Origin: an uncultured Actinomycetes bacterium
Lineage (GTDB): Bacteria > Actinomycetota > Actinomycetes > S36-B12 > UBA5976
Reading direction: 5' to 3'
Assembly: GCA_903892635.1 (NCBI GenBank)
Contig: CAITJH010000044.1
Span: 66,108 to 130,107, forward strand
Length of the DNA stretch: 64,000 nt
Under the pieces are notes generated by a model. It was not told the origin of the DNA. It was given only the letters and a program-made list of their open reading frames with translations, and ran no database searches. Positions 1-64,000 of the stretch are shown here, one piece after another (within the stretch, counting starts at the first letter, position 1; every line of letters starts with the position of its first letter). The position numbers and the translations under genes are program-made.

Positions 1-435
1 ACCGGAAATCGCAACATTACTCTTGGTGGACTTGCCATGGGCATGACACGTAGCCAGATCGAAGAATTGCGTCCATCGATTGTTGAATTTGCAGGTATCG
101 GAGAATTTATCGATATGCCGATGGGAACTTACTCCAGTGGTATGCAGGCACGTTTGCGATTTGCTATCGCTGCTGCTCGTCAGCATGAAATTCTCTTGGT
201 CGACGAAGCACTCAGCACAGGCGATACCGAATTCCGTCGTCGTAGCCAAGCGAAAATTCGTGAAATGGCTTCCCATGCAGGAACAGTATTTCTCGTTGCG
301 CACGGACACAACATGATTCGCGAGGTGTGCACCCGAGCTGTGTGGATGGAAAAAGGTCAGGTCGTACTGCAAGGAAATACTCAAGAGGTACTTGATGCCT
401 ACGAAGCTGATATGGAAGAACAGCCCAAACGTTAA
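1..435 (+). CDS. ABC transporter ATP-binding protein, polysaccharide/teichoic-acid exporter type (5' end outside window)
   Basis: Frame is open from base 1. ABC signature YSSGMQARL, Walker B ILLVDEALS and H-loop VAHG are present. TagH/Wzt-like by context with the GT2 and Ugd genes. Confidence 0.8.
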   Translation, partial: TGNRNITLGGLAMGMTRSQIEELRPSIVEFAGIGEFIDMPMGTYSSGMQARLRFAIAAARQHEILLVDEALSTGDTEFRRRSQAKIREMASHAGTVFLVAHGHNMIREVCTRAVWMEKGQVVLQGNTQEVLDAYEADMEEQPKR

Positions 436-1406
436 CGTTTGGGTCGGCTCACAATAAATCCACAGCCCCACGACCAATGCATGGTCACAAGCACCAACGG
501 TAAATACATCCATCCTCGTCGTGCTGCTCGAATCAGGCTTACTGAAGCAAGCAGTTCAATAGCAAGGTAGCCAACAGGCAAGGCATAGCCCCACGTCCAG
601 CCAGCAAGACCTAAAGCAGTTCCAAGTACTGAACCAATGACCGCCGCAGGTGGAACGAAATAGCGTGCTGCGCCGCGCTTTGATTTTGTTTCAGGATGAC
701 TACGCATGACTTCACGCCGCCACAAGCCATACTCGAAATATTGCCGAGCTAGTTTTCGCAACGTTGGACGCGGGCGATAGGTCACTTCTAGTTCAGGGTT
801 GAACCAGACCACACCATTAGATGCCCGAATGCGGTAATTCATTTCCCAGTCTTGAGCCCGCGTGAAGTGTGGGTCATATCCCCCAACACGCTCGATTGCG
901 CTTCGGCGAAAGACTCCGAGGTACACCGAATCTGCTGGACCTTCGAGCCCGCCGGTGTGAAACGCCGCAGACCCAACTCCCAATGGACTTCTCATTGCCG
1001 CGGCAACAGCTTGCTCAAAGGGAGTAACTCCAACAGCGGCCATGACACCACCAACATTGTCAGCCCCAGTACGTTGCAATGTTTCTACAGCCGCGGTGAT
1101 GTACCCCGCCGATAATTCGCAGTGGGCATCAACACGAACGATGATGTCCTGCGTAGTTGCACCAATAGCCGCATTGAGACCTTCAGGAGTCCGGCCAGTT
1201 GGATTATCGACCACGCGAACGCGAGAATCTGCAGCAGCAATCTCGTCGGCAATCTGACGTGTGCGATCATGCGATGGACCAACAGCGAGAACAATTGAAA
1301 GTGTGCCGGCATATTGTTGATCCACAATGGCTTGAACTGCCGCACGCAAATAGTTCTCTTCGTTGAGAACCGGCATGATTACCGCTACATCTGGCCACTG
1401 CGTCAC
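432..1406 (-). CDS. Family 2 glycosyltransferase with C-terminal membrane helices
   Basis: 324-aa ORF with N-terminal GT-A motif VIMPVLNEE and a VRVDAH acceptor/metal motif. The C-terminus is hydrophobic. Confidence 0.8.
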   Translation of the reverse strand: MTQWPDVAVIMPVLNEENYLRAAVQAIVDQQYAGTLSIVLAVGPSHDRTRQIADEIAAADSRVRVVDNPTGRTPEGLNAAIGATTQDIIVRVDAHCELSAGYITAAVETLQRTGADNVGGVMAAVGVTPFEQAVAAAMRSPLGVGSAAFHTGGLEGPADSVYLGVFRRSAIERVGGYDPHFTRAQDWEMNYRIRASNGVVWFNPELEVTYRPRPTLRKLARQYFEYGLWRREVMRSHPETKSKRGAARYFVPPAAVIGSVLGTALGLAGWTWGYALPVGYLAIELLASVSLIRAARRGWMYLPLVLVTMHWSWGCGFIVSRPKR

Positions 1407-1440
1407 AGTACTAGGTTATTAGGCACGGTATCCTAAGTAC

Positions 1441-2757
1441 GTGGCGCGGCTATCAGTTATCGGTGCAGGTTACCTAGGTGTGACTCATGCAGTATGTATG
1501 GCTCATCTTGGGCATGATGTCATCGTCATCGATACAGATGCCAATCGCATCGAGACGCTCAAAAACGGAGTTGTGCCTTTCCATGAGCCCGAACTCTCTG
1601 AACTTCTAGCTAAGACTCTAGCCAGCGAAAAAATTACTTTTACAACAAGTTGGAACGACGTTGCTGCCAGCGCTGACATACATTTCTTGTGTGTAGGTAC
1701 ACCACAAAAAGCGGGAAGTCATGCTGCTGACCTTTCGCAAGTTGATAACGCCACAACGAGTTTGGCTCAGCACTTATCCGGACCTGCTCTTGTCGTCGGC
1801 AAATCAACAGTCCCAGTAGGTACAGCCGCACGACTCGCTTACGAATTAAAAACGACGTGCGGCGAAGATGTGCATCTGGTCTGGAATCCTGAATTCTTGC
1901 GAGAAGGTTTTGCAGTGCAAGACACCTTGCATCCTGATCGAATCGTTCTTGGTGTTTCACACCAGAGTGACGTTGCAGCACTTGAAGCTGTCTATGCAGC
2001 TACGTTGAGTGATGGAACTCCACTTCTAGTTACCGACTACGCCACTGCGGAACTCGTCAAGGTTGCTGCCAACGCGTTCCTTGCAACAAAGATTTCATTC
2101 ATTAACGCTTTTGCTGATCTCGCCGACGCTACAGGCGCCGACGTCACACAATTAGCCGATGCAATTGGACATGACACCCGAATTGGTCGACGTTTTCTCA
2201 ATGCTGGTGTTGGTTTTGGCGGAGGCTGCTTACCAAAAGACATTCGAGCACTTCAAGCTCGCGCGACTGAACTTGGACTTGCAGAAAAATTTGCTTTCTT
2301 GACTGCTGTAGATGACATCAACAAGAGTCGCAAGCACACCGTAGTTGAACGGGTTCTTGAATCATTAGATGGCGATCTGAATCATAAAGTGATCTCTGTG
2401 CTTGGCGCGGCGTTTAAGCCCGATAGTGACGACATTCGCGATTCGCCGGCATTGCATGTTGCCGAGATGCTTGCCGAAGGCGGAGCAAAAGTTCGTATTC
2501 ATGACCCCGAAGCATCAAAGATTCTCAAAACTCGCGAGACCGCGTTCGCTGTGTGCGACACGATTGATGAAGTCCTCGCCAATGCCGATGTGGTTGTTCA
2601 CTTAACCGAGTGGGCTGTCTACCGAGAAATTGATCCTGCTCATGCAGCATCACTAGTCAATAACCCGATCATGATTGATGGCCGTAATGTTCTCGACAAG
2701 ACGCGGTGGACCAACGCTGGTTGGACAATTAGTTACTTGGGGAAACCAGGTTCTTAA
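1441..2757 (+). CDS. ugd: UDP-glucose 6-dehydrogenase family enzyme
   Basis: GTG start. Rossmann motif IGAGYLG and catalytic Cys motif [10 protein letters not shown]. Length of 438 aa is typical. Confidence 0.85.
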
Positions 2758-3256
2758 TTCGGTCCACTAACGCATCGCCTTTATCAACGGCGACTTGGCG
2801 AAGATCCACATTGAACTTTTCAAGCTTGTCGCGTAAGTCAGAATTTCCTTCAGCGGCTGCAATTATCCGAGCAGCTAAAAGGCCTGCGTTACGCGAATTA
2901 CCAATTCCCACAGTTGCCACAGGCACACCTGCAGGCATTTGTACTATCGACAACAGAGAATCAAGTCCCTCGAGGTGCTTCAGTGGAACAGGAACTCCGA
3001 TTACAGGAAGAACAGTCAGCGAAGCAACCATCCCTGGAAGGTGCGCCGCGCCACCTGCACCGGCAATAATCACCTGCATGCCACTGGCAGCAGCACTCTT
3101 GGCATAAGCGACCATGTCTTCGGGCATGCGGTGTGCCGAAACAACTTTCGCTTCATAACTAATGCCGAATTCATCCAGTGCAATACCAGCGGCCGCCATT
3201 GTGTCCCAGTCAGAATCACTTCCCATAATGATTCCTACTTGTGGCTTTTCACTCAT
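2729..3256 (-). CDS. purE: N5-carboxyaminoimidazole ribonucleotide mutase
   Basis: Motifs [11 protein letters not shown] and [13 protein letters not shown] place the start at the internal ATG (MSEKPQ), which overlaps the purK stop by 8 nt. The ORF track's longer start at 3295 is less likely. Confidence 0.9.
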
Positions 3257-4394
3257 CAATGACTCCCGTGAGGTAGTTAGCTGCGTGCCAGGCACGTTCT
3301 TTCAAATCGTCAATGTTCGATCCAATGAGATTCACATGCCCAATCTTGCGACCTGGGCGGACGTCTTTGCCGTAAAGGTGAACCTTAATTTGTGGGTCTC
3401 GCGCCATCACATGACGGAATGCTAAATGAAGATCGCCAAGATCGCCGCCCAACAAGTTCACCATGATCGACAGTGGTGCCTTTGCTGCCGGTGATCCCAA
3501 TGGCCAATCAGCAATCGCGCGAAGGTGATTTTCAAATTGACTTGTCACTGCACCGTCCATGGACCAATGGCCAGAATTGTGGGGACGCATGGCTAACTCA
3601 TTCACAACAATGCGCTCGCCAGTATCAAAAAGTTCCACTGCTAACATTCCTGTTACATCTAGCGCAGCAGCGATCTTGATGGCAATTTCTTGTGCGGAAG
3701 TTGCTCGCTCATCCGACAAATTTGGTGCCGGAGAAATAACTTCATGACAAATGCCATTGGTTTGGAGTGACTGGACTACAGGGTAGGCAACGCACTGTCC
3801 TTGCGGACTACGTGCAACCTGCGCAGCAAGCTCTCGAGTAAATGGCACGAGCTCTTCCGCCAGTACTCGGGTATTGCTCGCCACAATTTCTTTGATAACC
3901 CGCAACGCCTCGTCGCGGTCATCGACTACCCATACACCTTTGCCGTCATAACCGCCGCGAGCCGTCTTTAATACGAGTGGGTATCCAACAATTGCAGAAA
4001 ATCGATCTAGGTCGGCATCGCTTGTGATTTCAGCCCACTCAGGACATGGAATCCCTGCTTGCGACAATTTTGCGCGCATGTCGAGTTTGTCTTGCGCATA
4101 TTGCAAAGCATGCGGTCCAGGTCGAACTTGCACACCCATTTCTTGAAGTTCGACCAGATATTCAGTAGGAACGTGTTCGTGATCAAAGGTGACAATGTCA
4201 CATTCAGCAGCAAATGCCTTGAGTGCGGCTAAATCATCGTGAGCGCCAAGCACAGTGTCTGGGATGACTTGCGCAGCCGAATCAGTTGGGCTTTGTGCCA
4301 AAACTCGCAGGTGAATACCGAGGTTGATTGCGGCAGGTTGCATCATTCGGGCAAGTTGTCCCCCGCCGATAACGCCAATTCGTGGTGCAGTCAC
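3249..4394 (-). CDS. purK: N5-carboxyaminoimidazole ribonucleotide synthase (ATP-grasp)
   Basis: N-terminal [12 protein letters not shown] and ATP-grasp motif [18 protein letters not shown]. It lies directly upstream of purE. Confidence 0.9.
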
Positions 4395-4426
4395 TCACTA
4401 AGCCTATTGGACGTCGCCAAGGCATA

Positions 4427-4475
4427 AAACAAGAGCGCGCCATCCCTCACGACGAGGAACAGCGCGCTCTTTTTG
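4427..4475 (-). terminator. Intrinsic terminator downstream of ahcY
   Basis: GC-rich stem AAGAGCGCGC ... GCGCGCTCTT, flanked by A/T runs on both sides. It sits 12 nt after the ahcY stop. Confidence 0.55.
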
Positions 4476-4486
4476 ACGCTTGGTGT

Positions 4487-5932
4487 TTAGTAGCGGTAAT
4501 GATCTGGCTTGAATGGACCTTCGTGTGAGACACCAAGGTAATCAGCCTGCACCTTTGTTAGTTCTGTGAGCTTTACACCGAGGGCATCAAGGTGCAGACG
4601 AGCAACCTTTTCGTCCAAGTACTTCGGAAGAATGTGCACGCCGATTTCATACTCGTCGCGCTTGGCGAATAGCTCGATTTGGGCAAGCACTTGGTTGGTG
4701 AACGAGTTACTCATCACGAATGATGGGTGACCTGTGGCGTTACCAAGGTTGAGCAAACGGCCTTCGGAAAGAACGATGATGCTGTGGCCATCTGGGAAGA
4801 GCCACTCGTCAACCTGTGGCTTGATGTTGCGGCGCTGAACTCCTGGGAAATTCTGCAAGCCTGCAATATCAATTTCATTATCAAAGTGACCGATGTTGCC
4901 AACAATTGCTTGGTGCTTCATCTTTGCCATATCTTCGACCGTGATGACGTCGCGGTTGCCAGTTGCTGTGATGAAGATATCTGCCTTTTCAACGACATCT
5001 TCGAGTGTCAATACTTCGTAGCCATCCATCGCTGCCTGCAGCGCGCAGATTGGATCGATTTCAGTAATAACAACGCGTGCACCTTGGCCACGAAGTGATT
5101 CAGCTGAACCCTTGCCGACATCACCGTAGCCAAACACAACAGCAAGCTTGCCTCCAATCAATGTGTCGGTCGCACGATTGATTCCGTCGATCAGGCTGTG
5201 GCGAGTGCCGTACTTGTTATCAAACTTGCTCTTGGTAACTGAATCATTAACGTTGATGGCTGGGAACTTGAGTTCGCCTGCTTTAAACATTTCGTACAAA
5301 CGATGAACACCAGTCGTAGTTTCTTCGGTAACACCGAGAATGCCATCGCCAATTGTGGTCCAGCGCTTTGGATCTTCTTTAAGTGACTTCTGAAGAAGCG
5401 ACAAGACAACACCAAATTCTTCTGAGTCAGCACCAGCTGGATCTGGAACAAAGCCAGCAGCTTCGTATTCAGCGCCCTTGTGAACCAACATGGTTGCGTC
5501 GCCACCATCGTCGAGGATCATGTTCGGTCCTACTTCACCTGGCCACATCAGAGCCTGCTCGGTGCACCACCAGTACTCTTCGAGGGTTTCACCCTTCCAT
5601 GCGTAAACAGGAACACCGGTAGGAGCATCAACAGTTCCATTTGAACCGACAACAACTGCGGCGGCGGCATGATCTTGCGTCGAGAAAATATTGCACGATA
5701 CCCATCGAACATCGGCGCCGAGTTCAACGAGTGTTTCAATCAGAACAGCGGTCTGGATTGTCATGTGAAGTGAACCCATGATGCGAGCACCCTTGAGTGG
5801 CTTGCTCTGACCGTACTCAGCACGCATAGCCATCAAACCTGGCATTTCGTGTTCAGCTAGGCGGATTTCATTACGGCCAAATTCGGCAAGTGAAAGGTCT
5901 GCGACTTTGTAGTCGTTTGGCGAAAGCGTCAT
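4487..5932 (-). CDS. ahcY: Adenosylhomocysteinase
   Basis: Start chosen at [13 protein letters not shown] with a GAGGAG Shine-Dalgarno (SD) sequence 8 nt upstream. NAD motif GYGDVGKG and C-terminal KPDHYRY are present. The ORF-track extension to 6034 is probably not translated. Confidence 0.92.
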
Positions 5933-6054
5933 TGATGAGGCTCCTCGTGAGAAAAATGGATACAAGTTTCTTGCACGCGATTCACGAGGCTTCGTTGTGT
6001 ACGGCACCTCTATTGTGCCACAGGCTGGTAGCAATCACTTCAGCGGAGTGACTA

Positions 6055-7053
6055 CTAGTGAACTATTCGCGGTTCAATTTCCAGATCAATTCCAAAAGCA
6101 GATTTCACGCCTTGGCAAATGTGATCAGCCAATTCGAGTATGTCTTTACTCGAGGCACCGCCTCGATTCGTCACCGCAAGCGTGTGCTTATTCGACAAGC
6201 GAGCACGTTCGTTCAGACCGAAACCTTTGGCAAAACCGGCGTTTTCGATGAGCCACGCAGCGCTGACTTTTACGCTTCCATCTGGCTGTGGCCAAGAAGG
6301 TGCGCCATTTGGCGCCGAAATAACGCGTGGGTTTAAAAAGAATGAGCCAACGCTCCACGTGTCATGGTCGCTTTCATCTACGACCATCCCTTTTCCACTG
6401 CGTAATCCCAACACAGCGTGACGGACATCGGACATAGGTACGCGTTGACCATGCTCGACGTGCACTGTGGCAGCAAGTTCATCAAAGTTGATGGGTGCCG
6501 ACAAGGTGCCAAGTGGAAATTGGAATACAACACTCAGAATGACCCAGCGTTGTGGGTGTTCCTTAAAAATTGAATGTCGATACGAGAACTCGCAACTACT
6601 CGCAAACAAAGTGTCGATCGAGTTTGTTTCCCTATTCCACGCACGGACTTGCGCAATGGTGTCACTCACCTGCTGACCGTATGCTCCAACATTTTGAAGC
6701 GGCGTAGCTCCAACTGTTCCTGGAATTCCAGACAATCCCTCAATGCCCGCCCAGCCATTAAGCACTGCCGTGTTCACTAAATCATCAAGTGAATGTCCGG
6801 CCTGAACCGTTACCCACGCACCCGAACAGACAGATGAGTCATTCTCGATTCCCGTTGAAGTTATCCGCAGCACATCACCAGCGAAGTCGTCAGAGATGAT
6901 GACATTGCTACCACCGCCGAGTATGAGCAACTCTCGACCATCGGCATCAGCTGCGCGAACCGCTTCAATAATCTGGGTCTCTGAACTTGCTTCAATAAAC
7001 GACCGTGGCTCACCGCCAATGTGCAAGGTCGTGAAATCTGCGAGCCGTGTCAT
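6055..7053 (-). CDS. murB: UDP-N-acetylenolpyruvoylglucosamine reductase
   Basis: 332-aa ORF with FAD-binding motif LILGGGSN and a MurB C-terminal domain (SAAWLIE..G, GGASS). Confidence 0.88.
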   Translation of the reverse strand: MTRLADFTTLHIGGEPRSFIEASSETQIIEAVRAADADGRELLILGGGSNVIISDDFAGDVLRITSTGIENDSSVCSGAWVTVQAGHSLDDLVNTAVLNGWAGIEGLSGIPGTVGATPLQNVGAYGQQVSDTIAQVRAWNRETNSIDTLFASSCEFSYRHSIFKEHPQRWVILSVVFQFPLGTLSAPINFDELAATVHVEHGQRVPMSDVRHAVLGLRSGKGMVVDESDHDTWSVGSFFLNPRVISAPNGAPSWPQPDGSVKVSAAWLIENAGFAKGFGLNERARLSNKHTLAVTNRGGASSKDILELADHICQGVKSAFGIDLEIEPRIVH

Positions 7054-7066
7054 ACGACAAAACTAC

Positions 7067-7492
7067 CTAAGCCAGACGAACAGTGGCGCGCGCTTGACCA
7101 AGAACTGTTTGACCATCAAAAGTGGCGGTGAGGTCAACGCGAATTGTCCCGTCGTCATTGATGGCAGCGACCTTGCCGGCAAATTCAACGTCAACTCCGG
7201 AGCCAGCCGGCACAACAACTGGGCGCGTCATGCGAACCGAATAATCAACAACGGCCGTGGGGTCAGCAACCCAATCAGTAACAACCTTGATGGCCCGACC
7301 CATTGTGAGCATGCCGTGTGCAATCACGTCAGGTAATCCAACAGACTTTGCGAATTCTTCTTCGCGATGAATTGGGTTCATGTCCCCTGATGCATGTGCA
7401 TAGCGAACCAAATCATCACGTGTAAAAGTCATGATCAGTGCTGGCAATTCATCGCCCACAGTTACAGCTGACAAAGGAATCCGAGAAGCCAT
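7067..7492 (-). CDS. MaoC-like (R)-hydratase/dehydratase, HadB-like subunit
   Basis: Hot-dog fold hydratase motif SGDMNPIHREEEFA. Paired with the upstream MaoC N-terminal-type gene and with rpmG, as in mycobacterial rpmG-hadAB synteny. Confidence 0.75.
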   Translation of the reverse strand: MASRIPLSAVTVGDELPALIMTFTRDDLVRYAHASGDMNPIHREEEFAKSVGLPDVIAHGMLTMGRAIKVVTDWVADPTAVVDYSVRMTRPVVVPAGSGVDVEFAGKVAAINDDGTIRVDLTATFDGQTVLGQARATVRLA

Positions 7493-7935
7493 TACTCATC
7501 ACCCCGAACTACAAGCTTTGACCAGCCAGTCACGACAAGTTCGCCATGAGCCATCACTTCGGTACGAAACGTAGCAATGTCGTTATTTCCTAGAGCACGA
7601 ATATCTTCGACGACTGTAATAACTACAAGTGGGTCACCAACGGCAATCGGACGAACGTACTCGAATCTTTGATCACTGTGAACTACGCGAGTGAAATCCA
7701 TATTGAGCGCAGGATCATTGAACGACTTTTCCATTGCAGCCATAGTGACGACGATCGGAAAAGTTGGAGGAGCACAAACAGTCGCGTGCCCAAAGGACTG
7801 CGCGACTGTTTGGTCAAAGTAAATAGGGTTGTCATCGCCGATAGCTAAGGCAAAGTCCCTAATAATTTCTTCGGTAACTACTAACGCGTCAGATGCCGGG
7901 TATTGATGCCCGATCATCTCGCGGTTCATACCCAC
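7492..7935 (-). CDS. MaoC N-terminal-type dehydratase subunit, HadA-like
   Basis: 147-aa hot-dog protein. Its stop overlaps the start of the HadB-like gene. Confidence 0.7.
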   Translation of the reverse strand: MGMNREMIGHQYPASDALVVTEEIIRDFALAIGDDNPIYFDQTVAQSFGHATVCAPPTFPIVVTMAAMEKSFNDPALNMDFTRVVHSDQRFEYVRPIAVGDPLVVITVVEDIRALGNNDIATFRTEVMAHGELVVTGWSKLVVRGDE

Positions 7936-7954
7936 AAGAATCTCGACGAGTTAA

Positions 7955-8119
7955 CTAGCGAGTTTCTTTGTGCACTGTGTGCTTGTTGCACTTTGGGCAG
8001 TGCTTCTTGATCTCGAGGCGGTCTGGATCGTTACGACGATTCTTACGCGAGATGTAGTTGCGATCTTTGCAGTCTTCGCATGCCAAAGTGATCTTTGGAC
8101 GGACGTCGTTGCGAGCCAT
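7955..8119 (-). CDS. rpmG: 50S ribosomal protein L33
   Basis: Not in the ORF track (54 aa). My own translation is [54 protein letters not shown], with CxxC...CxxC zinc knuckles. Confidence 0.9.
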
Positions 8120-8172
8120 GTGCTTGCCTTTCGTTAGATAACTACGCGTTCACGTAACTATTTGTCTTACGG

Positions 8173-8246
8173 TACCGAGGGCCGGACTTGAACCGGCGAC
8201 ACAGCGATTATGAGCCGCTTGCTCTACCAAGCTGAGCTACCCCGGC
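8173..8246 (-). tRNA. tRNA-Met (anticodon CAT; elongator type, lysidine-Ile2 not excluded)
   Basis: Reverse complement is GCCGGGGTAGCTCAGCTTGGTAGAGCAAGCGGCTCATAATCGCTGTGTCGCCGGTTCAAGTCCGGCCCTCGGTA. Cloverleaf and T-loop GGTTCAAGTCC are present. Confidence 0.85.
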
Positions 8247-8275
8247 TTAAGTTCCGTGATTTCTCACGGCTCTCG

Positions 8276-8347
8276 AGCCCCCTGTCAGAATCGAACTGAC
8301 GACCTCTTCCTTACCAAGGAAGTGCGCTACCACTGTGCCAAGGGGGC
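8276..8347 (-). tRNA. tRNA-Thr (anticodon GGT)
   Basis: Reverse complement is GCCCCCTTGGCACAGTGGTAGCGCACTTCCTTGGTAAGGAAGAGGTCGTCAGTTCGATTCTGACAGGGGGCT. The anticodon loop is TTGGTAA. Confidence 0.85.
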
Positions 8348-8543
8348 ATTGAACTGATGCACAAAATACATAGTTCGGCTGAGATAGCGTACCGAATATT
8401 GGGCTTTTCCGTGAAATCGGCAGGTGCTGACGCTGACTCGAACCCTATTAAATCGGCAGTTCTGGCCCAGGCAATTCGCTCGCGGCTTTACTCGAGGAAT
8501 TCCTGCCAGCGCCAAGAACACTAGTTACGGCTACCGTTATTCC

Positions 8544-9944
8544 ATGTCCCGAATTCTGTGGTTTCGCCGCGATCTGCGAATTCACGACAATCCTGCCCTT
8601 GTTGCTGCCACTGAAGGCGCATTTGCTGATGGTGATGGAGTCGTCATCCCTGTCGTGCTCATAGATCCGGCACTCTGGCCAACATGGGGCGCGGCTAAAC
8701 AGGCTTACCTCATTGATTCCCTCAAGGCACTCGATGAGTCTTTAGGTGGCAACCTGCTGATCCAGCACGGCAAAGCTCAAGATGTCATTCCTGCTCTGGC
8801 CAAGGAATTCGACGCGAGCGGTGTTCACTTCGCTGCCGATTACTCCGAATATGGCATTGCTCGTGATGAACACATTCGCAAGTCCCTGGCTGCGCAGCAA
8901 GTCGAATGTCGCGTCACTGGTTCGGGATACGCAGTTGCGCCCGGTCGCGTAACAAAAGATGACGGCACCTACTACAAGGTCTACACACCGTTTTACAAAA
9001 TGTGGATGAAGCATGGTTGGCGTCAACCTGCCGAGCATCCACAGCAGTGGCCAACATGGGCACAACCGACAACGTGCCATGGCTATCCCGAACGACCTGA
9101 CACGGGATCGATTCATATTCCACCCGCAGGCGAGAGGGCCGCGCTTGAAAGATTTGAGTGGTTTCTTGAGAACGCTGTTGATGACTACCGTGACAATCGC
9201 AACATTCCATCGATTGATGGCACGTCTCGACTGAGCATTGCATTGAAGTGGGGCGAGATTCATCCGCGCACATTACTTGCACGACTGAATGATTCACCAG
9301 GGCACGAAACATTCCGTAAGGAAATTGCATGGCGCGAGTTCTACGCCGACATTGCATTCAATCGGCAAGACACTATCGAGGGTTACTTCAATCCGCTCTA
9401 TACCAAGATGCGCTACGACACCGGCCCTGACGCTGATGCCAAATTCGAAGCATGGTGTGAAGGACGAACTGGATTCCCGTTTGTCGATGCGGGCATGCGT
9501 CAACTTAAAACTGAAGGCTGGATGCATAATCGAGTCCGCATGGTTGTTGCATCATTCTTAATCAAGGACCTTCATCTCGAGTGGACGCGAGGCGCACGAT
9601 ACTTCTTCGACATGTTGCTCGATGGAGACCTCGCTAGTAATAGTCACGGCTGGCAGTGGACAGCGGGTTGCGGAACGGATGCGTCTCCGTATTACCGAGT
9701 GTTCAATCCGATTGGTCAGGGAGAAAAGTTTGATGCAAACGGCGATTTCATTCGTCGATACATTCCAGAGCTGCGCCATCTTGGAGCAAAAGAAATTCAT
9801 CAACCGTGGACCGTATTGGGTGGCCTTGATCATGGGTATCCAGCACCAATCGTGGATCACGCCATTGAACGTCAAGAAGCTTTAGCCCGATTGGCCGAAC
9901 TTCCAAAGGGTGCACAAAAACCTCCTTTCCCCGAACCGGCTTAA
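8544..9944 (+). CDS. phr: Deoxyribodipyrimidine photolyase / cryptochrome family protein
   Basis: Start at MSRILWFRRDLRIHDNPAL. FAD-binding C-terminal motifs are WREFY, GWMHNRVRM and DGDLASNSHGWQW. Confidence 0.85.
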   Translation: MSRILWFRRDLRIHDNPALVAATEGAFADGDGVVIPVVLIDPALWPTWGAAKQAYLIDSLKALDESLGGNLLIQHGKAQDVIPALAKEFDASGVHFAADYSEYGIARDEHIRKSLAAQQVECRVTGSGYAVAPGRVTKDDGTYYKVYTPFYKMWMKHGWRQPAEHPQQWPTWAQPTTCHGYPERPDTGSIHIPPAGERAALERFEWFLENAVDDYRDNRNIPSIDGTSRLSIALKWGEIHPRTLLARLNDSPGHETFRKEIAWREFYADIAFNRQDTIEGYFNPLYTKMRYDTGPDADAKFEAWCEGRTGFPFVDAGMRQLKTEGWMHNRVRMVVASFLIKDLHLEWTRGARYFFDMLLDGDLASNSHGWQWTAGCGTDASPYYRVFNPIGQGEKFDANGDFIRRYIPELRHLGAKEIHQPWTVLGGLDHGYPAPIVDHAIERQEALARLAELPKGAQKPPFPEPA

Positions 9945-10002
9945 TCTCGCTCGTTTCGTTTCGGTTTCGGCGTGAACGGACGTTGTTGAGTACCGTAAAG
10001 AC

Positions 10003-11646
10003 ATGACCGAGAAATCTTCAAGTAAGCCAGCTGTTGGTTGGGCGCCCATGTTCATCATTGGACTTGGCGTTGCACTGATCATCATGGATGCCACGATCGT
10101 GAACGTCATCCTGCCAAGCATCATCGCCGATCTCAAGATCAGTTCAATCGATGCTGAATGGGTGAATGCAATTTATTCATTGACATTCGCTGCCTTACTT
10201 ATTGTGATGGGTCGCCTCGGTGACCGATTTGGTCGAGACAAGATCTTTATGTTTGGTGCGGTGATGTTTGGACTCAGCAGCATTCTTGCCGCAAGTTCGA
10301 TGACAGGCACGATGCTCATTACTGCTCGAGCACTTCAAGGCATCGGTGGCGCAATGATGTCGCCAACAAGTTTGTCGATCGTCAATGCGCTCTACCGCGG
10401 AAAGAGCCGCGCAATTGCCTTTGCAATTTATGGCTCGATCATCGGCGGCATGGCGGCAGTTGGCCCACTTGCTGGTGGCTGGCTGACTGAAACTTTTAGT
10501 TGGCACTGGTCATTCTGGATTAACGTTCCATTCGCCATCATCATCGTGTGGGGAACATTGAAATTTGTTCCATCGTCTAAGGCCGAAAACGAAGTTGGCG
10601 CACCTGATTGGAGCGGCGCGGTATTAAGCACTCTTGGAATTGCCGCTTTGGTTTTTGCTCTGATCGAAGGTCGCAACTATGGCTGGTGGCGCGCCACGAG
10701 CGATCGCAATTTCCTTGGCAGGTCATGGACGACAGGTTCGCTGTCTCCTGTGGCATTCGCATTTATTGCTAGCGCAGTAGCACTGATTGCACTTTATTTT
10801 GTTGAATCGAGACGAAGCGTAGCCGGAAAATCGGCAATGATTGATTTCGATTTATTCAAGATCAAAACTTTTGGCTTAGGAAGTTTCGCTGGACTCATTA
10901 TTAGTTTGGGAGAATTCGGAATTCTGTTCTCGCTTCCACTTTTCATGCAAAGTGTTCTCGGTTGGTCAGCTCTTGGTGCCGGTGCGTTGCTGGCGACTTT
11001 GGCAATCGGAGCCTTTGTTGCAGCGCCCACTGCTGGAGTCTTAGCGAACAAGCGCAATCCACGATTTGTTATGCGACTGGGTCTTGCAATGGAAATCATC
11101 GCGATCGTAGGCATTGCTATTTTTGTATCACCAAGTGTTTCGGGATGGGTGCTTGGTGGATGGCTATTTATTTACGGAGTAGGTGTTGGATACTCCACCG
11201 CTCAGCTAACCGGCTTGATCTTGTCGGATGTTCCAGTTGAAAAGAGTGGACAAGCTTCTGGAACTCAAAGCACCGCGCGCCAAATTGGTGCTGCTATGGG
11301 AACAGCGATCTTGGGAACAATTCTCTTCATCAGTTTGCACAATGGAACGTACGACAACCTGACAACTGGCAGTTTGCATCTACCCGACGCTGCAGCGACT
11401 CAAGTAGCAACCATCGTTGAAAAGTCTGCAGGAACAGCCATTCCAAGTTTGGCAACGGCTCCAGGTGGCTCGGTTGAGATTCAGCAGGCTGCGCAAGAAG
11501 CCTTTGCACACTCAATCACTGTCGTGGGCTACGCGGCTGCATTCTTCCTACTACTGGGCTTGCTAGCCTCCCTTGCACTTCCGCCTGGCGATGCGCACTC
11601 TCGCACAGAAACCGAAGAAAGCGAACTCATTCACGACTTCGAATAA
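10003..11646 (+). CDS. MFS transporter, DHA2 (14-TM, EmrB/QacA-like) drug:H+ antiporter type
   Basis: 547 aa and highly hydrophobic. MFS motif A-like GRLGDRFGRDK is present and the size fits 14 transmembrane segments. Confidence 0.8.
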   Translation: MTEKSSSKPAVGWAPMFIIGLGVALIIMDATIVNVILPSIIADLKISSIDAEWVNAIYSLTFAALLIVMGRLGDRFGRDKIFMFGAVMFGLSSILAASSMTGTMLITARALQGIGGAMMSPTSLSIVNALYRGKSRAIAFAIYGSIIGGMAAVGPLAGGWLTETFSWHWSFWINVPFAIIIVWGTLKFVPSSKAENEVGAPDWSGAVLSTLGIAALVFALIEGRNYGWWRATSDRNFLGRSWTTGSLSPVAFAFIASAVALIALYFVESRRSVAGKSAMIDFDLFKIKTFGLGSFAGLIISLGEFGILFSLPLFMQSVLGWSALGAGALLATLAIGAFVAAPTAGVLANKRNPRFVMRLGLAMEIIAIVGIAIFVSPSVSGWVLGGWLFIYGVGVGYSTAQLTGLILSDVPVEKSGQASGTQSTARQIGAAMGTAILGTILFISLHNGTYDNLTTGSLHLPDAAATQVATIVEKSAGTAIPSLATAPGGSVEIQQAAQEAFAHSITVVGYAAAFFLLLGLLASLALPPGDAHSRTETEESELIHDFE

Positions 11647-12885
11647 CTAAAGCGTTGGATTGCGTGCGTCGTAGTCCATAAATCGAGGGTGCCATTTGAT
11701 CAATGCGCCCATCAATGCAACGCACGCAATACCGCCAGAAATCACAGAGAACGCTTCGCCGGCTACCGCGGCAACGGCACCTGCTTCAAAATCGCCAAGA
11801 CGAGGACCGCCTGCGACTACGACAGTAAATACGCCTTGCAATCGGCCACGATATTCATCAGGCACTGCAGCTTGCAACATTGTCGTTCGATATAAAGCAC
11901 TGATGTTGTCGCCAGCTCCGGCTAGCGCCAGAAACAACAGACCTACCCACAGTTGATGCGTAAATCCGAATGCTGCAATTGCACAACCCCATCCGACAAT
12001 AGACCAAGTAATTGCTGCGCCTTGTTTATTAACGCGCGTTAAAGGTCCAGAGAAGATTGCAGAGATCGCTGCTCCAAATGCTGGTGCCGCAGTCAACATG
12101 CCAACACGAGCCGCGGTTGTTCCGATCGAATCGGAATACCACTCATGCGCGATTGCAGGGAAAAGGGCGCGAGGTAATCCAAAAACCATGGCGACAATGT
12201 CTGCATAGAACGTCATTTGGATATTGCGCTTGCCTTTAAGAAAAGCAAAGCCTTCTTTGACGCTTGCTAGACCAGGTCGAGCAGGTGCACCTTCCTGAGG
12301 AGGCAACGATGGTAGCGCCCACATCGCCCACACCATGACTAGATAAGCCAACACATCAACGAAGTATGCAGTCGCAACTTTTCCCGTGATGCCAATCAGG
12401 ATTCCACCCAAAAGTGGACCAGCAGTAAATCCGATATTCCACGACAGCATTGATAATGAATTCGCCGAAGCTAGGCGATCTTTGGGAACAATGCGAGGGA
12501 TGATTGACTGTCGTGCTGGATTGCCCGCTGCAAAAAATGATGATGCCATCGCAACCAACAAATAAAGCAGCAGAACTTCTTGATTACCACGGAGTGCCTG
12601 CGTCAATAACAGACCACTTGTCATTGTCATGCCCATTGCTGCGATCAACCCAATTTTTCGACGGTCATAAGTATCTGACATTGCCCCACCGAACAATCCC
12701 AAACTGACCAACGGAATGAGTTGGCACAGGCCAACGAGTCCAACCGCAAAAGATGAATGCGTGAGGTTATAGACCTGGATGCCAACTGCAACCGAAGTCA
12801 TCTGTTGGCCGATGTTGCTGATTGAAACGGCCGTAAAGAGTCGACGATACGCAGGGATCTCGCGTAGTGGCGAGAGGTCAATCAT
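11647..12885 (-). CDS. MFS transporter (EntS/YbdA-like 12-TM type)
   Basis: Hydrophobic 12-TM-like ORF with motif GAMSDTYDRRK. I prefer the start at MIDLSPLREIPAYRRLF (12885); the ORF track's 12945 is possible. Confidence 0.72.
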   Translation of the reverse strand: MIDLSPLREIPAYRRLFTAVSISNIGQQMTSVAVGIQVYNLTHSSFAVGLVGLCQLIPLVSLGLFGGAMSDTYDRRKIGLIAAMGMTMTSGLLLTQALRGNQEVLLLYLLVAMASSFFAAGNPARQSIIPRIVPKDRLASANSLSMLSWNIGFTAGPLLGGILIGITGKVATAYFVDVLAYLVMVWAMWALPSLPPQEGAPARPGLASVKEGFAFLKGKRNIQMTFYADIVAMVFGLPRALFPAIAHEWYSDSIGTTAARVGMLTAAPAFGAAISAIFSGPLTRVNKQGAAITWSIVGWGCAIAAFGFTHQLWVGLLFLALAGAGDNISALYRTTMLQAAVPDEYRGRLQGVFTVVVAGGPRLGDFEAGAVAAVAGEAFSVISGGIACVALMGALIKWHPRFMDYDARNPTL

Positions 12886-12994
12886 CAACTTGGGCACGGT
12901 ACTGACTTTGCCACAAAGCACTCGAATACGTGTGCTTGACCGCACGAATACTGTTCAAACGCCATTTCATTGCAGTTTGCGCCAGACTTATAGT

Positions 12995-13678
12995 GTGACT
13001 GAACTTCCTGATGTATCTGCAATGCGTATTAGTTATGACCGCGACAAGTTGCACGAGGACGACTTAGCAAGCACGCCTCTTGAGCAATTCAATCGCTGGC
13101 TTCACGATGCTGTCGCAGTTGGAACTGATGCACTGATTGAACCGAATGCGATGGTGCTTTCAACCATTTCGAGTTCGTCCTTAATTTCTTCACGGTCAGT
13201 TCTTCTTAAGGCGATTGATCCTCGGGGACTTACGTTTTACACAAACTACGGCTCACGAAAAGCAGACGAGATCGAGCATCACCCACAAGTGAGCGTCGTC
13301 TTTCCGTGGTACCCACTTCACCGTCAAGTAGTTGTACAAGGAACTGTCACAAAAGTTAGTCGTGAGGAATCATTTGCTTATTTCCAGACACGTCCGCATC
13401 TTTCACAGCTGGGTGCAATTTGCAGCGCGCAATCTACTGAAATTGAATCGCGTGAAGTTATTGAAAATCGCATGGCTGAACTGATCGCAGAGTTTCCAGA
13501 AGGAACTGAAGTTCCAATGCCAGATTTTTGGGGTGGATACTTGATCACGGTAGACACGATGGAATTTTGGCAAGGTCGTCGATCGCGACTGCACGACCGC
13601 CTTCGTTTCATCAACACTGGAGCAAGTCAATTACTTGATGACCCGCAAGCATGGCGAGTTTCGCGCTTTTCACCGTGA
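12995..13678 (+). CDS. pdxH: Pyridoxamine 5'-phosphate oxidase
   Basis: Motifs MRISYDRDKLHEDDL, RSVLLK, FYTNYGSRK and WQGRRSRLHDRLRF. Start is GTG at 12995 or ATG at 13022. The ORF-track start at 12779 would overlap the divergent MFS gene. Confidence 0.85.
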   Translation: MTELPDVSAMRISYDRDKLHEDDLASTPLEQFNRWLHDAVAVGTDALIEPNAMVLSTISSSSLISSRSVLLKAIDPRGLTFYTNYGSRKADEIEHHPQVSVVFPWYPLHRQVVVQGTVTKVSREESFAYFQTRPHLSQLGAICSAQSTEIESREVIENRMAELIAEFPEGTEVPMPDFWGGYLITVDTMEFWQGRRSRLHDRLRFINTGASQLLDDPQAWRVSRFSP

Positions 13679-13758
13679 TCCTGCAAAGTGTTTGCAAGTA
13701 TCCGAGTGCAATTCGGACGAAAAATCACTCGTGAATTATTAGCACTAAAATCGGTAAT

Positions 13759-14892
13759 GTGACTGAGACACCTGACATCAAAATTCCTCACGACCTACTT
13801 CCGAGTGATGGGAGATTTGGTGCCGGTCCATCCAAGATTCGTTCGGAACAATTTGCTGCACTGGCTGCCGTATCGGGAACTCTCCTTGGCACTTCACATC
13901 GCCAAAAACCCGTTAAGGCACAATTCGCTCGAATCAAAAATGGTTTGAGTGAGCTTTTCAATCTTCCCGAGGGCTACGAAGTGGTTATGGGAAATGGTGG
14001 AAGTACTGCATTCTGGGACATCGCTACATTTGGACTAATCCGCGACAAGGCTCAGTTTCTGACGTTCGGTGAATTCGGTTCAAAATTTGCAAGCAGTGCC
14101 AAAGCAGCTCCCTTCCTTTCAGACCCGATCATCATTAAGAGCGAGCCAGGTGATGCGCCAGCATTCGAGTCGCAGGCGGGAGTTGATGCTTACTGCACGC
14201 CGCATAACGAAACTTCTACAGGCGTGGCAGTCCGGCCTTATCGACCTGTCGGAATTGATGACGATGCCCTATTGATTATTGACGCCACGTCAGGTGCTGG
14301 CGGTCTTGATGTCGATCTATCGATTGTCGACGTGTACTACTTTTCGCCACAAAAATGCTTCGCCTCTGATGGTGGCTTATTTGTTGCAATTATGTCGCCG
14401 AAGGCAATTGCTCGCGCTGAGGAAATTAAGGCGAGCGGTCGCTACATTCCACCATTCCTCGACCTCGTTACTGCGATCGAAAATAGTCGACTAGATCAAA
14501 CTAATAACACGCCAGCAGTTGCTACCGCGTTTCTTATGGCTGAACAGATCGACTGGTTCAACAGCAATGGTGGCCTTGCGTGGACGACTGCGCGAACAGC
14601 TGAATCATCGTCATTGATTTACAACTGGGCACACAGTCACGCATTTGCGACTCCGTTCGTTAAGGATGCTGCCAAGCAATCCAACGTTGTTGTCACAATT
14701 GACTTCGATGACACCATTGATGCCACCCTAATTGCCAAGGTTTTACGAGCAAACGGAGTCGTCGACATCGAGCCTTACCGAAAGTTGGGTCGCAACCAAC
14801 TTCGAATTTCGGTATTTCCTGCAGTTGAACCAAGCGATGTTGCTTCACTACTTAAGTGCATTGACTACGTCATTGTACAAATCACTGAATAG
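13759..14892 (+). CDS. serC: Phosphoserine aminotransferase (actinobacterial type)
   Basis: 377 aa. N-terminal motif DGRFGAGPSKIR and PLP-lysine region YYFSPQKCF. Confidence 0.85.
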   Translation: MTETPDIKIPHDLLPSDGRFGAGPSKIRSEQFAALAAVSGTLLGTSHRQKPVKAQFARIKNGLSELFNLPEGYEVVMGNGGSTAFWDIATFGLIRDKAQFLTFGEFGSKFASSAKAAPFLSDPIIIKSEPGDAPAFESQAGVDAYCTPHNETSTGVAVRPYRPVGIDDDALLIIDATSGAGGLDVDLSIVDVYYFSPQKCFASDGGLFVAIMSPKAIARAEEIKASGRYIPPFLDLVTAIENSRLDQTNNTPAVATAFLMAEQIDWFNSNGGLAWTTARTAESSSLIYNWAHSHAFATPFVKDAAKQSNVVVTIDFDDTIDATLIAKVLRANGVVDIEPYRKLGRNQLRISVFPAVEPSDVASLLKCIDYVIVQITE

Positions 14893-14901
14893 CATTGCTG
14901 C

Positions 14902-16092
14902 ATGACGCAAAGTTCTCTCAACCTCACACCCCAGAGAGACTTTGCGACGAAAGTTTCCTACGCCCAACTCGCCGCGTTCGGTTGGTTCATTTTTGGCATG
15001 GGACCATCCATGCAATTTCTTCGAGCAGATCTTGGGCTCACACGTACCGTTTTGTCGTTACATAACATTGCAGGTTCAACTGGATCAATTGCCGCTGGAC
15101 TGGTCACTGCCTCACTCATTCGACGAATTGGACGCGGGCACCTGTCACGGGTTGCTTCAATCTCTCTCGTTATTGGCATTGCGCTCTACCTCGGGCCAAC
15201 GATTATCTTCACACTTCCCGGTGCCTTTTTGTGCGGCTTCGCAGGCGTAACAATCCTGCAATGCACATCGTCTTTTCTCAATAGTCATCAGGGACTCGCT
15301 GCACCCGCTTCAATTAGTGAAGTCAATGCGCTAGCTGCCGGAATCGGATTGATCTCTCCCATCATCATTGGATCCTTCGTCAAGGCGGGCATCGGCTGGC
15401 GTGCCGGTATCGCTGTTGCCGCACTCATACTTGTATTCGTTGAAATTATTCGTGGCCGAGATGTCAGCCCATGGGGTGCTCCGCGTAACAACGAAGAACA
15501 TGACGACAGTCACGATGCCCCAGGCGCAATGCCTGGCTCATTTTGGTGGGCATGCCTGGCTCTAGCGCTAACAACTGCTTGTGAAGCATCAATTTTGACG
15601 TGGGGGCCCGAATTACTTCACCATCAAGCTCGCTTTACTCCGGCCACAGCAACCCAATCGCTCGGACTCGTCGTAGGTGCGATGGGCTTAGGTCGCTGGT
15701 ACGCCTCTCAACTTGTGAAGCGATTCGATGTTGAACACATGTATCAATTTTCGCTGGCTGGTACTGCAGTTGCATTCGCAATTGTGTGGGCTTCCCACAT
15801 TCAGATTCTGACTCTTATTTTTCTTTTTGTTTTGGGCTCAATGATGTCCGTACATTTTCCTCTTGGAATTACTCGGCTTATGCGCGCAAGTCAAGGACGT
15901 CCTGATAAGGGAACCGCCAACTCATCCATTACTTCGGGAATTGGTGCAGGCTTCGCGCCATTTCTTGTTGCCTGGCTGGCCGATGGAACAAGCATTGTTA
16001 TTGCATTTGTTTTGGTTCCGATAACTGTGATCACAGCGCTCGTTTTTGCAATGCGAAATCGAGTTCCGCTAGTAAGCGAACAATCTATTTAA
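14902..16092 (+). CDS. MFS transporter, unknown substrate
   Basis: 396-aa ORF with about 12 predicted hydrophobic segments. Confidence 0.7.
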   Translation: MTQSSLNLTPQRDFATKVSYAQLAAFGWFIFGMGPSMQFLRADLGLTRTVLSLHNIAGSTGSIAAGLVTASLIRRIGRGHLSRVASISLVIGIALYLGPTIIFTLPGAFLCGFAGVTILQCTSSFLNSHQGLAAPASISEVNALAAGIGLISPIIIGSFVKAGIGWRAGIAVAALILVFVEIIRGRDVSPWGAPRNNEEHDDSHDAPGAMPGSFWWACLALALTTACEASILTWGPELLHHQARFTPATATQSLGLVVGAMGLGRWYASQLVKRFDVEHMYQFSLAGTAVAFAIVWASHIQILTLIFLFVLGSMMSVHFPLGITRLMRASQGRPDKGTANSSITSGIGAGFAPFLVAWLADGTSIVIAFVLVPITVITALVFAMRNRVPLVSEQSI

Positions 16093-16194
16093 GTTTGAAC
16101 AGTGATGATGCGATCACTGCCAAGAACATTCCAACAAGCACGACAATAGTGACAACACGGCGAAGCTTTGGACTCATGCTTTCTACCTTAAGGC

Positions 16195-16226
16195 AAAAGG
16201 GGCACATCCGAAGATGCGCCCCTTTT
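16195..16226. terminator. Bidirectional intrinsic terminator between convergent genes
   Basis: AAAAGGGGCACATC-CGAA-GATGCGCCCCTTTT: a 10-bp GC-rich stem with one mismatch, an A-run on one side and a T-run on the other. Confidence 0.65.
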
Positions 16227-16235
16227 GATAGATAG

Positions 16236-17708
16236 CTATCCGATACCAAGAACTTCCTTCAGCGGATGCACTGCGAAGTACAACGCGAAGGCTGCGGCGA
16301 TAACCCACAACATAACTGGAACATCCTTGGTCTTACGAGCCGCAATCTTGATGACAACGTAAGACACGACGCCTGCACCAATACCGTTGGTAATTGAGTA
16401 CGTGAATGGCATCAAAATGATCGTCAAGAACGCAGGGATTGCAATTTCGTAATCTTCGAAATCAATCTTGCGGATCTGCGACATCATCAAGAAGCCCACG
16501 ATGACAAGTGCAGGAGCAGCTGCTTCGTAAGGGATGATCTTTGTCAGCGGAGCAATAAACATTGCCAAGAGGAACAATCCGCCAGTAACCAAGCTTGCGA
16601 TACCGGTACGAGCACCATCTGCAATGCCTGATGCAGATTCGATGTAGGCAGTATTTGATGATGTTCCACCAAGGCCACCTGCAATTGCTGCAACTGAGTC
16701 CACAGTCAAGATCGCGTCCAGGTGATCTACTTCGCCATCGGCGTTCATCAGATTTGCTTCTTCAGCAAGACCTGTAACTGTTCCGATGGTGTCGAAGAAG
16801 TCGCTGAGCAACAACGAGAACACTGCAAGACCAGCAGCAAGACTTCCGATAGCCGTGAAGGCTCCGAAAAGATCAAGCTTGAACAGCGGCGATGGATTGA
16901 CGAATCCGACGAACTTGTGAGGAATTGATGGCACATTGAGTCCCCAACCTGTGGGGTTGGTCATCTTGCCAGTTTCGTCATTCATTGATCCAACATGCTG
17001 GGTTGATTCGAGGAAAATTGCCAAGACTGTTGTAACGAGAAGTCCGATCAGAATTCCGCCACGTACTCGTAGTGCCGTTAGTACGACAAGTAGTAACAGT
17101 CCAAACACGAATGTGAATGTTGGCCAACCAGCCAGTGAACCATTGACAGCAAAAGTAATCAGTGGGACGCCGCCACGAACGATGCCCGCATCGACCAAAC
17201 CAATGAGTGCGATGAACAAACCAATACCGGCGCCGATTGAGTACTTCAATGCATCAGGTACTGCATGGAATACCGCAGTGCGGAAACCAGTGAGCACCAA
17301 GATCAAGACGATGATGCCTTCGACGACTACGAGGCCGAATGCTTGTGCCCATGTCATTTGTGGTGCAAGACCAAATGCCAAGAAGCCATTAAGACCCAAA
17401 CCAGCTGCGATGGCAATTGGGAAACGTCCGTAAAGCCCCATGAAGATGGTCATCAAGCCAGCGATTAACGCAGTTGCAGCTGCAACGAGCGAAATTGAAA
17501 CGCCGATGTCTGAGCCGCCGCCTGGGAAATTGCCGTTGATGTCTTTGGCTGTGCCAATGATCAAAGGGTTCAGGACAACGATGTAAGCCATCGTGACGAA
17601 GGTGACAATGCCACCACGGATTTCGGTTCCAAGAGTGGATCCGCGTTCAGTTAGGTGGAACCAGCGGTCCCACGAAGGCACATTATGTGCAGTATCAGTA
17701 GAAGCCAT
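16236..17708 (-). CDS. NCS2/AzgA-family purine (adenine/guanine/hypoxanthine) permease
   Basis: 490 aa. N-terminal motif FHLTERGSTLGTEIRGGIVTFVTMAYI is typical of PbuG/AzgA-type permeases. Confidence 0.85.
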   Translation of the reverse strand: MASTDTAHNVPSWDRWFHLTERGSTLGTEIRGGIVTFVTMAYIVVLNPLIIGTAKDINGNFPGGGSDIGVSISLVAAATALIAGLMTIFMGLYGRFPIAIAAGLGLNGFLAFGLAPQMTWAQAFGLVVVEGIIVLILVLTGFRTAVFHAVPDALKYSIGAGIGLFIALIGLVDAGIVRGGVPLITFAVNGSLAGWPTFTFVFGLLLLVVLTALRVRGGILIGLLVTTVLAIFLESTQHVGSMNDETGKMTNPTGWGLNVPSIPHKFVGFVNPSPLFKLDLFGAFTAIGSLAAGLAVFSLLLSDFFDTIGTVTGLAEEANLMNADGEVDHLDAILTVDSVAAIAGGLGGTSSNTAYIESASGIADGARTGIASLVTGGLFLLAMFIAPLTKIIPYEAAAPALVIVGFLMMSQIRKIDFEDYEIAIPAFLTIILMPFTYSITNGIGAGVVSYVVIKIAARKTKDVPVMLWVIAAAFALYFAVHPLKEVLGIG

Positions 17709-17731
17709 AACGAGAGACTAATGTCGTACTT

Positions 17732-18007
17732 GTGAGTAATTCAGCAGACTTTCCGAAGAAGCATCCAGAATCTTCAGATTCTTCTGAGTTGGCACCACTT
17801 TCCGTCACTGGAATCACAGCAGTAACAGTTGGAACAATCATTTGGACTATCGCATTTGTGCTCGCACTCGTCACCCACAACTGGCTCGCTGAACATGGTC
17901 GCTCGGACTGGATATGGATCGCCGCTGCGGGAACTGGACTTGGACTACTGGGAATGCGATACACACGACGCCGCGCTATTCGAATCGGTGAAGTAACTCA
18001 TGAGTGA
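17732..18007 (+). CDS. Small two-TM membrane protein (DUF2530-like)
   Basis: 91 aa with a GTG start, two hydrophobic helices and a basic C-terminus. The family call is from memory only. Confidence 0.5.
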   Translation: MSNSADFPKKHPESSDSSELAPLSVTGITAVTVGTIIWTIAFVLALVTHNWLAEHGRSDWIWIAAAGTGLGLLGMRYTRRRAIRIGEVTHE

Positions 18008-19826
18008 CATCGCGGACTCAGTTCACGTTTCGGTAACCGCGGATGGCCTGCTCGCCTCAATCGCAGCGTCAACTCTCACTCTTCATCACAAACAAACGCG
18101 CACAGCTATAACAGTGCCTAATCCTGCAACTCCTTCGGACCTTAAAGAACTTCGTCGTGGTCTATGGGAAGTCACAGTCGATGGTCAGGCAGCACGTGCC
18201 ACGAAGACTTCCGGTGTTCTTGCAACGACGCATGCAGGACATTCGTTGGCGGCTCGTGCAACGTCGGAAGGCTTGATTGATGTCACTCCACTGATCACAG
18301 TCGGCATCACTGCGCGTTCTGCAAGGAACGGCGACCTCACACTGCACTTACGACTCACATCGCCGTTGAAGTCCTTACCCGAAGTCAGCCCAATAGTTAC
18401 GACCGCACAGTTGGATGCTCTACCTTCGCAATGGGACGTTTCTCAGTGGGAACTAGATGGCAAGTCTGTTCGTGCCGTTGTCACTTTGCCCGTTGAGCCT
18501 GCGCACAACTTTGTTGAGTCAATTCTCCATCGAGATTTCGATCTTGGATTAACCATTAATGGTGAACGCTACCTTGTGCCAGGACGAATATCGGGAACAA
18601 AATATCGTCCAGCGACAAATGCGTTGAGTTGGCATTGGCGCTCAAAAAAACTACCGACAAAAGTACGTCGTTTGGCTTACAAAATTTTTAGAACTGTCTT
18701 ACCAATAAATAAAAACAAATATTTTTTTCAAAGCTACTTAGCACGCTCTATCTCTGATAGTCCTCGAGCAATCTTCGAATACCTTGCTACCAATGAACCG
18801 CAAGCGAATTTAGTATGGAGCCTCGATGACATCAACGTCACGATGTCTTCGCAGGGCCGTGCAGTGCGCGCCGGTTCCTTAGCGCATTACTTTCACATCG
18901 CCACAGCAAGGTACGTCATCAGTAACACTGGTTTAGCTGACGGCTTCAATAAGAGAACGCGACAAATTCACCTACAAACGTGGCACGGCAGCACAGTAAA
19001 GCGCGTCGGGCGCGATAAAGGTATCGCTGACTCCGATCGAAAAGTACGTGGTGCTGCGGCTGATCCAAAGAAGCTCACTGGATTCGCACGGCGCGTGAGT
19101 ATGTGGGATTTCTTAATCGCCGCAAACTCACTCAGTGCTCAGGCATTCATGACCGCTTGGCGTTTTGGTGGAGAAATGCTTCGAACTGGCTACCCAAGAA
19201 ACGATGCACTTTTTGATCAACAATCGATTGCGAAATCGCGCGCACGAATTCGTCAGCAACTTGGCATCCCTGACGATCACACTGTTGCCTTATGGGCACC
19301 GACATGGCCCGATGATGCACCTCGAGTTGCAGGGCGAGTAGTTTTTCAACTTCCGATTTCTCTGACAGAAGTGACCCAGCAACCCAAACTCACTATTTTG
19401 GCAAAATTGCATTATTTGGTAGCCAATCAACTTGATGACAGCGGACTTGGTGCCTCATTCATTAATGTCTCGGATTGGGACGACGTTAACGACTTGTTCC
19501 CAGCAAGCGACCTTTTGGTCTCTGACTATTCCGGCGTGATTCCCGATTACAGCAACACAGGCAAACCAATCGTGATCTACGCACCAAACTACGATGCCTA
19601 TACTCAGACTCGCGGCCTCTACATTGATCTCAAGACTGATGGCCCTGGTCCCGTCGTTGAAACAGAAGCACAGTTGTATGAAACTTTGCTAGATCGATCA
19701 TGGGTTGATGACTACGCGGAAAAGTATCGCGCGTTTGCTGCAATCTACGGCGAATACGAAACAGGCCACGCAACACAAACCGTCCTAGAACGAATTCGAA
19801 ACGGCGAACCGCCGAAATCCTCCTAG
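18000..19826 (+). CDS. CDP-glycerol glycerophosphotransferase (TagB/TagF family) with ~215-aa N-terminal extra domain
   Basis: C-terminal two thirds fit TagF (FFQSYLARSISDSPRAIFEYL, TWHGSTVKRVGRD, SDYSGVIPDY). The start overlaps the preceding stop (ATGAGTGA). Confidence 0.75.
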   Translation: MSDIADSVHVSVTADGLLASIAASTLTLHHKQTRTAITVPNPATPSDLKELRRGLWEVTVDGQAARATKTSGVLATTHAGHSLAARATSEGLIDVTPLITVGITARSARNGDLTLHLRLTSPLKSLPEVSPIVTTAQLDALPSQWDVSQWELDGKSVRAVVTLPVEPAHNFVESILHRDFDLGLTINGERYLVPGRISGTKYRPATNALSWHWRSKKLPTKVRRLAYKIFRTVLPINKNKYFFQSYLARSISDSPRAIFEYLATNEPQANLVWSLDDINVTMSSQGRAVRAGSLAHYFHIATARYVISNTGLADGFNKRTRQIHLQTWHGSTVKRVGRDKGIADSDRKVRGAAADPKKLTGFARRVSMWDFLIAANSLSAQAFMTAWRFGGEMLRTGYPRNDALFDQQSIAKSRARIRQQLGIPDDHTVALWAPTWPDDAPRVAGRVVFQLPISLTEVTQQPKLTILAKLHYLVANQLDDSGLGASFINVSDWDDVNDLFPASDLLVSDYSGVIPDYSNTGKPIVIYAPNYDAYTQTRGLYIDLKTDGPGPVVETEAQLYETLLDRSWVDDYAEKYRAFAAIYGEYETGHATQTVLERIRNGEPPKSS

Positions 19827-21298
19827 TAAGAAGCGGCGCGAGCTAGGGCCTTTGCTCGAACGTCGAGCGTCAAAGTCTCCCACGCTTTTTGATAGTGAGC
19901 ATGGTCAACAAGTTCAGCAACTTTCAAACCTTCGCGACCCATCGAATCTTGGAGTTCAGGATTTGTCAGAATCTCGATCACTCGTTGAGCAAGCGCTTGA
20001 ATATCATTGTCAGGGACAATAAAGCCATTGATTCCGTCTTGGATAACTGTTCGCGGTCCATATTTAACATCGTAAGAAACAACCGGACAGCCCTGTAACA
20101 AACTTTCTGTTACCGCTAATGCATACGACTCGCGACGCGAGGTCAGCACGGAACAACCTCCAGTTCGAAAAACCATCTCGGGTGTTCCGGTGTAACCCCT
20201 GAAACTTACTGCGTGATGAAGTTGCATCTGATCTAACACTTCATCAAGGCGTTCCCGATCATTGCCTGAACCCCAAATGTCTAGGTGAGCATCGGGAACT
20301 GCTTCAAGAATCATTGGCATCGCTTCAAACACATGATGAAGTCGCTTTACGTCAACGAGTCGACCTACTGCAACAATCTTGTGGCGATCACGTTCTACGT
20401 CGGATGGAGTTTCAACTTTTTTCACCACTGGTCGAATTGGATAGACCGGAAAATTTTCTCCGAAACGAATTTTAAGATCTTCAGCCTGATCTGGTGTTGC
20501 ACAAACCACAGCATCAGGACGATCGGCGTATGGATCGAGTCCATTTCGCATGCGAGGCGTAAGTATGCCTAGTGGTCCTTCACCGCGCTTGAGATGGTTC
20601 AAGTGCATAACAAAGATTTTTCCAAAATGATCAGGAAGCGTTGCAACAACCGGATAGGTATAGGGAGAATCCGAGAAAACCACACATCCCTTTGGCAGAT
20701 TCAAGCTGTTAAGCCAATCGACACGAGCTGTGACCATGTTGACTGGTTCAGGGTCAGAGGGGCGCTGAACTTTGGTTAAGTCATCTTCATCTACGCCAAA
20801 CCACTCACGCAGAATTGGATTTCCTCCAGTGTCGTACCAAATTCGCATTTTGACTTGGTTTGATTCCACATCGCGATCTACTTCAGCAATCAGGCGACCC
20901 ATTGGATCGTATTGCCATTCATGAACCATGCCGTTTGGACGTGGCTCAATAGTGAATCGGGCACGCTTCTTTCCTGTGACACGACGTAATGCATACTTCG
21001 TCGCATCAACCATAAAAGTGGCAGCAACTTCAATTGGATTCATGGGCGATTGCCAATATTTATGAATAATGACATCTGATGGAATCGTGCCGCCGAGTAC
21101 TCGACTCAGAGATTTCTTTTTGTAGCGACGATACGACAACAATGCAACGTGAATTTCCCACCCAGCATCATGCATCACTTGAAGCCGCTGAAACCAGGCC
21201 TTGCCAAGTCCGCCACCATCGCGTCGGAATGCCCCATAGACAAAGAGCGCAACAGGTTTTTCGGATTTCGACATAGCCTCAGAATAACTCACCAACAA
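19823..21298 (-). CDS. GT4-family (GT-B) glycosyltransferase, TagE-like
   Basis: 491 aa. C-terminal GT1/GT4 motif SRRESYALAVTESLLQGCPVVSYDVKYGP (E-x7-E). Convergent with the TagF-like gene and overlaps it by 4 nt. Confidence 0.75.
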   Translation of the reverse strand: MLVSYSEAMSKSEKPVALFVYGAFRRDGGGLGKAWFQRLQVMHDAGWEIHVALLSYRRYKKKSLSRVLGGTIPSDVIIHKYWQSPMNPIEVAATFMVDATKYALRRVTGKKRARFTIEPRPNGMVHEWQYDPMGRLIAEVDRDVESNQVKMRIWYDTGGNPILREWFGVDEDDLTKVQRPSDPEPVNMVTARVDWLNSLNLPKGCVVFSDSPYTYPVVATLPDHFGKIFVMHLNHLKRGEGPLGILTPRMRNGLDPYADRPDAVVCATPDQAEDLKIRFGENFPVYPIRPVVKKVETPSDVERDRHKIVAVGRLVDVKRLHHVFEAMPMILEAVPDAHLDIWGSGNDRERLDEVLDQMQLHHAVSFRGYTGTPEMVFRTGGCSVLTSRRESYALAVTESLLQGCPVVSYDVKYGPRTVIQDGINGFIVPDNDIQALAQRVIEILTNPELQDSMGREGLKVAELVDHAHYQKAWETLTLDVRAKALARAASY

Positions 21299-21392
21299 CT
21301 TGCTGATCTGTGGCTGACACGATTACACGGTTCTCGCTTAAGCCTTTCGAGACTTTCGTTGAAAGATAGGCTGATGTGGAACAGGAGCACAA

Positions 21393-23453
21393 ATGATCTA
21401 TCGAATCAGCAATAACGTACTCGCAATCGTCATCGCGGTGTTTGCTACGGGAACTCTTGCTGATCAGACCACTCGCACTTTCTCGCTGTCGCCAAAAATA
21501 TTTCTTGCTGTCTGGTTGCTGCTTTTAGTGAGCTCTGCATTTGCCTGGCGCAGGTTTTCAGTTTTTCGTACGACAAACACAGCACAACCACTGACTGATG
21601 TCACTGGAAAGACACGACTTTACGTCGCTATTGGCGCAATCTTTGCTGGCGTTGTTGCATTTATTTTGAATTCACTTAAACATGGCAGTGCTGCGGACTT
21701 ACTAACAACATGCGCAACCATTCTCATAGTTGTGGGATCCGCTGTTGCAATTTCGATCGCATTGCGCGGCCCATTGGTACCGACTAATCACTCGTCGTCT
21801 TGGACGCAGCACCTCAACGGGCTCACTCTGGCCGCTTGTGCTGCCGCATCTGCAGCTTTCGCAGCGATTACTTACAGACCTAATAGTGACGATCACTACT
21901 ACCTGAATCTTTCAACTTATATCTACGAACACGGTGTCATCCCGACTCGAGACACAGTTCTGAGCAATCAGATCTACACCGGCTACGCGCGTGGCTCTTC
22001 GTGGGAAGTTATGTGGGGCGCTTTCGGTTCGTTAGTTCACGTCGCTCCAGCAACCTTGCTCTACGTCATTTGGGTGCCATTCGCCGCGGCGTTAGGCGTT
22101 AGTGCACTTGCAGTTCTGTTTGACGCATTCGGCGTTCGTCACTTGAAAACTGCGCTGATCACAAGTTCAGCATTTCTTATTTTTGATGGTGCAAGTGGTT
22201 ACACATTTGGTAACTACCAAGCAACACGAATTTGGCAGGGAAAATGTTTTTATCTAGCCGTGCTTATTCCTCTGCTGATTGCATTTGCCATTAAGCTGCT
22301 AACGAATTTCACGATCCGAGATGCGGCTATTCTCAGCGCCATCACCGTCGCAAGTGTCGGTGCAACGACTTCCACATTTGTTACGGCCACTCCAATTTTG
22401 GCTGCAGGCTTATTGATCGCGCTCTTTACTCGAAAGACTTATTCAGTAATCGCACTTGGAATTCCGATCCTTTATTCGTTGTGTGAAGCATTGCTTTTCC
22501 GAAGCGCGCGAAACAGCGAAGTTTCTAGTTTGGGCTACCAGATCGCTGGTATCGGAACTCAAGTAAAAACTGTGATGGTTGCAACGAAATTGCATCCACC
22601 AACGGCATATGATTTGCTCACTGCAATTGCGCATCCTGGCTGGCATGCAGGGCTGTTTGCAGTAGCAATTGTTTTGGGTTGGCTAGGTATTCGAGTTCAA
22701 GCGGGACGCCTACTTATCGCAATGTGCTTAGGAATGGTCGGGATTATTTTTCTCCCTGGAATGCATCAGTTCATTTTGAATGCGACGTCCTCCAACCCAA
22801 TTGGTTGGCGGTTTATGTGGATGGTCCCAATCCCTGCTCTTATCGGAGTTGGAGGATCAACATTGATGGGCGGCATCGCTAATCCCAACGCTGATTCGTC
22901 ACAGGGAAAAATTCTTGCTGGAGCGTGGCTTGCTTTAGTGGTTCTCCTGCCGATGACCATCGGCACTCCAACGTGGAAAGTGGCACCAGGAGAGATTAAT
23001 CAAGCTTTTCTTTCTAAACCCACTCACCTAAGAGTCTTTAAGGGTTCAACTGAAACCGCCGAAATTCTCAAGAAGATCGCGCATCGTGAAGACATTGTGC
23101 TGGCCTCGAACGGCATCAGCTCGTCGCTCGCGGCAACAACTACCAAGTACTACACCGTTGCACCTCGTGCGGCTTACGCGCTTAACGCATTAGTTCGATT
23201 TCCTGAAGCACAGCCGCTTGCTCGAGTTGAACTTGGTCAGTGGGCAACGAATGCATCAACAAGTGGTGTCTCAGATGAGACACTCGCAAAAGACTTATCC
23301 CTGGTGCATGTTGACATCGTCTGTCTAACCCCAGATGAACAAGCGCACTACATTGGTTTGATGACATCGCTGGGATACACCAACGCTGTCAAGAAGAAGT
23401 TTCCGAGTAGTTCCAGTTTTATGTGGTGCGGCCGCACAACCAAGTACCAATAG
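21393..23453 (+). CDS. Large polytopic membrane protein with C-terminal soluble domain (possible GT-C-like glycopolymer transferase/polymerase)
   Basis: 686 aa with at least 12 hydrophobic segments and AGGAG SD upstream. Function is inferred only from neighbours. Confidence 0.5.
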   Translation: MIYRISNNVLAIVIAVFATGTLADQTTRTFSLSPKIFLAVWLLLLVSSAFAWRRFSVFRTTNTAQPLTDVTGKTRLYVAIGAIFAGVVAFILNSLKHGSAADLLTTCATILIVVGSAVAISIALRGPLVPTNHSSSWTQHLNGLTLAACAAASAAFAAITYRPNSDDHYYLNLSTYIYEHGVIPTRDTVLSNQIYTGYARGSSWEVMWGAFGSLVHVAPATLLYVIWVPFAAALGVSALAVLFDAFGVRHLKTALITSSAFLIFDGASGYTFGNYQATRIWQGKCFYLAVLIPLLIAFAIKLLTNFTIRDAAILSAITVASVGATTSTFVTATPILAAGLLIALFTRKTYSVIALGIPILYSLCEALLFRSARNSEVSSLGYQIAGIGTQVKTVMVATKLHPPTAYDLLTAIAHPGWHAGLFAVAIVLGWLGIRVQAGRLLIAMCLGMVGIIFLPGMHQFILNATSSNPIGWRFMWMVPIPALIGVGGSTLMGGIANPNADSSQGKILAGAWLALVVLLPMTIGTPTWKVAPGEINQAFLSKPTHLRVFKGSTETAEILKKIAHREDIVLASNGISSSLAATTTKYYTVAPRAAYALNALVRFPEAQPLARVELGQWATNASTSGVSDETLAKDLSLVHVDIVCLTPDEQAHYIGLMTSLGYTNAVKKKFPSSSSFMWCGRTTKYQ

Positions 23454-23456
23454 CGA

Positions 23457-24419
23457 CTATTCAGCGTCGCTGAGAGTCTCTTCGGTAACGTCGACGGTGA
23501 CATCCTGAATGACATCTGTCTCTTCATCAAGATGATCAAGCAAGTCAGACTCGTGTGCATCTGAATCAATCGTGATTTCTTCATCAGATTCACGATCAGA
23601 TTCTGCTGTTGTCTCGTCAATAACTTCTGGTTCAGGCTCTGGAATGTAGTCAGCAAGTCCACTTGCATCTGACTGTTCGTCTTCTACGTCATCAACAACT
23701 AAATCGATTACAGGAATCGGTGATGATTCCTCGGGACGAACCGACGAGTGTGCGCCACAACCAAAATTCATTGCCACGATTTGACCATCAGCAGCCCCGA
23801 ACTCGTTGGCACACAGGCCGAATGCCTGTCCAAGTGAACCACCGATCGCAATCATGAATCCACAAGTGGAACAAGATGCTGGAGCAGACTTTGCCATCGC
23901 AGATCGCGCACTATTTGGTCCATCGAACCAACGCGCAACCGCGCGCTCTACTCCTAATGGGCTCAAAATTTGTTCACGACCAAGCCCGAGTTCCCACTGT
24001 GCCGGATGTAGTACTGAAAGCTCGTCGGCTTCTTCGTCAATTCCAGTCAGACCTGCGGTTAGCCGTTCGTCATTAGCCAGCGTTGGTAATAAATCTCCAA
24101 CACCAAGATCGCCGGCTTCGACTCGTTCTGCCCATGGCTTCCACGCTGGCGGAACTAATGCGGCACCACTTGGCAGCAAATTAATTTCGCTAATAGTGCA
24201 TTCTGCTTGACCAGCTTTTGCTACAACCGAAACAGACCAATACCAACCTGGGTAGGCAGGATCAGTGCACTCGAATGTATGTTCAGCGATAGCCAAATCA
24301 TCATTTGATTCTTCAATTGCAACCGAAATTGCATTTCCTACATGACTAGGTGAAACAACTTCAAGCAGGCCAGAGCGCGCAAAGTCAGTCGCATCGTGCG
24401 CGAGAGTCGTGACAGTCAC
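23457..24419 (-). CDS. DUF3027-like protein with Cys cluster and strongly acidic C-terminal tail
   Basis: 320 aa. Cys motifs CSTCGF, GLCANEFG and GCGAHS. The last ~80 aa are D/E-rich. It is adjacent to csp, as in other actinobacteria. Confidence 0.6.
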   Translation of the reverse strand: MTVTTLAHDATDFARSGLLEVVSPSHVGNAISVAIEESNDDLAIAEHTFECTDPAYPGWYWSVSVVAKAGQAECTISEINLLPSGAALVPPAWKPWAERVEAGDLGVGDLLPTLANDERLTAGLTGIDEEADELSVLHPAQWELGLGREQILSPLGVERAVARWFDGPNSARSAMAKSAPASCSTCGFMIAIGGSLGQAFGLCANEFGAADGQIVAMNFGCGAHSSVRPEESSPIPVIDLVVDDVEDEQSDASGLADYIPEPEPEVIDETTAESDRESDEEITIDSDAHESDLLDHLDEETDVIQDVTVDVTEETLSDAE

Positions 24420-24456
24420 AAAAGTTCCTTAATAAATAACGACGGCAGTGAATTAA

Positions 24457-24840
24457 CTAGGCGTCAATTTGATCTGCAACGCCACGAAGCACAGCAACGA
24501 GCTTTTCGGTGTGCTTGTCATCTGGGTAGCGACCACGACGCAAATTGCCAGCGTAGTTATCCAGCAATTTAATGACATCCTCGAGAACAATCGCCATGTC
24601 TTCAGCATCCTTGCGGTTGCCCTTTGAAATACTTGGGGGCGCTTCGAGTACCCGAACTGACAAGGCTTGAAGTCCACGCTTGCCATCGGCAACTCCAAAT
24701 TCACAGCGAGTGCCATTCTTTAGAGTCAATGTTCCAGCCGGCAAAGCTGAGGCGTGCAGGAATACTTCTTCGCCCTCATCTGTCTGAAGAAAGCCAAAGC
24801 CTTTTTCAGAGTCGTACCACTTCACTTTGCCTGTAGGCAC
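24457..24840 (-). CDS. Cold-shock domain protein with ~60-aa C-terminal extension (CspB-like)
   Basis: N-terminus GKVKWYDSEKGFGFL carries the RNP1 motif, followed by VFLHASAL. At 127 aa it is longer than the canonical 67-aa Csp. Confidence 0.85.
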   Translation of the reverse strand: MPTGKVKWYDSEKGFGFLQTDEGEEVFLHASALPAGTLTLKNGTRCEFGVADGKRGLQALSVRVLEAPPSISKGNRKDAEDMAIVLEDVIKLLDNYAGNLRRGRYPDDKHTEKLVAVLRGVADQIDA

Positions 24841-25004
24841 GATCGTTCTCCTTGCTCGAAGTGCATGTGCAGTAACAACTGCCCTCTAAGCGTAAAGGAA
24901 TTTCGCCGAGAACCCCAATGCGTGCCCATTTCAATGGGTTTTTCGGGGGTTCCAGACAATTCTTCGATTAGTTTGCTTAACCTTTTGCGCGTAACGTTAG
25001 ACGG

Positions 25005-27284
25005 ATGAGCATTTCCAAAACGCAGGCGGCTTCAAAACCGCGTTCGCTCGCCGATGACCTCCGCGGTCGTGGCGATGACGAGCTCTGCGCTTTGCTCGAT
25101 GCGCGCAGGGATTTGCTTCATCCCATCCCTACCGACATTGGTCAGCTGGCTGCTCGCGCTACTACTACTCCCAGCGTGAATGCCGCTTTAGATTCGCTGA
25201 ATCGAATTCAACTCGATGTCTGTCAGGCAATCGCAGGTCTCGGCGACTCGGCCTCGCTAGACGAGTTACATGCCGGACTTGCACATGCCGAAGGGTACGA
25301 CGCCGACGCAATCAACGATGCCGTGGAACATTTGCACTTGATTGGTCTGTTGTGGGGCGATGGTTTGCACCTCGTACGAGCTGCTGCGGAATCATTTGGC
25401 TTGTACCCATGCTCACTTGGTCCAAGCTTCAGTGATTCACGCCGACTTGTTCGTGCCTATGCAAATGATCCAACACTCGTCACCGCAACACTCAGTGAAG
25501 CACCGGAACAATCGCGCGAGATCATGGACCAATTGCTGTGGAATCCAGTTGGCACGATGAAAAATGCTAATAGGCCCATTCGCCCCGAGGATGTGAAATC
25601 TCCACTTGAGTGGCTGCTTTCACGCGAGCTCATCGTTGCAACTGGCGATACAACAATCGTGGTACCTCGTGAAGTTGCTCTCGCGCTAAGAAATAACTGC
25701 TTACTTCCTTTCCTAGATACCAAGCCCAGTAGCGCGCTCGTAGGAAATCTTGACCTTGTTCGCATAGATCAAACAGGTGCGCATGCAGCACTCGATTTCG
25801 TCCATCTCACAGAATCTTTGCTGGAATCTTGGTCTGTTGAACCACCAGCTCAATTGCGTGGTGGTGGACTTTCCGTTCGCGATCTGACGGCAGCCATGGA
25901 ATTACTTCGAGTAAACACTCACATCACAGCACTGACGATTGAAGTTGCTTTTGTCAGCGGGTTACTTGCAGCCGACATTAACGGAGACTGGCTCCCCACT
26001 TCCGCTTACGACCACTGGCTTAATCAGGATGATGCAACACGGTGGGCAACACTTGCTCAAGCGTGGCTTGGTATGGCACGAGCACCTCACGTGGTTGCAG
26101 ACGAGGGTACCGATCGGATTAATGCATTATCGACTGGAGTAGAACGAAATTTTGTTTTAACGTTGCGTCACACAATTCTGGAAATTCTTAAGAACGCGCC
26201 GCTCGGTTCAACAACAACGGCTCAGGCTTTAGTTGGCTATTTGGATTGGCATCGGCCACGCAGAACTTCTGGAGTCCGTACACATTCGGTAACGGCGCTA
26301 CTGACCGAATCAGAAACTCTCGGAGTGACCGGCGCGGGGGCATTGACTACTTTTGGTCGCGCGTTAATCGATCACAGTGACGCAGCGCAAGCCCTCGCAA
26401 CGATGTTGCCCGCTCCGGTCGATCACATCATTGTGCAGGCTGACTTAACAGCACTCGCGCCGGGTCGACTTCCAGCGTCACCTCGGCGAACCATGTCAGT
26501 GTTGGCAGACATTGAATCTACTGGTGTCGCGACTACGTATCGTTTTACCGAATCATCAATTCGTCGCGGACTGGATCAGGGTCAATCGGCTCACGACATC
26601 GTCCAGTTTCTTGCAACCCTTTCGCGAACTCCACTGCCGCAACCACTGACTTACCTCATTGATGATGTCGCGCGTAAGCATGGTGCACTTCGTGTTGGAG
26701 TTGCATCAGTGTATTTACGTTGTGACGATGAGCAGCTCATTTCTTCGGTTCAGGTTGATCGTCGCTTGGCAAGCCTTCGGATGCGCCAAATTGCACCTGG
26801 CATTCTTGTCAGTGCGGCGCCTGCGGACATGGTGCTCGATAAATTGCGATCGGCTGGTTATGCGCCAGTTGCTGAAAGTGCGGAAGGCACAGTGCTATTG
26901 CACCGGCCTGACACTCGCCGTACCTCAAGTCGTACGGCACACACTCCAGTCACGGTCTCTAATGCATCACCACGGTTGATCGCAGCAGCGGTGAAAGCTC
27001 TTCGTGCCGGAGAACGTGCTGAAGATACAAAGTCCGCCGGCGAGACACCACGTATATCAACGACTGACACAATGTCGCTCCTCAATGAAGCACTGAATGC
27101 TCAGCGCGAAGTGTGGATTGGGTACGCAGATCGAAGTGGAATTACCACCGAACGAATTATTGAACCGTTAACAATTAGTGGCGGCTTTCTCACAGCATTT
27201 GATCTGCGTAGTAACGAAGTGAAGACGTTTACTATCGCGCGAATTACTGGAGCGCAGTACGCACAAGCCGAAGGACACGAATGA
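25005..27284 (+). CDS. Helicase-associated protein (XPB partner, Helicase_C_3-like domain protein)
   Basis: 759-aa ORF. Its stop overlaps the start of the XPB gene (ATGATGA). The pairing is conserved in actinobacteria (from memory). Confidence 0.65.
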   Translation: MSISKTQAASKPRSLADDLRGRGDDELCALLDARRDLLHPIPTDIGQLAARATTTPSVNAALDSLNRIQLDVCQAIAGLGDSASLDELHAGLAHAEGYDADAINDAVEHLHLIGLLWGDGLHLVRAAAESFGLYPCSLGPSFSDSRRLVRAYANDPTLVTATLSEAPEQSREIMDQLLWNPVGTMKNANRPIRPEDVKSPLEWLLSRELIVATGDTTIVVPREVALALRNNCLLPFLDTKPSSALVGNLDLVRIDQTGAHAALDFVHLTESLLESWSVEPPAQLRGGGLSVRDLTAAMELLRVNTHITALTIEVAFVSGLLAADINGDWLPTSAYDHWLNQDDATRWATLAQAWLGMARAPHVVADEGTDRINALSTGVERNFVLTLRHTILEILKNAPLGSTTTAQALVGYLDWHRPRRTSGVRTHSVTALLTESETLGVTGAGALTTFGRALIDHSDAAQALATMLPAPVDHIIVQADLTALAPGRLPASPRRTMSVLADIESTGVATTYRFTESSIRRGLDQGQSAHDIVQFLATLSRTPLPQPLTYLIDDVARKHGALRVGVASVYLRCDDEQLISSVQVDRRLASLRMRQIAPGILVSAAPADMVLDKLRSAGYAPVAESAEGTVLLHRPDTRRTSSRTAHTPVTVSNASPRLIAAAVKALRAGERAEDTKSAGETPRISTTDTMSLLNEALNAQREVWIGYADRSGITTERIIEPLTISGGFLTAFDLRSNEVKTFTIARITGAQYAQAEGHE

Positions 27285-28942
27285 TGACTGATGGACCACT
27301 GATTGTTCAGAGTGACAAAACGTTGCTACTCGAAATTGATCATCCTCTTAGTGATGACTGCCGTCATGCCATCGCACCGTTTGCTGAACTTGAACGCGCT
27401 CCGGAGCACATCCACACTTACCGTGTTACTCCGCTTGGTTTATGGAATGCTCGCGCCGCAGGACATGACGCTGAATTTGTTGTCGATGCCTTGCTGAAAT
27501 ATTCACGCTATCCAGTGCCACATGCACTATTGGTCGACATTGCTGAAACCATGGCTCGCTATGGCCGGCTTCGGTTACTGATGCATCCAACTCATGGCTT
27601 GGTCTTAGAAAGTTCTGATCAAACAGTGCTTGAAGAAGTCTTGCGATCCAAAAAGGTCCAGCCACTAGTTGGTAAGCGAATTGATGATGACACGGTTGCT
27701 GTACATCCCAGTGAGCGCGGACATCTCAAGCAAGTACTACTCAAACTTGGTTGGCCGGCCGAAGATTTAGCGGGCTACGTTGATGGCGAAGCCCACCCGA
27801 TCGCACTCGCCGATGATTCTTTCGAGTTGCGTCCTTATCAGCGCGAAGCGGCTGAAGGATTTTGGCACGGTGGATCAGGTGTCGTCGTATTACCTTGTGG
27901 CGCGGGTAAGACAATCGTTGGTGCTGCTGCAATGGCTACTGCTAAAGCGACCACGCTGATTCTTGTGACAAACACGGTTTCAGCACGTCAATGGAAAGCT
28001 GAGTTGCTCAAGCGAACAACATTGACCGAAGAAGAGATTGGCGAATATTCGGGAGCCCGAAAAGAAATTCGTCCTGTGACAATCGCGACCTACCAAGTTA
28101 TGACGACAAAACGTCAGGGTACTTACGCTCACCTAGAACTTTTTGATGCTCGCGACTGGGGTCTGATTATTTACGACGAAGTTCATCTTTTGCCGGCACC
28201 AGTTTTTCGATTTACCGCTGACATCCAAGCACGCCGTCGTCTTGGATTAACAGCTACGCTCGTGCGCGAAGATGGCATGGAAGGTGAAGTCTTTTCGCTC
28301 ATCGGGCCAAAGCGTTACGACGCACCGTGGAAAGATATCGAAGCTCAGGGATACATTGCTCCTGCTGACTGTGTCGAAGTTCGAGTCACCTTGCCTGATC
28401 ACGAGCGTATGGCGTATTCAATGGCCGAACCCGAAGAGCGCTACCGAATGGCCGCAACGACAAGTTTCAAAAATCGAGTCGTGGAAAAGTTAGTTGCGCG
28501 ACACCCGGACGATCACGTCCTAGTTATCGGCCAATACCTAGACCAACTAGACGAATTGAGCGAGCACCTGCAAGCGCCGGTCATCACAGGTCAAACTCCA
28601 GTCAAGGAACGTGAACGGTTATTCCAATCGTTCCGCGAAGGCGAAACACGTGTCCTTGTCGTGAGTAAAGTTGCGAACTTCAGCGTGGACTTACCCGAAG
28701 CCGGCGTTGCAATTCAAGTCAGTGGAACTTTTGGTTCTCGACAAGAAGAGGCTCAGCGCCTAGGTCGAGTACTTCGCCCAAAGGGCGACAAGCGCAGCGC
28801 CCATTTCTACACGATCGTTACACGCGATACGGTCGACGCAGATTTTGCAGCACACCGTCAACGGTTTCTTGCTGAACAGGGTTACGCATACCGAATCGTC
28901 GATGCGGATGACTTGCTCTACGGGCAACCAACCGAGGATTAA
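27281..28942 (+). CDS. XPB/Ercc3-type SF2 DNA helicase
   Basis: Walker A PCGAGKT, DEVH box, the XPB-specific RED motif (LVREDG), and helicase C motifs QVSGTFGSRQEEAQRLGR. Confidence 0.88.
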   Translation: MMTDGPLIVQSDKTLLLEIDHPLSDDCRHAIAPFAELERAPEHIHTYRVTPLGLWNARAAGHDAEFVVDALLKYSRYPVPHALLVDIAETMARYGRLRLLMHPTHGLVLESSDQTVLEEVLRSKKVQPLVGKRIDDDTVAVHPSERGHLKQVLLKLGWPAEDLAGYVDGEAHPIALADDSFELRPYQREAAEGFWHGGSGVVVLPCGAGKTIVGAAAMATAKATTLILVTNTVSARQWKAELLKRTTLTEEEIGEYSGARKEIRPVTIATYQVMTTKRQGTYAHLELFDARDWGLIIYDEVHLLPAPVFRFTADIQARRRLGLTATLVREDGMEGEVFSLIGPKRYDAPWKDIEAQGYIAPADCVEVRVTLPDHERMAYSMAEPEERYRMAATTSFKNRVVEKLVARHPDDHVLVIGQYLDQLDELSEHLQAPVITGQTPVKERERLFQSFREGETRVLVVSKVANFSVDLPEAGVAIQVSGTFGSRQEEAQRLGRVLRPKGDKRSAHFYTIVTRDTVDADFAAHRQRFLAEQGYAYRIVDADDLLYGQPTED

Positions 28943-28955
28943 AGGTTTTTTTGTT

Positions 28956-29492
28956 TTAGTTAGATGGTGCTGGGCAAATAATGTTGTTGACCAACATATT
29001 TCCAGTCGCATTGTTCAATTGAACATTGACGAATACATCGCCTGACGCAAATTTTTCAGTAACCGTCGCTTGGCCGGTGAGCGCAAGCTCGAGATAGCGA
29101 TCAGCCTTGACTGTGTATGACTTCGGGAATGATTGCGAGCACACAATAGGGTCGGCACCCGCTTGTGCAACACCGCCAGTCTTGAGGTGCTTCGCCAAAT
29201 CTTTTGCACCGTGTGAATTATTGCTCTGGCACCACGAACCAACATTTCCCTTGGCTTGAGATGGCGGGCTCTTCATGCACGAGAGATATTCATCAAAAAA
29301 TGCTGCAGTGGTTGACTGAACAATCGCCAATTCCGGGGAAACACTTGGTGATGAGCTGGCCGATGGCGAAATAGCTGGAGCGCTTTGTGACGATTGTGCG
29401 GCGCTTGTCGCTTTGCTCGATGAGCCAGGGATTGCACAACCCGAAAGCAAGACAATGCCTAATGCAAGTACGAGGCCTCGGTTGATGCGCAT
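28956..29492 (-). CDS. Lipoprotein of unknown function
   Basis: Signal peptide with lipobox LLSGC and a Ser-rich linker. 178 aa. Confidence 0.6.
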   Translation of the reverse strand: MRINRGLVLALGIVLLSGCAIPGSSSKATSAAQSSQSAPAISPSASSSPSVSPELAIVQSTTAAFFDEYLSCMKSPPSQAKGNVGSWCQSNNSHGAKDLAKHLKTGGVAQAGADPIVCSQSFPKSYTVKADRYLELALTGQATVTEKFASGDVFVNVQLNNATGNMLVNNIICPAPSN

Positions 29493-29639
29493 GCTAAGAA
29501 TCTATCGCGAAATTTCTAGATTCTATATTTGGCTCTTTACAGGATCTCGTCTGCCCAACAGTTCATGCCGGGCACACCAGAGTGTCGCTTATCTGTGAAT
29601 AGCACTTACGCCGTAGCGGGCCAGCGGCCTCCCTCGACT

Positions 29640-29993
29640 TTAGAAGGACTGGACGATGAAATAAGCGTTAACTGCGTTCAGTAGAGCAAGGAAGAGTGCA
29701 GGACCAAATAACGCAGCTCCATCTTTCTTCTTAAGGTGCGCTACAACTGCACCAAGGAAGTACAGTGACAAACCTGCACCAGCAAGTGCGCCAATGCTCG
29801 AATACGCTAGGCCAACCAATAAACCAAGGCCACCGGCGATTTCAAGATATGCAAGAACTGGAATTTGATTCGGCTTAACACCTACATGAGCCATCGTGTC
29901 CATGATCTGTGGCTTCTTTTGAAGCTTGCCTACGGCCGAAACCCAAGCAACAATCGCGAGAAGGACGGACATAACTACTGAAACAATCTGCAT
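29640..29993 (-). CDS. DoxX-family small membrane protein
   Basis: 117 aa with 4 hydrophobic helices. The family call comes from overall pattern only. Confidence 0.6.
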   Translation of the reverse strand: MQIVSVVMSVLLAIVAWVSAVGKLQKKPQIMDTMAHVGVKPNQIPVLAYLEIAGGLGLLVGLAYSSIGALAGAGLSLYFLGAVVAHLKKKDGAALFGPALFLALLNAVNAYFIVQSF

Positions 29994-30125
29994 GGCAATA
30001 AATTCCTTTGCTAGGCGCTTATACGCACCTCAATCCTCTCACTTCAAACGTGGTGACAAGGCACATGAAACACGAATGGCCCCATCGTTTCCGACGGGAC
30101 CATTCGACGTGCAGTTAAGAATGAC

Positions 30126-31751
<1,626 letters not shown>

Positions 31752-31802
31752 TTATTCCTTTGTGCCAAACGATTGGAACCGCTGCGGTTCCTAGGTTTTT
31801 GG

Positions 31803-31829
31803 TTATCACTCGGGGGTTCCGAGTGCTAA
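31803..31829. promoter_or_regulatory. CIRCE operator (HrcA site) copy 1
   Basis: TTATCACTC-N9-GAGTGCTAA compared with consensus TTAGCACTC-N9-GAGTGCTAA. Lies upstream of groEL. Confidence 0.8.
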
Positions 31830-31837
31830 TACTATTG

Positions 31838-31864
31838 TTGGCACTCTCGGGGGGTGAGTGCAAA
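31838..31864. promoter_or_regulatory. CIRCE operator (HrcA site) copy 2
   Basis: TTGGCACTC-N9-GAGTGCAAA, 8 nt beyond copy 1. Confidence 0.75.
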
Positions 31865-31924
31865 TCGAGATCCCCAAGTGCCCCGAAAACTAAGGGTTTT
31901 TCACCTTCGGCGTACCTCAGGAGG

Positions 31925-34255
31925 CTAAGGGGTAACTGTCACCAAAGTGGTTTTGTTGAACGTGGCATATGTGGCGTCGCCGTTGTTATATGTCTGGATA
32001 GAGCAGACGCCTGGGGCTTTCGCCGCCGTGATCTTGTAACTAACAATCAATTTAGTTTTGACCGTCTTTTTGCCAACTTTGGCCTTAATCGTTTTCGCGG
32101 TTGATTTTGCTTTGCAGGCTCCACTTGCCACAACGTAGGTCTGGATTCCTTGGGCAGATTTAGCGGGCACTGTGATGGACTTTTTCTTCTTAACGGTTGA
32201 TGGAATCGTCATCGACTGCAACGGCTTTGTATCTACATTTGTCGATGGGCCAGACTCTCGTGGAGTTTCCACTTGCTCCTCGGAAGTTCCGGCTGAAACC
32301 TTTATGACGGAGCTAGTTAGATTTTGTGACGATTCGTTGCCATAAATATCTGTTGGCGGAATTGCGTCAGTACTTATGGCGGGATCCAGCGTCCAGCGAT
32401 AGCAATGATTTGGGGTTGCTGTAAAAATTTCATTGGAAGTTTGCTGGCCTTCAGATCTCCAAATTGAGTTGCAGCTACCGTCAGAAATTGTTGATACTTG
32501 CCTAATTGCAATTCCAGAACTAGCTAACCCATTTAAGTCGGACGCAGACCAGTTTGGTTGCAATCGAGTGGAAGTTGCCGTTAGATCGGAAACTGGACGT
32601 CGCCAGGTTAAAACCGGACCAATGGAATCTGTCACAAAATGAATGTGGTTAGACGCAGCAGATCGATATGTGTACGCATCTATTGCCACAACTTGTAAGT
32701 TAAATTCCGAATTGTCTGGGAGTCTAACCTCGAAAATGAATGCATTATTATCAACATCGCAGGAACCAGGATCCCCAAAATCGGGAAGTCCGCTGTCCAT
32801 GCATGGGTAGGAAGGAGCTCGTTCAAGAGTTAACAAAGTTGAACAAAGATCGAATTCCCCAAAATTAATCGAACACAAATAATCTGCAGTCAATGCGGTT
32901 TGGGAATTGCCCTGATCGTCCTGTTGCCGAATCAGAAATCTCTTAACTACTGAACCATCCGGACTTGATTCGTACAATTTTTCTAATCGAGGGCGACTAA
33001 CGACGGAAGTATGGATTGCTATATCTGAATTTACGGACAACGACCCTACGTATCCAGGCGTCGGTAAGTCAAGTAAAGCGTGAGCTGCAGCACCTCCGAA
33101 ATTAACAATCCCACCATCATTAGGCGAAAGACTTGTTACGGAGGAATATTCAAGGCTCGACGTGGCATCCCCTTGATGCACCTCGTATTGAAATGTAACT
33201 TCGTTTGTTTCACTTCCGGAAACGTATCTTGCGATTGCAGTACCTGAATCTAGTTGAACTTCCAGCTCAGGTGTCCCATCAACAGCAACTGGACGATTGA
33301 ACTTGACTCGAATCGCGATGGATTGGTCAGTTGAATATGAGCCATTTGGCATCGGCGAAGATACCTTCACTACAAAAGGATTTGAATTGCTTGGAATCAG
33401 ATACTTAACAATTACAATTCCTGAACCACCAGCGCTACCAGCCTGGCCGTTTCCACCCGCTCCTCCACCACCAGTATTTGCGGTTGCTGGCGACGGGATC
33501 CCCGAGCCAGTTATCCCCGTGGCTCCGCCGCCTGCGCCACCACTTCCAGGTTGAGCGTCAGCGCCAGAGCCACCGCCACCGCCACCAAAATATTTAGTGA
33601 TGCCGTCAAAATTTGATTGGAAGCCGTTAATTCCATTCGTTGGCGCTATGTTGAATTCAAACCAAACACCATTGCCGCCATTACCACCCGAGAGATTTCC
33701 ATGAGCGACCTCTCCGGCTCCACTTGAGCCACCGTTGTTTCCAGCGTCCCCGATTTTGCAGTATCCCGGGCCCAGGAAGTTGCAACCGTTCCCGCCAACA
33801 CCGCCCGGAGCTGTCACCGAGTCTGTCGTTGTTGAGATGGATGAATCACCACCGGAGGCACCGAGTTTGGTTACGTATGAAGGATCGCCATACGCGCCAC
33901 CCAAGCCGCCCAGTCCTACGGTGATATCAACGTTGCCCGAAACTGGAAGTCCTGAGACGATAGCGCCACCGCCACCACCGCCGCCACCGCCGCCATCTGC
34001 TCCACCGCCGCCACCGCCGCCAACAGCAAGTACATCAACGGAAGTCACGCCAGCGGGGACTTGCCACGTACAAGACTCGAGAAAATATCGAATAGCGAAA
34101 TACTGACCGTTTTCTTCTAATACACCATCCTTGGGCGAACAAGGATCGCTAGCTATTGCAACCGATGGTTGCAGACCAAGTGAAGAAATACTAAAAATTA
34201 GGCTTAAAACAATGACCAGCAATGAATTGCGTCGAAGATTCAATTTGCTAGTCAT
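31925..34255 (-). CDS. Secreted 776-aa protein: N-terminal glycine-rich domain (poly-Gly runs) plus Ig-like/beta-rich modules
   Basis: Sec signal peptide (..SVAIA/SD). Motif CTWQVPAGVTSVDVLAVGGGGGGGADGGGGGGGGGG, further GGxGG blocks, then beta-rich repeats and a Lys-rich C-terminus. Confidence 0.7.
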   Translation of the reverse strand: MTSKLNLRRNSLLVIVLSLIFSISSLGLQPSVAIASDPCSPKDGVLEENGQYFAIRYFLESCTWQVPAGVTSVDVLAVGGGGGGGADGGGGGGGGGGAIVSGLPVSGNVDITVGLGGLGGAYGDPSYVTKLGASGGDSSISTTTDSVTAPGGVGGNGCNFLGPGYCKIGDAGNNGGSSGAGEVAHGNLSGGNGGNGVWFEFNIAPTNGINGFQSNFDGITKYFGGGGGGSGADAQPGSGGAGGGATGITGSGIPSPATANTGGGGAGGNGQAGSAGGSGIVIVKYLIPSNSNPFVVKVSSPMPNGSYSTDQSIAIRVKFNRPVAVDGTPELEVQLDSGTAIARYVSGSETNEVTFQYEVHQGDATSSLEYSSVTSLSPNDGGIVNFGGAAAHALLDLPTPGYVGSLSVNSDIAIHTSVVSRPRLEKLYESSPDGSVVKRFLIRQQDDQGNSQTALTADYLCSINFGEFDLCSTLLTLERAPSYPCMDSGLPDFGDPGSCDVDNNAFIFEVRLPDNSEFNLQVVAIDAYTYRSAASNHIHFVTDSIGPVLTWRRPVSDLTATSTRLQPNWSASDLNGLASSGIAIRQVSTISDGSCNSIWRSEGQQTSNEIFTATPNHCYRWTLDPAISTDAIPPTDIYGNESSQNLTSSVIKVSAGTSEEQVETPRESGPSTNVDTKPLQSMTIPSTVKKKKSITVPAKSAQGIQTYVVASGACKAKSTAKTIKAKVGKKTVKTKLIVSYKITAAKAPGVCSIQTYNNGDATYATFNKTTLVTVTP

Positions 34256-34275
34256 TACGGTATTAATGCACTGAG

Positions 34276-34938
34276 TTAGAAAAGTTTGCCAAGAAATGGA
34301 ATTACGACAAGAACTTTTCCAATTACTGAGTCTGCTTTTACTTGTGCAAATCCAGCATCGGTCTGAAGTAACACATCTTCTTGGGCAATAGAGTTCACTC
34401 GGCCCAAGATATTTTGATTTGCCTCATCGCCAAATTTTGCAACGATTAACTGGTTCTCCGAGACGTCGCCGCCTGGTGCCGCAACAACAAGTGACGAATC
34501 TGCTGATCCAAATCCTGCGCTTGATCCGACGGTTGGGTGAACCAAGGTAAGCGGACTAACAATGAATGCAACCACAATCGACGCAATAACTAGCAGCGGT
34601 ATTACAAATGGACCGAAATTGAGCTGGCGTTTTTGCGCCTTGCGTCGCGCACTTCGCGAACTCATGTCGACATGGGCTGCACCAGTTTCATTTGCCGATT
34701 TCGCCGCTTCCGGTTGTGCGTCATTAGTAACACCTAGCAGGAGGCGAGTTGTTCTGGAATCTGGTCGTCCCGTGCCACGCCAAGTTGCAATTTCTACAAC
34801 TGAGCCTGCTGGGAGTTCTCCGACGAGGAGCTTTTGTCCGTCCGGAAGATCAATGACCAGAGGAGCTTTAGGATTCGAAACACCATCGTGAACTTTAATA
34901 CCCTCGAGATTTTCATTTTCCTCATTCACATAAATCAC
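34276..34938 (-). CDS. Bitopic membrane protein; ectodomain resembles a signal peptidase I fold without catalytic Ser/His motifs
   Basis: 220 aa, GTG start sharing one base with the upstream stop (TAGTG). One TM segment. The C-terminus LGRVNSI..EDVLLQTDAG..VIGKVLVVIPFLG parallels HRIIG..WIVQGDAN..IQGVVVGKIPGIG of the neighbouring peptidase. Confidence 0.45.
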   Translation of the reverse strand: MIYVNEENENLEGIKVHDGVSNPKAPLVIDLPDGQKLLVGELPAGSVVEIATWRGTGRPDSRTTRLLLGVTNDAQPEAAKSANETGAAHVDMSSRSARRKAQKRQLNFGPFVIPLLVIASIVVAFIVSPLTLVHPTVGSSAGFGSADSSLVVAAPGGDVSENQLIVAKFGDEANQNILGRVNSIAQEDVLLQTDAGFAQVKADSVIGKVLVVIPFLGKLF

Positions 34939-35813
34939 TACCCCGAAATTTCAAAGGCAACATCAGAAACCTGCAGAGATAAAACAGATCCAATCTGGCC
35001 ACGATTTATTGTGAGGATTCCCTCAGGTGAAGCTATCTGTCCTGTAGCGAATGTGATTGTGGAAAGCACAGTTGAAGTTGAGGATTTCAAAAGCAACAAA
35101 GTTAACGTCTGATTACTGCATGCCGCACTTACATTCTTCAAAAGAATCTGATCAACCTTGAAACTGAAGGATGCAAAGTCCCAATAAGACTTGAGTTCGA
35201 CTTTCACATTTTGGTCACACGCACCAATTGCAGCGCTACCTTGGCCGTTAGATATTCCTGAAGCTCCATCAATGCCATTTATGCCATCAATTCCATTTGC
35301 TCCCGGTGCTCCAGGTGATCCCGGTGCGCCGTTCTGGCCCGCAGGACCAGCTGGCCCAGCCGGACCTGGCGCGCCATCTGCTCCAATAACTCCATTTCCA
35401 GCTGTGTAAGTCCCGTCACCGGTTATTGCGGTGCCAGGCTGACCATCCGTAGAAGTATTGCCGCTGCCAAACATAAGTCCGCCATCGTTTCCAGTGGATC
35501 CATTCGTGGAACCTGTCGTTCCGTTACCTGAAGAGGTTCCGTTCGCGCCATTACTTCCAGCATTCCCATTGGAGATCCCGGTGCGGGAAAGACCGGTCAC
35601 ATTACTAACGGTTTTCCAGTCATTCGGAATAAATCCAAACATGCGAAGCAGAGAAAGGAATAACAAGAGAACAATGAGTCGAACCAATAGACGCACGAAC
35701 CAACGTACGTTTTCATCTTCCTCAACTAGAACTCGTCGGCCATCAGCAAAATATTTATATGTGACCGGCTTTTGTCCGATAAGCGAATACTTGATCTCTT
35801 CAAATAAGGTCAT
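34938..35813 (-). CDS. Membrane-anchored collagen-like (GXY repeat) protein with C-terminal beta domain
   Basis: 291 aa. N-terminal cytoplasmic segment plus one TM, then a Gly/Asn/Ser/Thr-rich linker. An uninterrupted run GADGAPGPAGPAGPAGQNGAPGSPGAPGANGIDGINGIDGASG gives about 14 GXY triplets. Confidence 0.75.
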   Translation of the reverse strand: MTLFEEIKYSLIGQKPVTYKYFADGRRVLVEEDENVRWFVRLLVRLIVLLLFLSLLRMFGFIPNDWKTVSNVTGLSRTGISNGNAGSNGANGTSSGNGTTGSTNGSTGNDGGLMFGSGNTSTDGQPGTAITGDGTYTAGNGVIGADGAPGPAGPAGPAGQNGAPGSPGAPGANGIDGINGIDGASGISNGQGSAAIGACDQNVKVELKSYWDFASFSFKVDQILLKNVSAACSNQTLTLLLLKSSTSTVLSTITFATGQIASPEGILTINRGQIGSVLSLQVSDVAFEISG

Positions 35814-36535
35814 GATTCTCGCCTAACTCCGTCAAGAACCAGCCAGCCGCCAAAAATTACTATTCCGAGAAGAACAAGTATTTGAGGTGTGAGTAATCTT
35901 CCGATACCTGGGATCTTGCCAACGACAACACCTTGGATTTCTGTCGCGGTAGGCCGCTGGGTATCGGGCGCTGGATTTGCGTCCCCTTGAACAATCCAAC
36001 CGTCATTCGCATTACCGCCAATAATGCGGTGCGAGAAATCGGCAACTTTGGTGCCATCAAATCTTGAGCCTGTGTAGACAACAACGTCACCAAGTTTTGG
36101 AGTCTTGATGGTGTCATTGACAACCATGATTAAATCTCCTGGGTTAATTGCAGGAACCATTGATCCAGTTAGAACAACGCGTGCAGAAAATGTTTTTGTC
36201 ACACCTGCCAACATGACTGCGCCCATGAGTATTACAAAAATAACTGCAGTGATTTGACCAAACCAATTTCTTTTTTCAATCTCAAGCTGGCCACCAATGA
36301 AAGTGGCTCCGCTTAAATATTCTTCAGCATTTATATCTCGTTCAATTAAACGAGGTTTATTTGTTTCAGTATCAACATCCATCAGGATGGAAAAGTCTTT
36401 TTCGCCTTCTAATCGAAGCGTGACAAGTACGCGCATTTCCGGATCAAGTTGCTCACCGTACGGGGTAAATGAAATGCCTACGAGCCCGTCACTGTTCGTG
36501 ACGGGCTCGCGAGTACTTGCCACGCTCGAGGCCAT
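35810..36535 (-). CDS. Signal peptidase I, ER/archaeal (S26B, SipW-like) type, with ~95-aa N-terminal cytoplasmic extension
   Basis: Catalytic Ser box LTGSMVPAINPGD, His box FSHRIIG and a GDAN box, with TM helices before and after the catalytic domain. An ATGA overlap couples it to the next gene. Confidence 0.78.
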   Translation of the reverse strand: MASSVASTREPVTNSDGLVGISFTPYGEQLDPEMRVLVTLRLEGEKDFSILMDVDTETNKPRLIERDINAEEYLSGATFIGGQLEIEKRNWFGQITAVIFVILMGAVMLAGVTKTFSARVVLTGSMVPAINPGDLIMVVNDTIKTPKLGDVVVYTGSRFDGTKVADFSHRIIGGNANDGWIVQGDANPAPDTQRPTATEIQGVVVGKIPGIGRLLTPQILVLLGIVIFGGWLVLDGVRRES

Positions 36536-36555
36536 AGGGATTACTTATTATTTAA

Positions 36556-37134
36556 TTAGGCGGTTTCGATAGTGATCTTAGAAAAAATTGACGCAAGATC
36601 CCCAGAATCAGCACTGGATGTCACGTGGGTTCCGCTCGGAATGATATCGAGAACTCCATCGGTTACCCCGCTACCAGCACCAAGTGCCTCAACACTTCCC
36701 GAAGCAAGATCAGTGAGGGTTCCGTCGTTGTTTAAAGTGAATCCATATTCATAAAGTACAGTTCCGCTGTTATCGCGGACTGCTACGCGGAATGTCTTGC
36801 CGCCGCAGAGATCGAGTATTGAGTCTGTATTAATTGTGGCGGGATCTGAATTTTCAATCTTTATGTGAGCCAAATTGAACTTATTGTCTGAAGAGTTGTA
36901 CTCGGCTACAGGTGTTACTTTTACAGCTGGCGCACATGCCGTGACAGTCGTTACACCTTGACCGAACTCAACAGGGCTTCCGCTGTTGATACCAATGTTG
37001 GCGGCAAATGTGGAACCGATTACTGGAGCAAGAGCCAGAATGGCAATTCCGACGTAGATACCCTTGCGCGACTTCTTCTTTGTGGTCTCGACAGCTTCGA
37101 TCGGTTGGTCGACAACTAGTGTGCGACGTGCCAT
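36556..37134 (-). CDS. Small exported protein, paralog A (SipW-dependent-type signal peptide; candidate fibre subunit)
   Basis: 192 aa with AGGGAG SD. Basic KKKSRK stretch plus hydrophobic core ending ..GSTFA/AN, as in TasA/camelysin GGGTFA. It shares the EFGQG box, two Cys and a C-terminal ITIETA with paralog B. Confidence 0.65.
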   Translation of the reverse strand: MARRTLVVDQPIEAVETTKKKSRKGIYVGIAILALAPVIGSTFAANIGINSGSPVEFGQGVTTVTACAPAVKVTPVAEYNSSDNKFNLAHIKIENSDPATINTDSILDLCGGKTFRVAVRDNSGTVLYEYGFTLNNDGTLTDLASGSVEALGAGSGVTDGVLDIIPSGTHVTSSADSGDLASIFSKITIETA

Positions 37135-37257
37135 TACTTACTCCCTATGTCCTGGTCAATCCCCCGTGGGATAAACCGTGTATTTCGTACTTACTGAATT
37201 TAATTTAGGGACTAAATTGAATTCAGTCAAGTTAAAATTACCTTATTAGGTAACGAT

Positions 37258-37767
37258 TTATGCTGTTTCTACCGTAACTCGCGCAATATCAATGGAATTT
37301 ATGGTTCCAGTGATTGGAACAGTGATTTGGTCTATGCCCCCAGGGCCGGAGACCTCTGTTGGCATGTAGGTGATGGCAGATCCATCACTCTTTAAATCAA
37401 GGGTGTTTCCATACGCATCAAGCGCCTTAATGGTCAAGGTTTTGTTCAGGCAAGCCGCAGTATCCAAATCGCCAAGTGTGATCGATGTGGCCCGGAAACT
37501 CGAGCTTGCATTGTCATAGGTGGTACCAATTTGAACCGTTATTGAGTTGTCGCAAACCATGGTGGCTTGGCTGCCCTGGCCAAATTCGATTGCATTGTTG
37601 GTATTTATAGCTATTGAGCTGGCAAAAGTGGTGCTCAAACTAGGCAAAAATGCCAGAAGCAATGCGCCAATCCACAACTTTCGAGGATTTTTGGCCCTGT
37701 TATTGGCCTTAACAGGTGCCGTAGGTCCGTCTAGGTATGCCGAAAGCGGAGTTGAGTGTCGTGCCAT
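37258..37767 (-). CDS. Small exported protein, paralog B (SipW-dependent-type signal peptide; candidate fibre subunit)
   Basis: 169 aa with AAGGGGAG SD. Signal peptide ends ..LSTTFA/SS. It carries IAINTNNAIEFGQG, two Cys and a C-terminal VTVETA. Confidence 0.65.
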   Translation of the reverse strand: MARHSTPLSAYLDGPTAPVKANNRAKNPRKLWIGALLLAFLPSLSTTFASSIAINTNNAIEFGQGSQATMVCDNSITVQIGTTYDNASSSFRATSITLGDLDTAACLNKTLTIKALDAYGNTLDLKSDGSAITYMPTEVSGPGGIDQITVPITGTINSIDIARVTVETA

Positions 37768-37888
37768 CTGAACTCCCCTTTCATCTAAAGGAAAAAATCA
37801 CTAAACTGAATTCAGTACATACCTACCCAAATGTACAGGAAATACCCATTTATTTACGAATTTTCAGTGCAGATGCCTAAGTCGAAAG

Positions 37889-39820
37889 GTGATTAAGCAG
37901 AAAATGCCTAACTCATTCCCTTTCAGGGCTAAATTCAGACATTCTGTACCATTTCGATTGCTTAACCAATCGTCGAAAACAAGATTTGTCTTCTCTGCGT
38001 TTACATCACTTGTGTTGGTGATCACCGGGATATTAATTAATCAGGGTATTTCGAGAGCGGATGCGCAAGTATCTTTTTCCTACTTCATTGATGCCCCATT
38101 GGTTCAGAATTCGTATCTATGGACTGAGTATGAAAATTCACAATCAACACACTTGGCGAGCTTTAACAACATTCCCAAGAACTCAAATTGTTCATTTGAT
38201 AATTTTGCCGGCGCAAGTATTTCAAATAACCCAGGTGGTCGGTGCTTTACTGACGACACTTCTAATTGGGGTGGAGCGACAACGTTGGGATCTAACGCCA
38301 CAGTTGGTGGTTACACAGGATCGCAATTTGGTGGCACTACCATGCACGGGGTAGTCGAGGGGACTGGTACAACAATTTCGTTCGATCAACCGCAAAGATA
38401 CTTCGGAATCTGGTGGAGTGCAGGAAGCTACGGTAACCAACTGGCTTTCTACAGTGGGGATAAAATGGTTGGATCCACCTCTGCCGATGAAGTAATGACG
38501 AGATTGTCCGACGAAAACGCCCAGTTTAGATCAAATGGAGGTAACCAATTCTCTCGTGATCTGTATTACGGACATCCTGGAAGTTACAGCACAACTGAAA
38601 TTAATGATTGGAACCAGATTGTCGAAATAACCGACACATCAAAACTGGAAGACGCCACAAATTTCTCAAAAGGTGAACTTGATCCTGGGGAACCGTTTAC
38701 CTACATTCATTTCTTCACAGACAACGACGTAACTTTTGACAAAGTAATTATGAGTGCACCTGGCAATGGCTTCGAATTCGACAACATTGTTGTTTCAGAT
38801 GAAGTTGGATTGCTTTCAAGTGTAAATCCAAGGTTAGTCCAGCAAGGAACAGTTCTTCTGCCTACCAAAGTGCAGTTTGATCCAAACGTAACTCAAGGAG
38901 GCACGGGTCAAGCGTTTTCACAATTTGAGAGTGCGCCGACAGTTTTACCTTATAACTGTCCTGATTACCCGACTAAGTGTGTTGAGAACAACATGGGTGG
39001 CTATCCAAATTTCATTGGTTGGAATACCGAGCCCGATGGTTCAGGTACACAATTTGGAACTTTTACCGATGAAGTGTACGGCTGGCAATATTTTGACCAA
39101 GAACTTCCATCGGCCACATACGACTTTGCAGCACCCGTAACTTTATACGCGCAATGGAGTTATCGCTTTAGTTTTATGTTAAACCCTTTTGATTACAGCA
39201 GTGCGTCTAGTACTCCGTACATAAATGTGCTTGCAGGAAGTAATCTCACTCTTCCCTCGCCGGCGCCGAGAGCTGGCTTTACATTTTCAGGATGGGCAAT
39301 TGACACCACTCCTTGGTATCGTCCCCCGAGCGAGGACGACTTGATTATCATTGGTCAACCTGGAGATGAGATTGCGTCTTCACAATATACCCAAGACAAC
39401 TACGCTAATTTTTATGAAATCTGGACCCAGGGGTCTACGCCAGTTACCAATCCAGCAATACAAGCAATTTCGTCAACGATCCCTGTTGACCCGAGAGTTT
39501 CGGTAGCTAGTATTCCTAGCCTTCCGGTAGACACCGCATCCTTTAACTTGTGCGTGGTTGAAGTTACGGATATGTCAGGTACCCAAGTGACCCAGTCAAG
39601 TGACCTTTCGTTTGAAACTTCACCCGCTACAAGTTCTACTGGAGTAATAAATATTTCGGCATCATCACCAATAGCTGCAAACGGATCTCGATATATTCGC
39701 ATAACCGTTTCAGACACCTCACTCCAAAACTGCGAAACTGGAAACTCGGTGACCATTGAATTAAGTCCACTTCAACTTGGTGCAGGAAATACCGTGACTG
39801 TTCCGATTGGAAGACAATGA
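37889..39820 (+). CDS. Large secreted protein with beta-sandwich N-domain and two B-repeat-like (..F.GW..) modules
   Basis: 643 aa with signal/anchor ..GISRADA. Motifs FGIWWSAGSYGNQLAFYSG, then FIGWNTEPDGSGTQFG and FTFSGWAID resembling Listeria-Bacteroides repeats. Start is GTG at 37889 or ATG at 37904. Confidence 0.6.
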   Translation: MIKQKMPNSFPFRAKFRHSVPFRLLNQSSKTRFVFSAFTSLVLVITGILINQGISRADAQVSFSYFIDAPLVQNSYLWTEYENSQSTHLASFNNIPKNSNCSFDNFAGASISNNPGGRCFTDDTSNWGGATTLGSNATVGGYTGSQFGGTTMHGVVEGTGTTISFDQPQRYFGIWWSAGSYGNQLAFYSGDKMVGSTSADEVMTRLSDENAQFRSNGGNQFSRDLYYGHPGSYSTTEINDWNQIVEITDTSKLEDATNFSKGELDPGEPFTYIHFFTDNDVTFDKVIMSAPGNGFEFDNIVVSDEVGLLSSVNPRLVQQGTVLLPTKVQFDPNVTQGGTGQAFSQFESAPTVLPYNCPDYPTKCVENNMGGYPNFIGWNTEPDGSGTQFGTFTDEVYGWQYFDQELPSATYDFAAPVTLYAQWSYRFSFMLNPFDYSSASSTPYINVLAGSNLTLPSPAPRAGFTFSGWAIDTTPWYRPPSEDDLIIIGQPGDEIASSQYTQDNYANFYEIWTQGSTPVTNPAIQAISSTIPVDPRVSVASIPSLPVDTASFNLCVVEVTDMSGTQVTQSSDLSFETSPATSSTGVINISASSPIAANGSRYIRITVSDTSLQNCETGNSVTIELSPLQLGAGNTVTVPIGRQ

Positions 39821-40028
39821 CATGAGTGGCGATGAATTGCAGCTAAATGGCAAGCTGCCTCCGGTGGTTCAGTATCTGGATGCCCTGACCCAATTGGTCG
39901 AAATGCATGCGGCAGGTTTGGAAGTTGTGAACCTGGCTCATCAAGAGATTATGAAATTATCGCAACGGCTTGATCAGGTTGTGCCGGAAGTATTCGAGCA
40001 GACAGTCAACAAATCTAAGCGGCCTTAA
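39807..40028 (+). CDS. Small (68-73 aa) predicted helical cytoplasmic protein, unknown function
   Basis: The ORF overlaps or abuts the stop of the 643-aa gene (alternative ATG at 39822) and ends 3 nt before the next start. No hydrophobic segment. Confidence 0.4.
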   Translation: MEDNDMSGDELQLNGKLPPVVQYLDALTQLVEMHAAGLEVVNLAHQEIMKLSQRLDQVVPEVFEQTVNKSKRP

Positions 40029-40030
40029 GA

Positions 40031-42079
40031 GTGAAGTCGCGATTAAGAAATGTTTTGTTAGCACTTGGGCTAACCTTTCTGATCTCGCCTGTTTCGACGG
40101 CTCATTCGGCTGATAAATCATTTACGTGCGCTAATAAGGTTTGTTCAATTACTTTTGATTCGAATCAACAATATGCGGACTGGATAGTTCCCGAGGATGT
40201 TTACGCACTTTCTCTCGATATCACGGGTGCACCTGGTGGAACTAGTGGAACTGGCAATGCATCGGGACCAGTAGGACGAGTTTATGGACTGTTAGATGTC
40301 ATTCCTGGAAGTAAAGTTCGATTCGCAGTCGGTGGCGCTGGCCAATCGGCACGACTTGGAAGTCGTGGTGGAACCAATCCAGTCGGTCACTTCGCTGGCG
40401 GTGGCGGCGGAATCGGTGCTTTCGCAAGTACTAGTGGTGGCGGTGGTGGTGCTGCGTCGGTCGTCTTCTATCGAAACCAAGTTCTCATCGCCGGAGGTGG
40501 AGGCGGAGGAAATGGCAGTGATGCAACCGGAGGAGGTGGCGGTGGTGCTGATGGTGGCGCAGCCGGAACTTTCTCTCCACAGAATCCAATTCACGGTGCA
40601 GCTGGTCGCAACTTACCTGGCGGAATGCAATCAGGCTTTATTGAAGCTGGCAATAGTTCAGCAGGAAAAATATTTGTTACCTACACAGATCCAAGGGTGA
40701 ATGTTGCTAAGAAAGATCAGTTCCTTTTACTAGGTGTGGCCGATCCGAGTCGACCACTTAGTGACCCACGTGGGATTGCAAACCTAGCCATTGCATCAGC
40801 AGCCATTGTTGGTGCAGTTGGCTCACGCCGAGATCATGACCACGTAACTGATAAAAAACAAGAAGGTCAAGTAGAAGATCTAGACACGGTAAGCACCGAC
40901 TATTTAGCTCGAAAGGAAAGCGGGCAAGGCTTTGGGGATCGACTGCCAATTTGGCGTTCCCCGTTATTAAACGGCTACCAAAATCGACTTTGGAAAATTG
41001 TTGATCGGGTAGACCATCGCACCCCACTGCTTACCCGACTATTTAATGACGGTGCATACCTACGCGCAAGCATTGGAAGTCTTGCATTCTTGCTACCTGC
41101 ATTCTCATTAGTCCTTGGAATTCAAACTGGGTTAACCGCTGGTTGGCGACTTACTCCCGATGCACAACTGGTTCTAATACTTGCGGTGATAGGTGTCTTT
41201 GATGCTTTTGCCGGCGCACTTGGCTTTCTCGCTCTCGCTTTAACGCTTGGTATCCGATTCAGTTTTATGCCACTTACTGCGATCGAGTACTTCATTGGGC
41301 TAGCCGCACTGGGATTGATTCCCACTTTGGCTGTTGGAGCATTCCGACCGTTTCGTCGAACTAAGTCAATAAGTCTCGCATCTTGGTGGGAGCGAATCAC
41401 AGATTTTGCAGTCATTCCGTTCTTTACAATTTGGTCGACTGCTTCACTAATCGGCGGACTAGCTATTCTCGCTCGGCACGAAACAAGCATTTCAAATAAT
41501 GCACAAAAGATTGCGTTGGCTATGGGTGGCGCATTCTTAGTGCGCCTTCTGATTGAAGAGTTTGTGTCTCATTTATTCCCACAACGACTAGGTCAAGACC
41601 ATCCAGTTGAACTTGATGACCCAAGTTTGGGGCATCAAATATTCTTAATAGTTCTCCGCACAATAACGTTTCTAGTCGTTGCAATTTCATTCCTAGGTAA
41701 TTGCTGGCAGGTTTGGGTTGCGACGCTCATAATGTTAATCCCGCAAATCGTTGGCTTAGTAAAAGACAACTTTCCTAATTTTCCAAATTTATGGCAGGTT
41801 ATGCCAGGTGGCGTTCCGGGTATTGCATTCAACATTGGAATTGGAACTGCGACGGCATATTTTCTGATTAAGTACCTAGGCGAAACAGAGCAAATGGCTA
41901 AGTTGGTTTTTGTTCTCGCACCGATTCCAGGGACCGCGATTGGATTAGTCAAAACTTTTGGTAGACATGCAATTGAGGGCGACGTTCGGTGGTACCGAAG
42001 ACCTCAAATTCGAATTTTCTACCGAATCATTGGACCGGTTATTTTTCTAGTGGTTCTGAAACTCACTCACTTTATTTAA
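40031..42079 (+). CDS. Glycine-rich ectodomain fused to polytopic (~8-10 TM) membrane domain
   Basis: 682 aa, GTG start, Sec signal ..STAHSA. It has DWIVPEDVYALSLDITGAPGG, then GGGGG/GGGGGG blocks as in the 776-aa protein. The C-terminal 350 aa are hydrophobic. Confidence 0.65.
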   Translation: MKSRLRNVLLALGLTFLISPVSTAHSADKSFTCANKVCSITFDSNQQYADWIVPEDVYALSLDITGAPGGTSGTGNASGPVGRVYGLLDVIPGSKVRFAVGGAGQSARLGSRGGTNPVGHFAGGGGGIGAFASTSGGGGGAASVVFYRNQVLIAGGGGGGNGSDATGGGGGGADGGAAGTFSPQNPIHGAAGRNLPGGMQSGFIEAGNSSAGKIFVTYTDPRVNVAKKDQFLLLGVADPSRPLSDPRGIANLAIASAAIVGAVGSRRDHDHVTDKKQEGQVEDLDTVSTDYLARKESGQGFGDRLPIWRSPLLNGYQNRLWKIVDRVDHRTPLLTRLFNDGAYLRASIGSLAFLLPAFSLVLGIQTGLTAGWRLTPDAQLVLILAVIGVFDAFAGALGFLALALTLGIRFSFMPLTAIEYFIGLAALGLIPTLAVGAFRPFRRTKSISLASWWERITDFAVIPFFTIWSTASLIGGLAILARHETSISNNAQKIALAMGGAFLVRLLIEEFVSHLFPQRLGQDHPVELDDPSLGHQIFLIVLRTITFLVVAISFLGNCWQVWVATLIMLIPQIVGLVKDNFPNFPNLWQVMPGGVPGIAFNIGIGTATAYFLIKYLGETEQMAKLVFVLAPIPGTAIGLVKTFGRHAIEGDVRWYRRPQIRIFYRIIGPVIFLVVLKLTHFI

Positions 42080-42813
42080 ATTTGATCGATTAGTCGATCA
42101 ATGTGATTCTTAACAATTTGTCGTTCCAAAATTCCGATTTCACGAGTCTTTCCAGAAGGTAAGTGACCCCCTGATTTCCAAACGGATAGTCCAAGAATCG
42201 ACCAGCCAATACTTGCGGCCATCGAAGCGTTAGCCACGTTTTTCAGAAGTTCCGTACGAGGAATATTTCCAGCCGTAAAGTTTGCTGGGGAGACACGATT
42301 CTTTTTTACATCGCCAACTAAAGTCATCAGTCGGGCCAGATTTAATTCCGAAAGATCTGTCATGCGCTCACGATGAACGTTTTCCACAACAGTCGAAACT
42401 TCCAAACTTGCAGTTGGGTAGTTCAGTACAGAACCCCAACCACGACCCTGTTCATTTCTATAAACATTTTCTTCCAACCATGCCCGCAGCCGAGCCTTTG
42501 GCTCTGGCTTGGCATTTTGCGTCGCCTGCCAGAGAAATTCCACATAGTTTTCATAGGCCAAGACGGTTGCCTCAGCTAACAATTCGTTTCTGCCACCAAA
42601 GTGATAGTTGATCAATGCCATGGAAATACCAAGAGCTTCGCAAACATGTCTTGCCTGAAAGCTAGATACACCTACCCGACTTACATCGTCGATAGTCACG
42701 CAAAGAACCTTCTCGCGCATGGAAAGTTCGCCTTCAAAGCCGAACTGGGACCAATAAAAATCGTCTAAAACTCGATTTTCATCGAGTTGTGAAACGATCT
42801 TTGGGCCCTCCAT
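42076..42813 (-). CDS. TetR-family transcriptional regulator
   Basis: HTH region VTIDDVSRVGVSSFQARHVCEALGISMALINYHFGGRNELL. 245 aa. Convergent with the 682-aa gene and overlaps it by 4 nt. Confidence 0.75.
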   Translation of the reverse strand: MEGPKIVSQLDENRVLDDFYWSQFGFEGELSMREKVLCVTIDDVSRVGVSSFQARHVCEALGISMALINYHFGGRNELLAEATVLAYENYVEFLWQATQNAKPEPKARLRAWLEENVYRNEQGRGWGSVLNYPTASLEVSTVVENVHRERMTDLSELNLARLMTLVGDVKKNRVSPANFTAGNIPRTELLKNVANASMAASIGWSILGLSVWKSGGHLPSGKTREIGILERQIVKNHIDRLIDQI

Positions 42814-42851
42814 ACCAATATTCTATCTCCGCACTAATTGACCAGAAAACC

Positions 42852-42985
42852 TGAGGGGACTGCTGAAGGTTTAGTTGACTAATTACTAGTGGAGTTTGGG
42901 CTCTGCTGGAAGGATGTTGACATGGCTAAAAGGTATCCGGCTGAGTTTCGGCGTGATGTGGTTGAGGTGGCTCGGCAGCGGGATT
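42852..42985 (+). mobile_element. IS3-family insertion sequence remnant (left end plus first ~20 codons of orfA)
   Basis: TGAGGGGACTGC... resembles an IS3-type terminal repeat. About 70 nt later, ATG at 42922 encodes MAKRYPAEFRRDVVEVARQR, typical of an IS3 OrfA N-terminus. Similarity then stops and the frame runs into the csp terminator. Confidence 0.55.
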
Positions 42986-43016
42986 TTCGCCATTGGCGAA
43001 GCCGCCAAATCTGCTT

Positions 43017-43058
43017 AAAAAATAAGTCAGCCCGAGAGAATCTCTCGGGCTGACTTAT
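43017..43058 (-). terminator. Intrinsic terminator of cspA
   Basis: Perfect 17-bp stem ATAAGTCAGCCCGAGAG / CTCTCGGGCTGACTTAT with a 3-nt loop, followed by a T6 run on the minus strand. Confidence 0.8.
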
Positions 43059-43072
43059 AAGTCTGATTGGAC

Positions 43073-43273
43073 TTAGACAGGGCGTACGTGCTCTGCCTGT
43101 GGACCCTTAGGGCCTTCGCCGATTTCGAACTCTACGCGCTGATCCTGCTCAAGCGTCTTGAATCCATCAACCTCAATAGCTGAGTAATGAAGGAATACAT
43201 CGCGATCGGTGCCGTCAACTTCAACGAAGCCGTAGCCCTTTTCCTGGTTGAACCACTTAACTGTGCCTAACAT
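43073..43273 (-). CDS. cspA: Cold-shock protein (66 aa)
   Basis: [33 protein letters not shown] carries RNP1 and RNP2. The ORF-track start at 43339 is an upstream in-frame extension. Confidence 0.92.
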
Positions 43274-43577
43274 GGCATCTCTTTTCTTAATGGGTCGGAA
43301 CAACGTTTGCCATTCCGGGTCTTGCTCCCTGCCCACCAAGGTGAGAGTTCGCTACGTGCTCGCGAATCTTTTGTCTTCGAGTCTTACTCTCTAACGACTT
43401 GCAATTACTTATCGACCAGTTATCAGCCTATGGCACAAAACCCCCGCAATTGACCTAATCTCGCCTAAATCGTCACATTCGGCTGCAAGAGTAGAGAAAT
43501 CTGCAATGGGCGGGCCGCACGGGGCGGATATTGCTTCTTGCTAAACCAAATGGTCGCGCATAAAGCAGCCGTCCGGT

Positions 43578-43859
43578 TTAGCCACCAGCGACTGCAGGGA
43601 CGATTGAGATCTGGGCACCATCTGGTGTCGGCGTTGCTAGACCTTCTAAGAATCGAACATCATCGTCATTGATGTAGAAGTTGATGAAGCGACGCATTTC
43701 GCCAGTATCGCTCACAAGACGCTGCTTGATACCTGGGTATGACGCCTCAAGCGTGTCAATGACGCCGCCGAGTGTGGCCTCACCTGGTTCAACATCGACG
43801 TTAGCTTCACCACCGGTGTAAGTGCGAAGGATTGTTGGGATACGTACGGAGACACTCAT
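43578..43859 (-). CDS. MoaD/ThiS-family sulfur-carrier protein (C-terminal GG)
   Basis: 93 aa with a beta-grasp pattern, ending ..PAVAGG. Overlaps the stop of the upstream ThrC-like gene by 4 nt. Confidence 0.8.
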   Translation of the reverse strand: MSVSVRIPTILRTYTGGEANVDVEPGEATLGGVIDTLEASYPGIKQRLVSDTGEMRRFINFYINDDDVRFLEGLATPTPDGAQISIVPAVAGG

Positions 43860-45115
43860 TTGCCACTCGCAATCACTAGAGAAACGGAATCAACACTTGG
43901 TGCAATTGTTGCAGTAAAACCATCGCCTGTTGACACAGCATCGAGAGTTTTTAGTCCTTCACCGGTGTTGACGATGACGGTTTCGGCAGTTGGGTCGAGA
44001 AGTCCCTGAGCCAACAACTTGCGAGTAACTGCCACGGTCACGCCGCCAGCTGTCTCGGCAAAAATGCCCTCGGTTTCAGCCAGCAAGCGAATACCTTCAA
44101 TGACTTCCGCATCGGTCACGTCACCGATCGCACCGTTAGTGCGACGAACGGCATCAAGTGCATACGGGCCATCTGCAGGGTTTCCGATCGCAAGAGACTT
44201 GGCGATTGTGTTCGGTTTCACTGGACGAATGACATCTTGGCCATCCGCAAACGCAGTCGACACTGGATTGCAGCCAGTGGCTTGCGCACCAAATACTCGA
44301 TAGTTGTGTTCTTCGACAAGTCCCAGAGCGAGAAACTCGCGCCAGCCTCTATCAATCTTGGTGAGCAACGAACCCGAAGCAACCGGAATAACAACCTGAT
44401 CTGGCAAACGCCAGCCAAGTTGTTCGGCAATTTCGTAACCGACTGTCTTGGAACCTTCTGCGTAATACGGACGAAGGTTGACGTTAACAAAACCCCAATC
44501 GGCAGAAACTTCTTCGCCAATTAATTCGGAGCACAAACGATTCACATCGTCGTAGTTGCCATCGATGCCGATGACGAAACCGTTGTAAGCAGCAGTCGCC
44601 TGAATTTTGTGCGACTCAAGGTTTGACGGGACAAGTACAACTGAACGCTGACCGGCACGCGCAGCAGCGGCTGCCACTGCTTGCGCCAAGTTTCCAGTCG
44701 ATGCGCATGCAAGTGTTTTGAAGCCAAGTTGAATACCTGCCGTTTGAGCAACGGCAACGACGCGGTCCTTGAAGGAGTGCGTCGGATTGCCACTGTCATC
44801 TTTGACCCACAACTTGCCCGTGATGCCGAGCGCCTTGGCAAGATTGTCAGCTGGCTGCAACCGAGTCATACCCGGTGAAAGCGTGCGGGTTTCCGCAACG
44901 TTTGCTGGAACCGGCAAGAGCGGTGCGTATCGCCACAATGAAAGTGGGCCGGCTTGGATTTGTTCGCGAGTTACCGTGCCAAATTCATACGCAACTTCTA
45001 GTGGGCCAAAGCATTCCCAGCATGAGTAGTCGGCGCCTAGAGTCGCGTGTGCTCCACAAGCACGACAAACAAGATGAGTTGCGGCACCAAATGATGCGGC
45101 GGGGGTTTCAGACAT
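43856..45115 (-). CDS. Threonine-synthase-family PLP enzyme with N-terminal Zn ribbon (candidate sulfur-carrier-dependent homocysteine synthase)
   Basis: CRACG..CWEC zinc ribbon and PLP-lysine motif PTHSFKDR. 419 aa. It is coupled to the MoaD-like gene and sits behind a SAM-I riboswitch. Confidence 0.75.
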   Translation of the reverse strand: MSETPAASFGAATHLVCRACGAHATLGADYSCWECFGPLEVAYEFGTVTREQIQAGPLSLWRYAPLLPVPANVAETRTLSPGMTRLQPADNLAKALGITGKLWVKDDSGNPTHSFKDRVVAVAQTAGIQLGFKTLACASTGNLAQAVAAAAARAGQRSVVLVPSNLESHKIQATAAYNGFVIGIDGNYDDVNRLCSELIGEEVSADWGFVNVNLRPYYAEGSKTVGYEIAEQLGWRLPDQVVIPVASGSLLTKIDRGWREFLALGLVEEHNYRVFGAQATGCNPVSTAFADGQDVIRPVKPNTIAKSLAIGNPADGPYALDAVRRTNGAIGDVTDAEVIEGIRLLAETEGIFAETAGGVTVAVTRKLLAQGLLDPTAETVIVNTGEGLKTLDAVSTGDGFTATIAPSVDSVSLVIASGK

Positions 45116-45262
45116 AGCGTGAGCCTTTCGTCATCTGCCTTAGCGATTCAACATTGAATCTCTAAGCCGGAATTGGCACCGTGTTGCGCGGCCACGAATG
45201 GTTTCGCAATGGTTGCCGGGGCTTCAACGGGCCGGTCCCTCTGCCCCTCTGGATGAGGTGTT
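45116..45262 (-). ncRNA. SAM-I (S-box) riboswitch
   Basis: Minus strand reads CTCATCCAGAGGGGCAGAGGGACCGGCCCGTTGAAGCCCCGGCAACC...GGTGCCAATTCCGGCTTAG...CTAAGGCAGATGA, matching the conserved S-box core. The 3' strand of stem P1 abuts the SD GAAAGG of the ThrC-like gene. Confidence 0.88.
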
Positions 45263-45365
45263 ATTTAGTTAGTCACTGAACGAATTCAACAACGTGATGA
45301 AACTGTATCAGCCATTTTCAGATTCGAAAAAACTGGGTGTCTCACGATCCCAGATTGTGGAACTG

Positions 45366-45800
45366 CTACTTAACGACAACCAAAGTGAGTGCGTCATTCG
45401 CCATTCCTGCCAATGCTGGAAGCGTTGAAGCACGGAACTGAGTTGCCAGCTTTAGCGCATGAGACTTTGCACCCTGCGGGTAATAAACCGTCGTTATCTT
45501 TGGAGCAGGACCGCTGAGGTTACCCACTGATTTGATGACCCATCCCTTTTGAGATGCAGCATCGGCAACAGTTCGAGCAAGTCCACTCGTAGAAGTTCCA
45601 TTGAGAACAACCACAGGAAGTTCGCTGGATTGCGTGGGACTTGATGAAGCAACAGAAGTCGGGCTCGAATTAGCGACTTGAGAATTTGTTGGTGAGAGAC
45701 CAAGAAGTTTGAAACCAACCCCGGCTAAAAATGCGACAGTTGTGATTATGACGCCGAGCGGAATTAGCACCCGTTGCAAAAAGGGCTGCTTTCCTGACAC
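45366..45800 (-). CDS. LytR_C domain membrane-anchored protein
   Basis: One TM segment, a Ser-rich linker, then VVVLNGTSTSGLARTVA..., typical of the LytR C-terminal domain. Confidence 0.65.
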   Translation of the reverse strand: MSGKQPFLQRVLIPLGVIITTVAFLAGVGFKLLGLSPTNSQVANSSPTSVASSSPTQSSELPVVVLNGTSTSGLARTVADAASQKGWVIKSVGNLSGPAPKITTVYYPQGAKSHALKLATQFRASTLPALAGMANDALTLVVVK

Positions 45801-46096
45801 TAATTATTCAGTTCAATACCGAGGCGTCGAGCGGAGCGAGCGCGTTGACGAGCGGCGCGCATTCGCTGGAGGCGCTTAACCAACATTGGATCAAAAGCAA
45901 GCGCTTCTGGTTGATCAATCAGAGCATTAAGCACTTGGTAATACCGAGTTGCAGACATATCGAACTGTTCGCGAATTGCTTGTTCTTTCGCGCCAGCGAA
46001 TTTCCACCATTGGCGTTCAAATTCAAGAATGCGTTGATCGCGTTCTGGCAATACTCCGGAATTATCTGGAGACATGGCTCGGGCTGCTTCGGTCAC
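45800..46096 (-). CDS. DUF3263-like small protein
   Basis: 98 aa. Motif ILEFERQWWKFAGAKEQAIREQFDMSATRYYQ and an Arg-rich tail. Family call is from memory. Confidence 0.6.
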   Translation of the reverse strand: MTEAARAMSPDNSGVLPERDQRILEFERQWWKFAGAKEQAIREQFDMSATRYYQVLNALIDQPEALAFDPMLVKRLQRMRAARQRARSARRLGIELNN

Positions 46097-46213
46097 GATG
46101 TCAATGTTACGGCCATGTAGTTTTCAAATGATGGATGACCCCCCTAAACACTTCGCTGTGTCATTTGGGAGTTTTGGTGAAATAACTCCAGTCACATACG
46201 TCACAATGAGTCA

Positions 46214-47128
46214 GTGACCCAAACCACGACGCAACACAAACCTTGGCTCGCCTTATGGATCATGCTCTCGGTGGTGTGGGGGTTTTCTTTTCTATTTATT
46301 AAAGTTGCGGGTCAATTTCTTGATCAGTTTCAAACAACATTCGGCCGCATGCTTTTCGGCTCGCTCGTATTGCTTGGTTATCTTGCAGTAACGAACAGGC
46401 GCCCTGTTACTTCCGGACCTGCAGTAAAACATCTAGCCATGTTGGGGCAAATTGCTCAAGCCATTCCGTTCATCCTTTTTGCTTGGGCAGAGCACAGCAT
46501 CTCGTCAATTTCGGCAGGCTTAGTCAACTCAACAATGTCACTATGGACTGGGTTACTCGCCATAGTCATTTTGCCGGAAGAAAAATTGAGCAAAGCAAGA
46601 GCTTTGGGTCTAGTAATCGGATGCTTGGGAATCTTAGTTCTTCTTGGTGTTTGGGACGCTGACTTCCGAGGCAATGCACTGGCTTACTTTGCTTGTTCCG
46701 TCTCTACGATCGGCTACGCAGTTGCCGTGTTGTGGACTCGACGTTTCGTTACACCGCTGGGGCTTGATCCGATTGGCGCAGTCGCCACGCAATTGTCCTT
46801 CGGAACACTCTCCTGTGGAATCGCGTGCTTGCTATTTTCTTCTCGACCAACACATTGGCCGATTACTGGAATCGCGTCAGTGATTTTACTCGGCGCATTA
46901 GGCACTGGCTTCGCGCTCGTATTAAATTTCCTCATCATCCAACGAGCAGGCGCTATCGCAACATCACTCGTGACCTATTCAATTCCAATTGTGTCGACAG
47001 TGGCTGGGGTTGTTATCTTGCATGAAAAACTTCACTGGTACGAACCTGTTGGCGCAGTCATCATCTTGGTAGGCATTGCGATGGTTCAGGAACTATTACC
47101 GCGCTTAAGGTCTTTGGTTCCGAAATAA
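46214..47128 (+). CDS. DMT-superfamily (EamA-like) transporter
   Basis: 304 aa, 10 hydrophobic segments, duplicated EamA-like halves. GTG start. Confidence 0.75.
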   Translation: MTQTTTQHKPWLALWIMLSVVWGFSFLFIKVAGQFLDQFQTTFGRMLFGSLVLLGYLAVTNRRPVTSGPAVKHLAMLGQIAQAIPFILFAWAEHSISSISAGLVNSTMSLWTGLLAIVILPEEKLSKARALGLVIGCLGILVLLGVWDADFRGNALAYFACSVSTIGYAVAVLWTRRFVTPLGLDPIGAVATQLSFGTLSCGIACLLFSSRPTHWPITGIASVILLGALGTGFALVLNFLIIQRAGAIATSLVTYSIPIVSTVAGVVILHEKLHWYEPVGAVIILVGIAMVQELLPRLRSLVPK

Positions 47129-47162
47129 TTCAAGCTCCCACAATGGTGGAAGCAAGTGAAAT

Positions 47163-47237
47163 TGGAGCCCCCTATCCGATTTGAACGGATGACCCTCGCT
47201 TTACAAGAGCGATGCTCTACCACTGAGCTAAGGGGGC
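47163..47237 (-). tRNA. tRNA-Thr (anticodon TGT), CCA encoded
   Basis: Reverse complement is GCCCCCTTAGCTCAGTGGTAGAGCATCGCTCTTGTAAAGCGAGGGTCATCCGTTCAAATCGGATAGGGGGCTCCA. The anticodon loop is CTTGTAA. Confidence 0.85.
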
Positions 47238-47397
47238 CTGAACTTCTCCGCAGTATCTCGCGAACCAGCTCGTCCCTAAGTCTAAGAAAAACCCCGAAAT
47301 TTCCCAAATGCGATACCGTTCCAAACCCTGAACCACTGCCGCGTATTAGTTCTGCCGAATATGTGCGATTTTGCGTGAAGTGCGGTTGAGTTAAGTC

Positions 47398-48708
47398 ATG
47401 AAAGACACCGTTCTGGTTATCGGAGCAACAGATGTAGGGCGCCGTACGTGTGCCGAATTACAGTCACACGGCCGAAATGTTATTCATCTCGATGCCCCAA
47501 CAGACGCCGAACTACATGACTACTTAATAGATGATGTTGGCGGTGTGGCTGTGATGTTGCATAGCGACATTGAAGCACTCCGCTATTCCCTTGCTATCGA
47601 ACACATCCGACCTGGTGTTCGACTCTTTGCTGCCATTTTCGATCGCACAGTTCGCCACGAGATTGAGCGAGTTATTCCCAACTGTTTTGTTGCATCGCCA
47701 GCATTCATTGCATTACCTCATGTTGTCGCGTCGGCACTCGATATTGGTTCGGCCGTTATTCGAACGACAACGGGCGACGATGCTCACTGGAAACTCGTGA
47801 ATTTGAATAATGACGTTGCGACGTCAAGTGATTTTGAAGCGCCTCGTGGTTGGCGATGGCGCACCTGGTGGAGCCGAGTGCGCGGCCAACTTCGTGCATA
47901 TGACTTTGGATCGAAAGCTTTACTGAATGGCTTCTACGCTCTTACATCAATTTTGATTGTCGACCTAATGATTTCGCATCAGCATGCATCTCTTGCCGAA
48001 TCCTTTTACGACTCATCTGCGACTCTTGCCGGAGTGACCGCACCACCAGCGCCTGGGCAAACATGGCATCTGATCCTCAACGGCACCTTTATGTTGTTGA
48101 CATTAGTTTTTACTGCAATTTTTGGTGCAGGAATTGTTAATCACTTACTCAGCGGTCGCCGAGTCGGAATTGTTGGGCGTCGAGTAATTCCAGCCTCCCA
48201 GCATTTTGTTGTTGTCGGGCTTGGTCAAGTTGGTATTCGACTCTGTCGTGAGCTTTCTCTGCTGGGCATCGCTGTAGTTGGAGTGGATTCAGCGATCAAT
48301 ACTCGTGGCTTGAGCTTGGCCCGACGTATGAACATTCCGGTAATCGTTGGCGATCCCAGTGACGTCAAAACACTTACCCGTGCACATGGACATCGCGCAC
48401 AAGGCATTCTTGCAATGAGCGCTGAGGAACGTGACAACATCGCTGTTGCAGTAGCCGCGCGGGCAATGTCTCCCGACGTCACCATCATGCTTCGTGCAGG
48501 TTCCGACGATGCCATTGCTGAAACTCAGTCCTTGTTCTCTATTGGCAAAACCATTGACGTTAACGGACTCACTGCTACTTACGTCAGTGCTGCATTAAGC
48601 ACTGACACTCCATTAGCTGTCGTTCCTGACGGTAGCGAAGTATTGATTGTGGCTCATGACATGGAAGTAACCCGAGCGCCAATTCCTGGTCGATGCGCCT
48701 GCAATTAG
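47398..48708 (+). CDS. Membrane protein with two TrkA-N/RCK-type NAD-binding domains flanking a two-helix membrane core
   Basis: Rossmann motifs VLVIGATDVGRR and FVVVGLGQVGIR, with two central hydrophobic helices. No canonical TVGYG filter is seen. Confidence 0.6.
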   Translation: MKDTVLVIGATDVGRRTCAELQSHGRNVIHLDAPTDAELHDYLIDDVGGVAVMLHSDIEALRYSLAIEHIRPGVRLFAAIFDRTVRHEIERVIPNCFVASPAFIALPHVVASALDIGSAVIRTTTGDDAHWKLVNLNNDVATSSDFEAPRGWRWRTWWSRVRGQLRAYDFGSKALLNGFYALTSILIVDLMISHQHASLAESFYDSSATLAGVTAPPAPGQTWHLILNGTFMLLTLVFTAIFGAGIVNHLLSGRRVGIVGRRVIPASQHFVVVGLGQVGIRLCRELSLLGIAVVGVDSAINTRGLSLARRMNIPVIVGDPSDVKTLTRAHGHRAQGILAMSAEERDNIAVAVAARAMSPDVTIMLRAGSDDAIAETQSLFSIGKTIDVNGLTATYVSAALSTDTPLAVVPDGSEVLIVAHDMEVTRAPIPGRCACN

Positions 48709-48885
48709 CGCCCACCGTCTTCATTTAGAGCAATTTTCAAGATAATCCACTAGCTGTTTCACAGACATTTCCTACCAAGTCCGACCAGAATTGATCTATT
48801 GCCACACTGGCAATGCAGGGGCTGAAAAGCCGCTGACCTTTACTACGGATCGTTCGGCACGTACCTGCCGATGAAGGAGAACAAA

Positions 48886-49974
48886 ATGGCGTCTGTGTCA
48901 TTTAAGGCAGCAACCCGAATATATCCGGGCTCAACCATTCCAGCTGTAAACGCACTTGATCTTGAAATTGCAGATGGTGAATTTCTTGTACTCGTCGGAC
49001 CATCAGGTTGTGGCAAGTCAACGACTTTGCGCATGCTTGCAGGTTTAGAAGATATTGACGAAGGCGCAATCTACATCGGTGACCGTGATGTCACTGATGT
49101 AGCACCAAAGGATCGCGACATTGCAATGGTCTTTCAAAATTACGCCCTTTATCCACACATGTCTGTCGCTGAGAACATGGGCTTCGCGCTCAAGATCGCC
49201 GGAGTCGACAAGGCCGAAATTGGCAAGCGTGTCGAGGAGGCTGCAAAGATTCTTGATCTTGAGCAATTTCTTGACCGCAAGCCAAAGGCACTCTCGGGTG
49301 GTCAACGTCAGCGTGTTGCGATGGGTCGCGCAATTGTCCGTAACCCACAGGTGTTCCTCATGGATGAACCCTTGTCAAACCTTGATGCCAAATTGCGAGT
49401 TCAAACTCGAACTCAAATTGCAGCATTGCAGCAACGTCTCGGCGTGACGACGGTTTACGTTACACACGATCAAACCGAAGCTATGACGATGGGTGATCGA
49501 GTTGCAGTACTCAAGGATGGCTTTTTACAGCAGTGTGCAACTCCTCAAGAACTTTACGATCGTCCCGTCAATGTCTTTGTAGCTGGTTTTATCGGATCAC
49601 CAGCAATGAACTTGGTGGAGGTCCGTATTGATGGCGAAGGCGTGATTGTCGAAGGTGAGCACATCAAACTTTCCGACGACATCCTAAAAGATGCACGCGA
49701 GCAAGGTTTGAATTCCTTGATTCTTGGTTTCCGACCAGAGGACACCACAGTTGGAGGTGAAGGTTTTGCCATGCAAGTCAACATTGTTGAAAGCCTTGGT
49801 GCGGATGGTTACGTATATGGCAATGTGGTGGATGCCAGTGGAAACGCTCATCAAATTACAATTCGAACTAATGGTCGCAATATTCCCCGTCGTGGCGAAA
49901 CAATTCGCCTTCGGGTTTCTAGTGAACACACCCACGCATTCAACTCAGCAACAGGCCTACGCCTCGGAAAATAA
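48886..49974 (+). CDS. Sugar ABC transporter ATP-binding protein (MalK/MsiK/UgpC type)
   Basis: Start at MASVSFK with a GAAGGAG SD. Walker [10 protein letters not shown], signature LSGGQRQR, Walker B FLMDEPLSNLD and a C-terminal MalK-like regulatory domain. Confidence 0.88.
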   Translation: MASVSFKAATRIYPGSTIPAVNALDLEIADGEFLVLVGPSGCGKSTTLRMLAGLEDIDEGAIYIGDRDVTDVAPKDRDIAMVFQNYALYPHMSVAENMGFALKIAGVDKAEIGKRVEEAAKILDLEQFLDRKPKALSGGQRQRVAMGRAIVRNPQVFLMDEPLSNLDAKLRVQTRTQIAALQQRLGVTTVYVTHDQTEAMTMGDRVAVLKDGFLQQCATPQELYDRPVNVFVAGFIGSPAMNLVEVRIDGEGVIVEGEHIKLSDDILKDAREQGLNSLILGFRPEDTTVGGEGFAMQVNIVESLGADGYVYGNVVDASGNAHQITIRTNGRNIPRRGETIRLRVSSEHTHAFNSATGLRLGK

Positions 49975-49999
49975 TGCGTGGCCTCGTTGCTCGTCGAAC

Positions 50000-50968
50000 T
50001 TAAAGGTTACGAAGTTTTGCAATTTCGTAAAGTGCGATACCGGCAGCCACACCAGCATTCAATGATTCAGTGTCATCGAACATAGGAATAGAAATCACAA
50101 AGTCGCACGATTCACGAACTAAACGAGACATGCCAGTCGCTTCCCCACCAACGACTAGTACCAACGGTGCATTTGCCACCTCGGGATCAAAATCCTGAAG
50201 GTTCACATCGCCATCAGCGTCTAGGCCGACAACTGTGAAGCCAGCTTTCTTGTAGGCATCGAGAGTGCGAGTTAGATTCGTCGCTCGTGCCACAGGAACT
50301 CGAGCTGCTGCGCCTGCTGATGTCTTCCATGCCGAGGCAGTCATTCCAGCAGCGCGACGTTCAGGAACAATTACGCCATCCACACCAAAGGCAGCGGAAG
50401 ATCGAATGACCGCACCTAAATTACGTGGATCCGTCACGCCATCAAGTGAAACAACAAATGGAAATTCGCTGTAATCAAATGCGTCTTCCATGAGGTCAAT
50501 TGGATCGGCATATGCATAAGGCGGAATGCGAGCTGCAACACCTTGGTGAACAGCTCCATCAGTCATTCGGTCAAGTTCGCCACGTGGTGACTCGAGTAGT
50601 GGCAAACCGCGCTCATTTGCAAGCTCGATAATTTCTTTCAATCGATCGTCTGTGTCGATGTACTGCTGAATGTAAACAGCGTTTGCTGGAATATCTGCGC
50701 GCAATGCTTCAAGAACTGAGTTACGTCCTGCGACCCACTCAATGCCATCGCGGTCCTTTGGTCGACTTCGTGGCGCGCCAGCTGCACGTTTTGCTGCAGA
50801 ACGCTCAGCTAGTTTGGCGCGTTTTGCAGCTGGATGATATCCGCGATCAGTCGCCTTTGGCGTTGGACCTTTTCCTTCGAGACGTTGTTTACCGCGGCCG
50901 CCAGAGCCGACAAGGGCACCCTTGCCAGATTTGCGAACCGCACCGCGGCGCTTTGAATTGCCAGCCAT
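50000..50968 (-). CDS. rlmB: 23S rRNA 2'-O-methyltransferase, TrmH/SpoU family (RlmB-like)
   Basis: Basic N-terminal tail and SpoU motifs LDGVTDPRNLGAVIRS and ESLNAGVAAGIALYE. Follows cysS as in mycobacteria. Confidence 0.8.
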   Translation of the reverse strand: MAGNSKRRGAVRKSGKGALVGSGGRGKQRLEGKGPTPKATDRGYHPAAKRAKLAERSAAKRAAGAPRSRPKDRDGIEWVAGRNSVLEALRADIPANAVYIQQYIDTDDRLKEIIELANERGLPLLESPRGELDRMTDGAVHQGVAARIPPYAYADPIDLMEDAFDYSEFPFVVSLDGVTDPRNLGAVIRSSAAFGVDGVIVPERRAAGMTASAWKTSAGAAARVPVARATNLTRTLDAYKKAGFTVVGLDADGDVNLQDFDPEVANAPLVLVVGGEATGMSRLVRESCDFVISIPMFDDTESLNAGVAAGIALYEIAKLRNL

Positions 50969-52362
50969 TACTTCTCCAACGTCCAGCGCACACCTTCGGC
51001 GCCATCTTCTAGTGCGATACCTAGGTTGCGCAATTCATCGCGAATCGCATCTGCGGTACCAAAGTCTTTTGCTGCCTTTGCAGCCTGTCGAGCTGCAATG
51101 CGCTCTAGTACAAAGTGTTCAACGACCGAGGTCAGTCCTTCGGCATCAGTCGATTCATTTGTCACCCACATTTGAGCCAGTGGGTCAACACCAAGTACAT
51201 CAAGCATTGAACGTACGCTCGCGAGTGCAGGTGCGAGGTCGTTACGCGACGCATTCTTGCCGAGCAAAGTATTTCCTGCAGTTACAGCTTCGTGAATTAC
51301 GGCCAAAGCTGCTGGCACGTTTAAGTCATCATTCATTGCAGAAACAAAACCTGCGGGTAAGTCACCCACGCCAACTTCGCCAACGATTTCATGTGCGCGG
51401 CGAACAAAATTTTCAATGCGCTGATAAGCCACAGCAGATTCCTGCAAAGCAGCGTCACTGAATTCCAAGTTACTTCGGTAGTGCGCTCCAGCAAGGTACC
51501 AACGCAATTCGACTGGGCGGACTCGCTTAACAACTTCACTTACTATGAGAAAATTGCCGAGTGACTTGCTCATTTTTTCACCGGACATTGTGACCCAAGC
51601 GTTGTGCAACCAAAAGTTTGCAAAGTCTGCGCCTGAAGCCTTTGACTGGGCCACTTCATTTTCATGATGCGGGAAGACGAGGTCTAGTCCGCCACCATGA
51701 ATGTCAAACGCCTTGCCTAAATAAGCTTGCGCCATCGCAGAGCATTCAAGATGCCAACCAGGCCGACCATTTCCCCAAGGCGTCGGCCACGATGGTTCAC
51801 CTGGTTTGACTGACTTCCAGAGCGCGAAATCTCGTGGATCTTTTTTTCGACTATCTGTCGCTGAGTCTGCCGCAGGTAATAGATCGTCAATCTTTTGACC
51901 AGACAGTTGACCGTACTCAGGGAATGAACGAACGTCGAAATACACATCGCCATCCGCTACATAGGCATGGCCGCGTTCGATCAATGTTTCCATCAATTCG
52001 ACCATTTGAGTGATATGACCAGTAGCACGTGGCTCAACTGTTGGAGGAGTACAACCTAAAATGCGATATGCGGTTTGAAATTCTCGTTCGTAATGAGCGG
52101 CAACAGCCCACCATGGACGATTTTCTGATTGTTCCTTCGCCAAGATTTTGTCGTCAATATCGGTCACATTGCGCACCAATGTGACGTCATACCCAAGCAC
52201 CGCAAACCATCGGATCAAAACGTCAAAGGCAACACCCGAGCGAATATGGCCAACGTGCGGCGAAGATTGCACTGTGGCGCCACACACGTACATCGAAACC
52301 TTGCCAGGTTCCAAAGGTGTGAATTCGCGGACCGCTCTGGCCGCACTGTCATATAAGCGCAC
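50968..52362 (-). CDS. cysS: Cysteine--tRNA ligase
   Basis: HIGH-type motif (SPHVGHIRS) and KMSKS motif present. 464 aa. Confidence 0.93.
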   Translation of the reverse strand: MRLYDSAARAVREFTPLEPGKVSMYVCGATVQSSPHVGHIRSGVAFDVLIRWFAVLGYDVTLVRNVTDIDDKILAKEQSENRPWWAVAAHYEREFQTAYRILGCTPPTVEPRATGHITQMVELMETLIERGHAYVADGDVYFDVRSFPEYGQLSGQKIDDLLPAADSATDSRKKDPRDFALWKSVKPGEPSWPTPWGNGRPGWHLECSAMAQAYLGKAFDIHGGGLDLVFPHHENEVAQSKASGADFANFWLHNAWVTMSGEKMSKSLGNFLIVSEVVKRVRPVELRWYLAGAHYRSNLEFSDAALQESAVAYQRIENFVRRAHEIVGEVGVGDLPAGFVSAMNDDLNVPAALAVIHEAVTAGNTLLGKNASRNDLAPALASVRSMLDVLGVDPLAQMWVTNESTDAEGLTSVVEHFVLERIAARQAAKAAKDFGTADAIRDELRNLGIALEDGAEGVRWTLEK

Positions 52363-52490
52363 AAGACAAGACTACTTGGCAAGGCTTATAGGCGTTAAAT
52401 CCGAAATAGGACGCGCCTTAGGGTTATTCGAGTTCTTTGCCCTCACACCGATAGTTTGGTGTCACAGCACCAACACATAGGAGGCTTCTT

Positions 52491-52943
52491 ATGAAGATTG
52501 CTATTGGTAGCGATCATGCAGGATTTCACCTGAAAGAAACGTTGCGCGACTGGCTTACAAGCAACGGCTACGAAGTCACAGACTCTGGCACGTACAGCGA
52601 TGGTCGAAGCGACTACCCCGTGTACGGAGAAGCTGTTGCTGATCACGTGGCAAACGGCCGAGTTGATTTTGGTGTACTTGTCTGTGGAAGTGGTCAGGGC
52701 ATTTGCATGGCCGCGAACAAAGTTCATGGAGTGCGGGCTGGTGTCATTCGTACCGTCGAAGATGCACAGATGACGCGTGCCCATAATGATGCCAATGTTG
52801 CATGTTTTGGAGAACGGGTTACCGAACCTGATGTTGCTATCGCAGCACTCAAAGAATTTCTCGAAGCGCCATTCGAAGGCGGGCGACATGCTGATCGCGT
52901 CGCGTTGATGAGCAAGATTGAAAAAGGCGAACGCCTGTATTAA
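52491..52943 (+). CDS. rpiB: Ribose-5-phosphate isomerase B
   Basis: [16 protein letters not shown].. and [14 protein letters not shown] with the catalytic Cys. 150 aa. Confidence 0.9.
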
Positions 52944-53422
52944 TCAGTTGTGCGTTCGATAAGAGCATTTGCGATTGCTGCGACACCTTCGCCACGGCCA
53001 GTCAGTCCTAGGCCATCTGTCGTAGTTCCTGCAACTGACACTGGAGCTCCGCCAATGGCTTGTGACAAAACCTGTTGCGCCTCTTCACGGCGACTTCCAA
53101 TTTTTGGTGAATTCGCAATCACTTGAACTGACACGTTTACGACAGTCCATCCATCTACGACGAGTAAGCGCGCGACCTCTTGTAACAATGTCACACCACT
53201 TGCGCCCGACCATTCAGGACGACCCGTTCCAAAAACAGATCCAAGGTCACCTAGGCCAGCCGCGCTCAGGAGTGCATCACACATTGCATGTGCCGCAACA
53301 TCGCCATCGGAATGACCTTCACAACCAGCCAACTCGTTTGGCCACGACAAGCCTGCGAGGTACATTGCTCGCCCTGCAACTAAAGGATGAACATCAACAC
53401 CAGTTCCGATTCGAAGCGTCAT
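52940..53422 (-). CDS. ispF: 2-C-methyl-D-erythritol 2,4-cyclodiphosphate synthase
   Basis: [17 protein letters not shown] and the trimer motif [15 protein letters not shown]. Confidence 0.92.
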
Positions 53423-54108
53423 CGTTTCACTTCCTGTTCCATGAGCTTGGCCATCGCTAGATCATGCTCAGTTGTGATCTTTAAAGCCCGCTCATCGCCG
53501 GCAACTGTGTGCACTTGAACTCCCATTGATTCGACGAGGCCGGCGTCGTCAGTTGCAACGTGTGTCGGATCGGCGTACGCACTATCCAAAAGCGAACGAA
53601 TAAATCCTTGCGGCGTTTGAATACGGCGTAGTGAAGAACGATCAACTGTCTCGACAACAACACCAATTGGATTAACGCGCTTCAGAGTATCGACGACTGG
53701 CAGCACTGGAACTACGGCTTGAGAGCCGTCGCGAACTGCTTGAATAACTTGTTCCACAACATGCACTGGAACTAACGGACGTGCTGCATCGTGAACCAGC
53801 ACAACTTCGACATCTTCGGGTATCACTGCTAATCCATTTGCTACAGAAGCTTGGCGATCACTGCCACCAATCACGATGTGGATTTCGGCATCTACTTCAG
53901 CAAGTTCTTTTGCTGCGGCATCAAGATAGTTCTCGGGAACGCTGACCACGATGACATCTACACAACTACTCATTGCATGCGCTGACCGAGACAAAAGAGT
54001 CAACCCGTTTAGTTCAACGAATGCTTTAGGAATACTCGAACCTAATCGAGTACCAGATCCTGCGGCAGGAATAATTGCCGCCACTCGACCAAGAGCGGCG
54101 TTTGGCAT
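53419..54108 (-). CDS. ispD: 2-C-methyl-D-erythritol 4-phosphate cytidylyltransferase
   Basis: [22 protein letters not shown] and IQTPQGF. Overlaps ispF by 4 nt. Confidence 0.92.
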
Positions 54109-54590
54109 TAGGAAGCCAAAACCTCGTCAAGAATCTCTTCGGCACGCACTTCGTTGGTACGTTCCGCAAGAGCAATTTCACTGATTAGCTGGACGCGAGC
54201 ACGGTGCAACATGCTCTTCTCGCCAGTCGATAATGGCTTCTTCTGGGAACGGCGCCATAGATCGCGAACTACTTCTGCAACCTTGATGACATCGCCCGAC
54301 GAGAGCTTTTCGGTATTCGCCTTGAAGCGGCGTGACCAGTTAGCTGGATCTTCTACATACGGCATGCGTAAAACGCCAAAAACTTTTTCGAGACCTTCTT
54401 GGCTCGTAACATCGCGGACTCCAACAAGGTCAAGGTTGTCGGAAGGTACGCGAACGGTCAGATCTGACTGGTGAACGCGAAGTACGAGGTATTCCTTTTC
54501 CTCACCCTTGATGACACGCTTTTCCTTGGAAATGATGTCTGCAGCGCCATGGTGAGGGTAAACGACGGTTTCCCCGACTTTGTAAGCCAT
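54108..54590 (-). CDS. carD: CarD-family RNA polymerase-binding transcription regulator
   Basis: [19 protein letters not shown].. is a CarD_TRCF N-terminal domain. 160 aa. A TGGTAGAAT extended -10 sequence lies upstream. Confidence 0.92.
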
Positions 54591-54796
54591 TTAGTTGTCC
54601 TTGCAATTGGTATTGAAACCCCATTCTACCACGCCATTCGATTAGAGATTGCCACGAAAAGCCCTATTTCAATGGGTTTTTTAAGGGCTCAGTTGTGCAA
54701 TCAGTAAGACGGATTTCACACTCCCACGATGCCAATTGGTTACCTGCGCCAAGTAGAGTTTGTTGCGTTAGTAAGCACCTTAGGAGTTTGGTTTTG

Positions 54797-55339
54797 ATGT
54801 CCAAGAAGCCCGCAGTTTTCGTGGTTATGGCTTTAGCAAGTGTTTTGGCACTCAGTGGTTGTGCGCTGGGATTTAACGCCGGAACGAGCCAGCAACAGGC
54901 TTCTGGCAATGGTCTGACATCCAATGTTGATGGAATTCAATTGCGCCAAATGACAGTTGTCGCAGACACCAAAAATCCAACTCATGGCGTGCTTATCGGC
55001 ACCATCGTGAACACGACCGATACTGATAACGCGCTAGTCGGCGTCGCTGCGGCTCGTACCGTTGTTGCGGTAGACACAATAAACGTTGCACTTCCAGCTA
55101 CATCAGCCGTCACGTTGAATAGTTCTGCTGAGACAACAGTTGCACTGCAAGGACAGCTGACTCCAGGCACCTATGTGAACCTGCAACTTGCACTGAAAAA
55201 CGGCACGAGCATTCCGGTGTCACTCATGGTTGTCCCCAATGATGGAAACTACGCAGATGTCACAGTTCCTGCCGCTCTGACAGATTCAGGATTTGCACCA
55301 TCGGCAAGTGCAACACCGATGCCAAGCATGACTCCATAG
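54797..55339 (+). CDS. Lipoprotein, LpqE-like (unknown function)
   Basis: Start at MSKKPAVF with lipobox LALSGC. Divergent from carD, like lpqE in mycobacteria. Confidence 0.65.
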   Translation: MSKKPAVFVVMALASVLALSGCALGFNAGTSQQQASGNGLTSNVDGIQLRQMTVVADTKNPTHGVLIGTIVNTTDTDNALVGVAAARTVVAVDTINVALPATSAVTLNSSAETTVALQGQLTPGTYVNLQLALKNGTSIPVSLMVVPNDGNYADVTVPAALTDSGFAPSASATPMPSMTP

Positions 55340-55349
55340 AAGTCTTAAT

Positions 55350-55388
55350 AAAAAATCCCCGATGGAAACTCCATCGGGGATTTTTTTG
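55350..55388. terminator. Bidirectional intrinsic terminator
   Basis: AAAAAATCCCCGATGG-AAACT-CCATCGGGGATTTTTTT, between convergent genes. Confidence 0.8.
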
Positions 55389-55391
55389 ACC

Positions 55392-56540
55392 TTACTGAGT
55401 TGGTGAGTCGCTCGGAACCGGAGTTGCTGCTTCACTCATGCTTGGCGCTGGCGAGGAACTTGCCGGGCTGTCAGATGCACTCGGAATTGCAGTGGGGGTT
55501 GGAAGACCAACGACAACGGCACCAATAGCCGTGAATCGAATTGTGTCTGGAACCGAACTGAAACTCGAGTCAGCAACCTGAGTCTGTTCATCAGCACGCA
55601 ATGCGAAACGCGTAAATGCTCGACCTTGTAAGGCATGATCACCACTACAGACAGACATGGTTACTGGATAAACGGCATCCCACGGAGCGCTTGCCTGATC
55701 CGAGCCGTCCTGACTTTGTGGACTGGCAGTGTAATTAATCGTTGCAGGCCCTAGCGACGAACCAGACGCACTTAGTTCTACCTTCGTTGTGCCGGAATAG
55801 ATACTGTCACTAGAAGGACTGACTGCATCTTGTCCTTGCGTTACCTGCAACGTGGCAATTCCAAGTGAGTTGTTGGTTGCATATGCATATGGCTCGATAG
55901 AGAGAACGCCTTCGCCTTGCGCTTGGGCAAGATTCGAATCTGAAGCCCAACTGTCATCGGCTTTAAAAAGTGAAGTTGCAGGTGCGGCACCCAAAGAGCT
56001 GAGCCAATTAGTGACGGCATCTAGAGCGGGACCAAATGCGTATGGATTAATGACAACCGGCTCATTTGGCAGCTCTACTCCCGAATTGTCATTCACGATT
56101 GCCGGGTCATTCCAATGCGTAATTTTCCCGCTGATGAGAGCCGCGGCAGTTTTTGGCGAAAGATTAATAGTTGATCCATCAGAAAATGACGCAACGATTA
56201 CTCCTGCATCGAATGCAACTGGGGAGGTTACTTCGGGTGAACACTTCGATGGTTGTGCTCCTAGCGCAAGATAAACGTCGGCATCTGTCGTCTTGTCATC
56301 AACCACAGTTACCGTGGATTGCGAACAATTTGATGTGTAATCGGTAACCCACGTGTTGACGACGCCACTTAACTGCGCAGGAACGGACACTTTAACGTCT
56401 CCGTCCTGACAAATCACCACTTGCTCAGATTTGATCGCTGCAACATCTGGTGGCATCGGTGAAGCACAGCCGGCCAAAGCAAGAGCGAAAAGCCCAAGAA
56501 CTGCTGTACCAAGTGCTCGTGTTTTTCTAACGGTTGTCAT
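55392..56540 (-). CDS. PstS-like periplasmic-binding-fold lipoprotein with Ser/Pro-rich C-terminal tail
   Basis: Start at MTTVRK with lipobox LALAGC. Motif ISGKITHWNDPAI..N..V.LP resembles the PstS hinge motif. Otherwise divergent. Confidence 0.55.
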   Translation of the reverse strand: MTTVRKTRALGTAVLGLFALALAGCASPMPPDVAAIKSEQVVICQDGDVKVSVPAQLSGVVNTWVTDYTSNCSQSTVTVVDDKTTDADVYLALGAQPSKCSPEVTSPVAFDAGVIVASFSDGSTINLSPKTAAALISGKITHWNDPAIVNDNSGVELPNEPVVINPYAFGPALDAVTNWLSSLGAAPATSLFKADDSWASDSNLAQAQGEGVLSIEPYAYATNNSLGIATLQVTQGQDAVSPSSDSIYSGTTKVELSASGSSLGPATINYTASPQSQDGSDQASAPWDAVYPVTMSVCSGDHALQGRAFTRFALRADEQTQVADSSFSSVPDTIRFTAIGAVVVGLPTPTAIPSASDSPASSSPAPSMSEAATPVPSDSPTQ

Positions 56541-56615
56541 GGTTTCTCCTACGCAAGAATGCAAGTGTGCGTGATCATCGAGATCACGCACACTTGCATG
56601 TCATTAATCAACTAT

Positions 56616-57710
56616 TTAGTGCGAGCTGATCTTTGCAACTTGTGCTGTCGCTACAGCAAGTGCAGGGGTTCCCTTAAGTGACGAGAAGCCAGCCTTGCCT
56701 TGGCACTTGGTCAGTGCGTACGTAGCGTAGTTCTTTACAGCAGTGTTCGTGTCAGATGCCTTGTCACTTGCCTGAAGGTAAGTAACGACTGTCAACTGGT
56801 ACGCACCCTTGATCTTGGAGTTCCACACGTTGGTGGCATCAGTTCCGGAGATGAAACCAACATTTGAACCATTGTTGAACTTGTCGGCAGTGATGCCCTT
56901 GACCAATTTGGTGCCGGCAGCAATCGTTGGCTTAACGTATGCACCAGCTGCATTCTTCAACGTGGCAATTTGGAAGCCCTTAGCACCAACTGTGTCTGGT
57001 AGGTCGGCGTAGCCGATTGCACCATTTGTTGACTTCAATGTGCTTACCATCGCATCTGAATTAGCCTGAGCGGCACCTGAGGTTGCAACCTTCACAGTGT
57101 TCGCTTCAGGGGTATTGAAGTTCTTGCTTGCAACCCATCCCGCACTTGGGTTAGTGGCAGCTAAGTACGACAACAAGTTCTTAGTGGTACCTGATCCATT
57201 TGCACGGTACTCAGCAAGAATCGGAGTTGCTGGAAGGTTCTTCTTCAATGAAGGGTTTGCAGCTGCAATAGTTGCATCGTTCCATGTTGTGATGTCGCCA
57301 CGGTAAATACCGCTGAGAATCGCTGGAGTGATACGAAGACCGGTGATTGCCTTCTTGTTCTTACCCTTTACGTGGTAGGCAATCGCTACTGGAGCGGCAG
57401 TGATAGGTACAACAATTGCATTGCCGCCATCAGCTGGGGTCTTTGTGAGATCTGGTCCGTCAGTACCTGCGAAATCTTTGGTACCTGCGTGGAAGTTGGC
57501 CATGCCAGTTCCTGAACCCAGTGTGCCATCGTAGGAAACTGCAATGTGGGTCGATGCGCTGTAAGCAGCTGCACACTTGTATTCAAAGTTGGCTTGGAAT
57601 GAAGATCCTCCGCCGGCGATGCTTGAAGCTGACGCATAAGCGGAAGAGGCAGTGAGTGCGGAAACTACGAGTGAACTCGCAATAGCTACCGCAGCGAATG
57701 AACGACGCAT
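56616..57710 (-). CDS. pstS: Phosphate ABC transporter substrate-binding protein
   Basis: Signal peptide, then GGGSSFQ, GSGTG, YRGDITTWND and RANGSGTT motifs. Confidence 0.88.
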   Translation of the reverse strand: MRRSFAAVAIASSLVVSALTASSAYASASSIAGGGSSFQANFEYKCAAAYSASTHIAVSYDGTLGSGTGMANFHAGTKDFAGTDGPDLTKTPADGGNAIVVPITAAPVAIAYHVKGKNKKAITGLRITPAILSGIYRGDITTWNDATIAAANPSLKKNLPATPILAEYRANGSGTTKNLLSYLAATNPSAGWVASKNFNTPEANTVKVATSGAAQANSDAMVSTLKSTNGAIGYADLPDTVGAKGFQIATLKNAAGAYVKPTIAAGTKLVKGITADKFNNGSNVGFISGTDATNVWNSKIKGAYQLTVVTYLQASDKASDTNTAVKNYATYALTKCQGKAGFSSLKGTPALAVATAQVAKISSH

Positions 57711-57770
57711 TCTTACTCCTTGTTAGTTGGCCCGAAACTTTCGGACAATCTGAGTTAAACCCGCGGAGTT

Positions 57771-57815
57771 AACCAAAAAACATCACGCTGACTAAATCAG
57801 CGTGATGTTTTGGTT
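57771..57815 (-). terminator. Intrinsic terminator after pstB
   Basis: Stem AACATCACGCTGA / TCAGCGTGATGTT with a 5-nt loop. On the minus strand it is followed by TTTTTTGGTT. Confidence 0.7.
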
Positions 57816-57831
57816 AACAATTGGGGTCGAT

Positions 57832-58677
57832 TTATCCAAAGCGGCCGTTGACGTAATCTTCAGTACGAGGATCATTCGGCATGCTGAAAAGTGAATCAGT
57901 TGGACCAAACTCAACGACGTACCCTGGCTGACCATCTTCTGCGAGGAAGAAGGCAGTTTGATCCGAAATGCGCTGTGCTTGCTGCATGTTGTGCGTAACA
58001 ATGACAATCGTCATTGATTCGGAAAGCTCGCGAATTGTCTCTTCAATACGACGAGTTGACCCAGGATCCAAAGCAGAACATGGCTCATCCATCAACAGCA
58101 CATCTGGTGCCAATGCGAGCGAACGGGCGATACATAGGCGCTGTTGCTGACCACCGGAAAGCGATCCTGCTGGAGCATCGAGGCGATCTTTGACTTCGTT
58201 CCAAATACTCGCGCGAGTGAGGCAGCTTTCTACCAATGCATCTTCATCACGAACTCGCGAATTAGACAAGCGAAGTCCTGACAATACATTGCCGCGAATT
58301 GTCATCGTCGGGAATGGATTTGGCTTTTGAAAGACCATTCCGATTCCAAGGCGTACAGATACAGGATCGGTTCCTGGGGCATAAATATCTTTACCGTTGA
58401 AGAGCACTTCTCCAGTCAGTCCAGCATTAGGAATGAGTTCGTGCATGCGATTCAAAGTGCGAATGAACGTGGACTTGCCACAACCTGAAGGACCAATCAA
58501 TGCGGTGACCGAATTTTCAGGAAAGGCAAGAGTGACATCGTTCAGTACATGACGGGCACCAAACCATACGTTGATGTCGCGTGCTTCAAGGTGATTGAAA
58601 GCATCTCCTAAGAACTGAGGTTCAACGTTTTGATGTGTTACCGGGAGCACTGCATCTGTATTTTCCATAAGTGTCAT
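57832..58677 (-). CDS. pstB: Phosphate ABC transporter ATP-binding protein
   Basis: Walker [23 protein letters not shown] and LLMDEP. PstB-specific C-terminus ..[10 protein letters not shown]. Start at 58677 (alternative 58668). Confidence 0.92.
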
Positions 58678-58682
58678 ACCTA

Positions 58683-59744
58683 CTATTTCCTTCGTAACTT
58701 GATTGAACCCGTGAGAACGCGAGCGATTGAGAAAAGAATTCCGACCATGAGGAATAAGACAAGAGCTGCGCCCCATGCACGGTGCTGACTTGTGTCGTGT
58801 GGATCAGATACGAATGCGTTAATAAATGTCGGCAAGGTCGTCATTGCTCCAGTGAAAGGATTCACATTGGTGTGATCCGTACGTACGGTCGTCATGATCA
58901 ATGGGGCTGTTTCGCCCATGATTCGAGCAAGGCCCAGTAGCAATGCAGTAACGAGCCCAGTTCGTGCTGCAGGGAAAGTTACTTGAAAGAAAGCACTGCG
59001 TCGTGGTGCCCCGAGTGCTACTGCCGCGTTCCGCAATTCGCTAGGTACAAGTTTCAGAACTTCTTCAGACATACGAGCCACTGTTGGAAGCATTAAGAGC
59101 GCTAAAGCAAAAGCTCCAGTTAATCCCGTTTGAGGCGAAATTCCGGACAGAATTAGCATGGAATAGATGAAGAGACCAGCAACGATTGACGGTAACCCAC
59201 TCATTGACTGGACAATGAATCGAACTGGTCCACGCATCCGGCCGCGAGTTTCGGTCAAGTAAATTGCGATCGCCAATGCGAACGGCACAGCTAAAATCAT
59301 CGCCACGCCTACTGTGACTACAGTGCCAACAATTGCGTGACCAACGCCACCGTAATCTAGTGATGTTGATGGTGTCACGTAACTGCTATCCCAGACGATG
59401 AAGTGCAACGACAAAGCGTGCGACCCGTTAGTGAAAAGTGAGACAACTACTGAACCAAGCAAGATGGTCAGCAGCGCAACGGCGAAGTACACCAGTACAT
59501 CAAGAATGGCATCTGCGACACGTCGCTTGCCATGGATAATCACGGCTGCAATGGCTGCAGCTATTACTTGTAGCGGCAAGAAAACAAAGAGCAGAAGCAA
59601 TAGGCCTGGCCAGGTACTCACAGTGCTCACGAGATAAGTCAGTGCTGCTGGCGCGATCGAGGCAACTCCACCAACAAGTCGGCTGTTACTTGCAGTTACC
59701 GCCCATGGGGTGGCATTTACTGGTCGTTCAAGTGTTGTCGTCAT
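58683..59744 (-). CDS. pstA: Phosphate ABC transporter permease PstA
   Basis: 353 aa. Permease EAA-type loop ([21 protein letters not shown]). Position between pstC and pstB. Confidence 0.85.
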
Positions 59745-60703
59745 TACGATGCCATCTTTCGCTCGGCACGTTGCACAATTCCAGTCGCAATGACATTCAC
59801 TAACAGAGTCATCACAAATAGGACTAAACCTGCTGCCATCAAGGCATGAATTTCAGCAGAATCGGCTTCGCCGAACTTGGCCGCAATCATTGATGCGACG
59901 GAACCGCCACGGTTTTCCAACGGTCGCAAAACATTGACTTTGAAAATCAGATTCAACGTGTACAGGATCGCGATAGTTTCACCAAGTCCTCGACCAAGCG
60001 CGAGCAGAATTCCACCAAGGATTCCGCCTCGAGAGGTTGGCAAAACCACGCGACGTAAAGTCGAAAATGTTGTACCACCGAGTGCATGTGCAGCGTTGAT
60101 CAATTCTTTGTCGACACGACTCATGACTTCTCGCGCAACCGAAGTAATGATTGGCGCCATCATGATTGCCAAAATCCAACCCGCAATAAATGGTGAGCGA
60201 GTAAAACTAGGACCGGAATTTTGGAATAACGGAATGAATCCGAAGTGATCATGAAGAACTTGAGCCCAACCAGCAGCTACGGGAGTAAACACCGTCGCGC
60301 CCCAAAAGCCAATCAAGATAGATGGCAGTGCTGCAAGTAGATCAATCATCAACCCGCCAATTTTGGCAACACGAGCATTCGCTACAAAAACGAGAAAGAA
60401 GGCAACCGCAATTGATAACGGAGTGGAGATAATCAAGCCGATAGTTGCTACAACAATGGAACCAACCAGCATAGGCATGATTTGATAAGTTCCATCGGCA
60501 GCTGACCACGTTGAACCGTAAATAAACGACAGCCCTTGCGACTGCAAAGCCGGCCATGCACGCAGTCCAAGAAAGAACAAAATTAGTGCCACAATCGCAA
60601 ACGCGAAAAGAGCAGCACCTGATGTGCTTCCAAAAAAGAGGCGATCGCCGAGACGCGTTTTTGCAGTCTCAAAATTCACGCGTGGCTTTAGGTTTTCACT
60701 CAC
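59744..60703 (-). CDS. pstC: Phosphate ABC transporter permease PstC
   Basis: 319 aa. EAA loop AAHALGGTTFSTLRRVVLPTSRGG. First gene of the pstCAB unit. Confidence 0.85.
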   Translation of the reverse strand: MSENLKPRVNFETAKTRLGDRLFFGSTSGAALFAFAIVALILFFLGLRAWPALQSQGLSFIYGSTWSAADGTYQIMPMLVGSIVVATIGLIISTPLSIAVAFFLVFVANARVAKIGGLMIDLLAALPSILIGFWGATVFTPVAAGWAQVLHDHFGFIPLFQNSGPSFTRSPFIAGWILAIMMAPIITSVAREVMSRVDKELINAAHALGGTTFSTLRRVVLPTSRGGILGGILLALGRGLGETIAILYTLNLIFKVNVLRPLENRGGSVASMIAAKFGEADSAEIHALMAAGLVLFVMTLLVNVIATGIVQRAERKMAS

Positions 60704-60747
60704 ACGTGAAATGTAGGACGAGGGAGTAAACGACTGCGCCGTCCTTC

Positions 60748-60764
60748 GTGAACAAAAAGTGAAC
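60748..60764 (-). promoter_or_regulatory. PHO-box-like direct repeat upstream of pstC
   Basis: Minus strand reads GTTCAC-N5-GTTCAC with 11-nt periodicity, 45-60 nt upstream of the pstC start. Confidence 0.5.
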
Positions 60765-60784
60765 AGTCAGCGAAACTTAGACAC

Positions 60785-61468
60785 CTAGGCTTCGAACCGG
60801 TAACCCAAACCACGAACGGTAGTGAGGTAAACCGGATTTGCCGGATCAGGTTCGATTTTTGAACGGATGCGCTTCACGTGCACATCCAAAGTCTTACCGT
60901 CGCCAACATAGTTGGATCCCCAGATTCGATCCATGAGTTGTCCACGTGTTAGAACTCGTCCAGCATTGCGCATGAGGAGTTCAAGCAATTCGAATTCCTT
61001 CAACGGCATCGCGACTGCCTGACCGTTTACCGAAACGGCATGGCGTTCAACGTCCATTCGGATTGGCCCACCTTCGAGCGCACCAACAACTTCAAATTCA
61101 TCAATATCTGAACCACGACGAAGCACGGCACGAATTCGGGCTAATAGCTCACGAGTGGAAAACGGTTTAGTGACGTAGTCATCTGCACCTAATTCGAGTC
61201 CGACAACTTTGTCCACTTCAGTGTCTTTGGCGGTAAGCATGATGATTGGCGTGTTTGATTTGCTTCGAATCTGACGACACACTTCTGTGCCGGCAATTTC
61301 AGGCAACATCAGATCAAGTAGAACGAGATCTGGATTCTTTTCATCAAACTGTTTTAGGCCTTGGGCGCCATCGGCTGCCAAAACAACGTCGTATCCTTCA
61401 CGAGTCAACATGAAAGAGAGTGCATCGCGAAAAGACTCTTCATCTTCGATCACGAGTACGCGTGTCAT
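60785..61468 (-). CDS. regX3: OmpR/PhoB-family response regulator (RegX3/PhoP-like)
   Basis: Receiver motifs VLVIEDE and DLVLLDLMLP, winged-helix C-terminus ..TVRGLGYRF. Coupled to the upstream kinase gene. Confidence 0.85.
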   Translation of the reverse strand: MTRVLVIEDEESFRDALSFMLTREGYDVVLAADGAQGLKQFDEKNPDLVLLDLMLPEIAGTEVCRQIRSKSNTPIIMLTAKDTEVDKVVGLELGADDYVTKPFSTRELLARIRAVLRRGSDIDEFEVVGALEGGPIRMDVERHAVSVNGQAVAMPLKEFELLELLMRNAGRVLTRGQLMDRIWGSNYVGDGKTLDVHVKRIRSKIEPDPANPVYLTTVRGLGYRFEA

Positions 61469-62604
61469 TTGCCACCCATTTCTGTAGTGAGGTTGTTTTG
61501 ATAATTCGGAAATTGCAGAGTGAAAGTTGAGCCTTCACCAATTCGTGACCACACTGAACAGTCGCCACCGTGATTCGCACATACATGCTTCACAATGGCC
61601 AAGCCCAATCCAGTTCCACCAGTCTCCCGACTGCGAGCTGGATCTACGCGATAAAACCGTTCGAAAATTCGCGCCTGATCACCATCGGAGATACCTGGTC
61701 CTTGATCAGTCACCGAGATTTCGATGTTCTCCCCAACCAGCTGTGCACCGACTCCGACTTTGGTGCCCTCTGGTGAATAGTTAATTGCATTTGATACAAG
61801 GTTTCGCAACGCTGTGACGAGCTGGGCTTCATCACCAAAAATTGAGCCATCAGTTAGGTCGCTCGATACAGTGACTTGAATATTGCGCTTTTCTGCTGCC
61901 ATCTTCATAGAGTCAACCGCTTCATTCACGATATCAACAACTGGAACAGGCTTTGAATTGCGAAGCGGAGCATCACCTTGAACTCGAGAAAGTTCCACTA
62001 GGTCAGAAATGAGGTCGGTTAAGCGACGAACTTCCAGTTGCATACGTGCGGCAAAGTGACGTGCCTTCTCAACATCTTGATCTGCCGCCTGAATCGCCTC
62101 TGCTAAAAGTGACAACGCTCCAACCGGAGTCTTGAGTTCGTGAGATACATTCGCTACAAAATCGCGACGCACATCATTGAGCCGTCGTTCTTCACTAACA
62201 TCCTGCGCAAGAACCAAACTGAATCCACTTGCCAGTGGAGACACTTGAAGTCGCGCCTCCCAATCACCCAATGAGTCGCCATTGCGAACAATCGTTGCGT
62301 CTTTGGAAACGGTCTGCTTTGTACGGTGGGCTTCTCGGTTTAATGCGCGCAATTCAACAGGAGCTAAGCGATCGCCGTGAATAATTCCCATAGCGGCGCA
62401 ATTCGAACTACTTGCCACAACCTTGTCCGAGGTATCAACCACGGCAGCGGCATCCGGCAGAACATCAAGAATTTGAGTCAGCGCCGAAAGATCAGTCTCG
62501 CTGTCGTCAGCTTCCGTCAGTGGGGCTGGCCGTGCCGAGCGACCGGCTATTAAGCCGACCACGAGGGCGATGGTAACTAGCCCGAGCCAGAGAACTGTAG
62601 ACAC
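61465..62604 (-). CDS. senX3: Sensor histidine kinase (SenX3/PhoR-like)
   Basis: One N-terminal TM segment, a PAS-like segment, H-box FVANVSHELKTP, and N, G1 and G2 boxes (NAINYSP, DQGPGI, GGTGLGLAIV). Confidence 0.85.
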   Translation of the reverse strand: MSTVLWLGLVTIALVVGLIAGRSARPAPLTEADDSETDLSALTQILDVLPDAAAVVDTSDKVVASSSNCAAMGIIHGDRLAPVELRALNREAHRTKQTVSKDATIVRNGDSLGDWEARLQVSPLASGFSLVLAQDVSEERRLNDVRRDFVANVSHELKTPVGALSLLAEAIQAADQDVEKARHFAARMQLEVRRLTDLISDLVELSRVQGDAPLRNSKPVPVVDIVNEAVDSMKMAAEKRNIQVTVSSDLTDGSIFGDEAQLVTALRNLVSNAINYSPEGTKVGVGAQLVGENIEISVTDQGPGISDGDQARIFERFYRVDPARSRETGGTGLGLAIVKHVCANHGGDCSVWSRIGEGSTFTLQFPNYQNNLTTEMGGK

Positions 62605-62654
62605 GCTCTAAGAATAAGGTGCTTTCGAGCAGCGCTACCTCACGGAAAGGTCAA

Positions 62655-62676
62655 CTTCACCGATTGTTCACGTAGT
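62655..62676 (+). promoter_or_regulatory. PHO-box-like direct repeat upstream of phoU
   Basis: CTTCACcgattGTTCACgtagt: two TTCAC units 11 nt apart in the senX3/phoU divergent region. Confidence 0.4.
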
Positions 62677-62762
62677 TCGGGCTAAGAATTTCATTGTTGG
62701 TCGTCAAAAGTTTGCAGAGTCAAGCCAAGTTCCTCACATTTAGGTGCGGTACAGTTAAAGGC

Positions 62763-63410
62763 ATGCGCGAGGATTACTCCAACCAACTTGAATCAATTAC
62801 CCAAGACTTAATTGTCATGACAGCCTTGGTCGGAACCGCTATCACCGAGGCAACACAGGCACTTCTCGAAGATAACCTCGAATTAGCCCAGTCAGTGATT
62901 GAAAGTGATTCGCGCATCAACGACCTCAATGTCGGAATCGAGGAGCGCTGCTTCCGCATCGCTGCATTGCAAGCGCCAGTTGCTACCGATCTGCGCCTGG
63001 TCATGGGTTCAATAAAGATCGCGACGTCGTTAGAACGTATGGGTGATCTTGCCGTACACATTGCCAAGCAAGTTCGCTTGCGTTACCCAAACCCTTCGAT
63101 TCCTACCGAGCTTGCTGGCACATTCCGAGAAATGGGTGCATCAGCACAAAAGATTATTGCTGCGACCGGGCGCGTCATCGAAACACGAGACACTGACTTA
63201 GCCGATGAAATCAAGAGCTACGACGACACTCTTGACCGCCTCCATCGCGAGCTCTTTACTGCCGTACTTTCCGATGATTGGGCGCACGGAGTCGAAGCAG
63301 CAATTGATGTCACTTTGCTTTCGCGATTCTTTGAGCGATTCGGCGACCACGCTGTAACTGTGGCACGACGTGTAATTCACATCGTCACGGGCGAGCCATA
63401 CACCAAGTAA
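62763..63410 (+). CDS. phoU: Phosphate signalling regulator PhoU
   Basis: Start at MREDYSNQLESI. Two PhoU repeats with ERMGD and ERFGDHA motifs. Confidence 0.9.
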   Translation: MREDYSNQLESITQDLIVMTALVGTAITEATQALLEDNLELAQSVIESDSRINDLNVGIEERCFRIAALQAPVATDLRLVMGSIKIATSLERMGDLAVHIAKQVRLRYPNPSIPTELAGTFREMGASAQKIIAATGRVIETRDTDLADEIKSYDDTLDRLHRELFTAVLSDDWAHGVEAAIDVTLLSRFFERFGDHAVTVARRVIHIVTGEPYTK

Positions 63411-63465
63411 ATACGGCATTTCTGCCAGATTTAGCCAAGTTGGCTAAGTTAGTTGTCGAGACACT

Positions 63466-64000
63466 ATGACAACAAAACCCACGCTCGAGCGAATCGCGAT
63501 TCTCTCTGTTCACACATCGCCACTTGATCAACCTGGTATCGGCGACTCTGGTGGCATGAACGTTTACATTGCAGAAACCGCTAAACGGATCGCAGCCCGT
63601 GGAATCGAAGTGGAAATCTTCACTCGCGCAACCTCGGCTTCGCGGCTTGCGAACCAACATCTGGCTGACGGAGTTACAGTTCGCCATATTTCGGCTGGGC
63701 CGTTCGAAGGCTTGCGAAAAGAAGACTTACCGGCTCAGTTGTGTGCAGTCACTGCAGGTGTCTTACGCGCAGAGGCACAAAAGCCCGAAGGATTTTACGA
63801 TCTGATACACAGCCACTACTGGCTATCAGGCCAAGTGGGTTGGATTGCACAGGAACGATGGAATGTTCCTTTAGTCCATACGATGCACACCATGGCGCGC
63901 GTGAAAAACTTACAACTTGCCCAAGGCGATACACCTGAACCGGCAATTCGTGAGATTGGCGAGGAACAAGTCGTGCTCGCAGCGGATCGGCTTGTCGCAA
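63466..64000 (+). CDS. mshA: D-inositol-3-phosphate glycosyltransferase (mycothiol synthesis), 3' end outside window
   Basis: Open frame to the window end. Translation [35 protein letters not shown]... and HSHYWLSG are typical MshA N-terminal motifs. Confidence 0.85.

Follow-up and report, generated by a model that had tools for sequence, protein, structure and literature searches.

An accessory island with a dedicated signal peptidase in a freshwater actinobacterium probably encodes an undescribed surface-fibre or surface-display system

Results

The stretch of DNA analysed here (the window) comprises 64,000 nucleotides from an uncultured freshwater actinobacterium. Near its middle, between a groEL gene preceded by two CIRCE copies (31803-31829 and 31838-31864) and a cspA gene on the opposite side, lies a block of ten open reading frames (ORFs) that includes no housekeeping genes; the stretch 42814-43072 contains no ORF of at least 60 aa. 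The minus-strand genes are tightly packed, with a 4-nt overlap (35810-35813), a 1-nt overlap at 34938 and two 20-nt gaps (Table 1). An earlier note, made from the sequence alone, had described a candidate undescribed block free of housekeeping genes, flanked by CIRCE-controlled groEL and cspA and poorer in GC than its surroundings, with two paralogous small exported proteins, an ER/archaeal-type Ser-His signal peptidase, a membrane-anchored collagen-like protein and a 776-aa poly-Gly protein. This description holds: the ORF coordinates, overlaps and gaps are exactly those it gave, and hydropathy agrees with its membrane topologies. It had also placed a putative IS3 remnant on the cspA side, in the stretch that has no ORF of at least 60 aa.

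Table 1. Features of the island and positions in the window
Feature	Position	Strand	Basis
Accessory island	31912..43066	.	between groEL promoter/CIRCE region and cspA terminator
776-aa secreted protein, optional cargo gene	31925..34255	-	PF21722 match; variable across cassettes
p220, bitopic accessory protein, 220 aa	34276..34938	-	TM prediction, homologue alignment
Collagen-like protein, 291 aa	34938..35813	-	Pfam Collagen; hhalign against small proteins
S26B (SipW/Sec11-type) signal peptidase, 241 aa	35810..36535	-	TIGR02228, motifs, TM segments
s2, 192-aa FGQG-family paralogue, candidate minor or variable subunit	36556..37134	-	BLASTP against s1, E 5e-14
Second palindrome copy ATTGAATTCAGT, one mismatch	37216..37227	.	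within 123-nt s1-s2 spacer
s1, 169-aa FGQG-family precursor, candidate major subunit	37258..37767	-	sequence motifs, AF2 model
Operator-like element, divergent promoter region	37805..37840	.	alignment of five cassettes
643-aa secreted protein, optional cargo gene	37889..39820	+	Npun_F0296-type surface-protein domain
p70, 68-aa soluble helical protein	39822..40028	+	start ATG at 39822 from homologues
p682, 682-aa core component	40031..42079	+	topology, homologue alignment
TetR/AcrR-like regulator, 245 aa	42076..42813	- (convergent)	weak HTH matches

The 11-kb block is a discrete accessory island with demonstrable empty sites, present or absent between strains. In blastn against a relative with an empty site (L016), whose gene order is cspA, a gene for a 254-aa membrane protein and groEL and whose CspA is identical to that of the window, homology stops at 43067 and restarts at 31911. 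The GC content of the block is 46.7%, against 50.3% in the remaining window, and is the minimum of 213 equal-sized sliding windows; membership of the core genome with flank-like composition, which the earlier note had listed for checking, is thus contradicted by both the empty sites and the shift towards AT.

The signal peptidase reaches 56.4 bits against the NCBIfam model TIGR02228 for archaeal-type signal peptidase I (cut-off 51.85). Its boxes are GSMVP at 124 (Ser125), HRI (His169) and GDAN at 184; the Ser/His/GDxN..D boxes are kept in all cassette homologues and align with their counterparts in SEC11A; the general base is His (H-R), where the bacterial type has Lys. The protein further has a conserved cytoplasmic N-domain of 94 aa and two TM segments, and its closest solved relatives in the PDB are human SEC11A/C (E 1e-4). 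Against the Bacillus SipW equivalog NF046067 it scores 25.9 bits (cut-off 190), and by these comparisons it is of the same subfamily type as SipW, not its orthologue. Its 90% cluster occurs on 3 contigs, against 217 sequences in the groEL cluster and 2,604 indexed blocks of the collection that contain the identical CspA; this rarity relative to core genes speaks against a role as the only general signal peptidase of the organism.

In s1, a conserved cytoplasmic N-tail (STPLSAYLDG) leads into a signal anchor with predicted cleavage after Ala49, at TTFA/SS (the slash marks the cut); the mature protein would have about 12.4 kDa and a pI of 4.05, and the mature subunits are acidic in general (pI 4.0-4.3). 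The AF2 monomer model of s1 places residues 66-169 in a beta-sandwich with 7 strands and a length of about 100 residues (pLDDT about 88), while residues 42-69 are predicted to be disordered, as is the conserved N-segment (pLDDT <50). This segment is 71-88% identical, against 49-54% for the domain body, in three of four close cassettes, and 88% against 80% in the fourth (L004). The corresponding values for s2, whose ectodomain shares just 22-29% identity among close cassettes, are 53-59% and 22-29%.

Both small proteins are members of a large, new and unannotated family, here termed FGQG, defined by a signal anchor, the motif G-[ST]-T-[LF]-A/A, a conserved strand-like segment, the sequence E-F-G-Q-G, two cysteines and the beta-sandwich of about 100 residues. 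The residues F, G, Q, G, C and D each reach 99-100% conservation across 268 family sequences, and T-x-A of the cleavage motif reaches 76-77% at each position. No entry in Pfam, NCBIfam, PADLOC or PDB covers the small proteins, and 69 family members gave no match in Pfam or NCBIfam. The extent of the family goes beyond the earlier note: it comprises 1,259 clusters at 50% identity, and about one third of the best-scoring 150 representatives bear a lectin, propeller or binding domain at the C-terminus (in the long members Lcl_C, Laminin_G_3, RCC1, propeller or periplasmic-binding). The long forms are encoded in arrays of 3-7 genes, usually distant from the peptidase, and most arrays have no peptidase within 10 kb, a pattern that fits general sorting or display as well as a fibre.

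From an N-in TM anchor, the collagen-like protein continues into a spacer rich in Gly, Asn, Ser and Thr and 16 uninterrupted G-X-Y triplets (residues 141-188; Pfam Collagen, PF01391, 29.3 bits, cut-off 27.2), a repeat that is also present in the homologue of L008. It ends, as the earlier note had not recorded, in the domain of the small proteins: residues 184-289 form an FGQG-type beta-sandwich (hhalign probability 97.6%, E 2.6e-12) that is without the N-terminal strand segment. Its Nanopelagicaceae counterpart has an ordinary cleavable signal instead of the anchor.

The neighbouring p220 has an ultra-conserved cytoplasmic part (PLVIDLPDGQK...WRG..PD.RT.RL) joined by a single TM segment to an ectodomain of 85 aa; in Nanopelagicaceae it is encoded as two separate genes (p220N and p220C). 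It had been called peptidase-like, and its ectodomain does show a weak, colinear alignment to the catalytic domain of S26 peptidases, with the His replaced (hhalign E 1.6e-4 to 3.5e-4, probability 24-37%); it is possibly a His-less S26-like fold. We also considered whether p220 is a signal peptidase I accessory protein of the DUF5305 type and rejected this identity, as it matches no Pfam family, DUF5305 included, and has one TM segment against two in DUF5305.

The two large secreted proteins vary between cassettes. The 776-aa protein, missing in the L004 cassette, combines a Sec signal, a Gly_rich_2 domain (PF21722, 72.1 bits, cut-off 24.3), an Ig-like region and a Lys-rich C-terminus; in its place other cassettes have proteins of 601-1800 aa. 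The 643-aa protein matches NF050191 (65.8 bits, cut-off 29) and is absent from the L002, L003 and L006 cassettes. By contrast with such optional genes, p682 is a core component, with a Sec signal, a glycine-rich ectodomain and a polytopic membrane domain of about 9 TM segments in which Asp, Arg and Glu residues are invariant. Elsewhere this membrane domain stands alone or is fused to RTX, Big_3_5 or Gly_rich_2, and p682 is homologous to a 560-aa protein of the Nanopelagicaceae cassettes (hhalign probability 82%, E 1e-5). A fold search with p682 returned no match, and its ectodomain scores 19.5 bits against ALK_LTK_GRD, under the cut-off of 24.5. The p70 gene, which most likely starts at the ATG listed in Table 1 since its homologues begin MSGDELQ, is translationally coupled to p682 and kept in W-type cassettes, the type found in this window; it has no reliable family match in Pfam.

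The regulator falls under the cut-off for TetR_N (PF00440, 21.9 bits against 24), and its residues 33-119 align with BetI- and RefZ-type NCBIfam models (E 3e-7; 30 bits for the BetI-type HTH), far under the equivalog cut-offs; it is 85-87% identical across W-type cassettes. The divergent promoter region contains a palindrome, ACTGAATTCAGT (37805-37816), joined to GTACAT-N10-ATGTAC. In the five-cassette alignment the palindrome is invariant inside a conserved block of about 45 bp, the flanking bases vary, and the exact 33-bp operator-like pattern recurs in L001, L002, L003 and L006. With its second copy, which sits in a stable hairpin of the s1-s2 spacer (-33.3 kcal/mol, z = -3.1), 2 matches to the palindrome are observed against 0.24 expected, and the TetR-like protein is a candidate binder.

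The earlier note had proposed gene co-conservation as a check, and the core cassette does recur in other Actinomycetota genomes, on about ten independent contigs (MAGs of Nanopelagicales and Micrococcales) at three or more chromosomal sites. The core consists of two or three small FGQG proteins, the S26B peptidase, the polytopic membrane protein, the collagen-like protein and the bitopic 220-aa protein. The order small1, small2, peptidase, collagen-like protein, p220 repeats in L001, L002/3, L004/5, L006 and L010, flanked in each by the genes for the 682-aa and TetR-like proteins, and in six Nanopelagicales loci (L008, L011, L058, L089, L094, L096) the order is FGQG genes, peptidase, membrane protein, collagen-like protein, p220N, p220C. 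A same-order core of six to eight genes spans two Actinomycetota orders. Between cassettes, the exposed protein parts are 22-54% identical, and the cytoplasmic and membrane parts 88-97%.

Discussion

Judged from its genes, the island probably encodes an undescribed surface-fibre or surface-display system, and it represents the theme of a filament or display locus with a dedicated signal peptidase, built from new families. As in the tapA-sipW-tasA locus of Bacillus subtilis, the gene for a dedicated S26B peptidase of the Sec11/SipW type stands among those of its candidate substrates, neither an ATPase nor a sortase is present, and an accessory paralogue shares elements with the major subunit, as TapA does. 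The signal anchors end like those of the SipW substrates, in G-x-T-aromatic/Leu-A/A, and behind the cleavage motif come a strand segment some 12 residues long and then a Gly turn (FASG in TasA, FGQG here), a likeness at the sequence level only. In contrast to tapA-sipW-tasA, the host is an actinobacterium, the sandwich has about 100 residues where the TasA jelly roll has roughly 230, and four further proteins are conserved in the island, namely the collagen-like paralogue, p220, p70 and the polytopic membrane protein.

For the small proteins, the likeness to TasA, on which the earlier note had drawn, extends to the cleavage site and N-terminal layout; no relation of domain sequence or fold was detected. 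AbpX, AbpA, Tafi, thread and CanA are archaeal and bacterial donor-strand filaments of the TasA superfamily (bioRxiv 10.64898/2026.01.04.697558, PMC9245690, PMC12337348). Our profile comparison covered AbpX and TasA of these; hhalign aligned the signal region alone with AbpX (probability 9.8%) and gave 0.5% with TasA. Neither Peptidase_M73 (PF12389) nor the NCBIfam SipW-cognate signal models matched the small proteins, and a PDB profile search with them found nothing. Foldseek of the s1 monomer model against the PDB gave no match at E <=0.001 (best E 0.027), with zero TasA-superfamily entries in the top 50 and FimA-like matches at probability <=0.25. By these searches the small proteins are not recognisable as homologues of TasA, AbpX or camelysin.

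For the gene content there is a precedent in the TasA, AbpA, AbpX and Tafi loci, where major and minor subunits and tip proteins are encoded together with a TIGR02228 peptidase, a protein accessory to it, anchors and regulators, AbpX-type subunits being acidic (bioRxiv 10.64898/2026.01.04.697558). Going by genes alone, the island has counterparts of those in AbpX-group loci: candidate major and minor subunits, likewise small, acidic and with two cysteines, are joined by variable proteins of the tip or adhesin kind, the TIGR02228 peptidase, a bitopic protein that may be accessory to it, a membrane anchor and a putative transcription factor. Unlike them, it includes a collagen-like paralogue and glycine-rich proteins, its peptidase has 2 TM segments where 10 are reported for the AbpX-linked enzyme, and p220 is not DUF5305 by Pfam.

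Other surface structures are comparable in part. Bacillus BclA and streptococcal Scl are surface filaments of the collagen-like kind that carry a globular domain at the C-terminus, and the island protein shares their layout of a G-X-Y triple-helix stalk with a C-terminal beta-sandwich. Its C-terminal domain, however, is of the FGQG family and not C1q/TNF-like or Scl V, its anchor is an N-terminal TM helix without LPXTG, and its repeat region reaches just 25.6 bits against NCBIfam SclA/SclB (family cut-off 325). Like the sortase-assembled and Tad/type IV pili of Actinomycetota, this is a candidate appendage locus in a flexible genomic island of a freshwater actinobacterium, comparable with the Tad genes in island GI2 of Planktophila (PMC12817590). 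Unlike those systems it has no sortase, LPXTG, prepilin peptidase, ATPase or class III signal; none of the ten island proteins contains an LPXTG-like motif, or a sortase domain by Pfam and NCBIfam.

We consider the island to be a self-contained system for processing and assembling surface proteins, and give about an even chance to a thin, non-covalent surface fibril, in our view its most likely product. Both s1 and s2, and FGQG-family proteins encoded elsewhere in the genome with the same N-tail and anchor, would be exported by Sec by means of a Lys-rich N-tail and signal anchor. The cassette peptidase would then cut after the invariant Ala of G-[ST]-T-[LF]-A/A-[SN]-I, as the conservation of the motif suggests, at the same anchor-relative position as in TasA (GGTWA/A) and AbpX (GLTYA/Q). 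This would free a conserved amphipathic N-segment, ASIxLN-xGx-VEFGQG, ahead of the disulfide-bearing sandwich. In the least secure step, the freed segment would dock on the sandwich of another subunit, so that polymerisation, itself proposed from the sequences, would need neither chaperone nor ATP. The collagen-like protein, with the same sandwich and no N-terminal segment, may serve as base or adaptor, its spacer and 16-triplet triple helix here being able to span the cell wall; given the cleavable signal in Nanopelagicaceae, a role as base would not be universal, and the attached domain might alternatively be a trimerisation module. Family members with lectin, propeller or binding domains could join as cargo or tip units. 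As accessory factors we propose the polytopic protein, p70 and p220, all three conserved, the last possibly a peptidase paralogue that has lost its catalytic activity; the two divergent units are probably under the control of the TetR-like protein, acting at the conserved palindromes.

A different mechanism is possible and in our view distinctly less probable than the fibril: by analogy with LPXTG/sortase or PEP-CTERM/exosortase, the FGQG module could combine a sorting signal with a stalk or attachment domain in many surface proteins, each processed and attached singly to the envelope by the peptidase and the polytopic protein without any polymer, s1 and s2 being coat proteins without cargo. 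The diverse C-terminal cargo and the arrays of long forms remote from the peptidase argue for it, one machine with dispersed substrates being typical of sorting, as do the enzyme-like look of the invariant charged residues in the polytopic protein and the 643-aa neighbour, whose domain is otherwise found in exosortase-dependent proteins. That membrane protein, however, has no invariant Cys or His of the transpeptidase type, and neither a C-terminal sorting motif nor LPXTG is present. Moreover, the two or three cargo-less paralogues that always adjoin the peptidase are more typical of major and minor subunits, and an anchor-type paralogue on a collagen stalk of subunits with a base.

The subunits might also form a two-dimensional, S-layer-like coat on trimeric collagen-like stalks, which would shield the tiny planktonic cells against grazing and phage attack. 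Ectodomains that diversify fast beside conserved cytoplasmic parts, the strain-variable island and the trimers implied by collagen, presenting three sandwich domains, are in keeping with such a coat, as are the surface structures that Tarao et al. in 2009 reportedly linked to grazing resistance in freshwater Actinobacteria (reference 102 of PMC12817590). We nevertheless think it unlikely: subunits of about 12-15 kDa are very small for S-layer proteins, SLH or other wall-binding domains are absent by Pfam, and the cassette is rare in the population, unlike a constitutive coat. Least credible of all is the absence of any common function, with unrelated secreted proteins lying by chance beside a superfluous signal peptidase, or with the block being what is left of a phage or defence locus. 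Although the two large proteins are optional and the glycine-rich and collagen-like proteins match phage tail-fibre PHROGs, those matches cover low-complexity Gly-rich or collagen stretches only, PADLOC returned zero matches for the island proteins and IMG/VR viral contigs contained no relatives, which speaks against an identity as anti-phage defence or prophage; chance clustering is already largely refuted by the conservation of the core in order, in two orders and at different chromosomal sites.

The combination of fast-evolving exposed parts with an island that comes and goes between strains is what one would expect of a structure that phages and grazers encounter.

Gene content of the island

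The island between groEL and cspA in this metagenome-assembled genome of an uncultured Actinomycetota bacterium is real, and it is undescribed in Pfam, NCBIfam, PADLOC, the PDB and the literature that was searched. Its open reading frames, gene overlaps and 20-nt gaps all lie where the earlier note had placed them, and its flanks are indeed cspA and a groEL gene with two CIRCE elements, the end of the last island gene being only 61 nt from the CIRCE-like repeats. As had been proposed, the product of 241 aa is a signal peptidase of the archaeal/ER type (S26B): it scores 56.4 bits against NCBIfam TIGR02228 (cut-off 51.85) and has the boxes GSMVP, HRI and GDAN, and its nearest solved relatives are human SEC11A/C. 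The descriptions of its neighbors also held: the 291-aa collagen-like protein combines an N-terminal transmembrane helix with 16 G-X-Y triplets and scores above the Pfam Collagen threshold, the 776-aa secreted protein contains a Gly_rich_2 domain, and the 682-aa protein joins a Sec signal and a glycine-rich ectodomain to about nine transmembrane helices. The 643-aa secreted protein carries an Npun_F0296-type surface-protein domain. The convergent 245-aa protein is TetR-like, although its score falls slightly under the Pfam threshold.

The AT-richness that had been judged by eye was borne out, with 46.7% GC in the block against 50.3% in the remaining window, the lowest value among 213 sliding windows of equal size. 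The supposed IS3 remnant beside cspA was not confirmed, its interval containing no open reading frame of 60 aa or more. At this border, directly downstream of cspA, lies a perfect hairpin with a 17-bp stem followed by a T-run, probably the cspA terminator; a scan of sigma-70 promoters and terminators gave a yield not above that of shuffled sequences. Elsewhere in the window, a SAM riboswitch directly upstream of a gene for a PLP-dependent enzyme, followed by a sulfur-carrier gene, suggests a SAM-controlled, sulfur-carrier-dependent operon of Cys/Met or Thr-synthase-like type, and an msiK RNA motif was found downstream of a gene for a TrkA_N-domain membrane protein.

Coordinates of features in the window and in the loci compared with it
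Locus	Position	Strand	Feature
Window	31803-31829; 31838-31864		Tandem CIRCE-like inverted repeats upstream of groEL; 1 and 2 mismatches to consensus
Window	31912; 43066		Island borders (blastn against L016)
Window	34729-34880		p220 cytoplasmic core, residues ~20-70
L008	6453-7130		p220 cytoplasmic core
L010	12754-13419		p220 cytoplasmic core
Window	37216-37227		Copy of ACTGAATTCAGT with one mismatch
Window	37258-37767		s1 gene (169 aa)
Window	37805-37816		Perfect 12-bp palindrome ACTGAATTCAGT
Window	37805-37840		TGTACA-N11-ATGTACTGAATTCAGT, upstream of s1
Window	42814-43072		Supposed IS3 remnant
Window	43022-43058	-	Hairpin and T-run
Window	43578-43859		ThiS/MoaD-like sulfur-carrier gene (93 aa)
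Window	43856-45115		PLP-dependent enzyme, PALP (419 aa)
Window	45128-45259	-	SAM riboswitch, 74.9 bits
Window	48829-48885	+	msiK RNA motif, 59.8 bits
L010	11955-12751		Collagen-like gene in two overlapping frames (175-aa and 205-aa ORFs)
L016	10260-11024		Polytopic membrane protein at the island site
L013, L014, L015, L020	~10250-11035		Polytopic membrane protein at the island site
L034	2120-9857		Array of long-form FGQG genes

A recurrent accessory cassette

The genes of the island are conserved together in other genomes. Four close cassettes (L001, L002/L003, L004/L005 and L006) share the order of the window: a TetR-like gene; a unit running from an optional large secreted protein through a protein of about 66 aa to the 682-aa protein; and a unit encoding two small exported proteins, the peptidase, the collagen-like protein, the 220-aa bitopic protein (p220) and an optional large Gly-rich protein. 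The two large proteins of the window are variable cargo: other copies of the cassette lack them or have different proteins in their place. L010, a Microbacteriaceae metagenome-assembled genome (MAG), holds the cassette at 22-47% identity without the ~66-aa gene and with a split collagen-like gene, the split being due to a frameshift or else to misassembly within the G-X-Y repeats. A further type, in which p220 is encoded by two genes, occurs in Nanopelagicaceae/Planktophila MAGs and lake metagenome contigs (L008, L011, L058, L089, L094 and L096) in the order small-protein genes, peptidase, polytopic membrane protein, collagen-like protein, p220N and p220C; hhalign relates its membrane protein, of 560 aa, to the 682-aa family (probability 82%, E 1e-5). 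A genome scan with a narrow alignment pattern returned only 5 species.

The cassette has been placed at several genomic sites. The window's exact CspA protein is present on thousands of contigs, of which ten long ones were examined, and none of these ten empty-site loci contains any cassette family. On L016, cspA is followed by a gene for a 254-aa membrane protein and then by groEL; polytopic proteins of this kind (254-260 aa, without a Pfam family) occupy the island site in five relatives, and blastn found no trace of them in the window. L004 has a cassette of 8.6 kb, which extends from the TetR-like gene to p220 and separates genes for a phosphoribosyltransferase and a VTT-domain protein that are direct neighbors in five other relatives; in L002 and L006 the cassette stands in a third context. 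Clustered at 90% identity, the cassette proteins remain singletons, found on 1-8 contigs, compared with a groEL cluster of 217 members; the peptidase is therefore an accessory gene and unlikely to be the general signal peptidase of the organism. No LepB-type peptidase turned up when the 64-kb window and the compared loci were searched for its motifs.

The FGQG family of exported proteins

The two small paralogues of the window, s1 (169 aa) and s2 (192 aa), belong to a large family that we name FGQG after its motif. A word-indexed search returned only 21 relatives of s1; exhaustive profile searching gave 1,259 clusters at 50% identity (E <=1e-3; 577 at E <=1e-10) and at least 2,213 at 90% identity. 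All members are annotated as hypothetical, none has a precomputed Pfam domain, and the module goes unrecognised by Pfam, NCBIfam and PDB sequence profiles. Its signature, from a logo of 268 members, consists of a Lys-rich N-tail, a transmembrane helix and the pattern G-[ST]-T-[LF]-A-A-[SN]-I-x-[LI]-N-x-G-x-x-[VI]-E-F-G-Q-G-x3-T-A-A-C-D, in which F, G, Q, G, C and D hardly vary, with a second invariant Cys further along. The predicted mature forms of s1 and s2 are 12.4 and 15.0 kDa, with pI 4.0-4.3. AlphaFold2 (17-sequence alignment) models s1 residues 66-169 as a confident beta-sandwich (pLDDT ~88) and gives the conserved segment, residues 42-69, no structure (pLDDT <50). Against the PDB, Foldseek found nothing for this model at E <=0.001, only generic FN3/Ig matches and FimA matches of low probability, with the TasA superfamily missing from the top 50; a lone BFVD match (E 5.6e-4) is meaningless at an rmsd of 20.8 Å. 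In s1 orthologues the cytoplasmic N-tail (residues 1-14) bears a nearly invariant motif, STPLSAYLD, well ahead of the signal anchor and unusual for a Sec signal, which may be a recognition tag for the conserved cytoplasmic domain of the peptidase or p220.

The module also occurs in larger proteins. The C-terminus of the collagen-like protein is an FGQG domain (hhalign probability 97.6%, E 2.6e-12) without the [VI]EF strand segment, and about one third of the top 150 representatives are 300-670 aa long, with the module N-terminal and, at the C-terminus, domains such as Lcl_C, Laminin_G_3, RCC1, beta-propeller, PA14, LRR or periplasmic-binding. These long forms are arranged in tandem, as many as seven genes in a row, and of the 9 such loci of at least 15 kb just 2 include the peptidase; every short-form locus with enough flank has one. 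Five lake metagenome arrays of 4-7 genes (L034, L036, L039, L076 and L079) repeat the N-terminal module with a different C-terminal domain in each gene, and contain no signal peptidase in the 6-20 kb of each locus.

Accessory proteins, divergence and regulation

No part of the system is more conserved than the cytoplasmic core of p220, some 45 aa long (PLVIDLPDGQK..VG..G..IE.A.WRG.G.PD.RT.RL.LG), which retains 66-68% identity between orders where the remaining cassette is alignable by HMM only. The p220 N-domain holding this core has no relative in Pfam or among PDB sequences and shows no relation to that of the peptidase. The p220 ectodomain is colinear with the S26 catalytic domain in a weak alignment (E 1.6e-4 to 3.5e-4, probability 24-37%) that pairs GSS with GSM, a Gly with the catalytic His, and IPFLG with IPGIG; that p220 is a dead peptidase paralogue is plausible but unproven. 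The 682-aa protein gave a low-confidence AlphaFold2 model (pLDDT 58), whose Foldseek matches to transporters are non-specific (TM-scores ~0.1), and an empty PDB profile search.

Between the window and four close cassettes, identity is high in the cytoplasmic N-domains of the peptidase (90-97%) and p220 (86-91%) and in the N-terminus and transmembrane helix of the collagen-like protein (88-95%). The exposed sandwiches diverge, to 49-54% in s1 in three cassettes (80% in L004), 22-29% in s2, and 42-45% in the collagen-like C-domain in three cassettes (71% in L004), and the N-terminal strand segment is better conserved than the domain body (71-88% in s1, 53-59% in s2). To judge from these sequence comparisons, the pattern is that of a diversifying surface-exposed structure in which an element for assembly or processing is held under constraint.

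Upstream of s1 lies a conserved block of about 45 bp, surrounded by variable bases, with a palindrome that is invariant across five cassettes; the mismatched copy of this palindrome is in the s1-s2 spacer, within a stable hairpin. The TetR-like protein of the cassette is the obvious candidate to bind both.

Discussion

The island closely matches the locus logic of the TasA superfamily (TasA, AbpA, AbpX, Tafi, thread and CanA), whose loci encode major and minor subunits, tip proteins, a dedicated TIGR02228 peptidase, anchors, regulators and a bitopic peptidase-accessory protein, DUF5305 (10.64898/2026.01.04.697558). The layout of the subunits is also alike: GSTLA/A, a segment of about 12 residues and FGQG in the new family; GGTWA/A, 11 residues and FASG in TasA; GLTYA/Q, 13 residues and TGSL in AbpX. 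Membership in TasA/camelysin is nevertheless rejected, as none of Pfam, NCBIfam, hhalign and Foldseek supports it. A profile of 69 FGQG sequences aligned by hhalign in the signal region only, both with AbpX (probability 9.8%; sequence from the supplement of 10.64898/2026.01.04.697558) and with TasA (probability 0.5%). As the layout is shared but no domain homology was found, we treat the system as one that works like TasA-type systems without being a demonstrated member of the superfamily; it is a variant of the theme of a dedicated signal peptidase I with a self-assembling surface subunit.

Our leading explanation, which we consider about equally likely to prove right or wrong as a whole, is a fibril. 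Precursors would be exported by Sec and cleaved after the invariant Ala by the dedicated S26B peptidase; the freed N-terminal segment would drive self-assembly of the subunits into a fibril, with the collagen-like paralogue as base or adaptor, the polytopic protein, p220 and p70 (the ~66-70-aa helical protein) as accessory factors, and cargo-bearing FGQG members able to join. The sequence logic for the export topology and dedicated cleavage is strong, and polymerisation of the subunits is unproven. The main rival is a non-polymeric system of sorting and display, which would account for the dispersed long-form arrays as well as a fibril does, and which we regard as distinctly less probable, if still a serious contender. 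An S-layer-like coat seems improbable. A chance cluster, phage remnant or defence system is essentially excluded, being contradicted by the PADLOC, PHROGs and IMG/VR searches, which rule out a defence island or prophage, and by the survey of cassette loci; protein motif and Pfam/NCBIfam searches likewise rule out sortase and type IV pili.

Returning to the fibril, we suggest tentatively, and with less confidence than in the mechanism itself, that the FGQG module defines an unrecognised class of Gram-positive surface filament, with a pilin fold of about 100 residues unrelated to TasA, sortase or type IV pilins, matured by a dedicated Sec11-type peptidase and assembled on a collagen-like base with two new membrane-protein families as helpers, through which the most abundant bacterioplankton of fresh waters (Nanopelagicales and small Micrococcales) may expose adhesin or binding domains of dozens of interchangeable kinds.

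Among freshwater bacterioplankton the dominant organisms are Nanopelagicales and related small Actinomycetota, whose flexible islands consist mostly of 'hypothetical proteins'. The susceptibility of these bacteria to phages and grazers is thought to be determined by their surface structures (PMC12817590). The module, widespread in these dominant Actinomycetota, joins at least six unannotated families in one conserved unit: the FGQG subunit, the polytopic membrane domain, the N-terminal and C-terminal domains of p220, the N-terminal domain of the peptidase, and p70. Its processing enzyme is evident, its substrates can be predicted genome-wide from their recognisable signature (>2,200 clusters at 90% identity), and the existence of cultured Planktophila strains provides concrete, testable targets. 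The principle of a dedicated signal peptidase I paired with a self-assembling subunit, known from Bacillota and Archaea, would hold in Actinomycetota too, on a different fold. If the fibril model is true, the module would represent a new class of pilus; if display is, it would be a new protein-sorting system.

Follow-up and report, generated by a model that had tools for sequence, protein, structure and literature searches.

Tandem secreted paralogs beside an S26B-type signal peptidase gene in freshwater Actinomycetota: candidate subunits of a cell-surface assembly system

Introduction

Small secreted, beta-rich proteins encoded as paralogous pairs beside a signal peptidase of the SipW/S26B type are known from tapA-sipW-tasA of B. 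subtilis, CalY of B. cereus and sipW-bsaA-bsaB of C. perfringens. In TasA, the donor strand corresponds to residues 28–38, directly after the SipW site (PMC9674648). In BsaA, a disordered N-terminal loop turns into the donor strand (PMC11580942). The AbpX subunit of P. abyssi has a mature part of 163 residues behind a 54-residue signal peptide, and a TIGR02228 peptidase is encoded next door (10.64898/2026.01.04.697558).

The locus described here has the same general build. It lies in a 64,000-nt stretch of DNA from an uncultured Actinomycetes bacterium, called hereafter the window. Two tandem genes, A and B, were recognized in it by an initial annotation, which proposed TasA/camelysin-like signal peptides, conserved ends around a variable core, and a role as subunits of a strand-exchange polymer.

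Results

Genes A and B

Both open reading frames were found on the minus strand at the limits given by the initial annotation (Table 1). Their paralogy is well beyond chance (BLASTP, 27% identity over 132 aa, E 5e-14), and both match the module HMM of the family (E 1e-51 for B, 1e-48 for A). Orthologs of B share 53–80% identity. Mature A is 34% identical in the closest syntenic locus (L003), and 27.5% beyond its first 25 residues, whereas the peptidase of that locus is 87% identical. From these sequence comparisons, A is the candidate major exposed subunit. The strong Shine-Dalgarno sequences reported for both genes were found again, GAAAGGGGAG before B and AGGGAG before A. The promoter-like site in the B-A spacer is weak evidence, because such sites are rarer in this region than in shuffled sequence.

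Table 1. Positions of the features discussed, in window coordinates
Feature	Position	Strand	Description and basis
776-aa secreted glycine-rich-domain protein	31925-34255	minus	Downstream end of the operon; PF21722 E 8.8e-20
Single-pass membrane protein (p220), 220 aa	34276-34938	minus	In all 8 clusters after the collagen-like gene
Collagen-repeat membrane protein, 291 aa	34938-35813	minus	N-terminal TM anchor, 16 Gly-X-Y triplets; Pfam Collagen E 7.5e-7
Archaeal/ER/SipW-type signal peptidase I (S26B), 241 aa	35810-36535	minus	Directly downstream of A; TIGR02228, Pfam S26
Gene A	36556-37134	minus	192-aa precursor; ORF; short-form, fast-evolving family member
A, C-terminal strand KITIETA	36559-36579	minus	Strand 142-147 inside the fold; last 10-residue block has mean pLDDT 88
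A, predicted mature N-terminal segment ANIGINSGSPVEFGQG	36955-37002	minus	Candidate donor/docking strand; invariant motif; pLDDT <50 for residues 1-15
A, signal peptide, residues 1-44	37003-37134	minus	n-region MARRTLVVDQPIE..KKKSRKG, h-region, c-region G-S-T-F-A
Shine-Dalgarno site of A, AGGGAG	37141-37146	minus	6 nt before ATG; read from sequence
Promoter-like site TTGACT-17-TAAATT	37202-37230	minus	B-A spacer, upstream of A; consensus scan alone
Gene B	37258-37767	minus	169-aa precursor; ORF; short-form, more conserved family member
B, C-terminal strand RVTVETA	37261-37281	minus	Strand 114-119 inside the fold (AlphaFold)
B, predicted mature N-terminal segment SSIAINTNNAIEFGQG	37573-37620	minus	Candidate donor/docking strand; pLDDT <50 for residues 1-16, core >=93
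B, signal peptide, residues 1-49	37621-37767	minus	Conserved cytoplasmic n-region MARHSTPLSAYLDGP..., h-region, c-region S-T-T-F-A; hydropathy and alignment
Shine-Dalgarno site of B, GAAAGGGGAG	37773-37782	minus	5 nt before ATG; read from sequence
682-aa protein	40031-42079	plus	Signal peptide, glycine-rich domain, about 9 TM; divergently placed

Signal peptides and the adjacent peptidase

The signal peptides have the features attributed to them, namely a polar/basic n-region of 24–30 residues followed by one hydrophobic stretch (residues 25–49 in A and 31–54 in B by hydropathy). Their c-regions end in GSTFA/AN (A) and STTFA/SS (B), the slash marking the predicted cut. The resemblance to the GGGT[WYF]A region of TasA/CalY was upheld, with Thr at P3, an aromatic residue or Leu at P2, and Ala at P1. 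Across 291 family sequences, the P1 Ala is 100% and the P3 Thr 96% conserved. In A-type orthologs, identity was 0.88 in the n-region, 0.78 in the h- and c-regions, 0.68 in the mature N-terminus, 0.37 in the core and 0.49 at the C-terminus; the n-region (88% identical) thus exceeds every mature region in conservation. Similarly, the L003 protein and A of the window share 77% of their signal peptide and 34% of the mature protein.

Tat export was rejected: the RR of A (residues 3–4) is separated from the h-region by some 20 charged or polar residues, and B and most of the family are without RR. NCBIfam (release 20) gave no relevant match to full-length A or B, including any SipW-cognate signal model, and no match at E up to 10 to the first 73–78 residues of A, B and one long-form member.

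The S26B peptidase that the initial annotation advised looking for is the very next gene, with a TIGR02228 score of 56.4 bits for a cutoff of 51.85. Judged from its sequence, the product is an S26B signal peptidase. Its catalytic set is Ser/His/Asp, not Ser/Lys: the Ser of GSM, the His of SHR and the Asp of GDAN..D align to human SEC11A and to SEC11C (7P2P, 7P2Q), and these residues are kept in the 8 cluster peptidases. The SipW equivalog model NF046067 scored 25.9 for a cutoff of 190, so that the enzyme is not SipW itself. The protein has two TM segments, and an N-terminal extension of about 90 residues, presumably cytoplasmic, precedes the first. Both a linked SipW-type peptidase gene and an invariant −3 Thr/−1 Ala site are present. 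The dedicated peptidase would cut after the invariant Ala, a site predicted solely from the −3/−1 rule and this invariance.

Conserved ends and fold of the mature proteins

The predicted mature N-termini align as had been noted, ANIGINSGSPVEFGQG of A with SSIAINTNNAIEFGQG of B, and have in common I-x-I-N...EFGQG, in which FGQG is 100% invariant in the 291 family sequences. Each protein has exactly two Cys (67 and 110 in A, 72 and 106 in B), both 100% invariant among the same sequences. The shared C-terminal ending was likewise recovered, KITIETA in A and RVTVETA in B; its Glu is 90% conserved and otherwise Gln. The region-wise identities of A-type orthologs confirm conserved ends around a divergent core, and the AlphaFold models of both proteins confirm a beta-rich one.

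AlphaFold gave a confident small beta-sandwich for each paralog (pLDDT 78.8 for A and 85.5 for B; pTM 0.73 and 0.74). In both models, which are single-chain, the first 15–16 mature residues were left unplaced (pLDDT <50). This segment is the most conserved part of the mature proteins and the sole part that AlphaFold did not place. In these models it would be what a donor strand looks like, and it is also what would be expected of a flexible linker or a peptidase-recognition segment. The C-terminal strand, which had been considered as a second exchange element, is an integral and confidently modelled strand of its own fold, which leaves a single terminus that could serve in exchange. Covariation analysis (MI with APC, 291 sequences, Neff 172) gave no partner for the N-terminal segment; its positions +3, +6 and +11 couple weakly with the first long strand, in a signal dominated by subfamily structure.

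Comparison with TasA and related proteins

The proposed relationship to TasA/camelysin did not extend beyond the signal peptide. PF12389 (Peptidase_M73) matched neither A nor B at E up to 1, nor any of 47 family members at E up to 5. With hhalign, the family aligned to TasA with a probability of 0.66%, in the signal peptide only, and to a TasA/CalY profile with 1–2.5%, over 23–25 signal-peptide columns. The TasA sequence was checked against 8AUR, and six Bacillus plasmid genes were used in the seven-sequence profile. A profile search of PDB sequences gave no link to a known donor-strand fibre. Foldseek searches of the PDB with both models gave nothing at E 1e-3 or better, and TM-scores were 0.4 at most. 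The models resemble a generic small Ig/FN3-like sandwich. TasA (5OF1, 8AUR) and AbpA were absent from the top 50 matches of these models, which are predicted monomers without a donor strand. The thread subunit of S. acidocaldarius (7pnb) was matched very weakly, and by the A model only (E 0.25, TM 0.18). Membership of the TasA family is thus rejected, because the signal peptide alone aligns.

A conserved gene cluster

The initial annotation had suggested a search for homologs beside S26B peptidases in other Actinomycetota. The same order, 2–4 short modules followed by the S26B peptidase, a collagen-module protein and a p220 homolog, recurs in eight independent loci counting the window. The loci are the window, L003/L004, L005/L006 (Ca. 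Nanopelagicaceae), L007 (Ca. Planktophila versatilis), L008, L010 (a Microbacteriaceae MAG), L021 and L025; all named ones are from Actinomycetota, and two complete genomes that carry the cluster measure 1.36 and 1.43 Mb.

The triplet run of the collagen protein spans residues 141–188. At its C-terminus the protein carries a partial copy of the A/B domain, the third in the locus, with GQG, ACD and the second Cys (hhalign probability 94%, E 9e-8; module HMM E 6e-13). It is without a free N-terminal segment, and the collagen helix stands in its place. The 220-aa protein has an N-terminal domain (..VIDLPDGQK..ATWRGTGRPDSRT..), presumably cytoplasmic, before its TM segment and a small, presumably extracytoplasmic domain after it. 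Its homolog is split into two genes in 4 of the 8 clusters. It has no family match in Pfam or NCBIfam, and BLASTP found nothing to mark it as an inactive S26 paralog; hhalign aligned the last 23 residues alone (probability 55%, E 1e-4).

Two further genes were considered. The 682-aa protein probably belongs to the system: it is syntenic and 72% identical in L003/L004, and its TM part is weakly similar (E 0.002) to a 510-aa multi-TM protein that sits between the peptidase and collagen genes in L005. The 776-aa protein possibly belongs to it as well, its homologs flanking the cluster in L003, L004 and L008 and lying near a dispersed family member in L020. A phage origin was rejected, as neither A nor B matches a PHROG; the collagen and glycine-rich neighbours match tail-fibre-like PHROG families, through repeats only.

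The family at large

The family of A and B comprises at least 1372 sequence clusters and has no Pfam, NCBIfam or PDB match. Its members are recognized by a signal peptide with the ending G-[ST]-T-[FL]-A, by the invariant stretch ...I-x-[LIV]-N...E-F-G-Q-G, by a beta-sandwich of some 100 residues that contains two Cys, and by a last strand of the form [IV]-T-[IV]-E-[ST]. Genomes were scanned with two peptide patterns, PVEFGQGV and GST[LF]AA[SN]I[NG][LI]. The system was found in Actinomycetota only, nearly all of them in freshwater metagenomes, a taxonomic picture limited by the two patterns used as queries.

Long family members add passengers, which are lectin, propeller or solute-binding domains. 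One fusion partner is the solute-binding Peripla_BP_6, an arrangement more in keeping with an anchor close to the membrane than with a long fibre. Homologs without a linked peptidase had been named by the initial annotation as evidence against its proposal, and long forms of this kind exist, scattered in the genome far from any peptidase gene. At the level of the genome the association stood in one MAG, where a single peptidase cluster (L021) accompanies at least six dispersed long-form loci.

Discussion

The reading that we prefer, with a probability of roughly 0.45, is that a dedicated peptidase processes A and B as subunits and that the N-terminus so released docks, in the manner of TasA, into a further copy of the domain. 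A and B would be structural proteins, exported by Sec and belonging to a cell-surface assembly system, and the family probably builds or decorates a cell-surface fibre. The freed 15–16 residues, for which the monomer has no place, would enter the sandwich of a second copy as a beta-strand, by donor-strand complementation, for which TasA, AbpA and BsaA are precedents. The collagen-stalk protein, membrane-anchored and probably trimeric, has an acceptor domain and no free donor segment, and would therefore be the base. The conserved B would serve as adaptor or minor subunit, and A, with a mature core that evolves faster than any other sequence of the locus, as the exposed major subunit. Passenger-bearing members would join the same scaffold.

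Another explanation, which we hold to be rather unlikely, is that the domain is a non-polymerising surface module, an anchor or coat that would form a membrane- or wall-proximal stalk, and that no fibre is made. Short forms such as A and B would then be a simple coat and long forms would show passengers, while the N-terminal segment would be a recognition site from P1' to P16', or would bind one-to-one to the wall or the collagen stalk. The passengers are indeed typical of surface display, including a solute-binding protein expected near the membrane, the Ig/FN3-like sandwich is a generic fold, and the strongest conservation, in the signal peptide and cleavage region, fits recognition by an enzyme. 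However, 16 invariant residues on the primed side are more than a signal peptidase usually requires, and it is difficult to see why a cluster should have 2–4 short paralogs that bear no passenger, plus one on a collagen stalk, if the modules make no contact with each other. The very fast divergence of the A core also resembles that of exposed major filament subunits.

Docking by common descent, with A and B as extremely divergent true members of the TasA superfamily (TasA, CalY, BsaA, AbpA, AbpX, thread) sharing its ancestry and mechanism, appears improbable. In its favour, the locus is organised alike: a small secreted subunit has a long signal peptide and paralogs, and a TIGR02228-type peptidase is encoded beside it (10.64898/2026.01.04.697558). 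Both sides have a G-x-T-aromatic-A c-region and, some 12–13 residues past the cut, an F-[GA]-x-G, hhalign pairs GSTFAA..I..EFGQG with GGTWAAFNDI..ATFASG, and the thread subunit is a very weak Foldseek match. Against this stand the lack of PF12389 matches in 47 members, hhalign probabilities of 0.7–2.5% confined to the signal peptide, the Foldseek results, and a core that, at some 100 residues and with its invariant disulfide pair, is unlike the TasA jelly-roll. More improbable still is a polymer locked after strand exchange, in which the Gln of EFGQG would become joined to another molecule through an isopeptide or ester bond, with the Glu of the C-terminal strand as catalyst, for which the BsaA of C. 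perfringens offers a precedent (Asn35-Lys74/Glu56; PMC11580942). Gln59, which has glycines on either side, is 100% invariant, conservation of Glu190 is 90%, and Lys113 is present in A and B. Yet this Lys, the sole candidate, is 82% conserved, with Glu, Leu, Val or Met in its place even among close A-type orthologs, which makes a Gln-Lys isopeptide lock unlikely as a general mechanism, and Glu190 is Gln in 9% of sequences.

Taken further, the docking reading leads to a more tentative and doubtful suggestion, that monoderm bacteria have a third, so far unrecognised way to build and load a surface, beside sortase/LPXTG and S-layer/SLH. An N-terminal tag made of signal peptide, EFGQG strand and disulfide Ig module would be read by an S26B peptidase, and the modules would be strand-docked onto a collagen stalk and onto each other. 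If so, ultra-small acI Actinobacteria would carry a hypervariable fibre or coat, with dozens of passengers (lectins, propellers and solute-binding domains) on display. Among the most abundant bacteria of fresh water are the Ca. Nanopelagicales (acI), and acI Actinobacteria dominate freshwater plankton. Since a multi-gene surface system is retained in their small genomes, it likely matters for phage adsorption, grazing resistance or nutrient capture. The at least 1372 unannotated clusters, and a mature A core that evolves far faster than its neighbours, point in the same direction. The locus would also show a SipW-type peptidase paired with secreted, self-assembling subunits of a structurally unrelated family, which would suggest that such pairing is a design of general use and not peculiar to TasA. 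The A/B domain is, besides, a concrete candidate for a natural N-terminal display tag.

Comparison with known systems

With TasA and CalY, A and B share the c-region (P3 Thr, P2 aromatic or Leu, P1 Ala). The residues right after the cut are conserved between the two paralogs, as between TasA and TapA, and the N-terminal segment is not accommodated in the monomer, as in TasA-type subunits. A and B differ from TasA systems in that neither sequence nor fold is similar beyond the signal peptide, and their core of about 100 residues, with an invariant Cys pair, is half the size of that of TasA. The N-terminal extension of the peptidase, the addition of a collagen-stalk paralog and a conserved membrane protein to the cluster, and the N-terminal fusion of the A/B domain to many passenger domains set the locus apart as well. 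The build of A, a 44-residue signal peptide, a mature part of 148 residues and a TIGR02228-family peptidase encoded downstream, is like that of AbpX. However, AbpX, AbpA, Tafi and thread are HHpred-linked to TasA and have a jelly-roll core, whereas A and B are not so linked; AbpX peptidases have ten TM helices and the one described here two, and the hosts here, unlike those of the archaeal filaments, are mesophilic freshwater Actinomycetota. A Tat-dependent strand-donation pilus of the kind of haloarchaeal Tafi was rejected, no twin-arginine motif being adjacent to the h-region. Type IV/Flp pilins, whose class III signal peptide is a short leader cut off ahead of a hydrophobic helix that the mature protein keeps (G|F/M..E), were rejected similarly, the invariant small-residue site of A and B lying after the hydrophobic stretch and G-F-x-x-x-E being absent; Pfam and NCBIfam scans found no prepilin peptidase or ATPase in the cluster.

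Sortase-assembled pili offer other parallels, with Ig-like subunits, paralogs that share an operon with their own processing enzyme, and surface display of adhesin-type passengers. Their paralogs are divided into major and minor, a split that in A and B is one of candidate roles. Pili of S. pyogenes also need the signal-peptidase-like SipA (PMC4049620). A sortase/LPXTG system was rejected for this cluster, where motif and enzyme are absent: A, B and the collagen protein, which end in ..ETA or ..EISG, have no LPXTG-like motif or hydrophobic C-terminal tail, and none of the eight cluster and flanking proteins scanned matched a sortase family. Unlike in sortase substrates, sorting information is N-terminal here and passengers are C-terminal to the module. 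Chaperone-usher pili differ in other ways. The host is monoderm and has neither chaperone nor usher, Foldseek matches to FimA are very weak (E 0.2–0.5, TM 0.23–0.31), and the passengers are C-terminal, not N-terminal as in FimH. With FimA and FimH, A and B have in common an Ig-like subunit with an N-terminal extension, a proposed donor-strand complementation, and specialised family members that bear lectins.

Two tandem paralogs with a shared secretion layout

The interval 36556–37767 had been described in the initial annotation as two tandem ORFs, each with a good Shine-Dalgarno site, which is correct. Their products, A and B, are paralogous as proposed (27% identity across 132 aa, E 5e-14), and the common layout claimed for them is present in both: a polar/basic n-region of 24–30 residues followed by a single hydrophobic stretch, a c-region ending in GSTFA (A) or TTFA (B), aligned mature N-termini (ANIGINSGSPVEFGQG in A, SSIAINTNNAIEFGQG in B), exactly two cysteines, and matching C-termini (KITIETA and RVTVETA). 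The 123-bp B-A spacer contains a sigma-70-like TTGACT-17-TAAATT site (37202–37230, minus strand; consensus match only), which could be A's own promoter.

Features of the window around genes A and B, with protein identity to L003, the closest syntenic locus
Feature	Position	Strand	Description	Identity to L003 (%)
Secreted glycine-rich-domain protein	31925–34255	minus	776 aa; PF21722; PHROG tail-fibre-like matches	
Single-pass membrane protein	34276–34938	minus	220 aa; no family match	69
Collagen-repeat protein	34938–35813	minus	291 aa; Pfam Collagen; 16 Gly-X-Y triplets; N-terminal TM anchor	59
S26B signal peptidase I	35810–36535	minus	241 aa; TIGR02228 and Pfam Peptidase_S26	87
Gene A	36556–37134	minus	ORF, 192 aa	44 (whole)
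Shine-Dalgarno before A		minus	AGGGAG; good site	
Gene B	37258–37767	minus	ORF, 169 aa	58
Shine-Dalgarno before B		minus	GAAAGGGGAG; good site	
Secreted Npun_F0296-domain protein	37889–39820	plus	643 aa; NF050191, E 5.6e-18; upstream, divergent from B	
Glycine-rich-domain protein, about 9 TM segments	40031–42079	plus	682 aa; weak ALK_LTK_GRD match; upstream, divergent	72
SAM riboswitch	45128–45259	minus	74.9 bits; upstream of PALP-family enzyme gene (43856–45115)	
msiK RNA motif	48829–48885	plus	59.8 bits; at start of ABC ATPase gene (48871–49974)	

AlphaFold2 modelled both mature proteins as all-beta sandwiches (A: 36 aligned sequences, mean pLDDT 78.8, pTM 0.73; B: 80 sequences, mean pLDDT 85.5 with 93 or above in the core, pTM 0.74). 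In both models the first 15–16 mature residues are unplaced (pLDDT <50); they are the most conserved of the family and fully covered by the alignments. Among A-type orthologs, identity is 88% in the n-region (MARRTLVLDQPVE..), 78% in the h and c regions, 68% at the mature N-terminus, 37% in the core and 49% at the C-terminus. The earlier picture of conserved termini around a variable, beta-rich core is borne out. The C-terminal T-[IV]-E strand belongs to the protein's own fold in both models. Foldseek searches of the PDB gave no match at E 1e-3 or better for either model, the weak matches being generic FN3/Ig sandwiches, FimA (E 0.2–0.5) and, for A only, an archaeal thread subunit (E 0.25); a BFVD search returned nothing significant.

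Relative to L003, A retains 77% identity in its signal peptide, 34% in its mature part and 27.5% beyond the first 25 mature residues. Stronger conservation of the signal peptide than of its passenger speaks for specific recognition. The n-regions of the two signal peptides (the latter at 37003–37134 and 37621–37767, minus strand), with the motifs MARRTLVLDQPVE..KKKSRKG (A-type) and STPLSAYLDGP (B-type), are likewise more conserved than the mature proteins and, being ahead of the h-region, should stay cytoplasmic. Each of the eight cluster peptidases is extended at its N-terminus by 70–90 residues before the first TM segment, and n-region and extension may form a recognition pair.

A peptidase cluster with a collagen-borne third module

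Four genes follow immediately downstream of A in the same orientation, either closely spaced or overlapping. The peptidase scores 56.4 bits against TIGR02228 (cutoff 51.85) and 24.9 against Peptidase_S26; aligned to human SEC11A/SEC11C, it keeps the serine of GSM, the histidine of HR and the aspartates of GDxN..D. Its two TM segments are preceded by an N-terminal extension of about 90 residues. With a score of 25.9 against a cutoff of 190 in the SipW equivalog model, the enzyme is not SipW itself.

The collagen-repeat protein carries a third, partial copy of the A/B module as its C-terminal domain (hhalign probability 94%, E 9e-8; module HMM E 6e-13). Alignment of its GIDGASGISNGQGSAAIGACDQNVKV with GINSGSPVEFGQGVTTVTACAPAVKV indicates that the free N-terminal segment of A and B is replaced by the collagen helix, which stands in its position. 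The 220-aa protein has a strongly conserved N-terminal motif, VIDLPDGQK..ATWRGTGRPDSRT, and is split into two genes in four lineages (L005 13977–14970, L007 14409–15610, L021 4004–5006, L025 12458–13536). Its final 23 residues (..G.V..V[IF]PF.G) are similar to the stretch immediately preceding the peptidase's C-terminal TM (hhalign probability 55%), and by analogy with SipA for streptococcal pili the protein might serve as a peptidase-like partner that has lost its activity.

The two glycine-rich-domain proteins flank the cluster, as do their homologs at L003, L004 and L008. The TM part of the 682-aa protein weakly resembles (E 0.002) a multi-TM protein whose gene, in L005, separates those of the peptidase and the collagen protein. 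The 643-aa protein also adjoins B in L001 and L002, not in L003; its domain, named for exosortase-dependent surface proteins, occurs here in an apparent actinobacterium. The wider window is ordinary chromosome (GroEL, helicases, the SAM riboswitch), and the actinobacterial msiK motif is consistent with an actinobacterial origin.

For synteny, all ORFs of the homologous loci analysed were translated and searched with the module HMM and the window's neighbouring proteins. The order 2–4 short modules, S26B peptidase, sometimes a multi-TM protein, collagen-module protein and 220-aa-protein homolog recurs at eight sites (the window, L003/L004, L005/L006, L007, L008, L010, L021 and L025), the collagen-repeat protein being kept in 8/8. 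The expected linkage of homologs to an S26B peptidase in other Actinomycetota is found for these short forms, but long forms, in which a passenger domain follows the module, are located elsewhere without an adjacent peptidase. One metagenome scaffold (MEHR18-2, L009 1–12988) carries nine consecutive members, long forms whose recorded passengers include Peripla_BP_6, Laminin_G_3, RCC1 and BNR/sortilin, and no peptidase within these 13 kb. In the MAG UFOp-RH-23may17-590, one core cluster (L021) is accompanied by at least six dispersed loci.

A large family with a conserved predicted cleavage site

All proteins retrieved with A and B were metagenomic, unnamed and free of Pfam domains. When 1.84 billion representatives were searched with a profile, 1372 clusters reached E 1e-3 and 954 of them E 1e-10; the module had no match in Pfam, NCBIfam or PDB sequences, and no covering curated family, solved structure or publication in the library searched was found for module or cluster. 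Among 291 aligned members, the P1 Ala, Phe-Gly-Gln-Gly and both Cys are 100% invariant. Conservation is 96% for the P3 Thr and for the Glu of EFGQG, 91% for the Asp that follows the first Cys, and 90% for the Glu of the C-terminal strand, which is otherwise Gln. The consensus is G-[ST]-T-[FL]-A followed, after the predicted cut, by [AS]-[SN]-I-x-[LIV]-N-x-G-x-x-[VIL]-E-F-G-Q-G-x6-C-D.

Short forms, like A and B, have 165–230 aa. Long forms (350–840 aa) carry RCC1 propellers, Peripla_BP_6, Listeria-Bacteroides repeats with Lcl_C, Laminin_G_3, C-type lectin, YWTD repeats or glycine-rich domains. In P0033 (320 aa, L005 10001–10963, Ca. Nanopelagicaceae) the module is interrupted by a Ser/Thr-rich insertion of about 100 residues (HMM matches at residues 1–93 and 194–306), so the inter-Cys loop can accommodate large inserts. 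Where a source of the family is named, it is Ca. Nanopelagicaceae or Ca. Planktophila versatilis. In a pattern-based scan that covered one genome per GTDB species, 22 loci were confirmed, all in Actinomycetota MAGs, including Nanopelagicaceae, Planktophila and Microbacteriaceae; most of these MAGs have names suggesting lake or reservoir samples.

Discussion

A and B belong to a family of secreted two-Cys sandwiches linked to a catalytically intact S26B peptidase, with a collagen-stalk paralog devoid of the free N-terminal segment and with dispersed, passenger-bearing members. We tentatively favour, at a probability of about 0.45, a reading in which the peptidase would cleave after the invariant Ala and the freed N-terminal segment, whose I-x-L-N and V-E-F are short alternating-hydrophobic stretches with a Gly/Ser/Pro turn between them, would slot into another module as a strand. 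The membrane-anchored, probably trimeric collagen-stalk protein would then be an acceptor-only base, with B serving as conserved adaptor, A as variable major subunit, and the long forms attached to the same scaffold. Exposed filament subunits typically have such a hypervariable core flanked by conserved ends.

In the main rival, which is somewhat less probable, the module is an anchor or coat element that does not polymerise, and its N-terminal segment serves only for recognition or docking. In P0076, a 529-aa metagenomic protein, a branched-chain-amino-acid-type solute-binding protein (Peripla_BP_6) is fused behind the module, which may therefore stand in for the lipoprotein anchor of an ABC-transporter binding protein. 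True TasA-superfamily ancestry is improbable: the c-region of TasA, with P3 Thr, P2 aromatic/Leu and P1 Ala, is also that of the A/B family, which upholds the TasA/camelysin likeness of the initial annotation there, but homology is not detectable. Family members scanned with Pfam had no PF12389 match, hhalign gave a probability of 0.66% against TasA and 1–2.5% against a small TasA/CalY profile (the signal peptide alone aligned), and TasA had no fold match to the models; membership was rejected. Slightly less probable again is a covalent Gln-based lock, for which the candidate Lys is only 82% conserved.

The A/B system may work like TasA. SipW cuts TasA after GGGTWA, the donor strand is residues 28–38, and the N-terminus of TapA is similar (PMC9674648). 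In BsaA a disordered N-terminal loop inserts and an isopeptide bond then locks it (PMC11580942), and the 163-residue subunit AbpX has a 54-residue signal peptide and is encoded beside a TIGR02228 peptidase (10.64898/2026.01.04.697558). The defining traits of the TasA superfamily are a jelly-roll core, polymerisation through donor strands and frequent linkage to a signal peptidase (10.64898/2026.01.04.697558; PMC9245690). Since locus logic and c-region are shared and homology was undetected, the A/B system is likened to TasA rather than filed as a member. Cluster synteny and scattered long forms together give a pattern of one peptidase cluster and many dispersed substrates, which is also that of other dedicated sorting systems. 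The interest lies in a large unannotated family whose hosts are abundant in fresh waters. The cluster is best described as extending a known theme, that of a dedicated SipW-type peptidase with self-associating secreted subunits, from which it is distinguished by an unrelated small Ig-like module, a collagen-stalk paralog and wide reuse of the module as an N-terminal tag.

Follow-up and report, generated by a model that had tools for sequence, protein, structure and literature searches.

The window, by which we mean the whole 64,000-nucleotide stretch of DNA that was analyzed, carries on its minus strand a locus that, with a probability of roughly 0.87, is a two-gene metM-metO operon under the control of a SAM-I riboswitch and is predicted to make homocysteine. 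Judged from its sequence, the gene pair is orthologous to the metM-metO operon published for Streptomyces, and the same succession of riboswitch, enzyme, and carrier recurs across the Actinomycetota. The source is a 1.68-Mb assembly of roughly 50% GC that is about 96% complete and has Candidatus Nanopelagicales MAGs as its closest named relatives (87 to 88% identity); the genes around the pair encode LytR_C, DUF3263, a cold-shock protein, and a TetR-like protein. The features of the locus are the following.

43578-43859, minus strand: metO-like gene, a 93-aa sulfur carrier of the ThiS/MoaD/CysO type (Pfam ThiS)
43856-43859, minus strand: 4-nt overlap, ATGA, of the metM stop and metO start (ORF coordinates and sequence)
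43856-45115, minus strand: metM-like gene for a 419-aa PLP enzyme with the ThrC fold, a putative homocysteine synthase dependent on the MetO thiocarboxylate (PALP, TIGR00260, tree)
44768-44770, minus strand: codon for K116, the PLP-binding lysine of HSFKDR (alignment)
45011-45067, minus strand: codons of the Cys4 ribbon, C17, C20, C32, and C35 (translation)
45124-45129, minus strand: Shine-Dalgarno-like GAAAGG, 8 nt upstream of the AUG (sequence)
45128-45259, minus strand: SAM-I (S-box) riboswitch aptamer (RF00162 covariance-model match)
45259-45252 and 45135-45128, minus strand: 5' and 3' strands of stem P1

The original prediction had placed an S-box core upstream of a gene of the threonine synthase family, and the covariance model bears this out. 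RF00162 matched at 74.9 bits (E = 9.7e-16; gathering score, 44.4 bits) over model positions 1 to 108 of 108, the full four-helix aptamer, and this was its only match in the whole assembly. We assign the RNA at 45128-45259 as a SAM-I aptamer that is predicted to bind SAM and to repress the downstream gene.

The anatomy of the leader is simple. P1 ends, on its 3' strand, at 45128 and is abutted, as had been noticed earlier, by GAAAGG (45129-45124), with which it shares one base; 12 nt lie between the end of P1 and the metM AUG at 45115. The layout of P1, GAAAGG, and AUG is common to the loci of Nanopelagicales, Streptomyces, Actinomadura, Kribbella, and Kitasatospora, and among the loci compared across the class the distance from the end of P1 to the start codon is 7 to 18 nt. 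A terminator scan found no terminator-like site in 43300-45500, and a promoter scan, which does not cover actinobacterial promoters, returned no match. Because P1 touches the Shine-Dalgarno sequence, a terminator is absent from that interval, and the anatomy is repeated in related loci, the leader probably controls metM at the level of translation. At high SAM the aptamer would be bound and P1 closed, and the closed stem, ending on the first base of the Shine-Dalgarno sequence, would probably block ribosome loading. Thermodynamic folding of the leader in three ways (unconstrained, with P1 enforced, and with the P1 5' strand blocked) gave a mean unpaired probability of the Shine-Dalgarno sequence of 0.44 with P1 enforced versus 0.54 to 0.58 without it; this is no clear SAM-dependent shift in accessibility and speaks neither for nor against translational control.

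The enzyme belongs to the threonine synthase family and carries an N-terminal Cys4 ribbon, in agreement with the earlier description. It matched Pfam PALP at 2.4e-65 and the structures of threonine synthases at up to 6.6e-50. Its translation contains the motif C17-x2-C20-x11-C32-x2-C35 (CxxC-x11-CxxC), the four cysteines of which are invariant in 30/30 MetM-like orthologs; the short canonical ThrCs lack this segment, and their PDB alignments start at query residues 59 to 62. In the alignment with all five solved threonine synthases, K116 falls on their SFKDR lysine, and it is likewise invariant in the 30 orthologs.

On these similarities the enzyme might be taken for a second true threonine synthase (ThrC2), with the riboswitch lowering threonine synthesis at high SAM and so balancing the O-phosphohomoserine branch point. 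The enzyme passes the cutoff of the NCBIfam TIGR00260 thrC equivalog (264 bits versus 167) and retains the PLP lysine along with much of the ThrC core, and public sources all name it “threonine synthase.” However, a canonical thrC is present on another contig in a hom-thrC-thrB operon (thrB being a fragment at the end of contig C52, with 131 bits over positions 2 to 173), and its product scores higher against the same model (299.6 bits) and is sister to the ThrC of Mycobacterium tuberculosis. Identity of the window's enzyme to real threonine synthases is about 35%, versus 64 to 65% to its Streptomyces orthologs. For phylogenetic placement, eight other Streptomyces species with the riboswitch-enzyme-carrier layout stood in for Streptomyces albulus MetM (A0A059WBP2). 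The window's enzyme and these eight proteins formed one clade (support 100/99), and all 30 MetM-like proteins were split at 100/96, on a long branch, from six canonical ThrCs, namely, the five solved ones and the genome's own. The placement against ThrC that the original prediction had proposed thus puts the enzyme with riboswitch-linked Streptomyces proteins, on a fully supported branch separate from canonical ThrC.

The active site tells the two clades apart as well. Twenty-six alignment columns are fixed within both the MetM-like and the ThrC clades and differ between them; among them, in Thermus thermophilus numbering, are T88 to L143, S155 to N213, N157 to R215, R160 to Y218, N188 to S247, and A222 to C282. 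Four of these positions, T88, S155, R160, and N188, reportedly contact the substrate phosphate in T. thermophilus ThrC (Omi et al. 2003). At these positions 6/6 canonical ThrCs have T, S, R, and N, and 30/30 members of the MetM clade, the window's enzyme included, have L143, N213, Y218, and S247. A literature search on ThrC active-site residues returned nothing relevant. A Gly-Gly sulfur carrier translated together with the enzyme would be of no use to a threonine synthase, and repression by SAM has the wrong sign for the threonine branch; the plant threonine synthase is activated by SAM. We regard a second threonine synthase as scarcely credible.

The carrier completes the pair. As predicted, the enzyme gene overlaps by 4 nt a gene for a 93-aa beta-grasp protein ending in GG: the ATGA lies at 43856-43859, and the C terminus reads AVAGG. 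The overlap, also present in 13/29 related loci, is taken as translational coupling of metO to metM, in which case metO translation would follow that of metM. The protein matched Pfam ThiS at 1.5e-14, and the solved structure most closely related to it is that of M. tuberculosis CysO (3dwg_C; 1.7e-25, 55% identity). Its identity is 65 to 66% to the carriers adjacent to MetM in Streptomyces versus 53% to the genome's own CysO, and in the carrier tree the CysOs of M. tuberculosis, A. orientalis, and this genome were split from the MetO-like carriers with an SH-aLRT of 96. The carrier groups away from the CysOs and adjoins metM, not cysM.

That closest solved relative is one reason to consider a product other than homocysteine, namely, cysteine or a different sulfur amino acid, made, for instance, from O-phosphoserine in the manner of CysM/CysO or of cysteate synthase; SAM riboswitches control cysteine genes in some bacteria, and cysteate synthase is itself homologous to ThrC. 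However, the genome already has a separate, genuine cysO-cysM pair with mec adjacent (contig C10), the enzyme reaches only about 23 to 28 bits against CysM structures, and it is orthologous to Streptomyces proteins at a locus described as metM, which together leave this reading hardly any probability. Cysteate synthase itself was rejected on its own model (TIGR03844, 54 bits versus a cutoff of 325).

Across 301 surveyed Actinomycetota genomes, the scores of the enzyme's matches were bimodal. Roughly 130 genomes had a full-length relative of the enzyme at 50 to 65% identity and about 345 to 595 bits, the group at 64 to 65% identity being Streptomyces by NCBI names, and matches to canonical ThrC fell at 32 to 39% identity and about 175 to 210 bits. 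Most genomes carrying a relative of the enzyme also had a second match of the ThrC type. RF00162 lies directly upstream of the enzyme in 23/29 phylum-wide loci and 19/20 named loci, and a SAM riboswitch is upstream in all eight Streptomyces loci. A MetO-like open reading frame is directly downstream in 28/29 and 65/80 related loci.

In some loci of Pseudonocardiaceae and Lentzea the enzyme gene has no carrier gene next to it, as would be expected if the enzyme made homocysteine from free sulfide and O-phosphohomoserine, the carrier being dispensable or serving another pathway. We consider this very improbable in view of the translational coupling suggested by the ATGA overlap, the adjacency of the carrier in most loci, the separation of MetO-like carriers from CysOs in the tree, and the record in GapMind (PMC13759103) of MetM as dependent on the MetO thiocarboxylate.

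The observations support the model in which the pair works by a MetM/MetO-type route, from O-phosphohomoserine and a protein thiocarboxylate to homocysteine, as the original prediction had proposed; the literature and the placement in the tree both point that way. GapMind 2026 (PMC13759103) lists Streptomyces MetM, MetO, MoeZ, and Mec, citing Hasebe et al. 2024 (AEM 90:e0124724), and S. albulus metM has a SAM riboswitch upstream and metO adjacent (PMC12172450). The chemistry proposed here follows that of Hasebe et al. 2024, as relayed by these secondary sources, and that of CysM/CysO. ThrB, homoserine kinase, would supply O-phospho-L-homoserine, and MoeZ would adenylate the C-terminal Gly-Gly of MetO, leading to the thiocarboxylate. 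MetM, a PLP-dependent descendant of threonine synthase, would remove the phosphate from O-phosphohomoserine, and C-gamma would then be attacked by the MetO thiocarboxylate; an acyl shift like that of CysM/CysO would come next, and the JAMM hydrolase Mec would free homocysteine. Family members may nevertheless differ in function, because a cyanobacterial MetM homolog acted as a threonine deaminase in vitro (PMC12172450).

The partner genes are present elsewhere in the genome. The window contains no E1-like gene, as had been stated; MoeZ, a ThiF-type adenylyltransferase with a rhodanese domain, is on contig C6 (NF005902, 709 bits; cutoff, 647), and a Mec-type JAMM protein is on contig C10 beside cysO-cysM (Prok-JAB, 103 bits). 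We infer that the single MoeZ and the single Mec serve both carriers.

Whether the genome lacks metY had been raised as a question, and it does not: a metX-metY operon is present behind its own SAM-IV riboswitch. MetM/MetO is therefore a second homocysteine route in this genome and not a replacement for MetX/MetY, and methionine prototrophy could be explained without it, because the metX-metY route is complete. Crude regex motif searches of the assembly, about 96% complete as noted, found no MetE, MetH, CysH, or CysD, and crude motif searches of the genome found no sulfate-reduction genes. It is conceivable, if rather doubtful, that in this streamlined genome CysM/CysO and MetM/MetO, sharing one MoeZ and one Mec, form the main sulfur assimilation system, with sulfane sulfur captured on the rhodanese domain of MoeZ and homocysteine methylated by an MmuM-type enzyme with exogenous S-methylmethionine, and that, separately, the platform-less leader, with P1 ending on the Shine-Dalgarno sequence, is a distinct and very simple translational SAM-I variant common to the class Actinomycetes.

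The MetM/MetO route itself is not new, having been published for Streptomyces in 2024 and built into GapMind, and understanding of the pathway is unchanged by this locus. Its interest lies in annotation and in modeling. The label “threonine synthase” on this enzyme and on hundreds of its relatives keeps a homocysteine route out of sight when the metabolism of abundant freshwater Actinobacteria is reconstructed, and the 26-position signature could serve as a simple classifier of MetM-like proteins versus ThrC. The presence in one small genome of two SAM-gated homocysteine routes, MetM/MetO behind SAM-I and MetX/MetY behind SAM-IV, is of use in modeling how these bacteria depend on sulfur and methionine.

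Among known systems, canonical ThrC (PDB 1uim, 2d1f, 2zsj, 6cgq, and 1e5x) shares with the window's enzyme the fold, the SFKDR PLP lysine, and probably the substrate O-phosphohomoserine. The enzyme differs from it in its low overall identity, its N-terminal Cys4 ribbon, the 26 clade-specific substitutions, and its setting between a SAM riboswitch and a carrier gene. Wolinella succinogenes reportedly makes homocysteine in a protein-thiocarboxylate-dependent manner with HcyS/HcyD/HcyF/MetY (Krishnamoorthy and Begley 2011). That system resembles the one proposed here in using a carrier thiocarboxylate as the sulfur donor for homocysteine and a JAMM protease for release, but it uses O-acetylhomoserine and the MetY fold (fold type I), whereas O-phosphohomoserine and the ThrC fold are expected here.

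In the M. tuberculosis CysM/CysO/Mec/MoeZ system, cysteine is made from O-phosphoserine and the CysO thiocarboxylate (PDB 3dwg). Like it, the window's pair includes a CysO-type beta-grasp carrier with a GG end; by prediction, its PLP enzyme likewise uses an O-phospho amino acid, MoeZ activates the carrier, and a JAMM hydrolase frees the product. Unlike CysM, the enzyme has the ThrC fold rather than the CysK/CysM fold, its expected substrate is C4 (homoserine) rather than C3 (serine), and the pair stands behind a SAM riboswitch.

The closest counterpart is MetM/MetO of S. albulus, which is described as having the same order of SAM riboswitch, ThrC-like enzyme, and Gly-Gly carrier. Orthologs across the genus Streptomyces match the window's pair in both proteins at the identities given above, have the same minimal leader, with GAAAGG and the AUG coming immediately after P1, and have MoeZ and Mec encoded elsewhere in the genome. 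The carrier here ends exactly in GG and would need no C-terminal trimming, whereas some relatives carry 1 to 6 residues after the GG. Unlike the Streptomyces systems, the pair described here resides in a small, Nanopelagicales-like genome of roughly 50% GC, which also encodes the metX-metY operon behind a riboswitch of its own.

The locus lies on the minus strand of the window and comprises the following features.

45128-45259, minus strand: SAM-I aptamer (RF00162, full model; 74.9 bits, gathering threshold 44.4; E = 9.7e-16)
45129-45124, minus strand: GAAAGG Shine-Dalgarno (SD) sequence; the 3' strand of the basal aptamer stem, P1, ends at 45128, and the AUG is at 45115
43856-45115, minus strand: metM-like ORF (ThrC-family PLP enzyme, 419 aa), with an ATG start 12 bases 3' of the aptamer
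43578-43859, minus strand: metO-like ORF (ThiS/MoaD-family sulfur carrier, 93 aa), with the C terminus AVAGG

The SAM-I riboswitch that had been read from the sequence alone was confirmed by the covariance model in an Rfam scan of the whole window, and a search of the assembly (1.68 Mb, 92 contigs) returned this aptamer as the only RF00162 match. P1 abuts the SD, as had also been proposed. A terminator search of 43300-45500 returned no candidate site, and the leader leaves no space for one. Comparison of loci revealed the same anatomy, with P1 passing directly into a purine-rich SD and the start codon 7 to 18 nt past P1, in Nanopelagicales, Streptomyces, Actinomadura, Spirillospora, Kribbella, Kitasatospora, and others; in more distant families of Actinomycetota the leaders were longer, with visible anti-SD/SD hairpins. 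This recurrent arrangement supports a model in which P1 would gate translation of the metM-like gene, possibly followed by Rho-dependent polarity. In folding calculations on the window's leader, SD accessibility differed little with P1 enforced (mean unpaired probability, 0.44) and without (0.54 to 0.58). A conserved ACAAC-n-GAA-like motif lies 5 to 15 nt 5' of P1 at many Actinomycetes loci (L023-L026, L058-L067, L080, L106, and L120 of the related loci compared); the same site in the window (about 45262-45275) and in Nanopelagicales relatives reads ACTAAATA(A/C), and it may represent a promoter -10 or transcription-start region. The window also holds an msiK RNA motif (48829-48885, plus strand; RF01747, 59.8 bits) ahead of an MsiK/MalK-like ABC ATPase gene (48871-49974, plus strand), the arrangement expected in actinobacteria.

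The metM-like product is a PALP-fold enzyme (Pfam, 2.4e-65) that exceeds the cut-off of the NCBIfam thrC model, at 264 bits. Its predicted N-terminal Cys4 ribbon is present as C17-x2-C20-x11-C32-x2-C35, preceding the catalytic domain, and is invariant in an alignment of MetM-like proteins (30/30). Four Streptomyces proteins found by exact look-up, including those of S. achromogenes, S. fructofermentans, and S. cyaneofuscatus, are all labelled "threonine synthase." When 301 Actinomycetota genomes were searched with the enzyme, the matches fell into two score groups: about 130 genomes held a full-length relative at 50 to 65% identity (about 345 to 595 bits), and canonical ThrC-type matches reached 32 to 39% (about 175 to 210 bits), with most genomes that had the closer relative also having a second, ThrC-type match. 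Streptomyces, named by exact protein look-up, formed the top nonself group (64 to 65% identity), and in a second, named set the nearest relatives were Candidatus Nanopelagicales MAGs (87 to 88%).

Phylogenetic placement agreed with the original prediction. In a maximum-likelihood tree, the window's enzyme and eight Streptomyces proteins formed one clade (support, 100/99), and a long branch (100/96) split 30 MetM-like proteins, by selection the best matches to the query, from five threonine synthases of known structure and from the ThrC of this genome, itself sister to that of M. tuberculosis. The two clades share the PLP lysine, K116, and at 26 alignment columns each clade is invariant for a residue of its own. 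In T. thermophilus ThrC numbering, the signature changes include T88->L143, S155->N213, N157->R215, R160->Y218, N188->S247, and A222->C282. T88, S155, R160, and N188 reportedly lie around the substrate phosphate in the structures of Omi et al. 2003, and their joint replacement would fit an altered reaction. A second ThrC is very unlikely, given that the signature substitutions are fixed throughout the MetM-like clade, that the genome has a canonical hom-thrC-thrB operon on another contig (C52, with thrB cut by the contig end), that the gene is coupled to one for a sulfur carrier, and that repression by SAM has the wrong regulatory sign for the threonine branch.

The carrier gene was as described earlier, a Gly-Gly-ending beta-grasp protein whose start overlaps the metM-like stop by 4 bases (ATGA). 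Among solved structures, M. tuberculosis CysO matches it best (1.7e-25), and it is 65 to 66% identical to MetM-adjoining Streptomyces carriers, versus 53% to the CysO encoded elsewhere in this genome. That CysO and those of M. tuberculosis and A. orientalis stood apart from the MetO-like carriers (SH-aLRT, 96) in a tree that, at 91 columns, carries only modest weight. No related gene adjoins the pair, which has LytR_C and DUF3263 on its upstream side, genes for a cold-shock protein and a TetR-like protein on the downstream side, and no NIL-domain gene among its immediate neighbors, so the operon is bicistronic. RF00162 lay directly 5' of the enzyme at 23 of 29 phylum-wide loci, including all 8 from Streptomyces, and at 19 of 20 loci examined from the named set; a MetO-like ORF followed directly at 28/29 and 65/80 loci, respectively. 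In Lentzea, Actinosynnema, Umezawaea, and Pseudonocardiaceae (L111, L115-L118, L124, L126-L129, and L131), no MetO-like ORF occurred within 3 kb of a MetM-like gene at 66 to 67% identity. The carrier-less Lentzea and Pseudonocardiaceae loci show that the link between enzyme and carrier is not absolute; use of free sulfide in place of MetO by the window's enzyme is unlikely. The window's MetO ends exactly in GG and needs no C-terminal trimming; carriers of seven relatives (L027, L032, L039, L041, L042, L046, and L048) have 1 to 6 further residues (C, A, AV, R, or STDDGV), which would require proteolytic trimming before activation. MetM-like matches at three loci of one family (L038, L043, and L048), where RF00162 had no match, contain a single in-frame stop codon (TGA or TAG) in their 5' part, probably read-through 5' of the true start.

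Other genes of the assembly bear on sulfur transfer and methionine synthesis.

C6:25860-27290: MoeZ (NF005902, 709 bits vs 647)
C10:29025-30718: complete, M. tuberculosis-like cysO-cysM pair with an adjoining divergent JAMM (Mec-type) gene
C61: MoaD
C44:160214-162735, minus strand: metY-metX operon (MetY, NF005872, 801 bits vs 703; MetX, NF047917, 507 bits vs 475), about 50 kb from metM-metO on the contig carrying the window
C44:162844-162961 (L005:2905-3022), minus strand, outside the window: SAM-IV riboswitch (RF00634, 102.8 bits), about 110 nt 5' of metY-metX
C74:4491-5450, minus strand: MmuM-type homocysteine S-methyltransferase (NF007020, 351 bits)
Window, about 4487-5932, minus strand: AhcY, adenosylhomocysteinase (TIGR00936, 641 bits)
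C27: MetK motif (regex)

The window indeed lacks an E1-like gene, MoeZ being on another contig. The genome's CysO (90 aa) likewise ends in AVAGG. Each of the two CysO-type carriers has a PLP enzyme of its own, and with a single MoeZ and a single Mec in the genome, both would draw on the same activating and releasing enzymes. That the metM-metO pair serves cysteine or cysteate synthesis is disfavored, since the genome has a cysO-cysM pair besides and the window's enzyme scores weakly against cysteine and cysteate families. The expectation that metY, metB, and metC would be missing failed at the metX-metY operon; the genome holds both homocysteine routes, and each is predicted to be SAM-gated, by a different riboswitch class. 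Crude regex searches run on every six-frame ORF of the assembly found no MetE, MetH-sized ORF, CysH, or CysD, but did find the MmuM-type enzyme, AhcY, and the MetK motif, a combination that may point to a need for reduced sulfur and for S-methylmethionine-type methyl donors.

The Streptomyces MetM/MetO pathway invoked in the original prediction is already in print (PMC13759103, PMC12172450). GapMind 2026 includes MetM, MetO, MoeZ, and Mec of Streptomyces, with Hasebe et al. 2024 as the source (PMC13759103), and metM of S. albulus has a SAM riboswitch 5' and metO adjoining (PMC12172450). Judging from orthology and this literature, ThrB would most likely provide O-phosphohomoserine, MoeZ would adenylate and then thiocarboxylate the Gly-Gly terminus of MetO, MetM would remove the phosphate from O-phosphohomoserine and attach the thiocarboxylate sulfur at C-gamma, and Mec would release homocysteine, by analogy with CysM/CysO. 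What is of local interest is the occurrence of metM-metO alongside a SAM-IV-controlled metX-metY operon in one genome, and of two CysO-type carriers with dedicated PLP partners and, presumably, MoeZ and Mec in common. A further such point, held only tentatively, is that MmuM-type methyltransferase, AhcY, and MetK were the sole hits where the crude motif searches looked also for MetE, MetH, and sulfate-reduction genes. The metM-metO system itself is already known, and the window's copy is a further member of it, from a small Nanopelagicales-like genome.
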